A stretch of DNA of 64,000 bases, taken from Eubacteriales bacterium. GTDB taxonomy: Bacteria > Bacillota > Clostridia > Lachnospirales > Lachnospiraceae. Location of the stretch: positions 4,932 through 68,931 of the forward strand of contig JAUNCG010000004.1 of the NCBI GenBank assembly GCA_030526715.1. The letters run 5' to 3'. Under the pieces are notes generated by a model. It did not search any database. It saw only the letters and a list, made by a program, of their open reading frames with translations, and was not told the DNA's origin. The first letter of the stretch is position 1. The number at the start of each line of letters is the position of its first letter. The translations under genes were made by a program, and so were the position numbers. Positions 1 to 64,000 of this stretch are shown here, one piece after another.

Positions 1-57
1 ATAGAGGTCGCGGAGGATCATATCATCGACAATGCGGCGCAGGAGAGCACGGTAGGC

Positions 58-768
58 ATGACTACGCAGATCAGCGAACGCAAACAGACGGAGATGCTGC
101 TTTTGCTGGGAGATGTGGACGTACCGGAGACACCTCAAGTGGTGCGCAGCAGATTTGTTGTAAATGACACGCCTCATACCATGATGATTGCTGCAAAAGA
201 GCATACGGAGGAATTGTATTATGTGTATGCCAAGGGCAGATTGGACAGTATCTTTGAGCATGCCAATACAGCTATTGTCCGTGCCAATGCTCTTTACGGT
301 GTGGTGGTGAACCAGAAGCAGCAGTATATTTGGGAAAGAGGAAATCGGCCGACGACGGCAGAAATTCCTCTGGGGCAGATTCCCCCCGGAGTTCTTCAAT
401 GCGAATTAGATCCGGATACTCTGGCGGCGCAGCTGCCGGATAAAATGGTGATCGATCTGACCGGCTGCACCATGGAAGAGATCCTGTATTTTGTGGGAAC
501 CGGAAGTCCGGTCATCGCAGATACAACGGACGGTCCCCGGGTAGTCATCGGATATGACCAGTGGGGAAATGTGAAGTTCTATAATCCGAAGGCCACCGGT
601 GAAGAGGTATATAATAATTCCTACTATGATGAGAACGGTGAATACGTGGAGGACAGCAATAAGCGCACAGCAGCAGAAACCTATCTTCTGAGCGACGAAG
701 ATACCCTGAAGCTGTTTGAAGCCTCCGGAAACATATTTATCAGTTATCTGGATAAAAAGGATGAGTAA
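58..768 (+). CDS. hypothetical protein (no family recognised)
   Basis: 236-aa ORF. The frame stays open back to position 1, so the true start may lie upstream of the window. mntP follows 15 nt downstream on the same strand. Confidence 0.45.
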   Translation: MTTQISERKQTEMLLLLGDVDVPETPQVVRSRFVVNDTPHTMMIAAKEHTEELYYVYAKGRLDSIFEHANTAIVRANALYGVVVNQKQQYIWERGNRPTTAEIPLGQIPPGVLQCELDPDTLAAQLPDKMVIDLTGCTMEEILYFVGTGSPVIADTTDGPRVVIGYDQWGNVKFYNPKATGEEVYNNSYYDENGEYVEDSNKRTAAETYLLSDEDTLKLFEASGNIFISYLDKKDE

Positions 769-783
769 GACGAAGGAGAAGGT

Positions 784-1365
784 ATGGGAATCATAGAATT
801 GCTGTTACTGGCGGTCGGTCTGTCCATGGATGCCTTTGCGGTGTCTGTCTGTAAAGGACTCGCTATGGGCAGAGTAAGGTTTAAGGATATGGCAGTGTGT
901 GGCGTGTGGTTCGGTGCTTTTCAGGCGCTGATGCCTACGATCGGTTATTTTCTTGGCGCGAGCTTTGAGCAGATCGTTCACACGCTGGCGCCGTGGATCG
1001 CGTTTGTTCTGCTTTCCCTGATCGGAGGCAATATGATCCGGGAAGCGCGCTCCGATGAGGAGGAAGCGGAGGATGCGGGAACAGATGTAAAGACGATGTT
1101 TTTGATGGCGGTGGCCACCAGCATTGATGCGCTGGCGGTCGGAATCACTTTTGCGCTGGTGCCGGTTCAGATATTTCGCGGAGCGCGTCTTGCGAATACG
1201 CTGGTTGGCGTCTGTCTGATCGGTCTGACTACCTTTGGCATTTCCTGCAGTGGGGTCAGGATCGGCAGTATCTTCGGCACAAAGTATAAATCCAGAGCGG
1301 AATGGATGGGAGGCATTATTCTGATATTGATCGGTCTGAGAATTTTGCTGGAACATTTTGTTTAA
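784..1365 (+). CDS. mntP: manganese efflux pump MntP
   Basis: 193 aa, polytopic. The N-terminus LLLAVGLSMDAFAVS and the repeated SIDALAVG motif are typical of the MntP/DUF204 family. Confidence 0.85.
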   Translation: MGIIELLLLAVGLSMDAFAVSVCKGLAMGRVRFKDMAVCGVWFGAFQALMPTIGYFLGASFEQIVHTLAPWIAFVLLSLIGGNMIREARSDEEEAEDAGTDVKTMFLMAVATSIDALAVGITFALVPVQIFRGARLANTLVGVCLIGLTTFGISCSGVRIGSIFGTKYKSRAEWMGGIILILIGLRILLEHFV

Positions 1366-1395
1366 ATCAGAGTAAAATTGTCGGATATCACGAAA

Positions 1396-1413
1396 GTGTT
1401 AATAATTTAACAA
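1396..1413 (+). promoter_or_regulatory. candidate Rex (redox-sensing repressor) operator
   Basis: GTGTTAATAATTTAACAA. TGTTAA-N4-TTAACA is a perfect inverted repeat that matches the clostridial Rex box TTGTTAAnnnnTTAACAA at 17 of 18 positions. It sits immediately upstream of the ldhA -35. Confidence 0.35.
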
Positions 1414-1419
1414 AAAGAC

Positions 1420-1448
1420 TTGCGACAAAATAAAAGATGTTATATGAT
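1420..1448 (+). promoter_or_regulatory. sigma-A-type promoter for the lactate dehydrogenase gene
   Basis: TTGCGA (1420-1425), 17-nt spacer, TATGAT (1443-1448), about 70 nt upstream of the ATG. Confidence 0.45.
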
Positions 1449-1520
1449 AGCTGTGTGAAAAGCAAAAGAATGGACAAACTAATCACACGATTTGTCCTGT
1501 GAATAGAAAGGAGCAGAGCT

Positions 1521-2507
1521 ATGCGTATAACATTTTTTGCATCTAAGAAGTATGATATTGATTCTTTTAATTCCATTAAAGGGCAGTATCCGGAGCTAGA
1601 GCTGGAATACTGGGAGACCGAATTATCGCCCAAGACCGCATCCTATGTGACGGACAGCGAAGCGATCTGCGCATTTGTAAGCTCTGACGTCAGCCGTGAG
1701 ACCCTGCGGGTACTTCACGACCGGGGCGTGAAGCTGGTTCTGATGCGCTGTGCAGGCTTTAACAATGTAGATCTGGAGGCAGCTACAGAGTATGGAATCA
1801 AGGTCATGCGTGTGCCGGGATATTCTCCGGAGGCGGTGGCAGAGCATGCCATTGCACTGGCTATGGCGGTGAACCGCCATCTGCACAAGGCCTATATCCG
1901 TGTGCGTGAGAATAACTTTAGCCTTCAGGGGCTGGAGGGTATGAACTTCTATGGCAAGACCGCAGGCATCATCGGTACCGGTAAGATCGGTGCGGCGATG
2001 GCGCGCATCTGCCGGGGCTTTGGTATGAAGGTCATCGGATATGATATGTACCATAATCCGGATCTTGATTTTATGGAGTATGTGGAGTTGGATGAGCTGT
2101 TGGCCAAGAGCGATCTAATCTCGCTGCACTGCCCGTTGCTGGACAGCACACATCACATGATCAATCTGGAGACGATCGGGAAAATGAAGGATGGTGTGAT
2201 CCTGATCAATACCTCCCGCGGCGGCCTGATCAAGACCGAGGATCTGATCGCAGGTATCCGTGATCACAAGTTTGCAGGCGTGGGTCTGGACGTCTATGAG
2301 GAAGAGGCGGGCAATGTATTTGAAAATCGCGAGGATGAGATCCTGATGCATTCCACCACTTCTAGACTGCTGTCGTTCCCGAATGTCATCGTGACGTCTC
2401 ATCAGGGCTTCTTCAGCCGCGAGGCGCTCGAGGCCATCGGTCAGACAACGCTGGACAATGCCATGGCGTTCCTGAAAAATGAGAAGAGCTCAACAGAACT
2501 AAACTAA
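1521..2507 (+). CDS. ldhA: D-lactate dehydrogenase / D-isomer-specific 2-hydroxyacid dehydrogenase
   Basis: 328 aa. NAD fold GIIGTGKIGAAMA. The N-terminus MRITFF..KKYD and the catalytic-domain layout are typical of LdhA-type enzymes. Confidence 0.8.
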   Translation: MRITFFASKKYDIDSFNSIKGQYPELELEYWETELSPKTASYVTDSEAICAFVSSDVSRETLRVLHDRGVKLVLMRCAGFNNVDLEAATEYGIKVMRVPGYSPEAVAEHAIALAMAVNRHLHKAYIRVRENNFSLQGLEGMNFYGKTAGIIGTGKIGAAMARICRGFGMKVIGYDMYHNPDLDFMEYVELDELLAKSDLISLHCPLLDSTHHMINLETIGKMKDGVILINTSRGGLIKTEDLIAGIRDHKFAGVGLDVYEEEAGNVFENREDEILMHSTTSRLLSFPNVIVTSHQGFFSREALEAIGQTTLDNAMAFLKNEKSSTELN

Positions 2508-2567
2508 GCCATAGAATTAAAAAAAGAATTGTGTTATGATACCTGAAGAAAGAGATCGGAGGGTATC

Positions 2568-3170
2568 ATGCGCAGGAATCATACAAAAAATACCAGAGGA
2601 AAGATTATTGCGGCAGCTTGGAAGCTGTTCTACGAGCAGGGGTATGAGGATACCACCGTAGATGAGATCATCGCGGAGGCAAGGACATCGAAAGGATCGT
2701 TTTACCACTACTTCAAAGGAAAGGACGCGCTGCTCTCTACACTTTCCAATCTGTTTGATGAGAAGTATGAGGAATTGATGGATGAGATCGATCCTGCCAT
2801 GAGCAGCTATGAGAAATTACTCTATCTGAACAATGAGTTGTTTTCCATGATAGAGAACAGTATCGCCATTGATCTGTTGGCGCGACTGCTCTCCACACAG
2901 CTGGTGACGCGGGGAGAGAAATCCCTGTTGGATCGCAGCCGCCTCTATTATCGCCTGCTGAATAAGATCATTCTGGAAGGACAGGAGCTCGGAGAGCTTC
3001 GCAAGGATCTGTCCGTGGGAGAGATCGTGAAGGCCTATGCTATCTGCGAGCGGTCATTTCTCTATGACTGGTGTATCTCGGGAGGGGAGTATTCCCTGAG
3101 AACCTATTCACAGAAGATGCTGCCGATCTTTCTGGCAGACTTTCGTGTTGCGGGCAATACAGGAATTTAA
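2568..3170 (+). CDS. TetR/AcrR family transcriptional regulator
   Basis: 200 aa. N-terminal HTH: IIAAAWKLFYEQGYEDTTVDEIIAEARTSKGSFYHYFKGKDAL. Confidence 0.85.
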   Translation: MRRNHTKNTRGKIIAAAWKLFYEQGYEDTTVDEIIAEARTSKGSFYHYFKGKDALLSTLSNLFDEKYEELMDEIDPAMSSYEKLLYLNNELFSMIENSIAIDLLARLLSTQLVTRGEKSLLDRSRLYYRLLNKIILEGQELGELRKDLSVGEIVKAYAICERSFLYDWCISGGEYSLRTYSQKMLPIFLADFRVAGNTGI

Positions 3171-3376
3171 AATATTATGATAGGAACCGGCCTTGTGTAG
3201 AAATACATGAGGTCGGTTTTGCATTCTCAATGCAAAGAATAAGAGTGTACTAATAAAAGTACAATATAGTATAATGATATATACAAAAAATAGTCTATAT
3301 TTTAATGCAGTTAAATAACAGATAAAATACATATTTTCAAAATAAAGTATAGACTTTAGTCTAAACTTCGTTCCAC

Positions 3377-3405
3377 TTGCCGTATCTGAATTGGAATGTT
3401 ATACT
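3377..3405 (+). promoter_or_regulatory. sigma-A-type promoter (extended -10) for putP
   Basis: TTGCCG, 17-nt spacer, TATACT, preceded by TG at 3397-3398. Confidence 0.4.
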
Positions 3406-3435
3406 ACCTCCATAAGAAAAAGAGGAGGAACTGAA

Positions 3436-4965
3436 ATGACACAGGCAGGAATATGTATTATGCTGGCGATTATCGTGTATCTGAGCCTTGTGCTGTACAT
3501 CGGGTATCGTTTTTCAAAGAAAAATAACAGCGCGGATGATTTTTATCTGGGAGGAAGAAAGCTTGGTCCGTTTGTGACCGCCATGAGTGCGGAGGCATCC
3601 GATATGAGTAGCTGGCTTCTGATGGGTCTTCCCGGGGTGGCCTATCTCGCCGGAATTGCCGACGCGGGATGGACGGCCATCGGACTTGCGGTAGGCACCT
3701 ATGTGAACTGGCTGGTGGTGGCAAAGCGGCTTCACCGTTACACGATTGCGGCAAACAATTCCTTTACCCTGCCGCAGTTTTTTGCAAACCGTTACAGAGA
3801 TAACAAGAGGATCCTGCAGTATGTGGCGGCGATCGTGATCGTGATTTTCTTTGTACCGTATACAGCATCCGGATTCGCAGCATGCGGCAAACTGTTTTCC
3901 AGTCTGTTTGGTGTGAAATATTTTACCGCCATGGTCGTGAGCGCGGTGATCATCGTGGGATATACGACGCTTGGAGGCTTTCTTGCGGCATCTACCACGG
4001 ACTTTATACAGAGTATTATCATGACGATCGCACTGATCATCGTGGTAGTATACGGCGTGAATGTGGCAGGCGGTCTGAATGTGGTGGTAGATAATGCCAA
4101 AGCGCTTCCGGGATATCTGGATATGTTTGCGTCTCACAATGCGGCGGATAACACCGCAAGTCCGTACGGAGTTCTGACGATCGTCTCCACTTTGGCATGG
4201 GGACTTGGATATTTTGGTATGCCTCATATCCTGCTTCGCTTTATGGCAATCGAAGATGGAAAGAAGCTGAGTCTTTCCAGAAGAGTTGCGACGATCTGGG
4301 TAGTGATCTCTATGTCGGTGGCAGTGTTTATTGGTATTGTCGGCTACAGCGTGAGTAAGACGGGCAGTCTGGAGATGCTGGAGGGCAGCAATTCCGAGAC
4401 GATTATCGTGAGAATTGCAGATCTGCTCAGTCAGCACGGGGTGCTTACGGCATTGCTTGCAGGCGTGATCCTTGCGGGGATTCTTGCCAGTACCATGTCT
4501 ACGGCAGATTCACAGCTTCTGGCAGCAGCCTCTGCGGTATCCTCCGATCTGCTGGGAAAGCGACTGCAAAAGGGCGGTAAGAGCGCGCTTCTGGCAGCGA
4601 GAGTTACGCTGGTGCTGATTGCCGTGCTGGGCGTATTTTTGGCGAGAGATCCGAACAGCTCTGTATTTAGCATCGTATCCTTTGCGTGGGCAGGCTTCGG
4701 AGCCTCCTTTGGTCCGGTCGTATTGTTTGCATTGTTCTGGAAACGCTCCAACCGTTACGGCGCTTTGGCAGGTATGGTAGCAGGAGGCGTTACGATCTTC
4801 GTGTGGAAGTATCTGGTTCGTCCTATGGGCGGCATCTGGAATATTTATGAATTGCTTCCGGCCTTCCTGATTGCCTGTGTAGCCATTGTGCTGGTGAGCC
4901 TGCTCACACCTGCTCCGGAGAAGGAGATCGTGGAAGAATTTGAACGTGTGGCGGCAAACCGCTAA
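3436..4965 (+). CDS. putP: sodium/proline symporter (SSS family)
   Basis: About 13 TM segments, with SSS-family motifs (FYLGGRKLGPFVTAMSAEASDMSSWLLMGLPG). The start is moved to the ATG at 3436, which follows AGAGGAGG. Confidence 0.85.
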   Translation: MTQAGICIMLAIIVYLSLVLYIGYRFSKKNNSADDFYLGGRKLGPFVTAMSAEASDMSSWLLMGLPGVAYLAGIADAGWTAIGLAVGTYVNWLVVAKRLHRYTIAANNSFTLPQFFANRYRDNKRILQYVAAIVIVIFFVPYTASGFAACGKLFSSLFGVKYFTAMVVSAVIIVGYTTLGGFLAASTTDFIQSIIMTIALIIVVVYGVNVAGGLNVVVDNAKALPGYLDMFASHNAADNTASPYGVLTIVSTLAWGLGYFGMPHILLRFMAIEDGKKLSLSRRVATIWVVISMSVAVFIGIVGYSVSKTGSLEMLEGSNSETIIVRIADLLSQHGVLTALLAGVILAGILASTMSTADSQLLAAASAVSSDLLGKRLQKGGKSALLAARVTLVLIAVLGVFLARDPNSSVFSIVSFAWAGFGASFGPVVLFALFWKRSNRYGALAGMVAGGVTIFVWKYLVRPMGGIWNIYELLPAFLIACVAIVLVSLLTPAPEKEIVEEFERVAANR

Positions 4966-5094
4966 AAATCATTTTGCTCTATAGAGGTATCTGTGTTATG
5001 ATGAGTGTCAGAATAATCTGGCACTCATTTTTTGTGAAAAGGAGTGTCTGCAAGGCAGGTGTTTTGCCTGTCAGATTTTATGAGGTGATAATGT

Positions 5095-6042
5095 ATGAGA
5101 TATCAAAAACTGATCCTGACAGCAGCGCTGCTGCTGACTTTGACGGGATGTCGCGACCGCGGACCGTCGGCGCTTGAGACGGCGCGGAATGCGGCGCTGG
5201 AATATATGGCAAATGCACAATATGAGGCGGCAGTGACGGAGCTTGAGAATGCGTATCAGCTTTGCGATGAGAAGATGCCGCAGACAAAGACGGATATCAG
5301 TCTATATGAGGCGGCCTGCTATCTGAAGCTGGAAAACTATGAACAGGTGCGGACGGTATGTACCAGAATTTTGGGACTGGGAGAGAATTCGGACGCCTAC
5401 TATATGAGGGGTGCAGCCTTCCTGCAGCTTGGCGAGGCAGAGGCGGCAAAGGCGGATTTTGACCGCTCGGTACAGCTGGACGCTTCAAACTATGAGCTAT
5501 ATCTGAATATTTATCAGCAGTATGAGGCTCAGAATCAGTCGGCAATCGGTGATGTCTATCTGCAGACAGCACTGAATATAGAGGGAGAAGAAACGGAAGA
5601 CTATTATCAGAAGGGCTGTATTTATTTTTATTTGAAGGATTATCCCAGAGCGCAGGAGGCATTGGCAGTGCCGGTAGAACAGAGGTATCAGAAAGCGATG
5701 GAGCTGATGGGAGAGGTTTATCTGGCACAGGGGGATACCGTGCATGCCCGAAATGTATACCAGCAGTGCATCGAAGCCTTCGGAGAGACGGCGGAGGCAT
5801 ATAACGGGATTGTGCTCTGTGATATCGCGGATGGGGCATATGATGCAGCCATCTCAGACGCAGATGCGGGACTGACGCTTGACGGAGAGAACGGAAAACG
5901 GGATCTGCGCTATAATCAGATCGTCGCATACGAGAAAAAACTGGATTTCGAGACAGCCAAGGCCAAAGCGCAGGAGTTTGCAGAGCTTTATCCGGAGGAT
6001 GAGGCCGGTAAAAAGGAGTATGACTTCCTGATCACACGATGA
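5095..6042 (+). CDS. TPR-repeat lipoprotein
   Basis: Signal peptide with lipobox LTLTGC. The body consists of repeated A/Y/L-rich TPR-like helices. Confidence 0.65.
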   Translation: MRYQKLILTAALLLTLTGCRDRGPSALETARNAALEYMANAQYEAAVTELENAYQLCDEKMPQTKTDISLYEAACYLKLENYEQVRTVCTRILGLGENSDAYYMRGAAFLQLGEAEAAKADFDRSVQLDASNYELYLNIYQQYEAQNQSAIGDVYLQTALNIEGEETEDYYQKGCIYFYLKDYPRAQEALAVPVEQRYQKAMELMGEVYLAQGDTVHARNVYQQCIEAFGETAEAYNGIVLCDIADGAYDAAISDADAGLTLDGENGKRDLRYNQIVAYEKKLDFETAKAKAQEFAELYPEDEAGKKEYDFLITR

Positions 6043-6095
6043 TCAGGAACAATACAAGTATAAAAACACGCCGATAGAATAGTGAGGTGACGTGT

Positions 6096-7343
6096 ATGGC
6101 AGGATATAATATAGAAGAATTGAAGGAACGGGTGATACTGGTGGGTGTCAGCCTGCAGGACGGCGATGATACGCTGCAGTCGCTGGAGGAGCTGGAGGAA
6201 CTGGCAAATACGGCGGGAGCCGAGACCGTGGGAATGGTGATACAGAACAGAGAGCAGATACATCCCGGCACTTATATCGGAAAAGGTAAGATCGAGGAAG
6301 TGCGGCAGCTCGCCTATGAGGTGGAAGCTACCGGAGTTATCTGTGATGATGAGCTGTCACCGGCACAGCTGCGCAATCTGGAGCAGGAGCTGGAGCTGAA
6401 GGTCATGGATCGCACACTGATCATTCTGGATATTTTTGCAGCGAGAGCTTCCACCAGCGAAGGTAAGATACAGGTAGAGCTTGCACAGCTGAAGTATCGT
6501 CTGGCGCGTCTGGTAGGACTGGGAAGCTCTCTGTCCAGACTGGGTGGCGGCATCGGTACGAGAGGTCCCGGTGAGAAAAAGCTGGAGATGGATCGCCGTC
6601 TTATCAAGAATCGTATCGCACAGCTGAATCGGGAGCTGGAGGAGGTCAAGAGACACCGCGAGGTGACGAGAAGCAGACGCAGTCAGAAGTCCACAGCGGT
6701 GGCGGCAATCGTCGGTTATACGAATGCCGGGAAGTCCACGTTGCTCAATACCATGACCGGAGCCGAGGTGCTGGAGGAGGATAAGCTGTTCGCGACGCTG
6801 GATCCCACCACGAGAGTGTTGGAGCTGCCATCGGGACAGGAGATCCTGCTGACGGATACGGTAGGCTTCATCCGAAAGCTTCCCCATCATCTGATTGAGG
6901 CATTTCGAAGCACACTGGAGGAGGCCAAATACGCGGATATTATTCTGCATGTGGTAGATGCGTCCAATCCGCAGATGGAGCAGCAGATGCTGGTTGTCTA
7001 TGATACGCTGGCCAATCTTGGTGTGAAAGACAAGACGGTGATCACGTTGTTTAATAAGCAGGATCGGCTGGAGGAGCAGCGACGGTTCCGGGATCATAAG
7101 GCGGATCATGTGGCAGCTATTTCAGCAAAATACGGATACGGACTGGAGGATGTGAAGACGGTTCTTGAGAAAATTCTGGATGAACGTCAGGTGCTGATTG
7201 AGCGTCTTTACGATTATAAGGATGCGGGAGTGATTCAGCTGATCCGGAAATACGGGCGTCTTCTGGAGGAGGATTACCGGGCGGAAGGGATCTATGTCAG
7301 AGCTTATGTACCCATGGAGATCTATGGCTCCGTGACCCCTTAA
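6096..7343 (+). CDS. hflX: GTPase HflX
   Basis: HflX N-terminal domain plus G domain (GYTNAGKSTLLNTMTG, DTVGF, NKQD). The ATG at 6096 follows GAGGTG. Confidence 0.9.
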   Translation: MAGYNIEELKERVILVGVSLQDGDDTLQSLEELEELANTAGAETVGMVIQNREQIHPGTYIGKGKIEEVRQLAYEVEATGVICDDELSPAQLRNLEQELELKVMDRTLIILDIFAARASTSEGKIQVELAQLKYRLARLVGLGSSLSRLGGGIGTRGPGEKKLEMDRRLIKNRIAQLNRELEEVKRHREVTRSRRSQKSTAVAAIVGYTNAGKSTLLNTMTGAEVLEEDKLFATLDPTTRVLELPSGQEILLTDTVGFIRKLPHHLIEAFRSTLEEAKYADIILHVVDASNPQMEQQMLVVYDTLANLGVKDKTVITLFNKQDRLEEQRRFRDHKADHVAAISAKYGYGLEDVKTVLEKILDERQVLIERLYDYKDAGVIQLIRKYGRLLEEDYRAEGIYVRAYVPMEIYGSVTP

Positions 7344-7413
7344 TACTCCTGTATTTTCCGTGAAAAATGCATAAAAATATCTGTGAAACAGCTCTGTTAT
7401 AATGAAAAATTTC

Positions 7414-7442
7414 TTGACATTTACTGGGGGCACGCATATAAT
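7414..7442 (+). promoter_or_regulatory. consensus sigma-A promoter of the cold-shock gene
   Basis: Perfect TTGACA (7414-7419), 17-nt spacer, perfect TATAAT (7437-7442). Confidence 0.6.
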
Positions 7443-7491
7443 TACGAGTGTAATTCGTTTACAATTTTTATTTTTTTATGGAGGTACCAAA

Positions 7492-7692
7492 ATGAACAAG
7501 GGTACAGTTAAGTGGTTCAACGCAGAAAAGGGTTATGGATTTATCACAGGCGAAGACGGAGCAGATGTATTCGTACATTTCTCAGCTATCCAGGGTGAAG
7601 GATTCAAGTCTCTGGAGGAAGGTCAGTCTGTTTCTTACGATTTGACAGAAGGCGCTCGCGGCATGCAGGCTGCTAACGTTGTTAAATTATAA
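7492..7692 (+). CDS. cspA: cold-shock protein (CspA family)
   Basis: 66 aa: [18 protein letters not shown]...VFVHFSAI, containing the RNP1 and RNP2 motifs. Confidence 0.95.
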
Positions 7693-7723
7693 TATCAGAG
7701 ATTAATCTAACGAAGCGTAAAAG

Positions 7724-7756
7724 ATTCCCCCTTGCATTGCGAGGGGGAATTTTTTC
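7724..7756 (+). terminator. Rho-independent terminator
   Basis: ATTCCCCCT / GAGGGGGAAT stem followed by TTTTTT. Confidence 0.8.
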
Positions 7757-7807
7757 TTAGACAGAAGGAAGAAGACACAGCACAGGAATAGGAAACGGGG
7801 GAAGAAG

Positions 7808-8533
7808 ATGAAGCTGGAAGTTGTCTATGAGGATAAGGATATGCTGATCTGTCGCAAACCGGCAGGACTTGCGGTGCAGAGCGCCTCCATCGGCAGAAAG
7901 GATCTGGAGAGTCTGGTACGCACGTATCTTTTTGAAAAAAGCGGTCAGACCAATCCTTATCTTGGAATCATACATCGGCTGGATCAGCCGGTGCAGGGGC
8001 TGGTGGTATTTGCGAAGAATCAGAAGAGTGCGGCAGATCTGAGCAGACAGGTACAGGATGGACGCATGAAGAAGCATTATCTTGCAATCGTCGAGGGAGA
8101 TCCGAAGCCTGAGGAGACGCTGACGCATTATCTGAAAAAGGAACCTCGGGGGAATTTGTCTGCAGCGGTATCAGAAAAGACTCCGGGAGCGAAAAAAGCG
8201 ACCCTTACTTATCGATGGAAGAAAAGCGATTCCTCGGGGAAATCTCTGGTGGAGATTGAACTGTTTACAGGGCGTCATCATCAGATCCGGGTGCAGATGG
8301 CGGCTGCGAAGCTTCCGCTTGTGGGCGATGTGAAATATCGTCCGCGGGAGGATGCATTGCTACAGTCCGGTTCAACGGGAGAGGGAGCAAAGCATTTTAA
8401 CAGAGAACAGCTGGCTTTATGTGCATATCGTCTGGAGCTGCAGCAGCCGCGCAATGGCAGGAAGCTGGTAGTTACCAGCAGACCAGAGGGAAGCTTGTGG
8501 GATGGATTTTCAGAATATCTGTCAGAGCTGTAA
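7808..8533 (+). CDS. RluA-family pseudouridine synthase
   Basis: 241 aa. Motifs: VVYEDKDMLICRKPAG, HRLDQPVQGLVVFAK, and HQIRVQ near the C-terminus. Confidence 0.8.
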   Translation: MKLEVVYEDKDMLICRKPAGLAVQSASIGRKDLESLVRTYLFEKSGQTNPYLGIIHRLDQPVQGLVVFAKNQKSAADLSRQVQDGRMKKHYLAIVEGDPKPEETLTHYLKKEPRGNLSAAVSEKTPGAKKATLTYRWKKSDSSGKSLVEIELFTGRHHQIRVQMAAAKLPLVGDVKYRPREDALLQSGSTGEGAKHFNREQLALCAYRLELQQPRNGRKLVVTSRPEGSLWDGFSEYLSEL

Positions 8534-8613
8534 AATATATGAAATTGTGATCTATACATAGAACCGGAATTTCCGAGCCATACTAATCCGGAGAAAGCAC
8601 TGGAGGACGGAAG

Positions 8614-9639
8614 ATGTTGCATGGCTGCAGGAATCTGATAAAAATAGTGGGAATTACCGTGGCAGTATATTTTTTAATGCGTTATATGCTGCCGGTGGTG
8701 TTCCCTTTTTTGCTTGCGGGATTGCTGGTACGTCTGGTTATGCCATGGAGCCTGTTCCTACAGAAAAAATTGCATATCAAAAAAGAAATCGCCGGATTGG
8801 TGCTGATCATATTGCTGTGTTTTGGGGTGGGGATCGCCCTGTATTTTCTGGGCTGCGGTCTGATACGACAGATGACCGGCTTCGCGGCAAATATAGAGAA
8901 ATATATGGAGCGAGCCAGAAGTCTATTGAATGGCTGCTGTGGTATGGTAGAAAAACAGACTGGAATTCATGCGGCAGAGGTGCAGAGTTTTTTATATGAT
9001 AATATAGAAGTCCTTGGGACGAGGATGCGTACCACACTGGTTCCCGGAATGGTGAAAAATTCGATTTCCTGCTTTATGATCGCTATGAAATGGCTGGGAG
9101 AGGGGCTGGTCATTCTGGTATCTGTGGCTATGATATTGAAGGATTATGATGGACTTCGGGAGAAGCTTATGGAATATCCGCTGTTTTGCCGGATCCGAAA
9201 GCTTGCACAGGCCATGCAGTCGCTGGGTGGAGCTTGGCTGCGGGCACAGCTGCTGATCATATTGCTGGTGACGGTGATCTGTACGGTGGGACTGTGGCTG
9301 CTTCATTATCCCTACGCCTTACTGCTCGGGGTTGTGATAGGACTTTTGGACGCTTTTCCCTTTATCGGAACGGGTACGGTACTGATACCATGGGGAATAT
9401 ACTGTCTGATCAGAGGAGACTTTGTCTATGGAGCCGGTCTGCTCGTGATCTTTACGCTGACCAATACGCTGCGGGAATATCTGGAACCCAAGCTGATCGG
9501 CGAGCGGATCGGTGTGCTTCCGATTTTTATGGTAGCGGCGGTCTACATCGGTCTGCGAGTATTTGGAACTGTCGGTGTGCTTCTGGGACCCATCAGCCTC
9601 ATGTTGATCTTCGAGCTGTATCGGGAATGTGATGAATAG
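8614..9639 (+). CDS. ytvI: AI-2E family transporter / sporulation integral membrane protein YtvI-like
   Basis: 341 aa, polytopic. C-terminal LLDAFPFIGTG...LIGERIGV motif of the AI-2E (PerM/YtvI) family. Confidence 0.7.
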   Translation: MLHGCRNLIKIVGITVAVYFLMRYMLPVVFPFLLAGLLVRLVMPWSLFLQKKLHIKKEIAGLVLIILLCFGVGIALYFLGCGLIRQMTGFAANIEKYMERARSLLNGCCGMVEKQTGIHAAEVQSFLYDNIEVLGTRMRTTLVPGMVKNSISCFMIAMKWLGEGLVILVSVAMILKDYDGLREKLMEYPLFCRIRKLAQAMQSLGGAWLRAQLLIILLVTVICTVGLWLLHYPYALLLGVVIGLLDAFPFIGTGTVLIPWGIYCLIRGDFVYGAGLLVIFTLTNTLREYLEPKLIGERIGVLPIFMVAAVYIGLRVFGTVGVLLGPISLMLIFELYRECDE

Positions 9640-9656
9640 GATGTACTACACACCTG

Positions 9657-10001
9657 CTAGTTCGGTGAATCCTGCGAAGCATAGTCTTCGATGAGGGAAT
9701 CCACCAGCTTACGTCGTGACTCGGAGAGTATACGATACCGTTGGAGAATCCGTACCTCCTGCGCGGACAGATAATTGGGATCGTCGATCAACTGTCCATA
9801 GAGTGCGGGGACGTCGGAATTTCCCACAATATAATCGATGGAGACCTGAAAAAAATGGGACATGGCCTTCAGCGTCTGGATATCCGGCTGAGAGACATCA
9901 TTTTCATATTTATAGATAGACTGTTGCGTAGTATTCAGTTTCTCTGCCAGCTTTTGTTGACTCAAGCCCAGACTGTGTCTTAGCAGTTTTAAATGCTCCA
10001 T
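9657..10001 (-). CDS. XRE-family helix-turn-helix transcriptional regulator
   Basis: 114 aa. N-terminal HTH_3: LRHSLGLSQQKLAEKLNTTQQSIYKYEND. Confidence 0.8.
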   Translation of the reverse strand: MEHLKLLRHSLGLSQQKLAEKLNTTQQSIYKYENDVSQPDIQTLKAMSHFFQVSIDYIVGNSDVPALYGQLIDDPNYLSAQEVRILQRYRILSESRRKLVDSLIEDYASQDSPN

Positions 10002-10093
10002 CGTGCGCTCCTTTTTTCTTTTATTTTATCAAAAGTCACACAGTCGCATAAAACTAGATAAGATTAATATTAACAACCTTTAAGATTGAATGC

Positions 10094-10131
10094 ATAAAAA
10101 TACCCTCTTCGTCAAAAGGCAACGAAGAGGG
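10094..10131 (-). terminator. Rho-independent terminator downstream of the Uma2 gene
   Basis: CCCTCTTCG / CGAAGAGGG stem. On the - strand it is followed by an ATTTTTA run. Confidence 0.6.
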
Positions 10132-10137
10132 ATACGA

Positions 10138-10683
10138 TTATTCTATGAAATCAGCGATCCGAAGCTGTAAATCCTCATAAATACCCACCGGGAGCTCCTG
10201 AGAAAAGGGAATGATGGTCGGCGCATCGTCACTCTCATAACGATACACGGTGGTACAATGCTTCGTGGGATCTACGATCCAGTATTCGCGCACTCCGGCA
10301 TGAGCATAAAGAAAATTCTTTGTAGAATAATCCATGCGGCGGCTACCGGGAGAGACGATCTCGATAATAAAATCCGGAGCGCCATTGCAGCCGCGATCCG
10401 TGAGCTTGCTGCGGTCACAGATGACACTGATGTCCGGTTCTACATAGGTACTGTCGTCGGCATTAAGATTCACAGCGAAGGGAGCCGGATAAACCTTGCA
10501 GGACCCATTGTTCGCGGCAATGTAGTTGCCAATGGTACGCCCTAATTGGTATACAAGCTCCTGATGGATTCTGCTCGGCGGAGCCATGGCATATAACTGT
10601 CCTTCAATCAATTCTGCCCGCTGCCCGTCCGGGAGATTCCAGTAATCCTGTGCTGTATAATGAAGTTCTTTTGGTAATGGCAT
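10138..10683 (-). CDS. Uma2-family (DUF820) restriction-endonuclease-like protein
   Basis: YTAQDYWNLPDGQRAELIEGQLY..MAPPS..H and the later PDISV / APDFIIEIVSP motifs are typical of Uma2. The start is set at the MPLPKE ATG (10683). Confidence 0.75.
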   Translation of the reverse strand: MPLPKELHYTAQDYWNLPDGQRAELIEGQLYAMAPPSRIHQELVYQLGRTIGNYIAANNGSCKVYPAPFAVNLNADDSTYVEPDISVICDRSKLTDRGCNGAPDFIIEIVSPGSRRMDYSTKNFLYAHAGVREYWIVDPTKHCTTVYRYESDDAPTIIPFSQELPVGIYEDLQLRIADFIE

Positions 10684-10822
10684 ATCGACACATCCTTTCC
10701 GTGAAATTGGATTAGTTATATTATACCGCAGGGCAGGCGGGATATCAACGGAAAACAAAGACATTTACCGGGATTGTTGACTGGATAGGGAATCGTGATA
10801 TAATAAAAATCAGAATAAAATC

Positions 10823-12205
10823 TTGAAGAAGAGGGTGGGAAAATTGACGAAAAACATGACAGAGGGAAGGCCTCTGAGATTGATTCTGCAATTTGCGTTA
10901 CCTCTTTTGATGGGAAATCTGATGCAGCAGACCTACAATATCATTGATGCTGCCATCGTTGGGAGAATTCTGGGAACGAATGCTCTGGCAGCGGTCGGAG
11001 CCACAAGCAGTGTGCAGTTTCTGGTGCTGGGCTTCTGTATCGGTACCTGCACCGGCTTTGGAATACCGGTGGCGACTCACTTTGGAGCCGGCAGGGGCGA
11101 TTGTGTGAAGGCTATGGTGTTCCATGGTGCGGTGCTGGTGATCGGACTTTCTGTGATATTGACCGCATTCTGCACGTGGCTATGCTCAGATATCTTACAT
11201 ATTCTGTCTGTTCCGGAGGATATTTTTGAAAATGCTTACGCATACCTTCTTGTGATTTTTCTTGGGCTTCCGTTTACGCTGCTTTACAATTTTCTTTCCA
11301 GCATTCTGAGGTCTGTGGGAGACAGCAGGACGCCCTTTGTGTTTCTGACCATTTCTACAATATTAAATGTGGGACTGGATCTCTTCTGTATTGTGATATT
11401 GGGCTGGGGATGCGCGGGAGCAGCGATTGCGACGGTTACGGCTCAGGCTGTGAGCGGATTTTTATGTCTGATATTTATATGGAAAAAGGTTCCCGTATTG
11501 AAGCCTGTCAGAGAGAATTGCCGCCTGCAGGGAAGGAATATACAGGAGCTTGTGGCGATGGGGGTACCGATGGGTCTGCAGTTTTCTATTACCGCGATCG
11601 GAAGTATGGTGATGCAATCGGCGAATAATGGTCTTGGGAGCATTTATGTGTCAGGCTTCACTTCCGGCATGAAAATTAAGCAGTTTGCCATGTGTCCCTT
11701 TGATGCCCTCGGTTCGGCGGTATCTGTATTTTGTGGTCAGAACCTCGGAGCAGGGAAGGGCAGGCGCATCCGTCAGGGAATCATTGAGGGAATGCTGCTC
11801 GGAATAGGCTATGGCGTGGCGATCGGTCTGGTATTGATTTTCTTCGGAAGAACGCTGTCACTGCTTTTTGTCAGTGCTGACGCGGCGAAGATACTGGATG
11901 CGTCGGCAAAGTATTTGCGTTGTCTTGGTTATTTTTACTGGTGTCTTGGGTTGCTGAATGTATGCCGAATGAGTACTCAGGGACTTGGATTTTCGGGAAG
12001 GACGATTTTTGCAGGCGTTGTGGAAATGCTTGCGCGGATCATCGTGAGCTGCGGCTTTGTGGGAGCTTACGGTTATACAGCCATATGTTTTGCGGATCAG
12101 AGTGCGTGGCTGGCGGGATGCTTTTATATCGTGCCTATGTGCTGGATCTGTGTGGGAAAGGTATCGAGGCGGCCAAACTCCGCCGTTTGCGGAAGGAATG
12201 CCTGA
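10823..12205 (+). CDS. MATE-family efflux transporter
   Basis: 12-TM profile with N-terminus ..G.PLRLILQFALPLLMGNLMQQTYN. The real start is probably internal, either TTG at 10844 or ATG at 10856, judging by alignment to the paralog at 25121-26470. Confidence 0.85.
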   Translation: MKKRVGKLTKNMTEGRPLRLILQFALPLLMGNLMQQTYNIIDAAIVGRILGTNALAAVGATSSVQFLVLGFCIGTCTGFGIPVATHFGAGRGDCVKAMVFHGAVLVIGLSVILTAFCTWLCSDILHILSVPEDIFENAYAYLLVIFLGLPFTLLYNFLSSILRSVGDSRTPFVFLTISTILNVGLDLFCIVILGWGCAGAAIATVTAQAVSGFLCLIFIWKKVPVLKPVRENCRLQGRNIQELVAMGVPMGLQFSITAIGSMVMQSANNGLGSIYVSGFTSGMKIKQFAMCPFDALGSAVSVFCGQNLGAGKGRRIRQGIIEGMLLGIGYGVAIGLVLIFFGRTLSLLFVSADAAKILDASAKYLRCLGYFYWCLGLLNVCRMSTQGLGFSGRTIFAGVVEMLARIIVSCGFVGAYGYTAICFADQSAWLAGCFYIVPMCWICVGKVSRRPNSAVCGRNA

Positions 12206-12276
12206 CGGGGCACAAACAGCAGAGATGATACCGTGTGATTTTGGCGTTAAGAAGATATGATATATAGGGGGATGTC

Positions 12277-14007
12277 ATGTTTCGGGTAACATTTATCAGA
12301 GAAAAGAAAAGTATAGACGTGGAAGCAGGGACGACGGTGCTGGAAGCGCAGATTCAGGCCGGTCTGACGCCGGATGCTCCCTGTGGCGGAGCGGGAACCT
12401 GCGGGAAATGTCTGGTTCGTATAGATGGAAAGAGTGTACAGGCGTGTCAGACAAAGGTGGAGTCGGATATCGCGGTGGATACCATGGCAGAGAAGACGAA
12501 GCACGAGATCCTTACAAAAGGCTTTTGCCGTTCAGTGCCCTTTGCGCCGGGACTGGAGATTCACAAGATACATATGGAAAAGCCTTTGCCCGGAGAAAAA
12601 TGTTCTGAGTGGGAGCGTCTGTTAGAACAGCTTTGGGTGGCGGGCGGACCGAAGCCTTTGGCGGTGAAGCCGGATCTTGTGCTGGCGGCCGGTCTGTATG
12701 AAAAAAGGAAAGAGACTCCCGACTGGTATGTGATCCATACGGATGAGGAGATTCTGGAGCTTCGGCAGACGCCGGGAAGGTGCTGCTTTGCAGCCTTTGA
12801 TATCGGAACTACAACGGTAGCGGGCTACCTTCTGGATGCGAAAAGCGCAGAGGTGTTGTCTGTGGATAGCCGTATGAATCCGCAGGCGCAATATGGAGCG
12901 GATGTGATCATGCGGGCAAATTATGTGATGGAGCACGGAGGCGAGGCCCTGAGCTCCTGTATCCGGGCGACGATTCGGGAAATGCTGGAGCATCTGGCAA
13001 AAAAAGCGAACGTAGAGCTGACGGATATTTTTCAGGTCAGCATTGCGGGCAACACCTGCATGCATCATCTGTTTCTGGGAATCTCGCCGGCCTCACTGGT
13101 TTATGCGCCATACACACCGGCGATCCGTGAGGGATTGACCCTGCGGGCGGCAGAGTACGACATTAAGATACATCCGAGAGGACAGCTTCTGATGCTGCCG
13201 AATATTGCCGGATATGTAGGAGCGGACACCTGCGGATGTCTGTTGGCTGTCCGTCCGGATCTGAAGGAGGAAGTGACGCTGATTTTGGATATCGGAACCA
13301 ACGGAGAGATGGTGTTGGGAAATAAGGAGCATCTGGCAGCCTGCTCTACGGCAGCAGGACCGGCGCTCGAGGGAGCCAAGATCGAGTGCGGGATGCGTGG
13401 AGCCTCCGGAGCAGTGGATCATGTTTCGTTTGAAAATGGAGAATTTCACTATCATACGATCGATGATCTGCCTGCACAGGGCATCTGCGGTTCGGGCCTG
13501 ATTGATCTGGTAGCGGCGCTGCTGCGGGCGGGCAGAATCGATGAGTACGGAAAGCTGAGCACCGGTCAGGAGCAGGAACATATTTTTTATCTCGTGCCTC
13601 CGGAGAAATCCGGAAATGGGAAAGGCGTGTATCTGACCCAGAAGGATATTCGGGAGGTACAGCTGGCAAAGGCGGCTATCGCGGCGGGGATGCAGCTGCT
13701 GATGAAGCGTCTGTCCATAGCAGAGAAAGAAATAGCGGAAGTATATATCGCAGGAGCCTTCGGTAATTATATGGATGCCGAGAGCGCCGGACGTATCGGA
13801 CTGCTGCCGCCGGGGTTGATAGATCGTGTAAAACCGATCGGAAATGCTGCCGGAGAAGGGGCAAAGATCGCGCTGATTTCCAAAGAGGAGCGCAGATATG
13901 CGGATGAGCTGGTGAAAAGAATCGACTTTGTGGAGCTGGCGGCGTCGCCGGAGTTTCAAGACTGCTTTGTGGATGAGCTTGGATTTGTGGAAGAGGTGTC
14001 GGAATGA
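12277..14007 (+). CDS. corrinoid reductive activase (RACo-like): 2Fe-2S ferredoxin plus ASKHA/DUF4445 ATPase
   Basis: N-terminal plant-type ferredoxin motif CGGAGTCGKC...C. ASKHA phosphate motifs FDIGTTTVAG and LDIGTNGE, and GICGSGLIDL. Confidence 0.8.
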   Translation: MFRVTFIREKKSIDVEAGTTVLEAQIQAGLTPDAPCGGAGTCGKCLVRIDGKSVQACQTKVESDIAVDTMAEKTKHEILTKGFCRSVPFAPGLEIHKIHMEKPLPGEKCSEWERLLEQLWVAGGPKPLAVKPDLVLAAGLYEKRKETPDWYVIHTDEEILELRQTPGRCCFAAFDIGTTTVAGYLLDAKSAEVLSVDSRMNPQAQYGADVIMRANYVMEHGGEALSSCIRATIREMLEHLAKKANVELTDIFQVSIAGNTCMHHLFLGISPASLVYAPYTPAIREGLTLRAAEYDIKIHPRGQLLMLPNIAGYVGADTCGCLLAVRPDLKEEVTLILDIGTNGEMVLGNKEHLAACSTAAGPALEGAKIECGMRGASGAVDHVSFENGEFHYHTIDDLPAQGICGSGLIDLVAALLRAGRIDEYGKLSTGQEQEHIFYLVPPEKSGNGKGVYLTQKDIREVQLAKAAIAAGMQLLMKRLSIAEKEIAEVYIAGAFGNYMDAESAGRIGLLPPGLIDRVKPIGNAAGEGAKIALISKEERRYADELVKRIDFVELAASPEFQDCFVDELGFVEEVSE

Positions 14008-14543
14008 TAGATTTGGAAAAGATAATGGAGTTGGCAAAAAAACAGGGATTTTCTGAGGTCGGCGCTCTGGACTGCGCCACCATTGAGCTGCTGCCCGAGG
14101 TACGCAGCATGTGTGAACAGAATACCTGTCACAGATTCGGAAATTGCTGGAGCTGTCCGCCCGGCTGCGGCACTCTGGAGGAATGCGAAGAAAAGCTTCG
14201 CGGTTTTCGCCGCGGAATTCTGGTGCAAACGGTCGGTGAGCTGGAGGACGAGCTGGACGGGGAAGCCATGATGGAGACGGAGGCGAAGCATAAAAAGAAT
14301 TTTTATGCTTTTGCGGAAACGCTGCGGAAGCAGTATCCGGGGATGCTTGCAGTTGGCGCAGGAAGCTGTAACATCTGTAAGGAGTGTACCTACCCGGAGG
14401 AGCCCTGCCGTTTTCCGGATAAGGCGGTGGTATCCATGGAAGCCTACGGGATGCTGGTGACGCAGGTCTGTCAGGCAAATGGGATAAAGTATTATCACGG
14501 TCCCTGTACGATTGCATATACGAGCTGTTATCTCTTGGAGTAA
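14004..14543 (+). CDS. DUF2284-type predicted metal-binding protein
   Basis: 179 aa and Cys-rich (CHRFGNCWSCPPGCG, CNICKEC). ATGA start/stop overlap with the activase gene. Confidence 0.6.
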   Translation: MIDLEKIMELAKKQGFSEVGALDCATIELLPEVRSMCEQNTCHRFGNCWSCPPGCGTLEECEEKLRGFRRGILVQTVGELEDELDGEAMMETEAKHKKNFYAFAETLRKQYPGMLAVGAGSCNICKECTYPEEPCRFPDKAVVSMEAYGMLVTQVCQANGIKYYHGPCTIAYTSCYLLE

Positions 14544-14553
14544 TCGGGAGAAC

Positions 14554-14583
14554 TTGACACGCTTAGAGCGGACAACTTATAAT
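14554..14583 (+). promoter_or_regulatory. sigma-A-type promoter upstream of the corrinoid protein gene
   Basis: TTGACA (14554-14559), 18-nt spacer, TATAAT (14578-14583). Confidence 0.5.
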
Positions 14584-14618
14584 AAGATATAATTACTTGC
14601 ACGGAAGGAAGAAACACG

Positions 14619-15254
14619 GTGACGATACTGGAGAAACTGCGTACAGCGATCGAGGAAGGATATCCGGGGGATATGGAGCGTCTGGTGAAGGAGGCGCTGG
14701 ATATGCCGATAGAGCCCATGAGGATTGTGGAGGAGGCGATGATGCCGGCTATGCAGTCCGTGGGGGAAGAATATAAGAATCAGGATGCAGATATTCTGCG
14801 CATACTGGCGGCGGCACGCTGTATTCGGAAGGGATTTGAGGTGTTGGAGGAGCATGCGGAGGACTTCGAGCGCAGTAGTATCGGGACGGTGATCGTAGGA
14901 ACTGTGGAAGGAGATCTGCATGATGTAGGGAAGAATCTCGTGGCGATCATGTTCCGCAGCGCGGGCTTTCGGGTGATCGACTTGGGAGTAGACATTTCAG
15001 AGAAGCAGTTCTTAAAGGCAGTGCGTGAGACACCGGAGGTCTCTATTGTATGTATTTCCTCACTGCTTACCACCTCCATCACGGAGATGCAGCAGGTCGT
15101 AAGATCGCTTCGCCGCAACGATCCTGAGAAAAAGTATAAGATCATGGTAGGTGGCGGTGCGGTTACCAGACAGCTTGCGGAGAGCATGGGGGCAGACGCT
15201 TACACGGAGAACTGCGTGGAGGCTGCGGAGGTCGCCAAGACATTTATGGTATAG
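14619..15254 (+). CDS. cobalamin-binding corrinoid protein (MtbC/MttC/MtaC-like)
   Basis: 211 aa. N-terminal helical cap plus Rossmann B12-binding domain with the DxHxxG motif (DLHDVG, 14913-14930). GTG start. Confidence 0.85.
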   Translation: MTILEKLRTAIEEGYPGDMERLVKEALDMPIEPMRIVEEAMMPAMQSVGEEYKNQDADILRILAAARCIRKGFEVLEEHAEDFERSSIGTVIVGTVEGDLHDVGKNLVAIMFRSAGFRVIDLGVDISEKQFLKAVRETPEVSIVCISSLLTTSITEMQQVVRSLRRNDPEKKYKIMVGGGAVTRQLAESMGADAYTENCVEAAEVAKTFMV

Positions 15255-15300
15255 GCGGTGCGAAGAATGATCGTTTGTACAGAACTGGGAGGAACTGAGG

Positions 15301-16872
15301 ATGAAGCTTTCATCCGCTTATCTATATGAGCAGCTGAAAAAAGAATATGAGATTGCCGACAGCTATGGCATATCCGGGCGCGATGGATATCTGCGCCCGT
15401 TTTTATACAGAAAAAATACAGCAGATCAAAGAGGTGGGAGAGTCCATGGCCACATCTGTGTCGTTCCGCTTGAGGAGTATCCGGAGAGGGTCGAACCGGA
15501 TATATTTTATATTATATGCTGTCAGAAGGTGGATAACTCCTATATGAGAAATGACGGCATACTGGATGCGTGGGGAGAACAAAAGGAGCACCCCTGCCTT
15601 TATGTGCTGCAGAAGGAGGATTCGCCGGCGGATATCTTGAATTTGCTCCAACAGATCTATGATGACTGTGAGGCGTGGGATGAGCGGGTGGATGATCTGG
15701 TGATTGGCAATGCCGGGATGGATAAGGTGCTGCAGGAGATGGCGGAGTTTTTGGGGAATCCCGTGTTTGTGATGGGGCTGGATTTCTCTCTGAGTGCAGA
15801 GGCGGGGATGGAGAAGCTTCCGGATAAGGCAAGGCTTTTTACGGAAGACGGTCTGAATATGGAGTATATGAATGCGCTGGTACAAAGCAGCGCATATGAG
15901 ATGCTGGTCAAAGAGAAGCATACAGTGCTTTATCGGGATCACAGCAGCGGACTTCGTACCTTGAACCGTAACTTGATGACAGATGGACAGCCCACTCACA
16001 GAGTGGTTATGACGGAGGGGGATACAGAGCTCACGCCGGGGAAGATCTGTCTGATGGAGGCAGTGGTGAGCAGGCTGGAGTATCTGGTTTCCCATGAGAA
16101 TGCAAATTCAAAGGCGGGAACCTTGGAGCAGATTTTTCAAAAGCTCCTGACAGACCGTACGGCAGATTATGTGCAGGTGAGTCGTCAGCTCTCCGCAGCG
16201 GGCTGGGGAAAAAACCACAGATATCAGTGTCTGCTTCTGCAGATCACGTATTTGAATCAGAAGCTCCTTTCGACGAAGGCGATCTGCCGTTATATTCAAA
16301 AGCAGCTTCCGGATTCCATCAGTTTTTTCTATCAGGATGAGGTAGTCACATATTTTAACCTGACGCGTCTGGAGCTGACGGAGGAGGAAGTGGCGGCCAA
16401 GATGGTCTACTTTATCCGCGACAGTTATCTGAAGGCGGGCTACAGCCGGGTGATGCAGGGGCATATGAACCTTCGAAGGCAGTATGTGCAGGCGAGGACG
16501 GCCATCGATGTGGGAGGAAGAAAGAAGCCGTATCTGTGGATACATCACTTTAATCAGGTGGCTATGCCCTATATTATGGAGCAGATCACGAGAAGGCTGC
16601 CGGGAAGCATGCTCTGCCATGAAGGTTTGCTGCGGCTGCAGCGCTCGGACAGGGAGAACCGTACGGAATATGTGCGTACCCTGAAGGTATATCTGGATCA
16701 GCATCTGAATGCTTCGCAGACGGCTAACGTGCTGTTTATTCATCGAAGCACGTTTTTGTATCGTATGGAGAAGATCCGGGAGATCCTGCAGTCGGAGATG
16801 GACGATCCGGAGGAAATCTTTTATCTGGAATTGTCGATGCGGCTGCTGGAGCAGGAGGAAGAGAAGAACTAG
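15301..16872 (+). CDS. PucR-family transcriptional regulator
   Basis: 523 aa. C-terminal PucR-type HTH: LNASQTANVLFIHRSTFLYRMEKIREIL. Confidence 0.7.
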   Translation: MKLSSAYLYEQLKKEYEIADSYGISGRDGYLRPFLYRKNTADQRGGRVHGHICVVPLEEYPERVEPDIFYIICCQKVDNSYMRNDGILDAWGEQKEHPCLYVLQKEDSPADILNLLQQIYDDCEAWDERVDDLVIGNAGMDKVLQEMAEFLGNPVFVMGLDFSLSAEAGMEKLPDKARLFTEDGLNMEYMNALVQSSAYEMLVKEKHTVLYRDHSSGLRTLNRNLMTDGQPTHRVVMTEGDTELTPGKICLMEAVVSRLEYLVSHENANSKAGTLEQIFQKLLTDRTADYVQVSRQLSAAGWGKNHRYQCLLLQITYLNQKLLSTKAICRYIQKQLPDSISFFYQDEVVTYFNLTRLELTEEEVAAKMVYFIRDSYLKAGYSRVMQGHMNLRRQYVQARTAIDVGGRKKPYLWIHHFNQVAMPYIMEQITRRLPGSMLCHEGLLRLQRSDRENRTEYVRTLKVYLDQHLNASQTANVLFIHRSTFLYRMEKIREILQSEMDDPEEIFYLELSMRLLEQEEEKN

Positions 16873-16879
16873 CATGTAC

Positions 16880-16908
16880 TTGACACCTTTTGAAATGGGG
16901 TTTAATAT
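16880..16908 (+). promoter_or_regulatory. sigma-A-type promoter for ilvE
   Basis: TTGACA (16880-16885), 17-nt spacer, TAATAT (16903-16908). Confidence 0.5.
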
Positions 16909-16978
16909 AGTAGAAAGCTATGTTACTGCACAGTATCAAAGTAAATACCTACCTGTAGGAGAAAAGAGGACAGATATT

Positions 16979-18004
16979 ATGGAAAAGAAGAATATCGATT
17001 GGTCAAATCTTGGGTTTGGCTACATACCGACAGAGAAGCGTTTTGTTGCAAACTATAAGGACGGAGTCTGGGAGGAGGGCGTGCTGACAGAGGATGCTAC
17101 GGTCACCATCAGTGAGTGCGCAGGCGTTCTGCAGTATGCACAGACCTGCTTTGAGGGAATGAAGGCGTATACGACCGAGGATGGACGAATCGTGATCTTC
17201 CGCCCGGATCTGAACGCGCAGCGTATGGAGGATTCCTGTCGCAGACTTGAGATGCCGGTGTTCCCGCAGGATAAGTTCGTGGAGGCGGTTGTGGAGACTG
17301 TAAAAGCGAACGCTGCTTATGTACCGCCGTTCGGAACTGGCGCGACGCTCTATATCCGTCCGTATATGTTCGGAAGTGATGCGGTCATCGGGGTGAAGCC
17401 TGCGAGCGAGTATCAGTTCCGTGTATTTGTCACTCCGGTCGGCCCGTATTTCAAGGGCGGCGCAAAGCCGATCACCATCCGGGTGAGTGATTTTGACCGT
17501 GCGGCACCCCACGGAACAGGCCATATCAAGGCCGGACTGAATTATGCCATGAGTCTGCATGCAATCGTGGATGCTCACAATCAGGGATTTGATGAGAATA
17601 TGTATCTGGATGCCGCTACCCGCACCAAGGTCGAGGAGACCGGCGGAGCGAATTTCCTGTTTGTGACAAAGGACGGCAAGGTCGTGACGCCGAAGTCTGA
17701 CAGTATCCTGCCTTCGATCACGCGTCGTTCTCTGATGGTGGTTGCGAAGGATTATCTCGGTCTGGAAGTGGAAGAGCGCGAGGTTTATTTTGATGAGGTG
17801 AAGGAGTTTGCAGAGTGCGGTCTTTGCGGTACCGCGGCAGTTATCTCTCCGGTCGGCAAGATCGTGGATCACGGCAGGGACATCTGTCTGCCGAGCGGCA
17901 TGGAAGAGATGGGACCGATCACGAAAAAGCTCTATGAAACTCTGACGGGTATCCAGATGGGACGCATTGAGGCTCCGAAGGGCTGGATCAAAGAGGTCTG
18001 CTAA
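16979..18004 (+). CDS. ilvE: branched-chain amino acid aminotransferase
   Basis: 341 aa starting MEKKNIDWSNLGFGY. Class-IV aminotransferase motifs (EGMKAY, YIRP, GTGHIKAGLNY). The longer ORF beginning at 16709 is rejected. Confidence 0.9.
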   Translation: MEKKNIDWSNLGFGYIPTEKRFVANYKDGVWEEGVLTEDATVTISECAGVLQYAQTCFEGMKAYTTEDGRIVIFRPDLNAQRMEDSCRRLEMPVFPQDKFVEAVVETVKANAAYVPPFGTGATLYIRPYMFGSDAVIGVKPASEYQFRVFVTPVGPYFKGGAKPITIRVSDFDRAAPHGTGHIKAGLNYAMSLHAIVDAHNQGFDENMYLDAATRTKVEETGGANFLFVTKDGKVVTPKSDSILPSITRRSLMVVAKDYLGLEVEEREVYFDEVKEFAECGLCGTAAVISPVGKIVDHGRDICLPSGMEEMGPITKKLYETLTGIQMGRIEAPKGWIKEVC

Positions 18005-18027
18005 TACGACAATAGGATATAAAATAG

Positions 18028-18059
18028 AGGCTGTTACCTGCGGGTGACAGCCTTTTTTG
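18028..18059. terminator. Rho-independent terminator between convergent ilvE and the DtxR-family gene
   Basis: AGGCTGTTACC / GGTGACAGCCT stem followed by TTTTTT. Confidence 0.75.
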
Positions 18060-18112
18060 AGCAAAAAAGATGCCCGCTTCAAAAAACGGACATCACAGCT
18101 ACCGATATATGA

Positions 18113-18478
18113 TTACTTGAGCGTAATTGCTTTCTTAATGGCGTCAAAGCTCTCTGCGCTGATCACATGCTCGATCTTGCAGGCGTCCTCCAGAGCGATC
18201 TTAGGATCCACACCGAGTTGTATCAGCCATGCGGAAAGGAATTGATGACGTTCATAGATCATCTCGGCAATCTCGCGTCCCGTGTCAGTCAGGTAGATAA
18301 ATCCCGCATCGGTCACAGTAATATGCTCCTTCTCACGCAGATTCTTCATGGCGATACTGACGCTTGATTTTTTAAATCCCATTTCATTTGCAATATCCAC
18401 AGAGCGCACCACCGGAAGTGATTTGCTCAGAATCAATATAGTTTCAAGATAGTTCTCCGCAGATTCGTTTACGTTCAT
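18113..18478 (-). CDS. DtxR/MntR-family metal-dependent transcriptional regulator
   Basis: 121 aa from MNVNESAENYLETILIL. Winged HTH plus dimerisation helix (ERHQFLSAWL). Divergent from feoA. Confidence 0.8.
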   Translation of the reverse strand: MNVNESAENYLETILILSKSLPVVRSVDIANEMGFKKSSVSIAMKNLREKEHITVTDAGFIYLTDTGREIAEMIYERHQFLSAWLIQLGVDPKIALEDACKIEHVISAESFDAIKKAITLK

Positions 18479-18613
18479 GATTAGCACCTCATTCCAAAGC
18501 ATCGACCAACGTCCCCTCTTTGGAGAGTATGGTGTCGACGTATTCATACATAAAATTATAATTACTGCAAGTATAGCATAGAAATTGAATTTCGGCAAAC
18601 ATTAAAAAATAGC

Positions 18614-18642
18614 TTGACAACAAACTGAAATAAGGCTAAACT
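18614..18642 (+). promoter_or_regulatory. sigma-A-type promoter for the feo operon
   Basis: TTGACA (18614-18619), 17-nt spacer, TAAACT (18637-18642). Confidence 0.45.
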
Positions 18643-18669
18643 AACAGACGTAAGAAATGCATTACGATT

Positions 18670-18715
18670 GTGAGTATGGATTTACAAAAGTGAGTCAAAG
18701 AACACAAGAGTGAGA
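18670..18715 (+). repeat. three direct GTGAG(T/A) repeats with exactly 20-nt phasing in the feoA leader
   Basis: GTGAGT at 18670, GTGAGT at 18690 and GTGAGA at 18710, each preceded by a purine-rich dinucleotide. Confidence 0.6.
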
Positions 18716-18742
18716 TAATACTATATCAGATGGGAGGATACG

Positions 18743-18955
18743 ATGATGCCTTTATCCATGGTAAATACAGGAGAACCGCAGCAGATTAAGAAAATCGGAG
18801 GTAAGGAAGAGACGAGACGCTTTCTTGAGAATCTGGGATTTGTTCCGGGTGGAATGGTAACCGTGGTATCTGCGATTGGCGGCAATCTGATCGTGAATGT
18901 CAAGGATTCCAGAGTTGCCATCGGAAAAGATATGGCGACTCGAATCATGGTCTGA
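18743..18955 (+). CDS. feoA: ferrous iron transport protein FeoA
   Basis: 70 aa, SH3-like FeoA: LENLGFVPGGMVTVV..GGNLIVNVKDSRVAIGKDMA. Confidence 0.85.
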   Translation: MMPLSMVNTGEPQQIKKIGGKEETRRFLENLGFVPGGMVTVVSAIGGNLIVNVKDSRVAIGKDMATRIMV

Positions 18956-18974
18956 GATGGTGGGAGGAGAAATT

Positions 18975-19199
18975 ATGCAGACGTTGAGAGATGTGCCGGT
19001 AGGCAAGACCGTCAAGGTGCAGAAACTTACAGGAGAGGGTCCTGTGAAGAGACGCATCATGGACATGGGAATTACCAAAGGCGTGGAGGTCTTTGTGAGA
19101 AAGGTAGCTCCGCTGGGAGATCCGATCGAGGTTACGGTTCGCGGATATGAGCTGTCTCTGCGCAAGGCAGATGCAGAGATGATCACAGTAGAGGCTTAA
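18975..19199 (+). CDS. feoA: ferrous iron transport protein FeoA (second copy)
   Basis: 74 aa from MQTLRDVPVGKTVKV. Motif RRIMDMGITKG..V.V....PLGDPIEV. The ATG follows GGGAGGAG. Confidence 0.85.
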   Translation: MQTLRDVPVGKTVKVQKLTGEGPVKRRIMDMGITKGVEVFVRKVAPLGDPIEVTVRGYELSLRKADAEMITVEA

Positions 19200-19217
19200 T
19201 AGAAAGGGAGAGAGCAT

Positions 19218-21365
19218 ATGTCAATCAAGATTGCACTGGCAGGTAATCCGAACAGTGGTAAGACTACATTGTTTAATGCACTGACGGGTTCCAATCAGTT
19301 TGTCGGCAACTGGCCCGGCGTAACGGTAGAGAAAAAAGAGGGTAAGCTGAAGGGTCAGAAGGATGTGATCGTCACAGATCTTCCGGGAATCTATTCCCTT
19401 TCACCCTATACGCTCGAGGAAGTGGTAGCGAGAAATTACCTGATCAACGAGCGTCCGGACGCGATTCTGAATATCGTAGACGGAACGAATATTGAACGTA
19501 ACCTGTATCTGTCCACACAGCTCATGGAGATGGGGATTCCGGTCGTGATGGCTGTGAACATGATGGATATTGTGGAGAAGAACGGCGATCAGATCAAGCT
19601 GGAGAAGTTATCTAAGAAGCTCGGCTGTAAGGTATATCCGATTTCCGCGCTGAAGGGCAGAGGCATTCAGGAGGCGGCGAATGAAGCTGTGAAGATCGCG
19701 AAGCAGAAGCAGGCGATGACTCCGGTACATGAGTTCGCGTCAGAGGTGGAGAACATTATCTCACAGGTGGAAGATAAGATCACAGGGATTTCACAGGAGC
19801 AGAAGCGTTTCTTTGCAATCAAGCTTCTGGAGAAGGATGACAAGATTGGCGCGCAGATGCGTCAGATCCCGGATGTGACAGAGCAGATCAAGGTTCTGGA
19901 GGATCAGTTTGACGACGATACGGAGAGTATCATCACCAACGAGCGTTATACCTATATCTCCTCTATCATCGGAGAATGCGTAGTAAAGAAGAATAAGAAC
20001 AAAATGACGGTTTCCGATAAGATCGACCGTGTGGTAACGAACCGATTCGCGGCGCTGCCGATCTTTGCAGTGATCATGACCGCGGTATATTGCCTGTCCG
20101 TAGCATCCTTCGGTATCGGTACTATGGGATCAGACTGGGTAAATGATGTACTGTTCGGAGATATTGTGCCTCCGGCAATCGAAGGCTTCCTGACCAGTAT
20201 CAACTGTGCAGATTGGCTGCAGGGGCTGATTTTGGATGGTATCGTGGCCGGTGTCGGAGCGGTACTCGGTTTCCTGCCGCAGATGCTGGTGCTGTTCTTC
20301 TTCTTAGCATTTTTGGAGAGCTGCGGTTATATGGCGCGTATCGCGTTCATTATGGATCGAATCTTCCGTAAGTTCGGACTGTCCGGCAAGTCCTTCATCC
20401 CGATGCTGGTCGGCAGCGGATGCGGCGTTCCGGGCGTGATGGCTTCCAGAACGATCGAGAATGACAGAGATCGTAAAATGACGATCATGACGACAACATT
20501 TATTCCGTGCAGTGCGAAGCTTCCGATCATTGCACTGATCGCCGGCGCACTGTTCGGCGGCGCATGGTGGGTAGCACCGAGCGCATATTTTGTAGGTATT
20601 GCGGCAATCATCTGCTCAGGTATCATCCTGAAGAAGACAAAGCTGTTTGCGGGTGATCCGGCTCCTTTTGTTATGGAGCTTCCGGCATACCATATGCCGA
20701 CGCTTGGCAATATTTTGAGAAGCATGGGTGAGAGAGGCTGGTCCTTCGTGAAGAAGGCGGGCACCATCATTCTGGTATCCACGATCGTAGTATGGTTCCT
20801 GATGAGCTTTGGCTGGCTGGAGGGATCCTTCACTATGCTGGAGGCTGAGGAGCTTGACCACAGTATTCTGGCAGCTATCGGTAATGCGATCGCATGGCTC
20901 TTTGCACCGCTTGGCTGGGGCAACTGGAGAATGGCAGTAGCGGCTGTGACCGGTCTTGTGGCTAAGGAGAACGTCGTAAGTACCTTCGGTATGCTGTTTG
21001 GCTTTGCGGAAGTAGCAGAGGACGGCGAGGAGATCTGGGGACAGCTTTCCAGCAGCATTGTTCCGCTGGCAGCATACTCCTTCCTTGTATTCAACCTGCT
21101 GTGTGCTCCGTGCTTCGCAGCTATGGGTGCAATCCGTCGTGAAATGAACAGCGGCAGGTGGTTCTGGACAGCGATCGGTTATCAGTGTGTTCTGGCCTAT
21201 GTGGTATCTCTGTGTGTATTCCAGATCGGTACGCTGGTATCCGGAGGCGGAATTACCGTATGGACGATCGTAGCATTCGCATTGATCGTATGCTTCCTGT
21301 ACCTTCTGTTCCGTCCATATCAGGAGAGTAAGACCCTGAAGCTTGGCGGCAGACAGACAGCGTAA
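19218..21365 (+). CDS. feoB: ferrous iron transporter FeoB
   Basis: 715 aa. N-terminal G domain (GNPNSGKTTLFNALTG, DLPG, NMMD) plus a polytopic gate domain. Confidence 0.95.
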   Translation: MSIKIALAGNPNSGKTTLFNALTGSNQFVGNWPGVTVEKKEGKLKGQKDVIVTDLPGIYSLSPYTLEEVVARNYLINERPDAILNIVDGTNIERNLYLSTQLMEMGIPVVMAVNMMDIVEKNGDQIKLEKLSKKLGCKVYPISALKGRGIQEAANEAVKIAKQKQAMTPVHEFASEVENIISQVEDKITGISQEQKRFFAIKLLEKDDKIGAQMRQIPDVTEQIKVLEDQFDDDTESIITNERYTYISSIIGECVVKKNKNKMTVSDKIDRVVTNRFAALPIFAVIMTAVYCLSVASFGIGTMGSDWVNDVLFGDIVPPAIEGFLTSINCADWLQGLILDGIVAGVGAVLGFLPQMLVLFFFLAFLESCGYMARIAFIMDRIFRKFGLSGKSFIPMLVGSGCGVPGVMASRTIENDRDRKMTIMTTTFIPCSAKLPIIALIAGALFGGAWWVAPSAYFVGIAAIICSGIILKKTKLFAGDPAPFVMELPAYHMPTLGNILRSMGERGWSFVKKAGTIILVSTIVVWFLMSFGWLEGSFTMLEAEELDHSILAAIGNAIAWLFAPLGWGNWRMAVAAVTGLVAKENVVSTFGMLFGFAEVAEDGEEIWGQLSSSIVPLAAYSFLVFNLLCAPCFAAMGAIRREMNSGRWFWTAIGYQCVLAYVVSLCVFQIGTLVSGGGITVWTIVAFALIVCFLYLLFRPYQESKTLKLGGRQTA

Positions 21366-21446
21366 TGACAGAATGTTAAAGAAACGGATATTTGACAGAA
21401 AAAATCATATCCTGTAAGATGTAGAATAAAAGAAAGGATGGTGTCT

Positions 21447-21584
21447 ATGGGAACCGTAATCGTTGGAGCAGTGGTGGCCGGTGTGGTAGCGCTGGCGATC
21501 CGCAGAATGGTCATTGATAAGAAGAATGGAAAATCGATCCAGTGTGGCGGCGACTGCAAGCATTGCGGAGGGCACTGTCACTAA
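21447..21584 (+). CDS. FeoB-associated Cys-rich small membrane protein
   Basis: 45-aa ORF below the ORF-track cutoff: MGTVIVGAVVAGVVALAIRRMVIDKKNGKSIQCGGDCKHCGGHCH. One TM helix plus a C-terminal Cys/His cluster. An alternative ATG lies at 21438. Confidence 0.7.
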   Translation: MGTVIVGAVVAGVVALAIRRMVIDKKNGKSIQCGGDCKHCGGHCH

Positions 21585-21603
21585 AAGAATAGAATAACTG
21601 ATG

Positions 21604-21642
21604 AAACCTCCGGCGCTGTTCGCAATGCCGGAGGTTTTATTT
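21604..21642 (+). terminator. Rho-independent terminator of the feo operon
   Basis: AAACCTCCGGC / GCCGGAGGTTT stem followed by TTATTT. Confidence 0.75.
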
Positions 21643-21655
21643 AAAGGGCAGTCCG

Positions 21656-21663
21656 CATACACT
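21656..21663 (+). promoter_or_regulatory. possible sigma-E-type -10 element upstream of spoIIID
   Basis: CATACACT matches the Bacillus sigma-E -10 consensus CATACAnT and lies 28 nt before the TTG start. The -35 match is weak. Confidence 0.25.
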
Positions 21664-21691
21664 GTAAAAAAGTGTTTGGGGGCTTTCTTTT

Positions 21692-21943
21692 TTGAGAGAG
21701 TATATAGAAGAACGTGCATTGGCGATTGCGGAATATATGATCGAGCACCGAGCCACGGTGCGACTGACGGCGCAGAAATTCGGCGTCAGCAAGTCCACCG
21801 TACATAAGGATATCGTAGAGAGATTGCCGCAGATCAATCGGATGCTGGCAAAATGTGCGAGAGAGGTGCTGGATATTAACAAATCGGAACGCCATATCAG
21901 GGGCGGTCTTGCCACCAAGGAAAAGTATCTTCATCAAAAATGA
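21692..21943 (+). CDS. spoIIID: sporulation transcriptional regulator SpoIIID
   Basis: 83 aa. FGVSKSTVHKDIVERLPQIN and RHIRGGLATKEKY closely match B. subtilis SpoIIID. TTG start. Confidence 0.9.
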   Translation: MREYIEERALAIAEYMIEHRATVRLTAQKFGVSKSTVHKDIVERLPQINRMLAKCAREVLDINKSERHIRGGLATKEKYLHQK

Positions 21944-22015
21944 GATATGTTCTGTACTTTACTTTGTTAAAATGGTATAATGATTGCATTCTATTCACAA
22001 AAGAAAGGTATGAGT

Positions 22016-23410
22016 ATGCTAAAAACAATCGAGACAATCAATGCAGCTGTTAACAACTTTATCTGGGGCGTACCTGCAATGATCTGCATCATCGGGGTGG
22101 GACTATATTTGAGCATCCGCACGAATTTCCTGCAGATCCGCAAGTTTCCGTATGCGATCAAGACAACCCTCGGAAGAATGTTCAAAAAGAAAGAGGCTTC
22201 AGACGGAGCGATCACACCGTTTCAGGCGGTCTGTACGGCGCTTGCCGCGACGGTGGGCACCGGAAATATTGCAGGCGTTGCTGGAGCAGTGGCGATCGGC
22301 GGTCCCGGTGCAGTATTCTGGATGTGGATTTCTGCATTGCTCGGTATGTGTACAAAGTTTGCGGAGGTAACGCTTGCGGTACACTTCCGTGAGAAGAATA
22401 AGCATGGTGACTACGTGGGCGGTCCGATGTACTATATTAAGAACGGACTTGGCAGGAACTGGCAGTGGCTGGCTGTGCTGTATTCCATTTTTGGCGTACT
22501 GGCCGTATTTGGCACAGGAAATGCAACGCAGGCGAATACGATTATGACTGCGGTAGATTCCGCATTGATCAACTACGGATTGCTGACCGAATCCTCCATG
22601 TCACTCTTCAACGTGGTTCTGGGTGTGATACTTACAGCTCTGGTGGGACTGGTGCTGCTGGGCGGTATCAAGCGCATCGGTAACGTGACAGAGAAGCTGG
22701 TGCCGTTCATGGCGGTTCTCTATATTATTCTTGCGATCGGTGTGTTGATCGTGAATGCCGGACGGATCCCGGGAGCATTTTATGATATTTTCTACGGAGC
22801 GTTCAAGCCTTCGGCAGTTACCGGCGGTTTCATCGGAAGCTTCTTCATGAGTATGAAAAAGGGTGTGTCCCGCGGTATTTTCTCCAATGAGGCAGGTCTC
22901 GGTACCGGTTCTATCGCCCATGCGTGCGCAGATACGAGAAAGCCGGTAAAGCAGGGATTTTTCGGTATCTTTGAAGTATTTACGGATACCATCGTGATCT
23001 GTACACTGACTGCGCTGGTCATTCTGTGCAGCGGCGCGTCCATCACCTTTGGTGAGGCAGCAGGTGCGGAGCTTACGATTTCCGGGTTTACCGTGACCTA
23101 CGGTAACTGGGTATCCATTTTCACGGCGGTAGCTATGTGCTGCTTCGCATTTTCTACGATCCTTGGCTGGGGACTCTACGGAGCGCGCTGTGCGGAGTTC
23201 ATTTTTTCGGAAAAGATCGTGAAGCCGTTCATGGTGGTATATTCCCTAATGGCTCTGGTAGGCACGACGACGGATCTTGGATTGATCTGGGGGATCTCGG
23301 ATACCTTTAACGGACTGATGGCGATCCCGAACCTGATCGCGCTGTTCCTGCTGTCCGGTGTGGTAGTGAAGATGATGAAGGAGTACTTTGCGACAGAGCA
23401 CGCAGAGTGA
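22016..23410 (+). CDS. agcS: alanine/glycine:cation symporter (AGCS family)
   Basis: AGCS motifs: ITPFQAVCTALAATVGTGNIAGVA and GIFSNEAGLGTGSIAHA. The start is 22016 or 22010. An extended -10 TGgTATAAT lies at 21973-21981. Confidence 0.85.
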   Translation: MLKTIETINAAVNNFIWGVPAMICIIGVGLYLSIRTNFLQIRKFPYAIKTTLGRMFKKKEASDGAITPFQAVCTALAATVGTGNIAGVAGAVAIGGPGAVFWMWISALLGMCTKFAEVTLAVHFREKNKHGDYVGGPMYYIKNGLGRNWQWLAVLYSIFGVLAVFGTGNATQANTIMTAVDSALINYGLLTESSMSLFNVVLGVILTALVGLVLLGGIKRIGNVTEKLVPFMAVLYIILAIGVLIVNAGRIPGAFYDIFYGAFKPSAVTGGFIGSFFMSMKKGVSRGIFSNEAGLGTGSIAHACADTRKPVKQGFFGIFEVFTDTIVICTLTALVILCSGASITFGEAAGAELTISGFTVTYGNWVSIFTAVAMCCFAFSTILGWGLYGARCAEFIFSEKIVKPFMVVYSLMALVGTTTDLGLIWGISDTFNGLMAIPNLIALFLLSGVVVKMMKEYFATEHAE

Positions 23411-23473
23411 TTCGTATACATAAAATAGCTTGGATGAAATGTTTCTGAACACTGCTCAGACAGAGGAGCTGTT

Positions 23474-25030
23474 ATGAAACAGGGAGGAGTACAGATGATT
23501 AGAGTTGAAAGATACAGAGGACACATCAGAAATTGGGAAGCGCTCTGTAAAGAGCTTGGGGTACCGGCAGATCTTTCCAGAGAAGCGCGGGAGGAGCAGC
23601 TTCTGGTGAAGGCGTATGAGACATGGGGACATGAGATGGCAGAGCATATGCACGGTATGTTTGCGTTTGCTCTGTGGGATGAGGAAAAAGAAGAGCTCTT
23701 CTGCCTGCGCGATCCCTTTGGTACGAAGCCGTTTTATTATTATGTGACGGAGAGTGGACAGCTCCTTTACGGAACCCTGATTGCAGAGATCCTCGATCAG
23801 CCGGGATTTGAGAAGAGGCTGAATGAGAAGATGCTTCAGATCTATCTGAGCCTGACGTATGTGGCCGGTGAGGAGACGTTTTTCGAAGGTGTAAAGAAGC
23901 TCATGCCGGGACATTATCTGGTATGGAAAAACGGGGAGCTGAGGATCACAAGATACTGGGCGCCGCAGTTTTGTGCAGATGAAGAAAAGTCTTTGGAAGA
24001 ATGGGCGGATGAGATCCACAGCACACTGCAGAACATTATGCCGGAGGTGAAGGCGAAGGACGAGACCGCAGAGTCCTTCCTGTCCGGTGGTGTAGATTCT
24101 TCTTATGTGCTTGCCATGTCGGATGTAGAGATGTCTGATTCCTGCGGATACGAGGAGGCGCGCTTTGACGAGTCCGGGCTGGCGGCTGAGACCGCAAGAC
24201 TGCTGCATCGTCAGAATAGCCGATGCCTGATCACTCCGGAGCAGTATTTTGAGATCGTCCCGTGGGTTATGAAGCATATGGAGCAGCCGTTGGGAGATGC
24301 TTCCGCGATTGCCTTTGCTATCGCATGCCGTGCGACTGCCCAGCATACGAAGCTTTGTTACTCGGGAGAGGGAGCAGACGAGTTCTTCGGCGGTTATAAT
24401 ATGTATCGCAATGCGGAGCGCTACGGCGAGAACCTGAAGACCTTCTATGTGGGGAACACCAATATCATGAAGGAGGATGAGAAAAAACGGATCCTCAAAA
24501 GCTATGATGAGCATGTGCTTCCCATACATCTGGTCAAGGATCTCTATGAGGAGATGGAAGGTCTGGATCCGCTTACCAAGATGTCAAATGTGGATATTCA
24601 GATCTGGCTCGAGGGAGATATCTATCTGAATGTAGATAAGATGAGTACGGCTGCCGGTCTGGAGATCCGTATGCCATTGACGGATCGCAGGATTTTTGAC
24701 ATTGCATCCCGCATGCCGGCGAGATATAAGGTTAATGAAGAACAGAACAAGGTGGCTTTTCGCACGGCGGCTGCGAAGGTACTTCCGGAAGAGATCGCAT
24801 TCCGCAAAAAGCTCGGCTTCATCGTGCCGATCCGTATATGGATGGCGGATGAACGCTACAATCAGGATGTGCAGGCGAAGTTCCACAGCGAGATCGCAGA
24901 GAAATTCTTCCATATGGAGGAAATACAGGCGATTTTTGACGAATATGTGGGAGGCAATTCCGACAACTGGAGGAAGGTCTGGACGATCTATACCTTCTTA
25001 GTATGGTATGAAGAATATTTTGTAAAATAA
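23474..25030 (+). CDS. asparagine synthase-like protein lacking the N-terminal glutaminase nucleophile
   Basis: PP-loop SGGVDSS (24083-24103), with AsnB-like segments GMFAFALWD and RDPFGTKPFYY. There is no MCG N-terminus. Confidence 0.75.
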   Translation: MKQGGVQMIRVERYRGHIRNWEALCKELGVPADLSREAREEQLLVKAYETWGHEMAEHMHGMFAFALWDEEKEELFCLRDPFGTKPFYYYVTESGQLLYGTLIAEILDQPGFEKRLNEKMLQIYLSLTYVAGEETFFEGVKKLMPGHYLVWKNGELRITRYWAPQFCADEEKSLEEWADEIHSTLQNIMPEVKAKDETAESFLSGGVDSSYVLAMSDVEMSDSCGYEEARFDESGLAAETARLLHRQNSRCLITPEQYFEIVPWVMKHMEQPLGDASAIAFAIACRATAQHTKLCYSGEGADEFFGGYNMYRNAERYGENLKTFYVGNTNIMKEDEKKRILKSYDEHVLPIHLVKDLYEEMEGLDPLTKMSNVDIQIWLEGDIYLNVDKMSTAAGLEIRMPLTDRRIFDIASRMPARYKVNEEQNKVAFRTAAAKVLPEEIAFRKKLGFIVPIRIWMADERYNQDVQAKFHSEIAEKFFHMEEIQAIFDEYVGGNSDNWRKVWTIYTFLVWYEEYFVK

Positions 25031-25035
25031 GAACA

Positions 25036-25079
25036 AACAGGGGATTTTCTCAGATGGCATGATGAGAAAATCCCCTGTT
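25036..25079. terminator. bidirectional hairpin terminator between convergent genes
   Basis: Perfect 17-bp stem AACAGGGGATTTTCTCA / TGAGAAAATCCCCTGTT with a 10-nt loop. Confidence 0.7.
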
Positions 25080-25120
25080 ATGTATGCTTGAAAATAAGTG
25101 ACCTGTGATTAAAATGCGGA

Positions 25121-26470
25121 TTATGTTTCGCTTTTCTCCGTTTGCGTAATCAGCTTCCCGGTATAGTGCAGGTAAGCGGGTATCAGAAACAGATTGGCGG
25201 CGATCCAAGCCAGAGGACTGGCGGCGCAGACGCCGGCAAATCCGAAGAGCGGTACCAGAATAATTCCGGTGACGGTGCGGGCCAGCATCTCCATGGCTCC
25301 GGCCAAAACTGCGATCTGGCTGTAGCCCATACCCTGAATACAGAAGCGATAGACATTCACGCCGGTGAGTAATACATAGAACAGACTCACGCAGATCAGG
25401 AAGGTCCATGCATGCCCGATGATCTCTGTGTTGGATGCATCGACAAACAAAGTGAGCAATAGCTTGCCGGCAAAGAAGAATAACACCAGTGCGATCACGG
25501 AGTAAATAGCTCCCAGCATCATGCAAGCATTGACACCCTGACGGACACGGCGGGGCTTGCCGGCGCCGATGTTCTGCCCGCTGTAAGTGGCGATGGCGGT
25601 TCCGAGCGCATCAAAGGGACAGCAGAAGATAAGACTGAGCTTACTGCCTGCGGTGACGGCTGCAACATAAAGCGTGCCGAGGCTGTTTACAGCAGTCTGT
25701 AAAATGATACTTCCGATGGCGGTTACAGAATACTGCAGTCCCATGGGAATCCCCATCATACAGAGCTTTGAAGCATAGCGGGAACGCAGCCTCCACTGTT
25801 CGCCGGAAGGCTGCAGGATCGGAAATTTTTTCTTTAAATACAGCAGACATAAGACTCCGGAGACGGTCTGGGAGGTGACCGTAGCCACGGCGGCACCGGA
25901 GACCCCCATATGTACCACGGTAATCAGGAGAATATCCAGCAGGATATTCAATCCGGAAGCCAGCCCGAGAAAGAGAACCGGGGTCTTACTGTCGCCGACA
26001 CTTCGGATCATGCAGGAAAGCATGTTGTAGAGAAAGGTGGCGGGAATACCGGCAAAGATAATAACGATATAACTGTGGGCGGCGTCAAGGATCTCCTGCG
26101 GGGTATTCATCACTCGCAGAATAGACTTACATAAAATAACCGTCAGTATGGTCAGCACCACTGCAAAAACCAGACAGAGCCAGAAGGAATTGCCGATAAA
26201 GCGCTTCAGCTCTGACTCGTTTCTGGCGCCGAAGGACTGAGACATGGGAATCGTAAACCCGGCACAGATGCCACTGCAGAAGCCGATGACCATAAAATTC
26301 AGGGAGCCGGTGGAACCGACAGCGGCGAGCGCGTTTGCGCCAAGCGTTTTTCCCACGATCATGGTGTCCACCAGATTATAAAATTGCTGAAAGAGCATGG
26401 CGAGAAGAATGGGGAAAGAAAATTGCAGAATGAGCTTCAGTGGGTTTCCGGTCGTAAGATCTTTTGTCAT
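25121..26470 (-). CDS. MATE-family efflux transporter (paralog)
   Basis: Starts MTKDLTTGNPLKLILQFSFPILLAMLFQQFYN, with a 12-TM profile. Confidence 0.85.
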   Translation of the reverse strand: MTKDLTTGNPLKLILQFSFPILLAMLFQQFYNLVDTMIVGKTLGANALAAVGSTGSLNFMVIGFCSGICAGFTIPMSQSFGARNESELKRFIGNSFWLCLVFAVVLTILTVILCKSILRVMNTPQEILDAAHSYIVIIFAGIPATFLYNMLSCMIRSVGDSKTPVLFLGLASGLNILLDILLITVVHMGVSGAAVATVTSQTVSGVLCLLYLKKKFPILQPSGEQWRLRSRYASKLCMMGIPMGLQYSVTAIGSIILQTAVNSLGTLYVAAVTAGSKLSLIFCCPFDALGTAIATYSGQNIGAGKPRRVRQGVNACMMLGAIYSVIALVLFFFAGKLLLTLFVDASNTEIIGHAWTFLICVSLFYVLLTGVNVYRFCIQGMGYSQIAVLAGAMEMLARTVTGIILVPLFGFAGVCAASPLAWIAANLFLIPAYLHYTGKLITQTEKSET

Positions 26471-26654
26471 GGCAGTAATCCTTTCTATATAATAAAAATA
26501 CACAGGTGATGACATGGAATGCGCTCCAATGTCCTCACAGATTAAGGCTGTTTTCGGAAAATGTCAAGAGATTTTCCAAAGAAAAAACAGAGGAAATTCT
26601 CAGGATAAATGGAACAGGTGCCGGAGGAACCTCAACGTTGACGGCAGTGTGAGA

Positions 26655-26683
26655 TTGACGAACGGAGATGGACATAGTATGAT
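26655..26683 (+). promoter_or_regulatory. sigma-A-type promoter for patB
   Basis: TTGACG, 17-nt spacer, TATGAT. Confidence 0.45.
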
Positions 26684-26751
26684 GTGAGGGAGATGTCGGG
26701 CAAAGAGGAATTGCCGGTAAAGTATCGGAATATACAGAGAGGAAGAACCAT

Positions 26752-27954
26752 ATGAAATATGATTTTACATCGGTCATTGACCGCACGGGCAGAGATGCTC
26801 TGGCCATAGATGCGCTTGGCAGCGGCGGTGCGGCACCCGAGCTGCCGGAAGAGGGGTTTGACGTGATCCCCATGTGGGTAGCAGACATGAATTTTCAGAC
26901 CGTGCCTGCGATACCGCGAGCCATGGCAGAGCGGGCCTCCCATGCGCTGTACGGATATTTTCATCCGACGAAGGAGTATTTTGACAGTATTCTGCGGTGG
27001 CAGGAGCACAGAAACGGCGTGACAGATCTGGAGACACGACATATCGGATATGAGAATGGTGTGCTGGGCGGCGTGGTTACCGCGATGAATGTCATCTGCT
27101 CCAGAGGCGATAAGGTGCTGCTCCATTCCCCGACGTATATCGGTTTTACGGGCAGTCTGAGAAACAACGGTTATGAGATCGTACACAGTCCCCTGTATCT
27201 GGATGAGAATGGGATCTGGCGCATGGATTTTGAAGATATGGAGAAACGGATCGTGGAGGAGAAAATCCACGCGGCGATTTTTTGTTCTCCGCACAATCCC
27301 TGCGGACGAGTCTGGGAACGCTGGGAGATCGAGCGGGCCATGGAGATTTACCGAAGGCATGATGTCTACGTGATCTCTGATGAGATCTGGTCGGATCTGA
27401 CGCTCGGGGGACATCGGCATATCCCGACACAGTCTGTATCGGAGGATGCGAGACAGAGGACGATAGCGCTGTATGCGCCATCCAAGACCTTTAACCTTGC
27501 GGGGCTGGTGGGAAGCTACCATATCATATATAATGACTGGCTGAGAGAGCGTGTGGAGAAAGAGGCTTCTCTGAGCCATTATAACAGCATGAACGTGATG
27601 TCTATGCATGCTCTGACGGCGGCATATTCGCCGGAGGGCGAGGAGTGGCTCAAAGAGCTTCGGGAGGTGCTGACGGAGAATGTGAGGTATGCCTGTGAGT
27701 TTATCCGCACACATTTTGAGGGGATAAAGGTCGCGCAGCCGGAGGGTACCTATATGCTGTTTCTGGACTGTGAGGAATGGTGCGTGAAGCATCAGAGGAC
27801 GATGGATGAGCTGTTGAAGGCTGGATGGAATGTGGGCGTTGCGTGGCAGGATGGACGTGCCTTCCATGGCAGATATCATATCCGCGTGAATCTGGCGCTG
27901 CCGAAGAGCCGGGTAGAGGAAGCTTTTTTGCGACTGGAAAGATATGTGATGTGA
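26752..27954 (+). CDS. patB: MalY/PatB-family PLP-dependent C-S lyase (cystathionine beta-lyase type)
   Basis: 400 aa. MKYDFTSVIDRTGRDALAID N-terminus, plus the SPHNPCGRVW and APSKTFNLAG (PLP lysine) motifs. Confidence 0.85.
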   Translation: MKYDFTSVIDRTGRDALAIDALGSGGAAPELPEEGFDVIPMWVADMNFQTVPAIPRAMAERASHALYGYFHPTKEYFDSILRWQEHRNGVTDLETRHIGYENGVLGGVVTAMNVICSRGDKVLLHSPTYIGFTGSLRNNGYEIVHSPLYLDENGIWRMDFEDMEKRIVEEKIHAAIFCSPHNPCGRVWERWEIERAMEIYRRHDVYVISDEIWSDLTLGGHRHIPTQSVSEDARQRTIALYAPSKTFNLAGLVGSYHIIYNDWLRERVEKEASLSHYNSMNVMSMHALTAAYSPEGEEWLKELREVLTENVRYACEFIRTHFEGIKVAQPEGTYMLFLDCEEWCVKHQRTMDELLKAGWNVGVAWQDGRAFHGRYHIRVNLALPKSRVEEAFLRLERYVM

Positions 27955-27974
27955 CCTGCAAGGAGGTAGGAGAT

Positions 27975-28151
27975 ATGGCAAATCAGTGTGAGTACTGTGC
28001 GTATTTTACGTATGATGACGAGGATGAGGAGTACTTCTGCGAGGTGAATCTGGACGAAGACGAGCTATACCGCTTCCTGTCCGGAAGCAGAGAGGCCTGT
28101 CCTTATTACCGCAACGGTGACGAGTATGCGGTGGTACGGCATCAATTGTAG
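27975..28151 (+). CDS. small acidic Cys-containing protein (DUF6472-like, recollection only)
   Basis: 58 aa: MANQCEYCAYFTYDDEDEEYFCEVNLDEDELYRFLSGSREACPYY. Four Cys residues. AGGAGG RBS at 27961-27966. Confidence 0.5.
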   Translation: MANQCEYCAYFTYDDEDEEYFCEVNLDEDELYRFLSGSREACPYYRNGDEYAVVRHQL

Positions 28152-28247
28152 TTAGATGAACCGAATCAAGTAAGTTCCCCGCTTCAAATGCAAAGAGCAT
28201 TAAGCGGTGGGGGACTTCTGGAAGGAATACCGAGGGAGGAAGAGAGT

Positions 28248-28868
28248 ATGGGAGATGTATTAGTAATCGGAATTGCCGGGGGGACCGGCAGCGGAAAGAC
28301 GACGCTGACCAATCAGATCGCAGCGCAGCTCAAAGAAAATGTGACGGTGGTGAAGCATGACAACTACTATAAAGCACATGATGATATGACCTATGAGGAG
28401 CGTGTGACGCTGAATTATGACCATCCGAATGCCTTTGACACAGATCTGCTGATTGAGCATCTGGGCAGATTGAAGTCAGGAGAGGCTGTGGAATGTCCGG
28501 TTTATGATTTTAAAGTACATAATCGCAGCAAGAACACGATCACGATCGTACCGGGACGAGTGGTGATTGTGGAAGGTATTCTGATCTTTGAAAATCCAGA
28601 GCTCTGCGACATGATGGATATCCGCATTTTCGTGGATGCGGATGCGGATCTTCGCATTATCCGCAGAATCCAGCGCGATGTTATGGAGCGCGCCCGCAGT
28701 CTGGATTCGGTGATCAGTCAGTATCTGAACACGGTCAAGCCTATGCACGAGCAGTTTGTGGAGCCCAGCAAGAAAAACGCAAATATTATCGTGCCGGAGG
28801 GTGGTCATAATCATGTGGCGATGGAGATGATCCGCAACCATATTCAGAGCTATCTGAACGAGCAGTAA
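28248..28868 (+). CDS. udk: uridine kinase
   Basis: VIGIAGGTGSGKTT P-loop, with NYDHPNAFD and VIVEGIL motifs. Confidence 0.9.
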   Translation: MGDVLVIGIAGGTGSGKTTLTNQIAAQLKENVTVVKHDNYYKAHDDMTYEERVTLNYDHPNAFDTDLLIEHLGRLKSGEAVECPVYDFKVHNRSKNTITIVPGRVVIVEGILIFENPELCDMMDIRIFVDADADLRIIRRIQRDVMERARSLDSVISQYLNTVKPMHEQFVEPSKKNANIIVPEGGHNHVAMEMIRNHIQSYLNEQ

Positions 28869-29015
28869 AAGCTGTCAAATGAAAAATACAAATAACACAC
28901 GCGAAAAAATATTAGAAAATCCTAAAAGAAAGACTTCAAAAATGGCAGAAGATTTGTTAGAATAGGAAAAGAAATTCAATATGCCGCTTCGGCGGTCAAA
29001 TAGGGAGGAATTCAA

Positions 29016-30038
29016 ATGAAGAAGAGTGTAATCGTAACGGCTGCTACTGTTGCAGCACTGTCACTGGCAGCACTTGGCAGCACAGTATCTGCGGAAGATG
29101 TGAAGGTCGGTATCGTAACTGATGTCGGTGGTGTAAACGATGGTTCCTTTAACCAGTCTGCATGGGAAGGTCTGCAGAGAGCGCAGGATGAGCTCGGTAT
29201 CACAGCAAGCTATCTTGAGTCTGCTACAGATGCTGACTATATCCCGAATATCGAGACATTTGTAGATGAGGATTATGACATGATCATCTGCATCGGCTAT
29301 CAGCTGGCAGACGCTCTGCGTCAGGAGGCTGAGGCAAATCCGGATGTGAACTTTGCAATCGTTGATGATTCCACCAATGCGGATCTGGACAATGTTACCT
29401 GCCTGATGTTTGAACAGGCTCAGGCTTCCTATCTGGTTGGTTATGTAGCAGGTCTGGCTACAGAGAGCAATACCATCGGCTTCGTACTGGGTATGTCTAC
29501 AGATACCATGAACGAGTTCGGATATGGCTATTGCGCCGGCGCTCTGGATGCAAATCCGGATGTAAAGATCCTTCAGGCAAATGCAAACAGCTTCGCAGAT
29601 ACCGCAGCAGGTAAGACCGCAGCGAACAACATGATCGCTGACGGCGCTGACGTTATCTTCCATGCAGCAGGCGGTACAGGCCTTGGCGTGATCGATGCCT
29701 GCAAGGAGGCTGGTATCTGGGCAATCGGTGTGGACTCTGACCAGAGCCCGATCGCTCCGGAGACCATTCTTACTTCTGCTATGAAGCGTGTAGATAACTC
29801 TGTATATGATACAGCAAAGGCTGTTGTAGACGGCAATCTTGAGGCAGGCGTGAAGAGCTTCTCTCTTGAGGACGCAGGTGTAGATCTGGCTCCGACTACA
29901 GACAATCTGACAGATGAGATCCTGACCAAGGTAAACGAGGTGAAGGATCAGATCATCGCAGGTGAGGTTGTGGTTCCGAAGGATAAGGAGTCCTTTGAGG
30001 CAGCTCACGGCGAGGGTATCTACCAGTTAGCTGAATAA
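29016..30038 (+). CDS. BMP-family (Med/PnrA/NupN-like) ABC transporter nucleoside-binding protein
   Basis: Signal peptide followed by KVGIVTDVGGVNDGSFNQSAWEGL, the hallmark of the BMP family. Confidence 0.9.
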   Translation: MKKSVIVTAATVAALSLAALGSTVSAEDVKVGIVTDVGGVNDGSFNQSAWEGLQRAQDELGITASYLESATDADYIPNIETFVDEDYDMIICIGYQLADALRQEAEANPDVNFAIVDDSTNADLDNVTCLMFEQAQASYLVGYVAGLATESNTIGFVLGMSTDTMNEFGYGYCAGALDANPDVKILQANANSFADTAAGKTAANNMIADGADVIFHAAGGTGLGVIDACKEAGIWAIGVDSDQSPIAPETILTSAMKRVDNSVYDTAKAVVDGNLEAGVKSFSLEDAGVDLAPTTDNLTDEILTKVNEVKDQIIAGEVVVPKDKESFEAAHGEGIYQLAE

Positions 30039-30056
30039 TAGAGACTTACATGAGAT

Positions 30057-30084
30057 GGGCAGAGCGGATGCTCTGCCCGTTTAT
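30057..30084 (+). terminator. hairpin after the binding-protein gene (weak or partial terminator)
   Basis: GGGCAGAGC / GCTCTGCCC stem with a 4-nt loop. The tail is a poor U-tract (GTTTAT). Confidence 0.4.
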
Positions 30085-30230
30085 CATATGAACGTGTTTG
30101 CAGAGCGGAATTGCTTTTACACAGGAGATGTGCGCGGATTTGCTGTGTGGGAGCAAGGAATCCTGTCCGGGATCGGGGGATTTTCTATGAAAGAGATTTC
30201 GGACAGCCACAGAGGTAAATGGAGGAACAA

Positions 30231-31775
30231 ATGAGAGAGATTACGATGGAACGTGTGAATCAGGTGCGGGATGAGATTCTGGAGACAGTGAAGAGCGCGA
30301 CCCTTACACACGAACAAAAAGTAGCGGCATTGGCAAATAAGGCCGATTCTCTGATGGAAGTACTGAAGCTTCCCGAGGGTCTGGATGAGCTGATGAATCA
30401 GCCGATTGAGACAAAGTGTATCTGTGATCTGAGCGAAGGACGGGCACCGCTTCGTCCGCGTTATATTATCCCGGATTATGCAAAGTTTATGAGAGAGGGA
30501 AGTAAGTTTCTGCAGCTGGATCCGCCGAAGGATCTGTTTGAGGCGCTGAATTCTCTGTTGATCTTTTATAAGCATGTACCCAGTGTGACCAATTTCCCGG
30601 TATATCTTGGCGCATTGGATGAGCTGCTGGAGCCGTTTATTGACGATGTGGATGAGGCTATGGCGAAGAAGCTGCTGAAGCTTTTCATGATCCATATAGA
30701 TCGCACGATTCTGGACTCTTTTTCTCATGCGAATATAGGCCCAAAGGCGACGAAGGCCGGCCGGCTGCTGCTTGAGGTGGAGGCGGAGCTGGAGAACGCG
30801 GTTCCGAATCTGACTATGAAGTATGATGCGAGCATTACGCCGGATGATTTTGCGCTTCAGTGCGTGAAGACCGCGCTGAAGAGTGCGAAGCCGAGCTTTG
30901 CCAATCACGCAATGTTCAGCTCTGAGCTGACGGAAAATTATGTGATCGCCAGCTGCTACAACGGATTGAAGCTGGGAGGCGGTTCTTATACGCTTTGCCG
31001 TATGATCCTTGGAAATATCGCCAAGAGATCTGAGAATCTGGAGGACTTTAGGAAGAATCAGCTGCCCTATGTCATGCAGACGATGGCAGAGTATATGGAT
31101 GAGCGTATCCGCTTTGAGGTAGAAGAGAGCGGATTCTTCGAGCATAATTTCCTTGCTCGAGAGGGATTTATCCACAGAGATCAGTTCAGCGCCATGTTTG
31201 GAATGGTAGGCTTGGCGGAATGTGTGAATATCCTGATGGAGAAGGAGGGCAGAGCCGGAAGATTCGGACACAGCGAGGAGGCAGATCAGCTGGGTGTGAG
31301 TATCATGGAGCAGATCGATGAGTTTAACCGCAATCATGTGAACCCGTATTGTGAGGCTACCGGCGGACATTTTCTTCTGCATGCGCAGGTAGGGATCTCT
31401 GAGGATATCGAGATCTCTCCGGGAACCAGAATCCCGATCGGAGAAGAGCCGGATGAGCTGATCGATCATCTGAAGAACTGTGCAAAGTTTCACAAGTATT
31501 TTCCGTCCGGAACCGGGGATATCTTCCCCATCGATGTAACGGTACATCGCAATCCGGAGTTTGTATTAGATATCATCAAAGGCGCTTTTTCTGAGAATCT
31601 CCGCTATCTGTCCTTTTACTCATCCGACAGTGATGTGATAAGGATCACAGGCTATCTGGTGAAGCGCTCGGAGATCGAAAAACTGGAGAGCGGACAGGCG
31701 GTACTGCAGGATACCACCGCGCTCGGAATGGGAGCAAAGCAAAATGGCAAGATCCTTCAGCGAAAGGTGCGCTAA
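30231..31775 (+). CDS. yjjI: YjjI-family glycyl radical enzyme (DUF3029; reaction unknown)
   Basis: About 514 aa. C-terminal glycyl-radical fingerprint VIRITGYLV (Gly codon 31650-31652). The size and N-terminal sequence resemble E. coli YjjI. A cognate activase gene overlaps the 3' end. The ATG at 30231 follows GGAGGA; an alternative ATG lies at 30219. Confidence 0.75.
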   Translation: MREITMERVNQVRDEILETVKSATLTHEQKVAALANKADSLMEVLKLPEGLDELMNQPIETKCICDLSEGRAPLRPRYIIPDYAKFMREGSKFLQLDPPKDLFEALNSLLIFYKHVPSVTNFPVYLGALDELLEPFIDDVDEAMAKKLLKLFMIHIDRTILDSFSHANIGPKATKAGRLLLEVEAELENAVPNLTMKYDASITPDDFALQCVKTALKSAKPSFANHAMFSSELTENYVIASCYNGLKLGGGSYTLCRMILGNIAKRSENLEDFRKNQLPYVMQTMAEYMDERIRFEVEESGFFEHNFLAREGFIHRDQFSAMFGMVGLAECVNILMEKEGRAGRFGHSEEADQLGVSIMEQIDEFNRNHVNPYCEATGGHFLLHAQVGISEDIEISPGTRIPIGEEPDELIDHLKNCAKFHKYFPSGTGDIFPIDVTVHRNPEFVLDIIKGAFSENLRYLSFYSSDSDVIRITGYLVKRSEIEKLESGQAVLQDTTALGMGAKQNGKILQRKVR

Positions 31776-32610
31776 AGCGCCGGTCAACAAGATCATCCCG
31801 TTTAGTTCGGTGGATGGTCCCGGGAATCGGACGGCGGTGTTTCTGCAGGGATGTAATTTTGACTGCAGATATTGCCATAATCCGGAGACCAGAAGGCTGT
31901 GTATCGCCTGCGGAGATTGTGTGGATCGCTGTCCGGCGAAGGCGCTCAGGCTGCAGGCGGGAGAAGTGCTGTTTGATCCTGCAAAATGCTGTGGCTGCGA
32001 TACATGCATCAGAACCTGTACATATGACAGCAGTCCCCGTATTCGATGGATGGATGCACAGGAGACCTTTGCGGAGGTGAAAAAACAGATGCCCTATATC
32101 CGCGGCGTGACGGTGTCTGGCGGTGAGTGTACGCTGTATCCGCAGTTTCTGAAGGAATTGTTTGCGCTATGCCATGACGCGGGACTGAGTACGCTGATCG
32201 ACAGCAACGGGACACTGGACTTTCGCGCGCATCCCGAACTTCTGGCGCAGACGGACGGAGTTATGCTGGATATCAAGGCGTGGAGCAGAGAGGATCATGA
32301 GAGGGTTACGGGCAGCGACAACGAGCTCGTCCTGAGAAACGCGGTATATCTGGCGGAGCGCGGGCAGTTGACAGAGGTGCGCACGGTGATCGTTCCGGAG
32401 CTGTTTGACACGGCCGGTACGGTGGAGGAGACGGCAAAGCTGCTGGCGCCTTACCGGACTAGGGGAGAGATAAGATATAAGCTGATCACCTACCGTCCGA
32501 TGGGAGTCAGAGAACAATATGCACATAGTCGTGTACCGCAAAATGAGGAGATGGAGAAACTGCGGGCGATTGCGATCACACAGGGCCTGAAGGACGTAGT
32601 GATCGTCTGA
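31744..32610 (+). CDS. yjjW: YjjW-family glycyl-radical enzyme activating protein (radical SAM)
   Basis: CNFDCRYC (CX3CX2C, 31852-31875). Ferredoxin-like inserts CIACGDCVDRC and CCGCDTCIRTC. A GGEC motif. Overlaps yjjI by 32 nt. Confidence 0.8.
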   Translation: MARSFSERCAKAPVNKIIPFSSVDGPGNRTAVFLQGCNFDCRYCHNPETRRLCIACGDCVDRCPAKALRLQAGEVLFDPAKCCGCDTCIRTCTYDSSPRIRWMDAQETFAEVKKQMPYIRGVTVSGGECTLYPQFLKELFALCHDAGLSTLIDSNGTLDFRAHPELLAQTDGVMLDIKAWSREDHERVTGSDNELVLRNAVYLAERGQLTEVRTVIVPELFDTAGTVEETAKLLAPYRTRGEIRYKLITYRPMGVREQYAHSRVPQNEEMEKLRAIAITQGLKDVVIV

Positions 32611-32640
32611 GTATGCAGGATATAAGAAGGAGGAAAGACA

Positions 32641-34185
32641 GTGGCGAAGCAAAGTAATGTGGATACGAGCAGCGTTGTTATTCGCATGAAGGATATCGTA
32701 AAGACGTTCGGTTCCTTTGTAGCAAATGATCATATCAACCTGACGGTTCACAAGGGAGAGGTACATGCTATTCTCGGTGAGAATGGCGCGGGTAAGAGTA
32801 CATTGATGAACGTACTTTACGGATTATATCATCCAACGTCCGGAAGTATTGAGATCAACGGGAATGAGGTGCGGATCGACAGCCCGCAGAAGGCGATTGA
32901 GCTGGGTATCGGTATGGTTCACCAGCATTTTATGCTGGTACAGCCCTTTACGGTGACGGAGAATATTATTCTCGGTACGGAACCGACCAAGGGGATGGTG
33001 GTAGATACGAAGAAGGCTCGTGAAAAGATCGTGGAGCTGTCTGAGCGATATAATCTGAAGGTGGATCCGGATGCGAAGATCGAGGATATCTCTGTAGGTA
33101 TGCAGCAGCGCGTAGAGATCCTGAAGGTATTGTATCGTAATGCTGAGCATCTGATTCTGGATGAGCCGACGGCTTCTCTGACCCCGCAGGAGATCACAGA
33201 GCTGATCGATATTATCCATCACCTGACCGCCGACGGCAAATCGGTCATCCTGATCACCCATAAGCTGAAGGAGATCAAGGCGGCGGCAGATTTCTGTACC
33301 ATTATTCGCCGCGGTAAATATATCAACACCGTGAAGGTCAGCGAGTGCGATGAAAATCAGCTTGCGGCCATGATGGTAGGAAGAGATGTAGAATTTAAGG
33401 TAGAGAAAAAGGAGATGAATCCGGGCGAGGTGGTTCTGGATGTGAGGGAGCTTCGCGCAAAGGACTATCGCCATGTGGAGATCCTGAAGGGTCTGAATCT
33501 GTCCGTGCGCCGGGGCGAGATTGTTGGTCTGGCAGGCGTGGACGGCAACGGTCAGTCCGAGCTGGTAGAGATTATCACGGGGCTGCGCAAAGCGGAGTCC
33601 GGTGAGATCACCATGCATGGCGAGAGCATTTATAATACTACACCGAAGCAGGCCTTTGAGAAGGGCGTGACCAGTATTCCGGAGGATCGCCAGAAGCATG
33701 GACTGGTACTGGACTTCTCCGTTTCGGAGAATCTGATCCTGCAGAACTTTGCCAAGGCGCCATATGCGAAGCATGGTATTTTGCAGAAGAACGCGATCGA
33801 ACAGCATGCTACGGAGATGATCGAGAAGTTTGATATTCGCCCGTCTGGCTGCAATCAGCGTCTGGCAGGCGAGCTCTCCGGCGGTAACCAGCAGAAGGTT
33901 ATCATTGCGCGAGAGGTGACCAATGATTCGGATTTGCTGATCGCAGTGAACCCGACCCGCGGACTTGATGTGGGAGCGATTGAATTTGTCCACAAATATC
34001 TGGTAGAGCAGCGTAATAAGAACAAAGCGATCCTTCTGGTATCCTTTGAGCTGGATGAGATCATGAGCCTGTCCGACAGAATTGAGGTCATCTTTGACGG
34101 TCAGATCGTGGGAAGCGTGGCTGGCAAGGGCGCGGATGAGAAGGAATTAGGATTTATGATGGCGGGAGGTGTGAAGCATGAATAA
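32641..34185 (+). CDS. nucleoside-type ABC transporter ATP-binding protein (tandem ATPase; NupO/RnsB-like)
   Basis: 514 aa with two ABC cassettes (GENGAGKST, LSVGMQQRVEIL, LSGGNQQKV). GTG start after AGGAGG. Confidence 0.9.
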   Translation: MAKQSNVDTSSVVIRMKDIVKTFGSFVANDHINLTVHKGEVHAILGENGAGKSTLMNVLYGLYHPTSGSIEINGNEVRIDSPQKAIELGIGMVHQHFMLVQPFTVTENIILGTEPTKGMVVDTKKAREKIVELSERYNLKVDPDAKIEDISVGMQQRVEILKVLYRNAEHLILDEPTASLTPQEITELIDIIHHLTADGKSVILITHKLKEIKAAADFCTIIRRGKYINTVKVSECDENQLAAMMVGRDVEFKVEKKEMNPGEVVLDVRELRAKDYRHVEILKGLNLSVRRGEIVGLAGVDGNGQSELVEIITGLRKAESGEITMHGESIYNTTPKQAFEKGVTSIPEDRQKHGLVLDFSVSENLILQNFAKAPYAKHGILQKNAIEQHATEMIEKFDIRPSGCNQRLAGELSGGNQQKVIIAREVTNDSDLLIAVNPTRGLDVGAIEFVHKYLVEQRNKNKAILLVSFELDEIMSLSDRIEVIFDGQIVGSVAGKGADEKELGFMMAGGVKHE

Positions 34186-35257
34186 GAAAAAGGGAATTCT
34201 GAACAGCAATGCGCTTTATACCTTTATTGCGATCAGTGTGGGCTTCCTTGTGGGAGCAATTCTTCTGATGCTTGCGGGTATCAGCCCGGCGGAGGCTTAC
34301 GGGAAGCTGATCACCGGCGTATTCGGTAAGCCGAAGTTCGTGACATGGAGCATCGTATATGCGGCTCCGCTGATCCTGACCGGCCTGAGCGTGGCATTTT
34401 CCTTCCGTACAGGCGTATTTAATATCGGTGCGGAGGGACAGTTTGTAGTCGGCTCTCTGGCAGCCTGTGTGGTCGGTATTCTGGTAAAGGCTCCGGCACC
34501 GATCCATATTTTACTGTGTATCGTAGCAGCTATGGCGGCGGGAGCGCTCTGGGGCGCTATCGTGGGCTTACTCAAGGTAATGCGCGGTGTGAACGAGGTG
34601 CTTTCCTATATCATGTTCAACTGGATCGCATTCTATTTATCCAACTATGTAGTGAATCTTGCGATCATCCACAGAGAGGGCGGCGGCGAGGCTACCAAGG
34701 ATGTGGCGGATACGGCACGTATCATGGCACCGAAGGCGATCGTGGAGCTGACGAGCTGTACAGCGGCCAACTGGGGCATCGTGATGGCGATTGCCGCGGC
34801 CGTGGTGATCTGGTTCATTATTTCCAAGACGACGCTGGGTTATCAGCTTCGCTCTGTCGGATTCAGCAGGACTGCAGCAGAGTATGCGGGTATTAACACG
34901 AACAGGATGTTTCTTACTGCGATGGCGATCTCAGGCGCTATGGCCGGACTTGGCGGAGCGGTGCAGACGCTGGGAATGTCCGGACGTATCAGTCAGTTCA
35001 GCAGTCAGGAGCAGTTCGGCTTTCAGGGCATTACGGTAGCGCTGATCGGTTCCTCCAATCCGATCGGATGTATTTTTGCGGGACTGTTTTACGGCGCTAT
35101 GAAATATGGCGGCACAAAGCTCAGTCTGGTAAATGCGCCGTCAGAGGTAGTAGATATCATCATGGGTACGATCATCATTTTCATCGCAGTATCCCATGTA
35201 TTTAAGATGCTTGTACTTGAAAAAGCAGGAAAGAAGAAAGGAGGAGCACAGGCATGA
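34178..35257 (+). CDS. ABC transporter permease (NupP/RnsC-like)
   Basis: 359 aa, polytopic, with an FNIGAEGQF motif. Overlaps the ATPase gene by 8 nt. Confidence 0.85.
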   Translation: MNKKKGILNSNALYTFIAISVGFLVGAILLMLAGISPAEAYGKLITGVFGKPKFVTWSIVYAAPLILTGLSVAFSFRTGVFNIGAEGQFVVGSLAACVVGILVKAPAPIHILLCIVAAMAAGALWGAIVGLLKVMRGVNEVLSYIMFNWIAFYLSNYVVNLAIIHREGGGEATKDVADTARIMAPKAIVELTSCTAANWGIVMAIAAAVVIWFIISKTTLGYQLRSVGFSRTAAEYAGINTNRMFLTAMAISGAMAGLGGAVQTLGMSGRISQFSSQEQFGFQGITVALIGSSNPIGCIFAGLFYGAMKYGGTKLSLVNAPSEVVDIIMGTIIIFIAVSHVFKMLVLEKAGKKKGGAQA

Positions 35258-36189
35258 ATGTACTTATCAAAGATCTTGGACTCTTGATCAATGCGATGCT
35301 GATCGCAACCCCTCCGCTGCTGTTTGCAGCTCTCGGATCCTGTTTTTCGGAGCGAAGCGGAGTTGTCAATATCGGAATTGAGGGTATGATGACCATCGGT
35401 GCATTCACCGGTGCGGTGGTAGCGTATTTTACAGGCAACGGCTGGCTGGGCTTCCTGTGCGGCGGCCTTGCAGGAGCGGCTTTTGGACTGCTTCATGCCG
35501 TGGCATGTATTTCCTATGGCGCAGATCAGACGATCTCAGGCACAGCCATCAATTTTCTGGCTCCGGGACTGGCCGTATTTCTGTGCAAAGCGCTGTTTGA
35601 AAATTCCTCAGATTCTCCGGCACTGGACACGGCTGCAAAGCTTCCGAAGATGTTCAACGGCGTTTTTAAGGCAGGCTCCTTCGGCTATAATGTTCTGAAT
35701 ACTTATCCGGTGGCCTATCTGTGCTTTGTACTGGTGCTGGTCGTATGGTTTGTATTCTATAAGACAAAATTCGGCATGCGTCTGCGTGCGGTGGGCGAGC
35801 ATCCGCAGGCATGCGCGACGCTGGGTATCAACGTATTCCGTATTCGCTATATCTGCGTGATCGTATCCGGCTTCCTTGCGGGGCTCGGCGGTGCGTACGT
35901 GACACTGTCTACCGTAAGCCAGTTCCGCCCGAGTGTGATCGTGGGACAGGGCTTTATCGCAATCGCAGCGGTAATCTTCGGTAACTTTAAGCCACAGGGC
36001 GCCATGAAGGCGTGTTTGCTGTTCGGATTGTGCAACGGTGTGAAGGCGCTGCTTGGTTCGGGCAATGTGGTTTCTCCGCATCTGATCTCCATGATCCCGT
36101 ATCTGGTGACGATTCTGGCTCTGGTGTTCTTTGTAGGGGCTTCCAGAGTACCTGCGGCGAATGGTAAGCCGTTCCTGAAAGCAAAATAA
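35254..36189 (+). CDS. ABC transporter permease (NupQ/RnsD-like)
   Basis: 311 aa, polytopic, with a VNIGIEGMM motif. ATGA overlap with the preceding gene. Confidence 0.85.
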   Translation: MNVLIKDLGLLINAMLIATPPLLFAALGSCFSERSGVVNIGIEGMMTIGAFTGAVVAYFTGNGWLGFLCGGLAGAAFGLLHAVACISYGADQTISGTAINFLAPGLAVFLCKALFENSSDSPALDTAAKLPKMFNGVFKAGSFGYNVLNTYPVAYLCFVLVLVVWFVFYKTKFGMRLRAVGEHPQACATLGINVFRIRYICVIVSGFLAGLGGAYVTLSTVSQFRPSVIVGQGFIAIAAVIFGNFKPQGAMKACLLFGLCNGVKALLGSGNVVSPHLISMIPYLVTILALVFFVGASRVPAANGKPFLKAK

Positions 36190-36201
36190 TGTGTATAAGT
36201 G

Positions 36202-36240
36202 AGCCGGGGTATGGCAGATACCCCGGCTTATCATTTTTTT
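36202..36240 (+). terminator. Rho-independent terminator ending the nucleoside transporter operon
   Basis: AGCCGGGGTAT / ATACCCCGGCT stem followed by TATCATTTTTTT. Confidence 0.8.
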
Positions 36241-36277
36241 CGATAAGGAAATTGTAAAAAACTGAAGCCGTTCTGCA

Positions 36278-36306
36278 TTGACAAAGAGAGGATTTTAGGC
36301 TATCAT
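36278..36306 (+). promoter_or_regulatory. sigma-A-type promoter for the amino-acid ABC operon
   Basis: TTGACA, 17-nt spacer, TATCAT. Confidence 0.5.
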
Positions 36307-36355
36307 TTTAAATAGTTAACGCAATAAAGTATATAAATGTGTAGGAGGATTGTAG

Positions 36356-37153
36356 ATGATGAAGATGAGAAATGTACTGATGCTTACTGCAGCCGCAGCG
36401 ATTGCATGCTCCGCTCTGACGGTAAACGCAGAGGATGCCAAGACATGGGTAGTTGCTACGGATACCGTATTCCGTCCGTTTGAGTACACGGATGAGAACG
36501 GTGACTTTGTCGGAATTGATGTGGATATTCTGGCTGCTATCGCAGAGGATCAGGGATTCGAATATGAGCTGAACAGCCTTGGCTGGGATGCGGCTATCGC
36601 AGCGTGTCAGGCAGGTCAGGCAGACGGTATGATCGCCGGCGCTTCCATTACGGATGAGAGAAAAGAGAGCGGATGGATCTTCTCCGATGGCTACTATGAT
36701 GCTACGCAGACCATGACGGTAAAGGAGAATTCCGATATCGCAGGCTTTGAGGATCTTGAGGGTAAGATGGTAGGCGTTAAGACCGGTACGCAGGGAGCTG
36801 CATATGCGGAGAGCCTGAAGGATGAGTATAAGTTTGATATCACCTATTTCGAGGATTCACCGACGATGTATCAGGCGGTTGACGGTGGTCAGGTAGTAGC
36901 ATGCTTTGAGGATACGCCGATCATGCTGGATTCCATCAAGCAGAACGGTCTTGCGCTGAAGGTTCTTGAGGATACAGCGAATGACGGAGCGCCGTATGGC
37001 TTTGCTGTATTTACAGAGGATAGTCAGGAGCTTGTAGATATGTTCAATGCCGGTCTGGAGAACATCAAGAAGAACGGCACCTATGATGAGATCATCGAGA
37101 AGTATCTTGGCGCAGCGGATGCAGAGGCAGAGAGTGAGACAGAGGCAGAGTAA
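36356..37153 (+). CDS. amino acid ABC transporter substrate-binding protein (family 3)
   Basis: Signal peptide, then ATDTVFRPFEY, GIDVDIL and DGMIAGASIT motifs. Confidence 0.85.
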   Translation: MMKMRNVLMLTAAAAIACSALTVNAEDAKTWVVATDTVFRPFEYTDENGDFVGIDVDILAAIAEDQGFEYELNSLGWDAAIAACQAGQADGMIAGASITDERKESGWIFSDGYYDATQTMTVKENSDIAGFEDLEGKMVGVKTGTQGAAYAESLKDEYKFDITYFEDSPTMYQAVDGGQVVACFEDTPIMLDSIKQNGLALKVLEDTANDGAPYGFAVFTEDSQELVDMFNAGLENIKKNGTYDEIIEKYLGAADAEAESETEAE

Positions 37154-37225
37154 GACGCAGGAAGCTGCGACTAAGACTGCTTTGCCGGATCGACGGTGAT
37201 CCGGGAATGAGTAATTGCTGATCAA

Positions 37226-37260
37226 GGGGCACTGAATGAGAGTTTCAGCGCCCCGTTTTG
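37226..37260 (+). terminator. intra-operon hairpin/attenuator after the binding-protein gene
   Basis: GGGGCACTGAA / TTCAGCGCCCC stem (one mismatch) followed by GTTTTG. Confidence 0.45.
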
Positions 37261-37320
37261 TAATGTATATCTAAGAAACAGAAAAGAGAGGAATCTGATA
37301 TCTGTTGAAAGGAGTTATGG

Positions 37321-37989
37321 ATGGCTTTAATATTGACAAAGTACGGAGGACTGCTTCTGCAGGCGATGGGGCAGACGTTGCTGTTGGCTCTGTGGGGACT
37401 GTTTTTTGCGTGTATCCTCGGTATGATTCTGGGATTGATGAGCGTGGTTCGCAACACGGTATGCAACATCATTGCGATGATATTTGTAGATGCGATCCGC
37501 AGTGTTCCCATGATCGTGCTTGCATATTTTATTTTCTTTGGCGTGCCCTACGCGTTAAACAACATGATGGGGATGTCCTTTACGCTGACAGCTCTGCAGG
37601 CAGGTACGGTTGCGCTGGCACTGAACTGCGGCGCATATATGGCGGAGATCATCCGTGCGGGTATCCAGTCTGTGGACAAGGGACAGATGGAAGCGGCGAG
37701 AAGCCTTGGCCTGCCCTACTGGCGCGCGATGCAGAGAGTAGTACTGCCTCAGGCGATCCGTACCATGATCCCAAGTATCGTGAACCAGTTTATCATCACG
37801 CTCAAGGATACCTCGATCCTGTCGGTCATCGGTTTCCCCGAGCTGGTAAATACTGCGAAGAACGTCATTGCGAATACCTTTAAATCCTTTCAGGTATGGG
37901 CGATCGTCGCAGTGATGTATATGATCATTATTCTCACCTTGTCCAAGCTGGCGAAGGTGCTGGAGAGGAGGCTGAACCGTGGCCGCTAA
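37321..37989 (+). CDS. amino acid ABC transporter permease (His/Glu/Gln/Arg/opine family)
   Basis: 222 aa with the EAA loop: [23 protein letters not shown]. Confidence 0.9.
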
Positions 37990-38725
37990 TAAGGAAAAAG
38001 TGAAAATCCATGTTTCTCATCTGAAAAAAAGCTTTGGTAAACTGGAGGTTTTGAAGGATATTTCCACAGATATCTATGAGGGAGAAGTGGTGGTAATACT
38101 GGGACCCTCCGGCAGCGGAAAATCTACATTTCTGCGCTGCCTGAATCAGCTGGAGGAGATCACGGCGGGCGACGCTGTGGTGGACGGAGTGAACGTCGCA
38201 CATAAGAATATCAATATCAACAAGGTGCGTGAGAACATCGGTATGGTATTCCAGCATTTCAATCTGTTCGGGAATATGAACGTGCTTCGAAATCTGATGC
38301 TTGCTCCGGTGGATCTGAAAAAGGCAGGCAAGGCAGAGGCGAAGGAGCAGGCTATGGCGATGCTTCGCAAGGTCGGCATGGAGGAAAAAGCGGAAGCCTA
38401 TCCGTCACAGCTCTCCGGCGGACAGAAGCAGCGCGTGGCGATCGCACGGGCGCTCTGCATGAAGCCGGATATCATGCTCTTTGACGAGCCGACCAGCGCG
38501 CTGGATCCGGAGATGGTAGGAGAGGTATTGCAGGTCATGAAGGATCTTGCGGCAGACGGCATGACGATGGTGATCGTGACCCATGAGATCGGATTTGCCC
38601 GTGAGGTGGCGGATCGCGTGATCTTTATGGACGGCGGCTATATCGTGGAGGAGGGGACACCGCAGGAGGTGATCCTGAATCCGAAAGAGCCGCGAACCAT
38701 AGATTTCCTGAACAAAGTATTGTAA
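37979..38725 (+). CDS. amino acid ABC transporter ATP-binding protein (GlnQ-like)
   Basis: Walker [10 protein letters not shown], signature [15 protein letters not shown], Walker [15 protein letters not shown] start that overlaps the permease gene. Confidence 0.9.
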
Positions 38726-38745
38726 GTTGCCGGAGGAGCAAAGAG

Positions 38746-39336
38746 ATGAAAAAGATAGTGACCATCAGCCGTCAGTTCGGAGCAGCCGGAGGAACCATCG
38801 GCTATGAGCTGGCCAGACGGCTTGGCTACGAGTATTATGATAAAGAGCTGGTGCTGATGCTGGCGGCTCGCAGTAACATTGACACCTACAGTCTGCTGAA
38901 GTGGGATGAGCATGTGCCGCTTCATTTTGGATTTGCCCAGACCCTGATGGATTTTTACAATCGTCCCATGAGTGACCGCATCTTTGCGGAGCAGACGGAA
39001 GTCATCCGTCAGGTGGCGGAAAAGGGCGACTGCGTGATCGTCGGAAGAAACGCAAACTCGGTGTTGAAGGAATATGACCACTGTCTGCATGTATTTATTC
39101 ATGCAGATACGGACTGGCGTGTGCGTCATATGAAGGAAAAGAAGATGGCTGAACAGTCGGAGGCTCAGATTCTGGACGAGCTGCGCAAGGTAGATAAGGC
39201 GAGAGCGAAGCACTGCGCCTACCATACCAATACGACCTTCGGAGATGCAAAGCATTATAATCTCTGTCTGGATTCTTCGAGGTTCGGAATCGAAAAAAGT
39301 ATAGACATTATTCAGAACATGCTGGAAGAGATCTAG
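38746..39336 (+). CDS. cytidylate kinase-like family protein
   Basis: 196 aa. The N-terminus IVTISRQFGAAGGTIG is typical of the Cytidylate_kin2 family. Confidence 0.65.
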   Translation: MKKIVTISRQFGAAGGTIGYELARRLGYEYYDKELVLMLAARSNIDTYSLLKWDEHVPLHFGFAQTLMDFYNRPMSDRIFAEQTEVIRQVAEKGDCVIVGRNANSVLKEYDHCLHVFIHADTDWRVRHMKEKKMAEQSEAQILDELRKVDKARAKHCAYHTNTTFGDAKHYNLCLDSSRFGIEKSIDIIQNMLEEI

Positions 39337-39359
39337 TAATCGATATGGAAAAGAAAGAT

Positions 39360-39410
39360 CCTCTGTCCCTGAATGTATTTAAATACATCAGGCGGCAGAG
39401 GATTTTGTAT
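39360..39410. terminator. bidirectional hairpin between convergent genes
   Basis: Outer arms CCTCTG / CAGAGG enclose the 16-nt palindrome ATGTATTTAAATACAT. T-rich runs follow on both strands. Confidence 0.45.
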
Positions 39411-39416
39411 GTTACA

Positions 39417-40277
39417 TCAGATATTATACAGCTTGCGAAACTCTGTGGGCGTGTATCCCGTTTGGAGTTTGAACATACGCAGAAAAGCGGTATGACAGGA
39501 AAAGCCGGAGGCCAGCGCAACATCCAGAATCGGGTAATCCTGACTGATCAGCAGGGTCTTGGCGTAGTCGATACGCTTCTGGTTCAGATATTTGTAGAAA
39601 GAAATATTCATATACTGGCTGAACAGTCGTGAAAAATGATATTTGCTGAAGCCTGACAGGGATGCTATTTGCTCCAGCGTCAGATCCTCGGAAAAATGTT
39701 CATTGATATAATTGCAGACATTAAGGAATTTTTCGTTATATTCCTTTTTGCGGGAGGTACTCCAGTTTTGGTTCTCCTGAAATACGGTGGAGCGGATACG
39801 GGCAATGCTGCCAAGGAGCTCTAAAAACTTTCCGTAAATGAAGGTCGTGCGATAGGGGGAGATGCTCTCGTATTCATCGCAGATCTCCTGTATGAGACGA
39901 CAAAGCATGGCATGCGTTTTGGCATCGTCCTCGGGTGTGACAAGCACTGCCGGGCTGAGCATGGCCGTGATGGTGTCGATCTCACGCAGATCAAAATGTC
40001 CGAACGCCAGCTGAAAGATCAACCGCTCTCCCTCCGGAGGGGCGATGAGCTCATGGAGTACATTGGGACAGATCAGCAGGATATCCTGTTCCTTCAGATG
40101 AAACTCCTGATCCGCGCACAGAACATGGTAGGTACCGGAGATCGGCATGATCAGCTCGAAGGGAGTGTGCCAGTGAGGCGGATAACTCTCAGTCTCTACA
40201 TTTCTATATAATTTCAGGTCACCGGAGGTATCTGTGTAATTTACAGTCTCATGACTACCGGTCAGATTCTCGATCAA
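39417..40277 (-). CDS. AraC-family transcriptional regulator (cupin sensor plus HTH)
   Basis: C-terminal AraC HTH: LTLEQIASLSGFSKYHFSRLF...GFSCHTAFLRMFK. TTG start at 40277, preceded by AAAGGAGGG. Confidence 0.8.
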   Translation of the reverse strand: MIENLTGSHETVNYTDTSGDLKLYRNVETESYPPHWHTPFELIMPISGTYHVLCADQEFHLKEQDILLICPNVLHELIAPPEGERLIFQLAFGHFDLREIDTITAMLSPAVLVTPEDDAKTHAMLCRLIQEICDEYESISPYRTTFIYGKFLELLGSIARIRSTVFQENQNWSTSRKKEYNEKFLNVCNYINEHFSEDLTLEQIASLSGFSKYHFSRLFSQYMNISFYKYLNQKRIDYAKTLLISQDYPILDVALASGFSCHTAFLRMFKLQTGYTPTEFRKLYNI

Positions 40278-40600
40278 TGGAATCCCTCCTTTACAAAATA
40301 CAAATTTGTGCAAATTATTATATTAAAATTATTGCTAAAATCAGCCGTGGTAAAAAGACGAAAAAAGGAGAAAAATACATCCTTTATTTGATTATATATC
40401 ATAAGTAAACGATTGAGAAAAGAGATAAAATCACCAAAAATGAGGTGTAAAATCTGTGAAATGTGTTCAAACGAAGAAAAATAAGGATAAAAAAGAGCAA
40501 TAATTGCAAAATATAAAGCAAGAATTTTAGAGAAAGTTCAGTAGCTATTTGTTATAGTGAGATTACAAAAAACGGCACAAAATAAAAGGAGGATACAACA

Positions 40601-41926
40601 ATGAAAAAGTTAACAATGACACTTGCATGCTCTGCACTGGCAGTTTCCATGATTGGTTCCTTTGCTTCTGCAGACGATAAGACCATCAATGTCTGGTCTT
40701 TTACCGATGAGGTTCCGGGAATGATCGAGAAGTACAAAGAGGCTCATCCGGATTTTGATTATGATATCAATACCACCATCATCGCTACCACAGACGGCGC
40801 TTATCAGCCGGCACTGGATCAGGCGCTTGCAGCAGGCGGAGACGAAGCTCCGGATATCTACTGCGCAGAGTCCGCATTTGTTCTGAAATATACACAGGGC
40901 GATGCAAGCGGATATGCTGCAACATATAAGGATCTCGGCATTGACGTAGATACACTGGTAAAAGACGGCGATATCGCACAGTATACCGTAGATATCGGAA
41001 CTAACGGTGACGGCGAACTGGTTGGTCTCGGATATCAGGCAACCGGCGGTGCATTCATCTACAGAAGATCTATTGCTAAGGACGTTTGGGGAACCGATGA
41101 TCCTGCAGAGATCGAGAAGAAGGTTGGCCCGGGCTGGGATCAGTTCTTCACAGCAGCTGAGGAGCTCAAGGCTAAGGGTTATGGTATCGTATCCGGCGAC
41201 GGTGATATCTGGCACGCAGTAGAGAACAGCTCAGATGAAGGCTGGATCGTAGACGGTATGCTTCACATCGATCCGAAGCGTGAAGAGTTCTTAGATCTCT
41301 CCAAGAAGCTGAAGGATAACGATTATCACAATGATACACAGGATTGGCAGGATGCTTGGTTTGCTGATATGAAGGGCGAAGGCCAGAAGCAGATCTTCGG
41401 TTTCTTCGGACCGGCTTGGCTGATCAACTATACACTGGCTCCGAACTGCGGCGGCGAAGCTGTTGGCGAAGGAACCTACGGTGACTGGGCAGTTTGCACA
41501 CCGCCAATCGGATTCTTCTGGGGCGGCACATGGGTACTTGCTAACAAGGATACCGCTAAGGCAGATGCAGTTGGCGATATCATCGAGTGGATCACTCTGG
41601 ATGCAACAGAGGATGGACTTCAGTATAAGTGGGCTAACGGAACTCTGAACGGCGAAGGCGGCACAAAGGACGCAGTTGCTTCCGGTACCGTAATGTCTAT
41701 CTCTGACGGAACACTTGATTTCCTTGGCGGACAGAACATGTTCGACGCATTCATCCCGGCTAACCAGTTCGCAAACGGTAAGAACCTCACTCAGTATGAT
41801 GAGACCATCAATACCTACTGGAGAGATCAGGTTCGTGAGTACACCGCAGGCAACAAGAGCAGAGACGAAGCTATCGCAGACTTCAAGACAACTGTTTCTG
41901 AGAACCTTGGTATTGAAGCTGAATAA
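40601..41926 (+). CDS. carbohydrate ABC transporter substrate-binding protein
   Basis: 441 aa with a signal peptide. The composition resembles family-1 extracellular solute-binding proteins. It sits upstream of two MalF/MalG-type permease genes. Confidence 0.75.
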   Translation: MKKLTMTLACSALAVSMIGSFASADDKTINVWSFTDEVPGMIEKYKEAHPDFDYDINTTIIATTDGAYQPALDQALAAGGDEAPDIYCAESAFVLKYTQGDASGYAATYKDLGIDVDTLVKDGDIAQYTVDIGTNGDGELVGLGYQATGGAFIYRRSIAKDVWGTDDPAEIEKKVGPGWDQFFTAAEELKAKGYGIVSGDGDIWHAVENSSDEGWIVDGMLHIDPKREEFLDLSKKLKDNDYHNDTQDWQDAWFADMKGEGQKQIFGFFGPAWLINYTLAPNCGGEAVGEGTYGDWAVCTPPIGFFWGGTWVLANKDTAKADAVGDIIEWITLDATEDGLQYKWANGTLNGEGGTKDAVASGTVMSISDGTLDFLGGQNMFDAFIPANQFANGKNLTQYDETINTYWRDQVREYTAGNKSRDEAIADFKTTVSENLGIEAE

Positions 41927-42053
41927 TTAAATTTTGAAGAACCTGAGGGGCGGGCAGTTTCTTGTCTGCCCCATTTCTTTACCACTCGTCAGCAGAATGT
42001 GATCGCATGCGCATTGTGCTGACGGCGTGGTCTGGTTCAAGGGAGGGGAACTG

Positions 42054-43037
42054 ATGAAAAAAAAGAAATTAAATTATGCGAAATGGGGATATATTTTCTG
42101 CGCACCTGCAACGATAGCATTCCTGATATTTTCTCTTTACCCGATATTTTTTACGACCATTTTGGGATTTACGGATTTTAAAGGCATGACAGCGACGACC
42201 TTTCATTTTTTGAAGGAGCCGTTCGCGAATTTTCAGGCAATCCTTAACAGTGAACTCTTCAAAAAAGCATTGGGAAATACGTTTGTGATGTGGATCTGCA
42301 ACTTTATTCCACAGATTCTGCTGGCACTGCTTCTGGCAGCGATGTTCTCCAGAACACACAATAAGCTGAAAGGGCAGGGTGGCTTTAAGGTATTGATGTA
42401 TATGCCGAATATTATCACGGCTGCGACCATCGCGATCCTGTTTAATGCATTCTTCGGATACCCGATGGGACCGATCAATGATATCTTCCAGAAGCTGGGA
42501 TGGTCGGCAGGTCCGGTAGAGTTCCTCAGAAGTAAGACAACGGCTCGCGGAGTGGTTTCCTTTATCCAGTTCTGGATGTGGTATGGCTATACCATGATCG
42601 TATTGCTCTCCGGTATTCTGGGTATCAGCCCGGAGATCTTTGAATCTGCGGAGATCGACGGTGCCAACGGATGGCAGACCTTCTGGCAGATCACGATTCC
42701 GAATATCAAGACGATCCTGCTGTTTACTCTGGTAACCAGTCTGATCGGTGGTCTGCAGATGTTCGATATTCCGAAGCTGTTCCTGCTGGGCGGTCCGGAT
42801 AATGCAACTCTGACGACCAGTGTATTTATTTATAATCAGGCGTTCAGCGGCAGCTATCTTTATAACAGGGCATCGGCAGCCAGTCTGATTATGTTCCTGA
42901 TCATCTGCGTTCTGTCAGCGATCATGTTCTTTATGCTTAGGGATAAGGATGAAGTGGCATTGAATAAATTGATGAAACAGAAAGAAAAAGAATATCGTAA
43001 AGCAATGAAAGAGAAGGCGAAAGGAGGGAACAACTAA
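42054..43037 (+). CDS. carbohydrate ABC transporter permease (MalF-like)
   Basis: Six TM segments and the EAA loop ESAEIDGANGWQTFWQITIP. The ATG follows GGGAGGGG. Confidence 0.85.
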   Translation: MKKKKLNYAKWGYIFCAPATIAFLIFSLYPIFFTTILGFTDFKGMTATTFHFLKEPFANFQAILNSELFKKALGNTFVMWICNFIPQILLALLLAAMFSRTHNKLKGQGGFKVLMYMPNIITAATIAILFNAFFGYPMGPINDIFQKLGWSAGPVEFLRSKTTARGVVSFIQFWMWYGYTMIVLLSGILGISPEIFESAEIDGANGWQTFWQITIPNIKTILLFTLVTSLIGGLQMFDIPKLFLLGGPDNATLTTSVFIYNQAFSGSYLYNRASAASLIMFLIICVLSAIMFFMLRDKDEVALNKLMKQKEKEYRKAMKEKAKGGNN

Positions 43038-43873
43038 TGTCAGGAAGTAGAAAAGCACTCAGAACCGTAGAATATATTGTTTGTATTTTTCTGGTACTCC
43101 TGAGTATCATTCCATTCTGGATTATGATTGTGAACTCTACGAGATCCACCACAGAGATCCAGCAGCATGCAGTTTCCCTGATCCCGTCAGGTTATCTGAT
43201 GAATAATGTGAAGATTCTGCTGGGTAAGAGCTTTAATCCGATGGTCGGATTTATGAATTCTCTTATTATGTCCGGCGGCGCGACGCTTTGCGCTGTATAT
43301 TTCTCTACCATGACGGCTTACGGTCTGGTGGTTTACCGCTGGAAGGCTCGTCAGGCTTACTTTACCGCAGTGATGGCGGTCATGATGATTCCGGGTCAGA
43401 TCACTATGATCGGTTTCTATCAGATGCTGTATCGTCTGCATCTGACCAATCGTCTGTCCATGCTGATCCTTCCGGCGATCGCATCTCCGGCGATGATCTT
43501 CTTCATGAGACAGTATATGATCCCGGCTCTGTCACTGGAGATCGTGCAGTCTGCACGTATCGATGGCGCGGGTGAGTTCCGTATTTTCAATACCATCGCT
43601 CTGCCGATTATGAAGCCGGCGCTGGCAACACAGGCTATTTTCAGCTTCGTGAGTCAGTGGAACCGTCTGTTTGAGCCGTTGGTACTGCTCACTGACAAGA
43701 AGAAATACACTATGCCGATCATGGTCAGCCTGCTTCGAGGCGATATCTACAAGACAGAGTACGGCTCTGTATATATGGGACTGACTTTGACGGTACTTCC
43801 GCTTCTGGTTGTGTACTTCCTGCTTTCGAAGTATATCATTGCAGGTGTGGCACTTGGTAGTGTGAAGGGCTAA
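43037..43873 (+). CDS. carbohydrate ABC transporter permease (MalG-like)
   Basis: EAA loop QSARIDGAGEFRIFNTIALP. The start abuts the stop of the previous gene. Confidence 0.85.
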   Translation: MSGSRKALRTVEYIVCIFLVLLSIIPFWIMIVNSTRSTTEIQQHAVSLIPSGYLMNNVKILLGKSFNPMVGFMNSLIMSGGATLCAVYFSTMTAYGLVVYRWKARQAYFTAVMAVMMIPGQITMIGFYQMLYRLHLTNRLSMLILPAIASPAMIFFMRQYMIPALSLEIVQSARIDGAGEFRIFNTIALPIMKPALATQAIFSFVSQWNRLFEPLVLLTDKKKYTMPIMVSLLRGDIYKTEYGSVYMGLTLTVLPLLVVYFLLSKYIIAGVALGSVKG

Positions 43874-43971
43874 CAGTTCAAGCTGTTACATAATGAAATG
43901 GAAATCAGGGCTCGAAGATTGTGGCAATAACACGAGATTTGAGCCCGATCGTTTTATCAGGGAGATTTGAC

Positions 43972-46071
43972 ATGAATAGAAAAGAGGCAAGAATCAAAGC
44001 ACAGGAGTTGGTATCCCGGATGACCGTGGAGGAAAAGGCTTCTCAGTTAAAATATGATGCGCCGGCCATTCCTAGACTTGGCATTCCGGCGTATAACTGG
44101 TGGAATGAGGCTCTGCACGGAGTGGCAAGAGCCGGTACGGCGACAAGCTATCCGCAGGCCATCGGCATGGCGGCGGTATTTGACAGGGATCTTCAGCAGA
44201 AGACGGCAGATCAGATCGCTACGGAAGCCCGGGCGAAGTATAATGCCTACGCTGCGGAGGAGGACAGAGACATCTACAAGGGACTGACGATGTGGAGCCC
44301 GAATATAAATATCTTCCGTGATCCGAGATGGGGACGCGGTCAGGAGACCTACGGAGAGGATCCGTTTCTGACTAAGGAGCTGGGGAAAGCTTTTGTTCGC
44401 GGTCTGCAGGGTGACGGAGAGTATCTGAAGACTGCGGCATGTGCAAAGCATTTTGCAGTACATTCCGGTCCGGAGGCGGTGCGTCATGAGTTTGATGCGC
44501 AGGCTACTCCAAAGGATATGGAGGAGACATATCTTCCGGCCTTCGAGGCTCTGGTGACGGAGGCGGATGTGGAAGCGGTCATGGGCGCCTACAACCGCAC
44601 CAACGGAGAGCCCTGCTGTGGCAGTAAGACCCTGATCGGGGATATTCTGCGCGGCAAATGGAAATTTGAGGGACATTTTGTCTCCGACTGTTGGGCGATC
44701 CGCGATTTTCATGAACATCATATGGTGACCTCCAATGCGATGGAGTCAGCGGCAATGGCTTTGAAAGAAGGATGTGATCTGAACTGCGGTAACACCTATC
44801 TGTGGATCCTTCGTGCTTATCAGGAAGGACTGGTTACCGAGGAACAGATCACACAAGCAGCCGTGCGTCTGATGACGACCCGCATGTTACTTGGCTTGAT
44901 GGATGGCAGTGAGTATGACCAGATTCCGTATTCAGAAGTGGAGTCTAAGGAGCATCTGCAGCACGCGGAGGATATGGCTCTGAAATCCATCGTATTATTG
45001 AAAAATGACGGTGTATTGCCGCTGGATCGCACAAAGGTGAAGACGATCGGCGTGGTAGGTCCGAATGCAGACAGCCGTCTGTCGCTGATCGGTAATTATC
45101 ACGGTACCTCTTCAGAGTACATTACGCTTCTGGAGGGTGTCCGTAAGGTGGCCGGTGAGGATATCCGTATTCTGTATTCTCAGGGCAGCGATATGCAGAA
45201 GGACAGAGTAGAACCGTTGGCGCTGAGACAGGATCGTATCGCTGAGGCGAAGATCGTTGCAAAGCACAGCGATGTGGTGATCGTTGCAGTTGGTCTGAAT
45301 GAGCAGATGGAAGGTGAAGAAGGTGACACCGGAAATGCATATGCATCCGGCGATAAAAAGGATCTGGCGCTTCCGGAGGCTCAGCAGGAGCTGATCGAGG
45401 CTGTGGCAGCATGCGGTACTCCGGTGATCGTATGCAACTTTACGGGAAGCGCTATGGATTTATCCTATGCTCATGAGCACTGTGCTGCGGTACTGCAGAT
45501 GTGGTATCCGGGCGCAAGAGGTGGATTAAGCGCAGCAAGACTGTTGTTCGGAGAGGTATCACCGTCCGGTAAGCTTCCGGTGACCTTCTACAAGGATCTG
45601 GATCATATGCCGGAGTTTGAGGACTACAGCATGAAGGGCAGAACTTACCGCTATATGGAGGAAGAGGCATTTTATCCCTTTGGATACGGCCTGACCTACG
45701 GAAAGATGGAGACCGAAGCGGTACAGGCAGAGCTTCAGGAGGACAGCGTGGTACTTCACGTTACTGTGGAGAATCGCGGAACGACCGCTACAGAGGATGT
45801 GGCAGAGGTCTATGTGAAGAATCTGGATTCTGTGTATGCACAGGAAAATCACCATCTGTGTGGATTTAAGCGCCTGTACTGTGAAGCAGGAGAGAAGAAG
45901 GAGATAGAGATCACGGTGCCGATGAAGGAGCTGACCGTAGTAACAGAGAACGGCACCCGACTGATGGACGGAAGTCACTATCGTTTCTTCGTAGGATTCC
46001 ATCAGCCGGATCGCCGAAGTGTGGAATTGTCCGGCACGGAGGCTGTTGCAGTGGATGTTACGTTAAATTAA
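43972..46071 (+). CDS. glycoside hydrolase family 3 (beta-glucosidase/beta-xylosidase type)
   Basis: GH3 motifs: MTVEEKASQL, WWNEALHGV, KHFAVHSGPE, FVSDCWAI, plus a C-terminal FnIII-like domain. Confidence 0.85.
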   Translation: MNRKEARIKAQELVSRMTVEEKASQLKYDAPAIPRLGIPAYNWWNEALHGVARAGTATSYPQAIGMAAVFDRDLQQKTADQIATEARAKYNAYAAEEDRDIYKGLTMWSPNINIFRDPRWGRGQETYGEDPFLTKELGKAFVRGLQGDGEYLKTAACAKHFAVHSGPEAVRHEFDAQATPKDMEETYLPAFEALVTEADVEAVMGAYNRTNGEPCCGSKTLIGDILRGKWKFEGHFVSDCWAIRDFHEHHMVTSNAMESAAMALKEGCDLNCGNTYLWILRAYQEGLVTEEQITQAAVRLMTTRMLLGLMDGSEYDQIPYSEVESKEHLQHAEDMALKSIVLLKNDGVLPLDRTKVKTIGVVGPNADSRLSLIGNYHGTSSEYITLLEGVRKVAGEDIRILYSQGSDMQKDRVEPLALRQDRIAEAKIVAKHSDVVIVAVGLNEQMEGEEGDTGNAYASGDKKDLALPEAQQELIEAVAACGTPVIVCNFTGSAMDLSYAHEHCAAVLQMWYPGARGGLSAARLLFGEVSPSGKLPVTFYKDLDHMPEFEDYSMKGRTYRYMEEEAFYPFGYGLTYGKMETEAVQAELQEDSVVLHVTVENRGTTATEDVAEVYVKNLDSVYAQENHHLCGFKRLYCEAGEKKEIEITVPMKELTVVTENGTRLMDGSHYRFFVGFHQPDRRSVELSGTEAVAVDVTLN

Positions 46072-48236
46072 GATATTTCAAATAGTCTTGCCATGACACC
46101 TTCCCCACTCTGTATTCGGAGTGTGCGGGAGGTGTTTTTATATGTCCAGATACTATCTGAGCTGGAGGGATAGATACAGCGCACGGTTGAAGGAGTATCA
46201 CAGTCGGCATCTGAGTCTGCGGTATTGCTCCGGCTCGGTAGGGCAAATTCCGGGATTTCCACGCACAGAGAGGAAGGCTGTTCTATGCATTTCCACACAG
46301 CGAGGTAGGCTTTCCCGGAGGTATACAGTCCGAGAGCGACCCAGCTATCGCTGTAGGAAGCGAGCCCAAGCGGCCAGAAAGGACGCGCTGCTTTAATATC
46401 GTTGCGGATCTGCTTATATACAGAGATCCCTTCCTTGACCAATGCTTTTCTTGTGTCATCCAGTTTGGCGAGATGTCCGCTCTGGTGGATGCGCAGAAGG
46501 ATAGCGTTTACCATATTGAAGATGGTTTCTTCTCGCAGAGCCTGCTCTGATTCGGTACCCTCGTGATTCATGGGGTAAGACCATACAGCAGCCTGTTCGG
46601 GAGTGACACCGGTAGGCGCGTTAGCGGCAATAACGGGATATTTCCGATAGTCCTCCAGATCACTGGTAGACTGGATGCTGAGCCGGGAGAGCATAGCGTA
46701 GTCCATACGAAGACCGCCGCTAGAGCAGTTTTCCAGTATCAGCTCCGGATGGCGCTGCCACAGGCCATCGAGCCAAGCAAGATAAGCACGCTCGTGCTGC
46801 AGCATACCATCTCCCGGACTGTCGGCATTTACCTCGGTGCCGATCCCCGGTTCAATATTATAATCCGTCTTGATATATCCGACGCCGTATTCTGTAACCA
46901 GTCGGTCAATCACGCCATCCATATAGGCGCGAACCTCGGGATTGCGATAGTCGAGCTGAAAACGGCTGCGGTCATAGACCGGTTTGCCGTGATGAAGGAA
47001 AAACCATTCCTTCGGTACCTCGGCAGCCTTTTTACAATGAATCCCCATCACCTCCGGTTCCAGCCAGACTCCGGGGATCATTCCTTTTTCGCGTATATAA
47101 TCTGTGACACGCTTTAGGCCTTCGGGGAAACGGGCGCGGCTTTCCCGCCATTCCCCCACGCTGTCCCACCAGTCTCCGTCGGCATACCAGCCGGCATCGA
47201 TCACAAAATATTCGCAGCCGGTCTCAGCGGCAGCGTCGATCAGAGGATACTCTGCCTCTGCCGTGGGAGCGCCCCAGAGACAATTCATGTAATCATTGAA
47301 AATCACAGGCAGCTTTTCGTTGTCTTCATTTTTTCTTCGCAGGATCCGTCGATAATCCGTCAAAGTCCCCATGGCATCATCGAGACCGGAGGCAGTGACG
47401 CCGACGGCTGCAGGAACCGTGGTGAAAACATCACCGGGCTTTAAATGCTTAAACCAGTGAGAATACAGCTCGTTCGGACCGCCTAGAGCAAGGTAGAGAT
47501 GGCCATACTGGCTGGCGATCTCCCAGTGCCACGAACCGTTGTGCTCAATCTGCCAGAACAGTCCGTTGCCGGTTTCGGTATTCTCCAGAAATCCCATGGG
47601 GAGGAATTCCTTGGTAGACCAGTTGCCGGTATTGGATACCCGCAGAGAGGAGGAGGAACGCTGACAATCGCAGGATTGCACCAGCTCCTGTCCGAGCTCC
47701 GGCAGAGTATAGCGCTTCCAGTTGAGTTCCCGCTGCCAGCTGTTGTGGGGAACCCAGATCTGCAATTTTTCATCCTGCGGAAGAACGCCTTCCTTCTCGA
47801 TCCCTTCATAATGAAAATTTGAAATATATTCCAGCGTCTGCGTTTCACGACCATCATTGCGCACTTCATGCCAAAAACGAATGAGCGGCAGGCCGTCAAA
47901 AAACTGTAGATGAGAAGATACCTGTACATTGGTCTGATCGTCGAGAAGAAGAAACGTCAGATGGCGTCCGTGCTCATTGCGTTCGTCCGAAAGAGAGACA
48001 TACTTCATGCGATAGCCCGGAGAGGTTATGACGAATTTGTTGCCATGGCGCTCGTAGGGACGATCAAATCCGGAGAGCTGCATTCCGAGAAATGGAAAGC
48101 CATGCTGCAGAGCATCTCCGGTGGGGTCATCACCGCACGGAGGCAGCGCAGAAAAATGCAGGAGCTTGAGGATGTTTTCTTTTGTAATTCCGAAGCGGAG
48201 GTAGATACCGTTTTCATGAATATCGATGGTTTTCAT
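46068..48236 (-). CDS. alpha-galactosidase, glycoside hydrolase family 36
   Basis: GH36 motifs: FVIDAGWY, YIKTDYN, ENCSSGGLRMD. The start is at the MKTIDIHENG ATG. Confidence 0.85.
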   Translation of the reverse strand: MKTIDIHENGIYLRFGITKENILKLLHFSALPPCGDDPTGDALQHGFPFLGMQLSGFDRPYERHGNKFVITSPGYRMKYVSLSDERNEHGRHLTFLLLDDQTNVQVSSHLQFFDGLPLIRFWHEVRNDGRETQTLEYISNFHYEGIEKEGVLPQDEKLQIWVPHNSWQRELNWKRYTLPELGQELVQSCDCQRSSSSLRVSNTGNWSTKEFLPMGFLENTETGNGLFWQIEHNGSWHWEIASQYGHLYLALGGPNELYSHWFKHLKPGDVFTTVPAAVGVTASGLDDAMGTLTDYRRILRRKNEDNEKLPVIFNDYMNCLWGAPTAEAEYPLIDAAAETGCEYFVIDAGWYADGDWWDSVGEWRESRARFPEGLKRVTDYIREKGMIPGVWLEPEVMGIHCKKAAEVPKEWFFLHHGKPVYDRSRFQLDYRNPEVRAYMDGVIDRLVTEYGVGYIKTDYNIEPGIGTEVNADSPGDGMLQHERAYLAWLDGLWQRHPELILENCSSGGLRMDYAMLSRLSIQSTSDLEDYRKYPVIAANAPTGVTPEQAAVWSYPMNHEGTESEQALREETIFNMVNAILLRIHQSGHLAKLDDTRKALVKEGISVYKQIRNDIKAARPFWPLGLASYSDSWVALGLYTSGKAYLAVWKCIEQPSSLCVEIPEFALPSRSNTADSDADCDTPSTVRCIYPSSSDSIWTYKNTSRTLRIQSGEGVMARLFEIS

Positions 48237-48370
48237 AGGGAACTCCTTTCCTGAATAAGTATGTATATATAGTAACACATTTTGGGGGCTAGATATGTAT
48301 AAGTTTGATAAATTTGCAAAGCTTTAGATTTCCGAACAATCGCATGCTCCTCCAATTTCAATATTATATA

Positions 48371-48399
48371 TTGACAAGTATGATCAAGCAGTGTATATT
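48371..48399 (+). promoter_or_regulatory. sigma-A-type promoter for the gntR-ABC operon
   Basis: TTGACA (48371-48376), 17-nt spacer, TATATT (48394-48399). Confidence 0.5.
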
Positions 48400-48425
48400 T
48401 AGTGTACTAACACAAATAATACACT
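48390..48425 (+). promoter_or_regulatory. candidate GntR/YtrA operator: three AGTGTA half-sites
   Basis: AGTGTA at 48390 (overlapping the -10), AGTGTA at 48401 (11 nt later), and the inverted copy TACACT at 48420. Confidence 0.4.
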
Positions 48426-48470
48426 AGATACGATACAGAGTTGTTTTGAAAAATCAGAAAGGAGGCAGCA

Positions 48471-48842
48471 ATGATCATCATTGATTATAAGGATCGACGT
48501 CCCATCTATGAACAGATCGTGGAGAAGTTTCAGATGCTGATTGCCAAGGGGATTCTGGAGCCGGATAGTCAGATGCCGTCGGTGCGGAAGCAGGCGACGG
48601 ATCTGGCGATCAATCCGAATACGATCCAGAAGGCCTATACCATACTGGAGCAGAGCGGATACATCTATCCGGTGAAGGGAAGAGGAAACTTTGTCACCGG
48701 CGGTGAGCATCTGGCGAAGCAGAAGCAGGATGCGTTTCTGAAGGATTTTGAGGATTCTCTGGGGCAGGCATGGGAGCTTGGCGTATCGGCAAAGGAGCTG
48801 CACGAGCGGATCCGTAAGGTCTATAAGGAGGGAGAGGTATGA
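48471..48842 (+). CDS. GntR-family (YtrA-subfamily) transcriptional regulator
   Basis: 123 aa: PIYEQIVEKFQMLIAKGIL..D.QMPSVRKQATDLAINPNTIQKAY..LE. A short C-terminus is typical of the YtrA type. Confidence 0.85.
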   Translation: MIIIDYKDRRPIYEQIVEKFQMLIAKGILEPDSQMPSVRKQATDLAINPNTIQKAYTILEQSGYIYPVKGRGNFVTGGEHLAKQKQDAFLKDFEDSLGQAWELGVSAKELHERIRKVYKEGEV

Positions 48843-49741
48843 TTAAGATAGAACAGGTAAGCAAACGCTTCGATCGGATTCAGGCATTGAATCAGGTCAG
48901 CGCCGAGATTCAGGAGGGGAGCGTCTATGGAATCGTCGGCACCAACGGAGCGGGCAAAAGCACGCTGCTGCGGGTCATGGCAGGAGTGCTGAAGGCAGAC
49001 AGCGGCGATGTGAAGCTGGATGAACAGGGAGTATTTGAAAATACAGAGGTGAAGTCGGAGATCTGTTTTATTCCGGATCTTCCATATTATTTCCCGAATG
49101 CAAGACCTGTGGATCTGATGGAATATTATGCAGTGGTGTATCCGAAGTTTGATCTTGCGAAGTTTAAGGATTACTGTAACAAATTCAATCTGGATCTTCA
49201 CAGGAAGCTTTCCACATTTTCGAAGGGTATGAAGAAACAGATTTTTGTACTGCTGGGGGTATGCTCCGGGACAAAATATCTGCTTTGCGACGAGACCTTT
49301 GACGGTCTGGATCCGGTGGTTCGTGAAGCGGTAAAGCGTATTTTTATTGACGAGGTCCTGAATCGGAGGTTTACGCCGATCATTGCATCCCATAATTTGC
49401 GGGAAATGGAGGATCTCTGTGATACGGTCGGATTGCTGCATAAGGGAGGGATCCTGTTTTCCAAGGATCTGGATGAGCTTCGTTCAGATATTCACAAGGT
49501 GCAGTATGTGATCACAGATCCTGCGCTGGAGGAACGTCTGATCGGAGAGCTGGATGTGATCAAACGGGAAGCGAGAGGCAGCCTGAGTTGTATTACGGTG
49601 CGAGGCAGTGAGGAAGAGATCCTGATGGCGGTAGAGTCTAAGAAGCCGGTATATTATGAGATTCTTCCGCTGACGCTGGAGGAGATTTTTATCAGTGAAA
49701 CGGAGGTGGTCGGTTATGACATCAAAGATATCATCGGCTAA
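48839..49741 (+). CDS. ABC transporter ATP-binding protein
   Basis: Walker A GTNGAGKST, signature FSKGMKKQ, Walker B LLCDETFDGLD. ATGA overlap with gntR. Confidence 0.85.
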   Translation: MIKIEQVSKRFDRIQALNQVSAEIQEGSVYGIVGTNGAGKSTLLRVMAGVLKADSGDVKLDEQGVFENTEVKSEICFIPDLPYYFPNARPVDLMEYYAVVYPKFDLAKFKDYCNKFNLDLHRKLSTFSKGMKKQIFVLLGVCSGTKYLLCDETFDGLDPVVREAVKRIFIDEVLNRRFTPIIASHNLREMEDLCDTVGLLHKGGILFSKDLDELRSDIHKVQYVITDPALEERLIGELDVIKREARGSLSCITVRGSEEEILMAVESKKPVYYEILPLTLEEIFISETEVVGYDIKDIIG

Positions 49742-51632
49742 ATTATGGAAAGAGGCAATGAAGCGAAATATGGCGGTGATTGTTCTAATGGCGCTGATCT
49801 ATTTTTGCGCATATCCGCTCATCAGCACCTTTGAACTGCAAAGCTGGCAGAATTGGGAAAATAACGGTATGAATATCAGATCGATCCATGAAGAGGTGCT
49901 ACAGTTCTTGTTCTACAATCCTTTGTTTGTCAGCATGACGATCATTGCCGCAGCACTGCTTGGAATCCTGCAGTTTTCATGGCTGCATTCCCGGAAGAAG
50001 ACGGATTTCTATCACAGTCTTCCGATAAGCCGGGAGAGATTGTTCATGCTGCAGTATGTGAGCGGTGTATGTAGCTGGGCGGTGCCGTTTTTGGTAAATT
50101 ACGTGCTGGCGGCGCTCCTGCTGAGTCTGGGGCGTATCAGTGCAATGCCGGAGCACGGCTGGCTGCTGGTGGGGAAGACGATGCTTTTGCATATGATTAC
50201 GTTCCTGCTGATCTACAGCTTTATGGCGCTGGCTATGGTGATGACGGGAAAGATTTTTGTGGGGATCCTCGGGATGGGAGTCTTCTGCGGGTATGGCAGC
50301 TTTCTAGGAGCGCTGTGGATCGCCGGTTTAGAGACCTGCTATCTCTCCATGCGCAACGGAAATGAGATCACGAGCTATGTGAAGTTGTCTCCCGTCTATG
50401 GAATTGTAAAGATGTGGGAAAGATTCCGGGAACCGCAGATGTCAGCAAGGGATCTGGCATTGGGCTTGCTGCTTCTGGCGGCGGTAGTGGCTTTGATCGC
50501 AGTAGTGCTGTATCGCAAACGCGGATCAGAGGCGGCAGGGAAGGCGATGGCCTTTGAAGCGGCTGCCAGAGTGATCAAGTTTCTGCTGGTGGTTCCGGGA
50601 ACCGTTGCCATCGTATTATTTTTCTATATACTTGGCAATAACAGCGCGATCTGGGGAATCTTTGGCTTCCTGTTTGGACTGCTGCTGATCTCGGGTATAA
50701 TCGAATTTATCTATCGGATGGATATTCGGGAGATTTTTAGGGATAAGCGTCAGATCGGACTATCCATGTTTGCAGTTGCGGCGCTTTTGATCGTTTTGAT
50801 CACAGATCCTACGGGAATCGATGACTGGGTGCCGCAGGAATCAGAGGTGGAGAGCGTGATTTTGCCGAATCAGTTGAACTATGCGTATCAGATGGATCTG
50901 ACGGATATGAATTTCGGGCTGATCCGTAATGAAAACAAAACAGTCGGCTATCAGCTGACGGAATTCCGTTATGCGGATAAATGCGAAATCACAGATCTGG
51001 ATCCCGTCTTTGCGCTTCTGGAGAGAAGGCATATCGGAGAGCAGAGAAATGAGTTGGAGGATGATGCCTATTCGTTCGGATGGAAAATGAAAAACGGATG
51101 CATCAAGTATCGCACCTATTACTTTGATTCGGACGATCGGGAGGGCATTTCTGAATTTATAAAAAATCCGAAGTATCTGAAAGAGTCAGCTCCGTTTCTG
51201 AGTGTCAAACCGGGAGATCTGCTCTATGCGGAGGTGTTCAATGCCTCGATGTATGATGACCGATATGTCGGTGTACTGGGGCGTGAAGAGGCGCTGGAGA
51301 AGGTAGATCCGGGAGCATACATGTCATATGAGAACGCCACCCATATATTAAATGGAGAAGAACGTTCCCGTGAGGACAGCTATCGTATGGTACTGGATCG
51401 CGAGCAGAGATCGCAGCTTCTGTCAACCGTGCAGGACGCGATACTCGATGGATATATGAATTCTGAATACGGAGAGGATATGCTGTTCTTCCTCTATGTG
51501 AACGAAAATGGAGAAGTGCGTGGCTCCAGTCTGACGATTCAGACAGGAATGGAGAAGGTGCAAAAGCAGTTGACACAGTTTGGCTATCATCTGACTATGC
51601 CGGAGGAAACCTCCGACACAGCGGAAGCATAA
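49716..51632 (+). CDS. ABC-2-like polytopic membrane protein with a large C-terminal soluble domain (function unknown)
   Basis: About 638 aa. Multiple hydrophobic helices in the first ~380 aa, followed by an acidic domain of ~260 aa. The ATG follows GGAGGTGG and overlaps the end of the ATPase gene. Confidence 0.6.
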   Translation: MTSKISSAKLWKEAMKRNMAVIVLMALIYFCAYPLISTFELQSWQNWENNGMNIRSIHEEVLQFLFYNPLFVSMTIIAAALLGILQFSWLHSRKKTDFYHSLPISRERLFMLQYVSGVCSWAVPFLVNYVLAALLLSLGRISAMPEHGWLLVGKTMLLHMITFLLIYSFMALAMVMTGKIFVGILGMGVFCGYGSFLGALWIAGLETCYLSMRNGNEITSYVKLSPVYGIVKMWERFREPQMSARDLALGLLLLAAVVALIAVVLYRKRGSEAAGKAMAFEAAARVIKFLLVVPGTVAIVLFFYILGNNSAIWGIFGFLFGLLLISGIIEFIYRMDIREIFRDKRQIGLSMFAVAALLIVLITDPTGIDDWVPQESEVESVILPNQLNYAYQMDLTDMNFGLIRNENKTVGYQLTEFRYADKCEITDLDPVFALLERRHIGEQRNELEDDAYSFGWKMKNGCIKYRTYYFDSDDREGISEFIKNPKYLKESAPFLSVKPGDLLYAEVFNASMYDDRYVGVLGREEALEKVDPGAYMSYENATHILNGEERSREDSYRMVLDREQRSQLLSTVQDAILDGYMNSEYGEDMLFFLYVNENGEVRGSSLTIQTGMEKVQKQLTQFGYHLTMPEETSDTAEA

Positions 51633-51663
51633 GCGTCAGATATAGTGTAAATCATACAGGAGA

Positions 51664-52395
51664 TCAGTATAGAACCTTTAGAAGAGTCAAACCCCGCGCG
51701 GGTGCCGTGAATCCGGCATCCGCGCGTTTTTTTGAGGTAAGCAGAGCTTTCATGCTGTCAGCGCTGCGCTGACCGGTACCGACCTCGATGAGTGTGCCGG
51801 TCAGGATGCGGATCATATTGTAGAGAAAACCGCTGCCCTGATAGGTGATGCAAAGCTCTCCGGTCATTTCTTCGATCTGAATCCGGTCAATGCGACGCAC
51901 GGTAGATTTTTTCGTTTTTCTTGTGCAGAAGCCCTGAAAATCATGTTCTCCCACAAAGCAGTCCGCAGCGCGGCGCATTGCAGCCACGTCCAGAGGTGCA
52001 GTGAAGGGATAGAGCTGTCGGCGGTCAAAGACATGCAGCTCTGGTCTGGTAGCGATACGATAGCAGTATACCTTCCCGATGGCATTCAGACGACTGTGAA
52101 ATCTCGGAGCCGCCTCAGTCACCTCGAGAATACCGATATCCTCCGGAAGCCAGCGGTTGAGCTCGTCGCGAAGCTTTGTCGCAGTGAGCGGAAGGTCTAA
52201 AGAGACATTGGCGACCTGTCCGAGAGCATGCACACCGGCATCTGTGCGTCCTGCGCCATAGATTTCCACGGGCATGCCTGCGATGCGGGACAGGACGGCT
52301 TCGATCTTTCCCTGAATCGTGTTGTCCGTGGACTGCTGACGCTGCCAGCCGTTATATTTTGTGCCGTCATATTGGATAAGCATACGGTAGTTCAT
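51664..52395 (-). CDS. truA: tRNA pseudouridine(38-40) synthase TruA
   Basis: MNYRMLIQYDGTKYNGWQRQ and GAGRTDAGVHA (catalytic Asp). The ATG at 52395 follows AAGGAG. Confidence 0.9.
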   Translation of the reverse strand: MNYRMLIQYDGTKYNGWQRQQSTDNTIQGKIEAVLSRIAGMPVEIYGAGRTDAGVHALGQVANVSLDLPLTATKLRDELNRWLPEDIGILEVTEAAPRFHSRLNAIGKVYCYRIATRPELHVFDRRQLYPFTAPLDVAAMRRAADCFVGEHDFQGFCTRKTKKSTVRRIDRIQIEEMTGELCITYQGSGFLYNMIRILTGTLIEVGTGQRSADSMKALLTSKKRADAGFTAPARGLTLLKVLY

Positions 52396-52438
52396 TCTGT
52401 TCTCCTTCACATATCCCGCCGACAGAGGCGAAGTGTGA

Positions 52439-53209
52439 TCATGATGCGTGATTCATATCATATAAATACAGAAGTCCTTTTAGCACCAGATCATCATCTG
52501 TGATAATATCGCGCCGACAGTATCTAGTTACAGCTGGAGCGAGACCGCCGGTAGCCACGATCGTGGCGGATTGTCCGAGCTCCTCCTCAATACGGTCGAT
52601 CATGCCGTCGATGCATGCGGCATTGCCGAAGATCGCGCCGCTTTGCATACTCTCGGTGGTATTCTTTCCGAGAACCCGCCCCGGCGCCTCCAGCGCAATG
52701 CGGGGAAGCTGGGACGTGGCGCTCGACAGAGAATCCATGGAAGTGCGGACTCCCGGGAGAATAATAGTGCCGAGATAATTCTTCTTTTGATCTACCGCGG
52801 AAAAGGTAGTGGCGGTACCCATATCGATGATGATGACGGGCAGGGAATAGTCCAGCATTCCGGCCACAGCGGCGACAATGAGATCGCTGCCGACCTGCGC
52901 CGGGTGATCCATCAGGATGTTCAGACCCGTCCGAATGCCGGGACCGACGATGAGAGGGGCGCTTCCGGTCAGCCGGTGTACTGCATCGCTCAAAGTATCG
53001 GTCAGCGGCGGAACGACGGAGGATAGAATAGATCCCTCGATCTGCTCCGGAGTCAGCTGATAGATGGAGAGCAGCTGATGGATGCGAACCATGTAATCTG
53101 CGGCGGTGCGCAGCCGATGAGTCGAGAGCCGCTCCAGAAAGAGCAGCTCTTTTTTCTCAAAGCATCCGATCACTATATTGGTATTTCCGATATCAACAGT
53201 TAATATCAT
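52439..53209 (-). CDS. coaX: type III pantothenate kinase
   Basis: MILTVDIGNTNIVIG, with IIIDMGTATT and ATGGLA motifs. Confidence 0.9.
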   Translation of the reverse strand: MILTVDIGNTNIVIGCFEKKELLFLERLSTHRLRTAADYMVRIHQLLSIYQLTPEQIEGSILSSVVPPLTDTLSDAVHRLTGSAPLIVGPGIRTGLNILMDHPAQVGSDLIVAAVAGMLDYSLPVIIIDMGTATTFSAVDQKKNYLGTIILPGVRTSMDSLSSATSQLPRIALEAPGRVLGKNTTESMQSGAIFGNAACIDGMIDRIEEELGQSATIVATGGLAPAVTRYCRRDIITDDDLVLKGLLYLYDMNHAS

Positions 53210-53250
53210 AGAAAGGAGATCCTCCTTGTGTTGCGTTAGAAAAGCGATGA

Positions 53251-53874
53251 TCACGCAGATTTGCGTGAAATATTCGGAATCAGTCGCGCTTTTTCCAGTG
53301 CGGCGCCGATCGCGCCGGTGATGAGCGTCGAGGAGACCATCTCGCATACTGCATTAATTCCGACAAAGGTGCAGATAAATACGATCACATTTTTTCCGCC
53401 CATCAATCCCTGTACATATTCTGTATTGCCAAAAAGTGCAATCAGCAAAGACATGAAAAAGAGCGTGTTTAAAAATGCGGAACAAAATCCAGTGATCAGG
53501 CATGCTGCGTAGGTGTTGCTGACTTTTCTGGAACCCCGGAAGATATAGCCCAGCAGAAAACCATCCAGCAGCCGCGGGATAAATCTCTGAATAAAGGCCA
53601 GAAACGGATTGATTCCAAAGAGCATGGCACCCATGGCGCTCGTGCCGCCGACACCGATACACTGCAGGAAGCTGGTGAGTCCGAAGACACCTCCCGCGAT
53701 AGCGCCGCCCTTCGGTCCTAAGGTGATAGCGCAGATGGCGACCGGAATCACATTAAAGGTGATGGCCAGAGGGCCGATGTTCAGGTAGCCGAGTGGTGTG
53801 TAAGCCATCAGGAGCAGAACTCCCGTCATGAGACCGAGGATGGCCAGCCGTGTGACTTTTGTTTGTCTTTCCAT
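53251..53874 (-). CDS. ECF transporter S component (PanT-like; pantothenate specificity inferred from the coaX neighbour)
   Basis: 207 aa from MERQTK, with six TM helices. It lies directly upstream of coaX on the same strand. Confidence 0.65.
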   Translation of the reverse strand: MERQTKVTRLAILGLMTGVLLLMAYTPLGYLNIGPLAITFNVIPVAICAITLGPKGGAIAGGVFGLTSFLQCIGVGGTSAMGAMLFGINPFLAFIQRFIPRLLDGFLLGYIFRGSRKVSNTYAACLITGFCSAFLNTLFFMSLLIALFGNTEYVQGLMGGKNVIVFICTFVGINAVCEMVSSTLITGAIGAALEKARLIPNISRKSA

Positions 53875-54155
53875 ATGAAATTTTCCTCCTTTGCTATTAT
53901 TCCCGTGCGTGACGATCCGTGGAGTATAGCCGAATCTCCGGAACGCCCATGTGGGATACAATGCACTTAGCAGTATAACACAATTTATATAGATAGCAAA
54001 TGCTTTCCGGTATCATTTTTGGAGACATTTTTGGGGAAACACGGAATTCATCAGCGCTTCCTTAGAAATTGCGCAGCTTTGTATAATTCAAATAGATTTT
54101 CCTCAAGGTCTGTGCTAAGATGTACATAGATGAGCAAAATACAAAGGAGAAGGAT

Positions 54156-54992
54156 ATGCTCAAAATAGGAAATCACCTGTCGTCCTCCGGAGGGTATGAG
54201 GCGATGGGGAAGAAGGCTCTGGAGCTGGGAGCCAACACCTTTGCTTTTTTCACGCGCAATCCCCGCGGTGGGAAGGCGAAGGCCATCGATCCAGAGGATG
54301 TCGGGCGGTTTCGCAGGCTGGCCGAAGAGCAGGAGTTTGCAACGCTGGTGGCACATGCACCCTACACGCTGAATCCGTGCTCTGCAGACGAGGGACTGCG
54401 TGAGTTTGCGAAGAATACCTTTGCGGATGATCTGGCGCGTATGGAGTATACGCCGGGGAACTACTACAACTTTCATCCGGGCAGCCATGTGAAGCAGGGA
54501 GTAGACGTGGGGATACGCTATATCACACAGATGCTGAATGTGGCGTTGACACCGCAGCAGACGACCATCGTCCTGCTGGAGACGATGTCCGGCAAGGGCA
54601 GTGAAGTGGGGCGCAGCTTTGAGGAGCTGCGGCAGATTCTGGATGGGGTGCAGTGTTCCGATAAGATGGGAGTATGTCTTGATACTTGTCATGTGTGGGA
54701 CGCCGGTTATGACATTGTGAAGGATCTGGACGGCGTGGTGGCAGAGTTTGATCGCGTCATCGGACTGGAGCGATTGAAGGCGGTGCATCTCAATGACAGT
54801 ATGAATCCTATGGGCTCGCACAAGGATCGTCATGCGAGAATCGGGGAAGGCGAGATCGGTCTGGAGGCGCTGGTGCGGGTGATCAATCATCCGGCGCTGC
54901 GGGATCTGCCGTTTATTCTGGAAACGCCCAATGACGATGCAGGCTATGCAGGGGAGATCGCTTTGATGAGAAGCAGGTATGAGCAGCGGTGA
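54156..54992 (+). CDS. nfo: deoxyribonuclease IV (endonuclease IV)
   Basis: [34 protein letters not shown], and HLNDS..P.GS.KDRH motifs. Confidence 0.9.
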
Positions 54993-55045
54993 GTGATCAT
55001 ATCGGGGAGTATCAGTGGAGTTACGTAATAAGCTGATATAGGAGG

Positions 55046-55819
55046 ATGCCGACAGGCGAGATTATGACAACAGAAGAGATTTTAACAAAAGTATCACGGC
55101 GGGAGCTCTCCGTGGAGGAGGCGCAGAAGCGGCTTCAGATACAGCCCTTTGACGATATGGGGTATGCGAAGATCGATTATCACCGGGAGGTTCGCACGGG
55201 TGTCCCGGAGGTGATCTATTGTGCCGGAAAGACTGCAGAGCAGATTGCGGGTATTGTGCAGAACATGCGCGCTCACGGTGGAAAACACATCCTCGGCACC
55301 CGCTGCGATGTGGAAAAATACAAGATTGTGAAGGAGACCTGTCCGGAGATTTCTTATGATGAAACGGCACGGATCCTGTTTTATCAGGAGGAAGAGTTTC
55401 CCCTGAACCGCGGGAAAATCGTGGTAGCCTGCGCAGGCACCTCGGATCTTCCGGTGGCGAAGGAAGCGGCTATGACAGCACAGTTTCTGGGAAATGAGGT
55501 AGTGGAGATCTATGATGTGGGAGTGGCGGGGATCCATCGGCTGCTGGCACAGATGGAGACGATGCAGCAGGCGAATGTGATCGTTGCGGTAGCAGGTATG
55601 GAGGGGGCGTTGGCTTCGGTAGTAGGCGGATTGACGGATAAGCCGGTAATCGCAGTGCCGACGTCCGTAGGCTACGGCGCGAGCTTCGGCGGTGTGACCG
55701 CGCTGCTTGCCATGCTGAACAGCTGTGCCAGCGGAGTCAGCGTTGTGAACATTGACAATGGATTCGGAGCCGGTTATATGGCGCATTCCATCAACTGCCT
55801 TGCGGGAAAAAGAGACTGA
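55046..55819 (+). CDS. larB: nickel-pincer cofactor biosynthesis protein LarB (PurE-like)
   Basis: AIR-carboxylase fold (VACAGTSDLPVAKEA, VAGMEGALASVVGG) plus an N-terminal helical extension. The start may instead be 55064. Confidence 0.85.
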   Translation: MPTGEIMTTEEILTKVSRRELSVEEAQKRLQIQPFDDMGYAKIDYHREVRTGVPEVIYCAGKTAEQIAGIVQNMRAHGGKHILGTRCDVEKYKIVKETCPEISYDETARILFYQEEEFPLNRGKIVVACAGTSDLPVAKEAAMTAQFLGNEVVEIYDVGVAGIHRLLAQMETMQQANVIVAVAGMEGALASVVGGLTDKPVIAVPTSVGYGASFGGVTALLAMLNSCASGVSVVNIDNGFGAGYMAHSINCLAGKRD

Positions 55820-55833
55820 TAGGAGTAAGACTT

Positions 55834-57171
55834 GTGAAGAAGATTTTATATTTTGATTGTTCCTCCGGTATCAGCGGAGATATGACACTTGGAGCGTTAC
55901 TTGGACTGACGGAGGATCCGGAGGGTCTGGTACGGGAACTGGAGAAATTGCATTTGCCCGGCTATCATATGGAGTTTGAACAGGTGCTACGCAGTGCGGT
56001 AACGGCAAATCATGTGAATGTAGTGCTGGAAGAGGAGCATGTACGTGTTCATGAGACGGAGCATGATGAGGCTAGACATGGTGAGCATCATCATGGCCAC
56101 AGCCACGAGCATGAAATGCATACGCACGACCACGGGGCGCACGCTCACGGTGGACATGCACACCGAAGCTTCCGTGATATTCGGGCCATGATCGAGCATA
56201 GTACTCTGGATGAGGCAGTGAAGGATCTGGCGTTGCGCATTTTCCTGCGTGTAGCCAAAGCGGAGGCAAAGGTTCACGGAAAAAGCGTGGATGAGGTACA
56301 GTTTCATGAGGTAGGAGCGGTGGATTCCATTGTTGATATCGTAGGCTGCGCCATTCTGATACATCAGCTGCAGCCGGATAGGATCTGCAGCTCTGTGATC
56401 CATGAGGGGCATGGATTTATCCGTTGTCAGCATGGTATGCTGTCCGTGCCCGTGCCTGCGGTATCTGAGATTTTCGCGGAGGCGGGCGTGAGCGTGGAAC
56501 AGATCGACATTAACACGGAGCTGGTGACGCCTACCGGTGCGGCGATCATTGCGGAGCTGACGAGTGCTTACGGAGCTGCCGGACCCGGATTGATGCCTCA
56601 GATGAGGATGAAGAAGATCGGTTGGGGAGCCGGGACGAAGGTTCTGCCGATCCCGAATCTGCTGAAGGCAGTTTGGGGTGAGACTGAAGATGAGGCCGCA
56701 GAGGATTTGCAGACAGCGCTTGATACGGATGAGATCGCAGTGCTGGAGACGAATCTGGATGACTGTACCGGCGAGATGCTGGGCTTTGCCATGGAGCGGC
56801 TTCTAAAAGAAGGGGCTCTGGATGTATTCTATACGCCGATTTATATGAAGAAGAACCGTCCGGCCTATCTTTTGAGCGTGCTGGCGAGACCGCAGGATGT
56901 ACCGCGGATAGAAGCGCTGCTGTTTAAGTACACCACGACCATCGGAGTACGTAAAAGGCTGGATAGGAGAGTAAAGCTAAAAAGAGAAAAAAGCGTCGTT
57001 CAGACGCCGTATGGAGAACTGACAGTAAAAAAGGTGTTGACGCAGGAGGGGGTACGCATGTACCCGGAATATGACAGTGCAGTGCTACTTGCCAACAGCA
57101 GCAACCGATCACTATGGGAGATATATCAGAGCTATGAGAGCATGGGAGAGATGGTATCACCGGGCGTATGA
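55834..57171 (+). CDS. larC: nickel-pincer cofactor biosynthesis protein LarC (single-frame fusion)
   Basis: MKKILYFDCSSGISGDM (DUF111), a His-rich tract (56050-56163), and FHEVGAVDSIVDIVG. GTG start. Confidence 0.85.
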   Translation: MKKILYFDCSSGISGDMTLGALLGLTEDPEGLVRELEKLHLPGYHMEFEQVLRSAVTANHVNVVLEEEHVRVHETEHDEARHGEHHHGHSHEHEMHTHDHGAHAHGGHAHRSFRDIRAMIEHSTLDEAVKDLALRIFLRVAKAEAKVHGKSVDEVQFHEVGAVDSIVDIVGCAILIHQLQPDRICSSVIHEGHGFIRCQHGMLSVPVPAVSEIFAEAGVSVEQIDINTELVTPTGAAIIAELTSAYGAAGPGLMPQMRMKKIGWGAGTKVLPIPNLLKAVWGETEDEAAEDLQTALDTDEIAVLETNLDDCTGEMLGFAMERLLKEGALDVFYTPIYMKKNRPAYLLSVLARPQDVPRIEALLFKYTTTIGVRKRLDRRVKLKREKSVVQTPYGELTVKKVLTQEGVRMYPEYDSAVLLANSSNRSLWEIYQSYESMGEMVSPGV

Positions 57172-57583
57172 GATCGCCGTGAAGGTTCATGAAGGTATGA
57201 CGGATAAGGGAGGACATCCCTACATTCTTCACCCGTTAAAGGTGGCGGAGGGAGTAGAGGGGGATGAATTGAAGATCGTTGCGCTTTTGCACGATGTTCT
57301 TGAGGACAGCGATATGACGGAGCAGGAGCTTCGCCGGGAAGGATTTCCGGAGAATGTGGTGGAAGCCGTGAGCGTGCTTACCCACCGCGACGAAGATGGG
57401 GATTATTTTACCTATATTGAGAATGTAAAAAAGAATCCCATGGCGACGGCGGTCAAGATTTCGGATCTGCAGCATAATCTGGATCTGTCGAGAATTGCCG
57501 AGCCTACTGCGGCGGATTACAGGCGCTGTGAAAAGTACAGGAGATCCCTCGCCTATTTGCAGGGCGAGACAGATCACATATAA
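57134..57583 (+). CDS. RelA/SpoT-type HD-domain hydrolase (small alarmone hydrolase-like)
   Basis: About 149 aa: GGHPYILHPLKVA and ALLHDVLEDS (the HD...ED signature of (p)ppGpp hydrolase domains). There is no synthetase domain. The start overlaps larC by 38 nt. Confidence 0.65.
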   Translation: MRAWERWYHRAYEIAVKVHEGMTDKGGHPYILHPLKVAEGVEGDELKIVALLHDVLEDSDMTEQELRREGFPENVVEAVSVLTHRDEDGDYFTYIENVKKNPMATAVKISDLQHNLDLSRIAEPTAADYRRCEKYRRSLAYLQGETDHI

Positions 57584-57627
57584 ATGATGAGCAATATGGG
57601 AAAGCTTAATGAAGGGAGAAATAGAAC

Positions 57628-58446
57628 ATGTTATATGATAAGGTTCAGGAATCTGTAAGGTTTATTCAGGAGCGAATCACTCAGAAGCCGGAGATCGGAA
57701 TCATCCTCGGCAGCGGGTTGGGTGGTCTGGTGGATATCATGGAGGATAAGGAGATCGTGCCTTATGGCGAGATCCCGGGATTTCCAAAGTCCAATGTCGC
57801 CGGACATGCGGCGAAGCTGGTGATCGGAAAAATCGGCGGTCATGTCGTGGCGGCTATGCAGGGAAGATTCCATTTCTATGAGGGCTTCACCATGCGCGAG
57901 GTGACCTATCCGCTGTATGTGCTTCGGCAGCTGGGTGTGAAGGATCTGATCGTGACCAATGCCTGCGGCGCAGTGAATCGTGATTTTGAACCCGGAGATC
58001 TGATCCTGTTGAGCGATTACATCAACTTTACGGGACAGAATCCGTTGATCGGGGAAAATGATGAGCGCTTCGGCGTGCGGTTCCCGGATATGTCGGATGC
58101 ATACGCAAAGGAGCTGCGCGTCTTTGCGGGAGAGATTGCACAGAAGCTGGGATTCCAGCATAAAGAAGGCGTATATGCATTATTCCTCGGTCCGACCTAT
58201 GAGACGGCAGCAGAGATCCGTGCCTGCGCAGTTTACGGCGCCGATCTGGTAGGAATGTCCACGGTTCCGGAGACGATCGTAGCCAATTATCTCGGGATGC
58301 GTGTGCTGGGTATCGGCTGTGTAACCAATATGGCTACGGGAATCGCTACCGTAAAGCATACACATGAGCAGGTAGTGAAGGTGGCAAATGAGGCGAGCGA
58401 GAAGCTCTGCGGATGGGTGGCAGAGGTACTCCGTCAGTGGAAATAA
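57628..58446 (+). CDS. punA: purine nucleoside phosphorylase (trimeric PNP, PunA type)
   Basis: GIILGSGLGGL, GRFHFYEG, VTNACGAVN and GMSTVPE motifs. Confidence 0.9.
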   Translation: MLYDKVQESVRFIQERITQKPEIGIILGSGLGGLVDIMEDKEIVPYGEIPGFPKSNVAGHAAKLVIGKIGGHVVAAMQGRFHFYEGFTMREVTYPLYVLRQLGVKDLIVTNACGAVNRDFEPGDLILLSDYINFTGQNPLIGENDERFGVRFPDMSDAYAKELRVFAGEIAQKLGFQHKEGVYALFLGPTYETAAEIRACAVYGADLVGMSTVPETIVANYLGMRVLGIGCVTNMATGIATVKHTHEQVVKVANEASEKLCGWVAEVLRQWK

Positions 58447-58466
58447 GGAGTGAGTGACAGAACGAT

Positions 58467-59003
58467 ATGAAGACAGAGGCGTTGCTGGAGCACATTTGTG
58501 ATACAGTGAAGGAGTGGCAGCTGAAGATCGGATACAGTCCGGAGCATATGAAGCTTTATTATCCGGACACATCCCTGCGGCTGCTGTTGGAGCTGGGAGA
58601 TGCTGATCTGGATACGGGACTGCGAGAGTTTGTGAAAGCAGTGAAGGACAGGCTTGGGGATGTAGCGATCTCATCGGATGAGAAAAAAGAGCGGTATTGT
58701 ATCGACATTCCCCCGGAGGGTGTGACTTATATTGCCCGGGAAGTACCGGATTCAGAGTTCCTGAAGGAGTTTTTGAAGGTGACGACGACACCCGGAAGCA
58801 CCATGGAGGATGTAGGACGATGCTTTGAAAAATTTGGAGCATATACGGCGGAAAACCATGGGGAGGATGGTCTGGGACAGGTATTTTCTTTTGTAGATCA
58901 GACGATAGATAAATATGTGTACTGTGTGGAGCTGGATGGTTTCGGTATGACCTATCATCGGTTTGACCGCAGGGATTACAGTGCATTAAAGGAGCATGCA
59001 TGA
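58467..59003 (+). CDS. hypothetical protein (DUF3877-like, recollection only)
   Basis: 178 aa, acidic, no recognised catalytic motif. ATGA overlap with the next gene. Confidence 0.45.
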   Translation: MKTEALLEHICDTVKEWQLKIGYSPEHMKLYYPDTSLRLLLELGDADLDTGLREFVKAVKDRLGDVAISSDEKKERYCIDIPPEGVTYIAREVPDSEFLKEFLKVTTTPGSTMEDVGRCFEKFGAYTAENHGEDGLGQVFSFVDQTIDKYVYCVELDGFGMTYHRFDRRDYSALKEHA

Positions 59004-60565
59004 GCGAGCTGTATCAGAAATTTTGCAGTACAAAACAGGAATCTCTGCGGCTGGAAACAGCCTCGCAGGGATTTTTTGCCGTTTACGGAGAAAAAATACA
59101 GAGCTTGCGGGAGGCTTCTGTTTCGGAAGAAGAGCATCGGGCATATGAGCGCTATCTTCGACTGCGTCTCAGACCTCTGCTGCAACAGCTTCTGGAGCAG
59201 AATGACATTAGGAAGCTGAAGCTTCTGGATGAACTCGGATGGCTGACACAGACAGAGCTGGATTTTTGTCTGAATGCGGCGAAGGAGAGCGGTCGATCAG
59301 GGATGGTACTGTGGCTGCTGCATCGAAAGGCGCATTATATGGCGCAAGACGCCTGCGGAGAAGCCGCGAAAAGTCCGGGAAGACAGGAATCCATGATGGC
59401 AGATCTGGGATCGCGCATCCTGAAGAGCTGTCGCAGCAGCTTATACCTGCTGTACCCGTATTTGGACGGAGCCTTTGCTGGACTTTCTTACAAAAAGTGG
59501 ACGTTAGAAGAAAAAGAGAACTATTCTGTAGACCTGAAGACGATCGCCACAGATGGGGAATGCATTTATTATAAAGAAGAGTTTCTGAAAAAAAGCTTCG
59601 GACATTCACCGGAGAGCGTGCGCAGAGGCTATCTTCATATGCTATTGCATTGCCTGTACCGTCATATGCTGCAGACCGCAGGGCAGGATGCGACAAAGCA
59701 GCGGCTGTGGAATCTGGCGTGCGATATGTTTGTGGAGGAAATTATAGAGAAAGAACAACAGCCGTTGCTGACGGAGCCGCAGGGGGAAGAACTGCGGGAG
59801 GCAATCATACGTCAAAGTCCGGAGGGCGCGGGGAGTCCGGAGGCATATTTTGAAAAGCTGTGCCGGGCAGAGTATCCGTTTTCAACGGGAGAGCTGGAGC
59901 AGGTATTTTGCTATGATGATCACAGCCTGTGGATGGTGTTGGATCGAAAGCAGAGCGTACTGCTTGAGAAAAAATGGGAGCGGATTCAGGAAAGCGCCGG
60001 AGAGGAAGGACAGGGAAGCCTCGGGCGGGCGGGGCAGAGCGCCGGAAGTATCATGGAAGAGCTTCGCGAACTGCAGAGGAGCGCCTATGATTACCGTCAT
60101 TTTCTGAAACAGTTCGCAGTGATGCGGGAGGAGCTGGAGATAGATCAGGAGAGCTTCGACTACGCATACTATCACTATGGGATGGCATACTACCGGAATC
60201 TTCCGTTGATCGAACCGCTGGAATATCGGGAAGTCGACCGGTTGTCAAAGCTGGTGATCGCTATAGATACCTCCGGCTCCTGTACGACAAAAATGGTGCG
60301 GCAGTTTCTGTCGGAGACCTATGGGATCCTCATGGAGAAGGAGAATTTTTTTGAAGGGCAGCTTGCGCGTGCATTTCGATTTACGGAGCAGTGCTTTGGA
60401 GAAGAGCAGGAAATGCTTTTGCTGGTATCCGGTTTGACGAGAAATCCGAGGATGGTAAGATTTCTGGGGGATTATGGATGTGAGGAATACGATCGCTGCA
60501 GCGCACAGCTGCTGTGTGAGGATGAGGAAGCGTTGCGCAGGATATGTAGTGAGGAAACGGAGTGA
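59000..60565 (+). CDS. DUF2201-like protein: putative metallopeptidase-like domain plus a short vWA-like domain
   Basis: GYLHMLLHCLYRH, with HMLLH (59636-59650) where the family has HExxH. IAIDTSGSC MIDAS-type DxSxS (60266-60280). Only ~94 aa follow the MIDAS motif. Confidence 0.45.
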   Translation: MSELYQKFCSTKQESLRLETASQGFFAVYGEKIQSLREASVSEEEHRAYERYLRLRLRPLLQQLLEQNDIRKLKLLDELGWLTQTELDFCLNAAKESGRSGMVLWLLHRKAHYMAQDACGEAAKSPGRQESMMADLGSRILKSCRSSLYLLYPYLDGAFAGLSYKKWTLEEKENYSVDLKTIATDGECIYYKEEFLKKSFGHSPESVRRGYLHMLLHCLYRHMLQTAGQDATKQRLWNLACDMFVEEIIEKEQQPLLTEPQGEELREAIIRQSPEGAGSPEAYFEKLCRAEYPFSTGELEQVFCYDDHSLWMVLDRKQSVLLEKKWERIQESAGEEGQGSLGRAGQSAGSIMEELRELQRSAYDYRHFLKQFAVMREELEIDQESFDYAYYHYGMAYYRNLPLIEPLEYREVDRLSKLVIAIDTSGSCTTKMVRQFLSETYGILMEKENFFEGQLARAFRFTEQCFGEEQEMLLLVSGLTRNPRMVRFLGDYGCEEYDRCSAQLLCEDEEALRRICSEETE

Positions 60566-60604
60566 TCCGGAGAGTAGACAGGATGATCAGGAGGCATACA
60601 GACT

Positions 60605-61750
60605 GTGAAATTTTTTCATTTGTCAGATTTACATATTGGATTAAAATTATTAAATCATGATCTGAGAGAGGATCAGGAATATATATTTCATCAGATAGCG
60701 GACTATGCCGGGGAGCATAGACCGGACGCCATTGTGATCGCGGGAGACATTTATGATAAGGCGATTCCATCTGCCGAGGCGGTGGAGCTCTTCGATGCAT
60801 TTGTCTCAGAACTATCAGCCAAAGCGCCGGAGGCAGAGCTGATGATGATCAGCGGGAACCATGACAGTGCGCAGAGAATCAATGTGTTTCGCACAATACT
60901 GCAGAAAAGAAATATTCATATGATCGGATTGCCGCCCGGAGGTGAGCAGGAGCGGATCGAAAAAGTGACATTGACGGATAGCTTCGGTCCTGTGAATTTT
61001 TATCTGCTGCCCTTTGTAAAGCCTTCTATGGTAAAACAGATCGTGGGTACGCAGGAAAATGGGAATGCTCTTTCTTATAATGAGACGCTGCATCGGCTGA
61101 TCGAAAGGGAGGAGCTCTGCCCGCAGGAGCGCAATGTGCTGGTGAGTCATCAATTTTATCTCCCGATGGGGAGCAGCGCGGAGCAGGTGGAACGTATGGA
61201 TTCGGAGATACGGACGGTTGGCAATGTAGATGAAGTGAAGGCGGACATACTGGAGCGTTTTGATTATGCGGCGCTGGGGCATATTCATAAACCAATGAAG
61301 GTCGGAAGCGATGCCTATCGATACTGCGGAACTCCGCTGGCCTGCTCTGTAAGTGAAGCGGGACAGCAAAAGGGCATCCTTGAGGTAGAGCTGGGGGCAA
61401 AAGGAGAGCTTCATACACAGGTGCTTCCGTTGCATCCGCTTCGGGAAGTGCGCATGCTGCATGGAACGCTGCAGGAGATTCTGGGACAGGGAAGTGAGGA
61501 TTATGTGTCGATTCTCCTGACGGACAGGGTGGATCTGGATGTGATAGATATGCAGGATCGTATCCGCAGCGTATTTCCGAATGTACTGGAAATACGTCGT
61601 GAGATCTGCCGGACATCCGATTACCGTGTGGAATATACTCCGGAGACAGAAAAAGATGTATTTACTCTGTGTACAGAGTTTTTGCAGGATTTGGATGAGG
61701 AAGAACAGAAGCTGCTGAGAGATGTGATCAACAGCATTCAGGAGGTGTGA
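60605..61750 (+). CDS. sbcD: exonuclease SbcCD, nuclease subunit SbcD
   Basis: MKFFHLSDLHIG, GDIYD, GNHD and GHIH calcineurin-like phosphoesterase motifs. GTG start. Confidence 0.9.
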   Translation: MKFFHLSDLHIGLKLLNHDLREDQEYIFHQIADYAGEHRPDAIVIAGDIYDKAIPSAEAVELFDAFVSELSAKAPEAELMMISGNHDSAQRINVFRTILQKRNIHMIGLPPGGEQERIEKVTLTDSFGPVNFYLLPFVKPSMVKQIVGTQENGNALSYNETLHRLIEREELCPQERNVLVSHQFYLPMGSSAEQVERMDSEIRTVGNVDEVKADILERFDYAALGHIHKPMKVGSDAYRYCGTPLACSVSEAGQQKGILEVELGAKGELHTQVLPLHPLREVRMLHGTLQEILGQGSEDYVSILLTDRVDLDVIDMQDRIRSVFPNVLEIRREICRTSDYRVEYTPETEKDVFTLCTEFLQDLDEEEQKLLRDVINSIQEV

Positions 61751-61754
61751 CGGG

Positions 61755-64000
61755 ATGCGACCATGGAAGCTGACAATGCAGGCCTTTGGGTCCTATGGAA
61801 AAAAGACAACGATAGATTTTGCAGACCCGAATCAGAATCTGTTTCTTATCACGGGAGATACCGGAGCGGGGAAGACGACCATCTTCGATGCCATTGTGTT
61901 CGCGATCTATGGGGAGGCGAGCTCCGGAAGCAATAAAAAGGATGGCTTTGAGCTGCAGAGCCAGTTTGCGGAGTATACTGTTGATCCGTATGTGGAATTG
62001 ACTTTTTCGGAGATGAGCGGGGGAGACGAGCAGTTTTACAGAGTGCGTCGGACTCCCCGACATCTGCGTCCTCTGAAACGGGGAAACGGACAGAAGGAGG
62101 AGAAAGAACAGGTTTCTCTGATCATGCCGGACGGTACTGAGTATGTGCAGAAAGAGACGGAGCGGAAACTGGAGGAGCTTATCGGACTCACCAAGGATCA
62201 GTTTATGCAGGTGGGAATGATCGCGCAGGGAGAATTCATGGAGCTGCTGAGGGCCAAATCAGATCAGAAAAAGCTCATCTTCCGCAAGCTGTTTCACACA
62301 GAGGTGTATCAGGATATCGTAGACGAGTTGGGACGGCGCAGAAAGGAGATGCAGTCTGCAATGGCGCAGATGAGAACTGCCTGCCAGACCGAGATTGCGC
62401 ATACCACGATCCCGGATGACTTCGATTCTTCAGAGGAGATGGAGGCGTTGAAACAGCGCATCATTTCTGCGGAAAAAATGAATGTTGCGGAGTTGGAAGG
62501 CTTTCAGGAGTATTTAAAGGAGCTTTGCGGCATTCTGGAGATGGAACAGACGAAGCTTTGCAAGATATTTGAAAAAGCAGGCAGAGAACGGGACGAAAGA
62601 CGGGATGCGGCAATTCGCGGACAGACGCTGGAGCAGTCTTTTATACAGAAACAGCAGGCAGAAGAAATATTGGCACAGTGCGCACAGCAGGAGGAGGAAT
62701 TCGGACGGATTAGGGACTTGATCAGAAATATTGATGCCGCATACGAGATTCAAAATGTTCATCTGAGGTATGAGGAAGCAGCAGAGCGTGTCAAAAAGAT
62801 GGAGGAAGCGCTGGAAACTCGCAGACAAAGACTGCCGGAGGAACAGGCGCGCTGTGAAAGGCTGTCCCGGGAGACGGATGCGGCAAAGGCGGAGCAGGAG
62901 CTATGGCAAAAAAAATATGAAGAAGCCCAGCTTCTGGTTGAGGAGACCTCAGAGGCTGCCGACATTTGGGAGCAGTTGAGAAAAGAACAGAGAAGAGCAG
63001 TGGGGATGCAGGAAGAATATGCTGTGGTGCGTGAGCAGTTTCAACAGAAAAATATAGAATATGTTTCCCTTCACAATGCATTCTTGGACGAACAGGCAGG
63101 GGTTCTGGCACAGGAAAAGCTGCGGCCGGGAGAACCCTGTCCGGTGTGCGGTTCTCTGGAGCATCCACATCCGAGGCGGATTTCTGAAAAATATCATGGA
63201 CTGACGAGACAGATGGTAGATGCCTTGAAAGAAGAAACCGATAGGTTGCAGGGAACTTTGACGGAAAAATCAACGGAAGCACATGCGGCGCTAGAGCTTC
63301 TTCGAGAAAAAGAAATCCAGTTTGAAGCTAGAGTACAGAAGCTGCATGAGCGCATGGAAAAGATGGCGGAGAGTGAAAACCTGCGAATGGTTTGTCAAAC
63401 GACACCGGTAAAGCTGAAAGAGCAGAAAGAATTTGAGGATCTTCGAGCAGCGAGGGAAGCGCTTCGCCGGGTGCAGGAGATCAAGGAAGCCAAAGAGACA
63501 GCATATGTCAGATCTGAGCGGGAAGCGCAGAAAGCAAAATCAGCAAGAGAAGAAACCGAGATTCTGATTCGTCAGTATACGGAGCAACTACCGGAGCTTC
63601 AGTCAGAGCAAAGTACATGCGCGGAGAAATATCGACGGGTATTGCAGGAAAAGGCATTTTTGGAGAGCTTGTCTGAGAAAGGAACGGACGAACATCAAAT
63701 TACTGGCGGCACATGGAAATGGATCGTGGAGCATCATCGAAAATCTGATGTCAGGGAATTGCAGCAGAAGCTTGACTATTATAATAGAAGGAAAGCTTCC
63801 GCAGAGGGAACTCTGGAGGCTGCAAGGAAGCTGATCGGAAAACAGGAACGCCCAAACATCGAGGAGCTTCAGAGACAGATGGAGGAATCGGAAGTAACCT
63901 TTCGATCTACGCGCTCAGCCTATGAACGGGTGAAGGAGGAGCTTCGCGTGAATCAGAGTGTACAGAATGCGCTGATGCCAAAGATGGAGGAGCGAGGCAG
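61755..64000 (+). CDS. sbcC: exonuclease SbcCD, ATPase subunit SbcC (3' end beyond the window)
   Basis: The frame is open to the end of the window, so it is absent from the ORF track. Walker A GDTGAGKTTIFDAI, long coiled-coil E/Q/K/R-rich sequence, and the zinc hook CPVC at 63138-63149. Confidence 0.85.
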   Translation, partial: MRPWKLTMQAFGSYGKKTTIDFADPNQNLFLITGDTGAGKTTIFDAIVFAIYGEASSGSNKKDGFELQSQFAEYTVDPYVELTFSEMSGGDEQFYRVRRTPRHLRPLKRGNGQKEEKEQVSLIMPDGTEYVQKETERKLEELIGLTKDQFMQVGMIAQGEFMELLRAKSDQKKLIFRKLFHTEVYQDIVDELGRRRKEMQSAMAQMRTACQTEIAHTTIPDDFDSSEEMEALKQRIISAEKMNVAELEGFQEYLKELCGILEMEQTKLCKIFEKAGRERDERRDAAIRGQTLEQSFIQKQQAEEILAQCAQQEEEFGRIRDLIRNIDAAYEIQNVHLRYEEAAERVKKMEEALETRRQRLPEEQARCERLSRETDAAKAEQELWQKKYEEAQLLVEETSEAADIWEQLRKEQRRAVGMQEEYAVVREQFQQKNIEYVSLHNAFLDEQAGVLAQEKLRPGEPCPVCGSLEHPHPRRISEKYHGLTRQMVDALKEETDRLQGTLTEKSTEAHAALELLREKEIQFEARVQKLHERMEKMAESENLRMVCQTTPVKLKEQKEFEDLRAAREALRRVQEIKEAKETAYVRSEREAQKAKSAREETEILIRQYTEQLPELQSEQSTCAEKYRRVLQEKAFLESLSEKGTDEHQITGGTWKWIVEHHRKSDVRELQQKLDYYNRRKASAEGTLEAARKLIGKQERPNIEELQRQMEESEVTFRSTRSAYERVKEELRVNQSVQNALMPKMEERG

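Follow-up and report, generated by a model that had tools for sequence, protein, structure and literature searches.

A YjjI/YjjW glycyl radical enzyme pair located between the binding-protein and ATPase genes of a BMP-type ABC importer operon: a candidate substrate class for an orphan enzyme family

What reaction does YjjI catalyze, and does the presence of its gene inside an ABC importer operon point to its substrate? The searchable literature to August 2026 holds no assigned function for the YjjI family, a preprint of that month calls the protein uncharacterized (bioRxiv 10.64898/2026.08.13.742689), and a June 2026 review of the glycyl radical enzyme superfamily contains no mention of it. 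YjjI appears to be the last E. coli glycyl radical enzyme without a reaction. The locus examined here lies in a window of 64,000 nucleotides from a gut Clostridia bacterium, which is the whole stretch of DNA that was analyzed, and an initial annotation of it had suggested an imported nucleoside, or its base or sugar moiety, as a possible substrate of YjjI.

Layout of the importer operon

The sequence of the locus was re-examined, and the genes, overlaps, gaps, motifs, and hairpins of the initial annotation were all located as described. The features are as follows.

28188 to 28868, + strand: udk, uridine kinase (NF004018, 303 bits, cut-off 180; TIGR00235, 272 bits)
28935 to 28963, + strand: candidate operon promoter, weak, TTCAAA-17-TAGAAT with an extended -10 TG (consensus scan, 9/12 matches)
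29016 to 30038, + strand: BMP/PnrA-family substrate-binding lipoprotein gene (PF02608 Bmp, 260 bits)
30057 to 30084, + strand: G+C-rich stem-loop just 3' of the BMP gene (fold of 30036-30235, -69 kcal/mol, z = -5.0)
30111 to 30206, + strand: two more hairpins in the BMP-yjjI spacer (from folds; relatives do not keep them)
30231 to 31775, + strand: yjjI, glycyl radical enzyme of 514 amino acids (PF11230, 764 bits; TIGR04040, 716 bits, cut-off 498)
31744 to 32610, + strand: yjjW, radical SAM activase (TIGR04041, 368 bits, cut-off 250)
32641 to 34185, + strand: tandem-domain ABC ATPase (two ABC_tran stretches)
34178 to 35257, + strand: permease 1 (BPD_transp_2)
35254 to 36189, + strand: permease 2 (BPD_transp_2)
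36199 to 36241, + strand: intrinsic terminator at the operon end (14-bp stem with 7 G-C pairs, tail CATTTTTTTC, T run)

The PF02608 protein, the tandem ATPase, and the two BPD_transp_2 permeases form a complete BMP-type importer in one operon, and yjjI-yjjW is placed between its binding-protein and ATPase genes. The yjjI and yjjW genes overlap by 32 nt, a gap of 30 nt separates yjjW from the ATPase gene, and the ATPase gene overlaps that of permease 1 by 8 nt, which overlaps that of permease 2 by 4 nt. The yjjI open reading frame opens at 30219, and a GGAGG ribosome-binding site and a database protein (P0001) fit a start at 30231. The candidate promoter lies 53 nt 5' of the BMP start codon, the terminator is the sole strong one in the operon, and a consensus scan found no sigma-70-like promoter in the BMP-yjjI spacer. 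No terminator was found between udk and the BMP operon; udk is probably its own transcription unit, separate from the operon downstream. The punA gene, previously noted in the window, is present at 57628-58446 (320 bits to the PNP structure 8SWU) and is unlinked to the operon, because 21 kb separates the two.

The BMP-yjjI spacer as a whole folds strongly (z = -5.0). The hairpin at 30057-30084 has a 9-bp G+C-rich stem (GGGCAGAGC/GCTCTGCCC), lengthened to about 13 pairs in the predicted fold. Since its tail (GTTTATCAT) is T-poor, "weak terminator" is a fair name for it. The closest relative (L003) retains this hairpin sequence, but the sequence is not conserved across the 31 embedded loci with a spacer of at least 80 nt; a strong hairpin near the stop codon of the substrate-binding protein (SBP) gene was present in most of these 31 loci (about two-thirds, judged from folds). 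No Rfam family matched the spacer hairpin. It is probably an mRNA stabilizer within the operon or a partial terminator.

The embedded order, BMP-yjjIW-ATPase, was found in 42 further species loci. In some embedded loci, the BMP-yjjI distance between matched segments is as short as 34 nt, and the gene after yjjW encodes the ATPase in 43 related loci, where the matched segments lie a median of 50 nt apart. The shared strand, tight packing, promoterless spacer, short spacers in relatives, and repetition of the order together support the earlier reading that yjjIW effectively belongs to the transporter operon, with which it would be cotranscribed.

The cargo of the importer was assessed through relatives of its binding protein. 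The BMP protein matched C. thermocellum Lbp (PDB 7X0R) at 460 bits, with 66.6% identity over 314 residues, and Lbp crystals held endogenous guanosine (PMC9601137). The match to T. pallidum PnrA/TmpC (2FQW) scored 175 bits, and among NCBIfam models the top score, 117 bits, went to one for a "putative B6" transporter and was far under its cut-off of 400. As judged from this homology, purine nucleosides are the probable ligands of the BMP protein, which may accept other nucleosides as well.

YjjI, YjjW, and the known glycyl radical enzyme classes

Both proteins scored above the curated cut-offs of the families to which they had been assigned, and the match of YjjI to PF11230 (YjjI-like, formerly DUF3029) spans profile positions 1-485 of 485. 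At 50% identity, a set of 1.84 billion representative proteins yields about 22 full-length clusters of the YjjI family. Compact as it is, the family is widespread and occurs in gut Lachnospiraceae, Enterobacterales, Pasteurellaceae, and Vibrionaceae. As a member of it, the YjjI of this locus would be an oxygen-sensitive radical enzyme. Its predicted glycyl site is G474 in VIRITG474Y, and the catalytic Cys242 is in the loop A-S-C242-Y-N; to our knowledge, no characterized glycyl radical enzyme class matches this S-C-Y-N loop. Among 46 diverse homologs, S241, C242, N244, R471, and G474 were invariant, C242 was the sole invariant cysteine, and the invariant basic residues included R77, K220, R257, R292, R400, R471, and R511. 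In living E. coli cells, a radical probe labeled Gly465 of YjjI (bioRxiv 10.64898/2026.08.13.742689), which is indirect evidence that a glycyl radical forms.

Of 80 genome loci, 72 have YjjW after YjjI. It carries the motifs CNFDCRYC (CX3CX2C), CIACGDCVDRCP, and CCGCDTCIRTC, with two ferredoxin-like auxiliary cluster motifs. Its next-best profile matches were the hydroxyproline dehydratase, PflC-type, and CutC activases, and the NrdG profile scored 47 bits against a cut-off of 126.

The AF2 model of YjjI (pLDDT 93.1) was searched with Foldseek, and ranks 1 to 8 were class III ribonucleotide reductase (RNR) chains (E values of 1e-15 to 3e-14, TM of 0.62-0.74), although this likeness to NrdD barely beats that to other glycyl radical enzymes (1e-15 versus 3e-14). 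The predicted fold is thus nearest to class III RNR, whose ten-stranded alpha/beta barrel it would share. Assignment as a class III RNR was nevertheless rejected on four counts. The NRDD profile PF13597 scored 23.8 bits, below the gathering threshold of 26.2, over residues 198-371 only. Formate-dependent reduction by NrdD needs a second active-site cysteine (C175 in E. coli) and Met382 on the Cys loop, and in the hhalign alignment (probability of 89.8%), which sets YjjI RPRY-IIPDY against NrdD PMFNC175MLIDL, no YjjI cysteine stands opposite Cys175; the Cys loop itself is M-G-C-R in NrdD, and its YjjI equivalent is A-S-C-Y-N. No cysteine occurs beyond residue 414, so that YjjI, with none in its final 100 residues, lacks a C-terminal Zn site. 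The activase is of a non-NrdG type.

Two other classes were also rejected. The Cys loop of YjjI aligns with C418-C419 of pyruvate formate-lyase (PFL), where YjjI has S241-C242 and no Cys-Cys pair. The glycyl radical 1,2-eliminases, of 750-850 amino acids, are marked by a C-x-E Cys loop with a general-base Glu; in the much shorter YjjI the loop is C242-Y243-N244 with N244 invariant, and an eliminase/dehydratase assignment was discarded.

Gene neighborhoods of yjjIW

About 170 loci were examined in all, with 80 species genome loci in the Clostridia survey. Genes near yjjIW in the 80 Clostridia loci were those for BMP (50, adjoining yjjI), ABC ATPase (49), and deoD-type PNP (23), together with cdd (26), deoC (17), add (16), deoB (15), and udk (5, adjoining the BMP operon); at least one nucleoside gene was present in 52 of the 80. 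Rearranged loci have the order Crp/Fnr-deoD-yjjI-yjjW (L024, L029, and L030) or BMP-ABC-P-P-yjjI-yjjW-deoD-deoC-cdd (L065). Because all linked Clostridia loci fall in one clade, their linkage counts as a single evolutionary event, one ancestral insertion. Sub-clades in which yjjIW has relocated include L050-L056 and L068, where it is beside rlmH, and also L006, L007, L009, and L010; another 15 Clostridia loci, at 53-59% identity, carry free-standing yjjIW.

A single insertion with later escapes would also fit a self-contained cassette that landed once at the SBP/ATPase junction and was inherited as a passenger, gaining only anaerobic expression and playing no nucleoside role. From the overlap of yjjI and yjjW, it is clear that they travel as a unit, as such a cassette would. 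However, an inert insertion at this junction would have polar effects and a cost, and linked YjjI nevertheless persists across divergence to about 68% identity; in addition, the Clostridia rearrangements still set yjjIW beside deoD.

Other lineages also bear on this explanation. In E. coli, the yjjW-yjjI genes and deoCABD are divergent, and 257 bp separates their start codons; this bears out the statement in the initial annotation that the two are adjacent. The same arrangement was found in Kosakonia and Edwardsiella, the latter with a NupC transporter gene after yjjW; Proteus differs, in that smp-serB synteny is kept and the deo operon is absent there. In H. influenzae, yjjI, yjjW, and nupC lie within one 3.1-kb region (PMC5609409). 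Six high-GC environmental loci (L117-L122) have an add-cdd-perm-perm-ABC-BMP operon divergent from yjjIW, whose BMP protein is about 41% identical to that of the window. At least three phylogenetically separate lineages thus have genes for nucleoside transport or catabolism beside yjjIW; the gene orders differ among them, and the transporters belong to two families, BMP-ABC and NupC, that are unrelated to each other. A rough chance estimate gave P of about 7e-4 for at least 4 of about 40 context classes, assuming that such genes adjoin about 1% of genomic positions. This renewed linkage in Enterobacterales/Pasteurellaceae and in the high-GC lineage speaks against the passenger explanation, which we consider improbable even though the pair is free-standing with varied neighbors in most other lineages.

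Beyond the linked lineages, about 25 sequence-defined lineages or contexts have free-standing yjjIW. The pair stands apart from nucleoside genes in about 66 of 80 high-GC loci, many on short contigs, and unrelated neighbors were seen in Vibrio, Ferrimonas, Proteus, Carboxydothermus, Anoxybacter, and others. The nucleoside association is positive and not universal: the enrichment that the initial annotation had proposed as a test was found in at least three lineages and did not extend to most of the rest.

Expression data have pointed elsewhere. In a co-expression study, yjjI clustered with narG and with FNR and NarP motifs, which pointed to nitrate/nitrogen metabolism (PMC3228777), and E. coli yjjI is directly activated by FNR (PMC3688515). 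LysR-type regulators beside free-standing yjjIW (Vibrio, L092, Holtiella, and the L050 group) would likewise suit a role in nitrogen-oxide/nitrate-linked or other general anaerobic metabolism, with incidental nucleoside neighbors. We regard this as very improbable, since no nitrogen-metabolism genes adjoined yjjIW in the approximately 170 loci and FNR control shows only anaerobic use, which is true of every glycyl radical enzyme.

Proposed role and comparison with known systems

Taken together, the neighborhoods support the earlier suggestion that YjjI may act on an imported nucleoside, base, or sugar. We give a slightly better than even chance to the reading that 28935-36241 is one anaerobic nucleoside-uptake operon, with YjjI/YjjW as an accessory module for nucleoside use. 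Direct FNR activation of E. coli yjjI and the CRP site in the region common to yjjI and deoC are in keeping with this reading. The parts of the operon would be the promoter, BMP gene, stabilizing hairpin, yjjI-yjjW, tandem ATPase, two permeases, and terminator. The pair would have entered the operon once, in the ancestor of a large Clostridia clade, and would have been retained for its role in the use of nucleosides.

In the proposed mechanism, YjjW, with SAM and [4Fe-4S] clusters, would put a radical on Gly474, as is known for such families, and the radical would move to Cys242. The thiyl radical would then attack an imported nucleoside, or a compound closely derived from one, and remove a hydrogen, most likely from the ribosyl part; NrdD, the nearest structural relative, does so with its ribose-containing substrates. 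YjjI lacks a second redox cysteine, and its catalytic Cys is not followed by a general-base Glu. For this reason, YjjI probably does not reduce ribonucleotides but instead cleaves a C-O or C-N bond non-reductively or brings about a rearrangement. It is a tentative idea, with a rather small chance of being right, that YjjI represents a new glycyl radical reaction class, in which an RNR-like minimal barrel performs non-reductive radical chemistry on unphosphorylated nucleosides. Equally speculative example reactions are 3'-H abstraction followed by 2'-OH loss, or glycosidic C-N cleavage. If true, this would be a new anaerobic route of nucleoside breakdown or interconversion, coupled to uptake.

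The substrate could instead be a nucleoside-derived sugar phosphate (ribose-1-P, ribose-5-P, or deoxyribose-5-P), which would make YjjI an anaerobic branch of the deo pathway. PNP, deoB, and deoC are among the neighbors, the many invariant Arg and Lys residues would suit an anionic substrate, and the PDB entries of the former E. coli orphans PflD and YbiW contain sugar-phosphate ligands or are named as dehydratases. A control region is also common to E. coli yjjI and deoC, with a CRP site in it (PMC4287617). The neighbor common to the independent lineages, however, is a transporter (BMP-ABC or NupC), and a phosphorylase or mutase is not constant, L117-L122 having only cdd and add and Haemophilus only nupC; we therefore judge the sugar-phosphate substrate to be rather unlikely.

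The recurrent, independent linkage to nucleoside uptake gives the orphan YjjI family a testable substrate class. The substrate search shrinks to a dozen commercially available compounds, and the question thereby becomes answerable by standard anaerobic reconstitution. If confirmed, nucleoside use by YjjI would add a new radical reaction to anaerobic gut nucleoside metabolism and a second use for the RNR scaffold.

Compared with class III RNR, YjjI shows 11-14% identity and a similar R-I/V-T-G-Y-L glycyl motif, is small for a glycyl radical enzyme, and, unlike NrdD, lacks an ATP cone; YjjW resembles the PflC and CutD activase types, with two auxiliary clusters, unlike NrdG. PflD/YbiW, CutC, and HypD, whose activases have two auxiliary clusters as YjjW does, are encoded beside a substrate transporter and provide a precedent for reading an orphan enzyme's substrate from adjoining uptake genes.

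The BMP/PnrA importers (T. pallidum PnrABCDE, B. subtilis NupNOPQ, S. mutans RnsBACD, Borrelia BmpD, and C. thermocellum Lbp) have the same four components as the present operon in the same order, namely, BMP lipoprotein, tandem ATPase, and two BPD_transp_2 permeases, and cdd, add, and deo genes are near the importer in relatives of the present locus. The radical enzyme pair between the SBP and ATPase genes sets this operon apart; we know of no enzyme genes at that position in the described model systems. In PMC9601137, one figure legend gives "hp" and "rsam" genes within the C. thermocellum transporter clusters, a hint, passed over without remark, that this insertion exists there too. Finally, E. 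coli YjjI and YjjW (b4380 and b4379) are 42% and 41% identical to the window proteins, and the two pairs share the gene overlap, glycyl motif, S-C-Y-N loop, and nucleoside-gene adjacency; in E. coli, however, yjjIW is its own unit divergent from deoCABD, whereas the window pair is embedded in the importer operon.

Operon layout and the probable ligand of the importer

The proteins discussed here already carry known-family annotations and are not new in themselves. The window belongs to an uncultured Eubacteriales (Lachnospiraceae-like) MAG. An ORF map reproduced exactly the gene coordinates and junctions of the initial annotation, and all the motifs it cited for YjjI and YjjW were found. The family assignment of the two proteins was confirmed by HMM searches, with both scores above the cut-offs. 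The operon has the following features, and a uridine kinase gene, also identified by HMM search, lies upstream of it.

29016-30038, + strand: BMP-family binding protein gene (PF02608 Bmp, 260 bits, HMM search)
30231-31775, + strand: yjjI, glycyl radical enzyme (PF11230 YjjI-like, 764 bits; TIGR04040, 716 bits, cut-off 498)
31744-32610, + strand: yjjW, radical SAM activase (TIGR04041, 368 bits, cut-off 250); 32-nt overlap with yjjI
32641-34185, + strand: ATPase gene (tandem ABC_tran); 30-nt gap after yjjW
34178-35257, + strand: permease 1 (BPD_transp_2); 8-nt overlap with the ATPase gene
35254-36189, + strand: permease 2 (BPD_transp_2); 4-nt overlap with permease 1
36199-36241: intrinsic terminator, the sole strong one by consensus scan

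The longest yjjI ORF starts at 30219; the ATG at 30231 has a GGAGG ribosome-binding site before it. An identical 514-aa YjjI on record begins at 30231, and an exact-sequence look-up of the 518-aa version starting at 30219 gave no match. The GGAGG site and the protein on record thus indicate that 30231, the start originally assigned, is correct. Long antisense ORFs (minus strand) lie over yjjI (30117-31547, 476 aa), the BMP gene (29061-30008, 315 aa), and the ATPase gene (32824-33993, 389 aa). Similar ones occur at other places along the window, where the GC skew holds steady at about +0.2 and the + strand carries most genes. These ORFs look like by-products of composition and mislead simple longest-ORF gene calling, which, for example, hid punA here and yjjI in several other loci.

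The punA gene (57628-58446) is 21 kb from the operon, a distance that rules it out as supporting linkage. Upstream of punA, with a 170-aa ORF (57071-57583) between, an AIR-carboxylase-like gene (LarB-type, PF00731) and a nickel-insertion gene (LarC, PF01969, 452 bits) at 55046-57171 (+) suggest nickel-pincer cofactor synthesis. At 12277-16872 (+), a RACo-type corrinoid activase gene (PF14574/PF17651) is grouped with genes for a B12-binding protein and a regulator of the PucR family, a set that probably forms a corrinoid methyltransferase system. A cytidylate-kinase-like gene (PF13189, 159 bits) at 38746-39336 (+), 2.5 kb 3' of the operon, is preceded by a glutamine-type ABC transporter (36356-38725); in one related locus (L041), its homolog is directly upstream of the BMP gene.

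The BMP-yjjI spacer folds far better than shuffled controls (z = -5.0), and a consensus scan found no promoter-like site in it. Its first hairpin, which had been described as weak, has a strong stem and a T-poor tail, and only this hairpin is common to the window and its closest relative. A riboswitch or conserved cis-RNA was ruled out because Rfam gave no match at the gathering or a permissive threshold, the spacer length varies from 34 to 419 nt in relatives (measured between tblastn match ends), and sequence conservation is lacking. In related loci, the YjjW-ATPase match distance has a median of 50 nt and the BMP-YjjI distance is as short as 34 nt in some cases (tblastn); these short distances support cotranscription. 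A single transcript would run from the BMP promoter through the hairpin into yjjI-yjjW and the membrane components. Hairpins after the binding protein gene in ABC operons commonly raise the stability of its mRNA relative to downstream genes. Expression of the importer would then always bring YjjI with it, and the enzyme would act on imported compounds.

The window binding protein matched the Clostridium thermocellum protein Lbp (PDB 7X0R) with 460 bits and 66.6% identity over 314 residues. According to the report on Lbp, the structure has clear ligand density fitting guanosine, not laminaribiose, and a transporter-L mutant retained growth on laminaribiose (PMC9601137). The next-best structures were the nucleoside receptors PnrA/TmpC, pneumococcal PnrA, and Borrelia BmpD. 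Judged from these matches to guanosine-bound Lbp and nucleoside receptors, the window importer is very probably a nucleoside importer. In addition, the legend of Figure 1 in the same report includes 'hp' and 'rsam' genes among the C. thermocellum transporter clusters (PMC9601137), which suggests that this species may have the same radical-enzyme insertion in a transporter cluster.

Nucleoside genes beside yjjI in Clostridia

A pattern scan that took a single genome from each GTDB species gave 594 YjjI loci. The 80 closest were kept, and their neighboring genes were mapped by tblastn with reference proteins.

Genes beside yjjI in the 80 closest loci (number of loci)
At least one nucleoside gene: 52
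BMP gene: 50
ABC ATPase: 49
Cytidine deaminase: 26
DeoD-type purine nucleoside phosphorylase (PNP): 23
DeoC: 17
Adenosine deaminase: 16
DeoB: 15
Crp/Fnr regulator: 11
Udk: 5

PunA-type PNPs were present in five further loci, and 42 loci had the exact window order of BMP-YjjI-YjjW-ABC-permease-permease. Cultured relatives with this embedded order include Lachnoanaerobaculum gingivalis, L. sanguinis, and Butyrivibrio sp. NC3005. In the YjjI tree, all linked loci formed one clade with at least 68% identity to the window YjjI. This clade included Dorea, Roseburia, Lachnoanaerobaculum, Butyrivibrio, Oribacterium, Blautia, Enterocloster, Agathobacter, and Anaerosporobacter, together with one Thermoclostridium MAG and one Acutalibacteraceae MAG. 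Because the linked loci fall in a single clade, the embedding of the yjjI-yjjW pair (yjjIW) in the importer operon is best read as one ancestral event. Several loci were rearranged, to Crp/Fnr-DeoD-YjjI-YjjW (L024, L029, and L030) or to BMP-ABC-permease-permease-YjjI-YjjW-DeoD-DeoC-Cdd (L065), and the flanking catabolic genes were shuffled among clade members while the core stayed intact. The persistence of nucleoside genes beside rearranged loci and of the core amid shuffled flanks argues for selection, not inertia, behind the retained linkage.

Some loci escaped this arrangement; yjjI adjoins rlmH and a LysR gene in one subclade (L050-L056/L068) and an alpha-amylase gene in L006, L007, L009, and L010. 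Three Lachnospiraceae loci (L006, L007, and L009; yjjI near 10000 or 3414), whose YjjI shares 81% identity with that of the window, lacked yjjW in the locus as fetched, which covered up to 10 kb on either side, and the same was true of the fetched locus of a distant lineage (L088, yjjI at 7001-8593). The activase for these loci must be encoded elsewhere or shared.

Recurrence of the linkage in distant lineages

In 15 Clostridia-type loci at 53 to 59% identity, no nucleoside genes were found beside yjjI; the neighbors were M19 dipeptidase, patatin, DAO oxidoreductase, DUF4130, DUF2334, LysR, YebC, NadE, and MFS and SBF transporter genes. On Pfam-annotated contigs, yjjIW was free-standing in Vibrio jasicida, Ferrimonas, Proteus, Carboxydothermus, Anoxybacter, two uncultured lineages, and a Vibrionaceae-like genome. 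Proteus retained smp-serB-radA near yjjIW but had no deo operon at the locus. This free-standing position in most lineages leaves room for the explanation that yjjIW is a passenger, carried in the operon with no nucleoside role.

The linkage recurred outside the Clostridia. In Escherichia coli, Kosakonia, and Edwardsiella, yjjI-yjjW is divergent from deoCABD, and in Edwardsiella a NupC-family (PF01773) nucleoside transporter gene lies directly 3' of yjjW. In Haemophilus influenzae, the YjjI gene, a radical SAM gene, and a NupC/NupG transporter gene lie within one 3.1-kb region (PMC5609409); in this species, the homolog of YjjI is HI0521 and that of YjjW is HI0520 (PMC3877243). With an Actinomycetota-type YjjI as the seed, a metagenome scan gave a further 80 loci of high GC content (64% G+C). 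Six of them (L117-L122) had an Add-Cdd-permease-permease-ABC-BMP operon divergent from yjjI-yjjW, with gaps of about 250 to 320 bp and a BMP that shares only about 41% identity with that of the window; in another (L154), a more distant BMP gene lies upstream of yjjI and is codirectional. Thus, at least three deep, separate lineages have yjjIW next to genes for nucleoside uptake or catabolism, with differing gene orders and two nonhomologous transporter families. On our own rough assumptions that about 1% of positions flank nucleoside genes and that there are about 40 independent context classes, the probability of at least four hits is about 7e-4. The gene-neighborhood check proposed in the initial annotation was positive, though not in every lineage, in Clostridia, in Enterobacterales (including NupC), and in some of the high-GC loci, and these independent recurrences strengthen its reading that YjjI may act on an imported nucleoside or on its base or sugar, which is supported as a hypothesis.

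Other neighbors were also recorded. In another high-GC environmental subgroup (L167, L170, L171, and relatives), a PhoR/PhoP-like histidine kinase and response regulator directly precede yjjI-yjjW (about 1 to 2 kb upstream of yjjI); the pair adjoins phoU and a pst-like ABC transporter, a hint of phosphate-linked control. LysR-type genes immediately adjoin free-standing yjjIW in Vibrio, a Vibrionaceae-like genome, Holtiella, and one Lachnospiraceae subclade (L083, 10469-11425; L092, 9466-10362; L073, 9033-9923; L068, 7188-8096). A TatD-family hydrolase gene (YjjV homolog, 34 to 35% identity) is near yjjIW in Enterobacterales and Lachnoanaerobaculum (L022, L027, and L080, approximately 4440-5210; L002, 7482-8261; L091, 10968-11759; L093, 9375-10157), and a patatin-like gene (yjjU type) is near it in Enterobacterales and Clostridium sp. 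K13 (L069, 13903-14865). In Carboxydothermus ferrireducens, an HD-domain phosphohydrolase gene (L086, 6277-6966) is codirectional with yjjI, stops 35 nt short of it, and may be another nucleotide-related neighbor. A database protein with YjjI and DeoC Pfam domains (P0336, 574 aa; one 2.9-kb NCBI contig) joins E. coli DeoC residues 1 to 110 to YjjI from about residue 53. It was rejected as a natural 'Rosetta stone' fusion and is probably an assembly or laboratory artifact, because deoC and yjjI are divergent in E. coli, so that an inversion would be needed, and the record is single.

YjjI was called uncharacterized in an August 2026 preprint (bioRxiv 10.64898/2026.08.13.742689), was predicted from coexpression in 2011 to act in 'nitrogen metabolism' (PMC3228777), and is not mentioned in a June 2026 review of the glycyl radical superfamily. 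In the openly searchable literature, we found no function assigned to YjjI, no link between YjjI and nucleosides, and no BMP importer operon described as containing a glycyl radical enzyme. The deo adjacency in E. coli, the seed of the nucleoside idea, was already visible from the gene map; the new elements are the operon architecture and the multilineage nucleoside linkage. The yjjI locus offers, on contextual evidence, a specific and cheap test for a long-standing orphan enzyme.

Predicted fold, candidate substrate, and proposed reaction type of YjjI

The YjjI family is compact; a set of 1.84 billion representatives yields about 22 full-length clusters at the 50% identity level. Invariant residues in 46 diverse YjjI sequences included S241, C242, and N244 of the Cys loop, R471 and G474 of the glycyl site, and E69, R77, Y78, D82, Y83, H166, K220, R257, R292, E311, H384, Q386, D392, R400, and N441. 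An AlphaFold2 model (pLDDT 93.1, pTM 0.91) best matched the class III ribonucleotide reductases (RNRs; NrdD) of P. copri and S. thermophilus (top eight matches, E of about 1e-15, TM 0.62 to 0.74), with other glycyl radical enzymes close behind (E of 3e-14 and weaker) and the phage T4 and T. maritima class III RNRs lower in the list. A bona fide class III RNR was nevertheless ruled out. The NRDD HMM score was below threshold, hhalign placed the invariant YjjI segment RPRY-IIPDY opposite the NrdD strand carrying Cys175, and C242 was the sole invariant Cys, indicating no Cys175 equivalent. The last 100 residues contain no cysteine and hence no C-terminal Zn site. The activase is also of the wrong type; YjjW has two ferredoxin-like auxiliary clusters and, after its own family, scored best with eliminase-type activases, not NrdG.

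YjjW-type activases generate the glycyl radical with SAM. In E. coli, a radical probe labels Gly465 of YjjI in vivo (bioRxiv 10.64898/2026.08.13.742689), FNR is a direct activator of yjjI (PMC3688515), and yjjI and deoC have a common CRP-bound control region (PMC4287617). The favored substrate would be the nucleoside itself, with the ribosyl moiety attacked as NrdD attacks ribose, since the neighbor found across lineages is a transporter and not any single catabolic enzyme. The main alternative is a pentose phosphate, a reading consistent with the abundance of invariant Arg and Lys in YjjI and with the deoB and deoC neighbors. Free-standing yjjIW is compatible with either substrate because both are universal internal metabolites. 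The absence of a second Cys and of a general-base Glu in YjjI argues for a nonreductive cleavage or rearrangement.

A profile search of PDB sequences with YjjI gave marginal matches only, in which the YjjI loop YGIASCYN aligned to YAIACCVS of pyruvate formate-lyase (PFL) and LVRVTGYLV aligned to LQRITGYLV of NrdD. The Cys loop is C-C in PFL and C-x-E in eliminases and decarboxylases. The S-C-Y-N loop of YjjI differs from both, which points to a reaction type so far undescribed in the glycyl radical superfamily.
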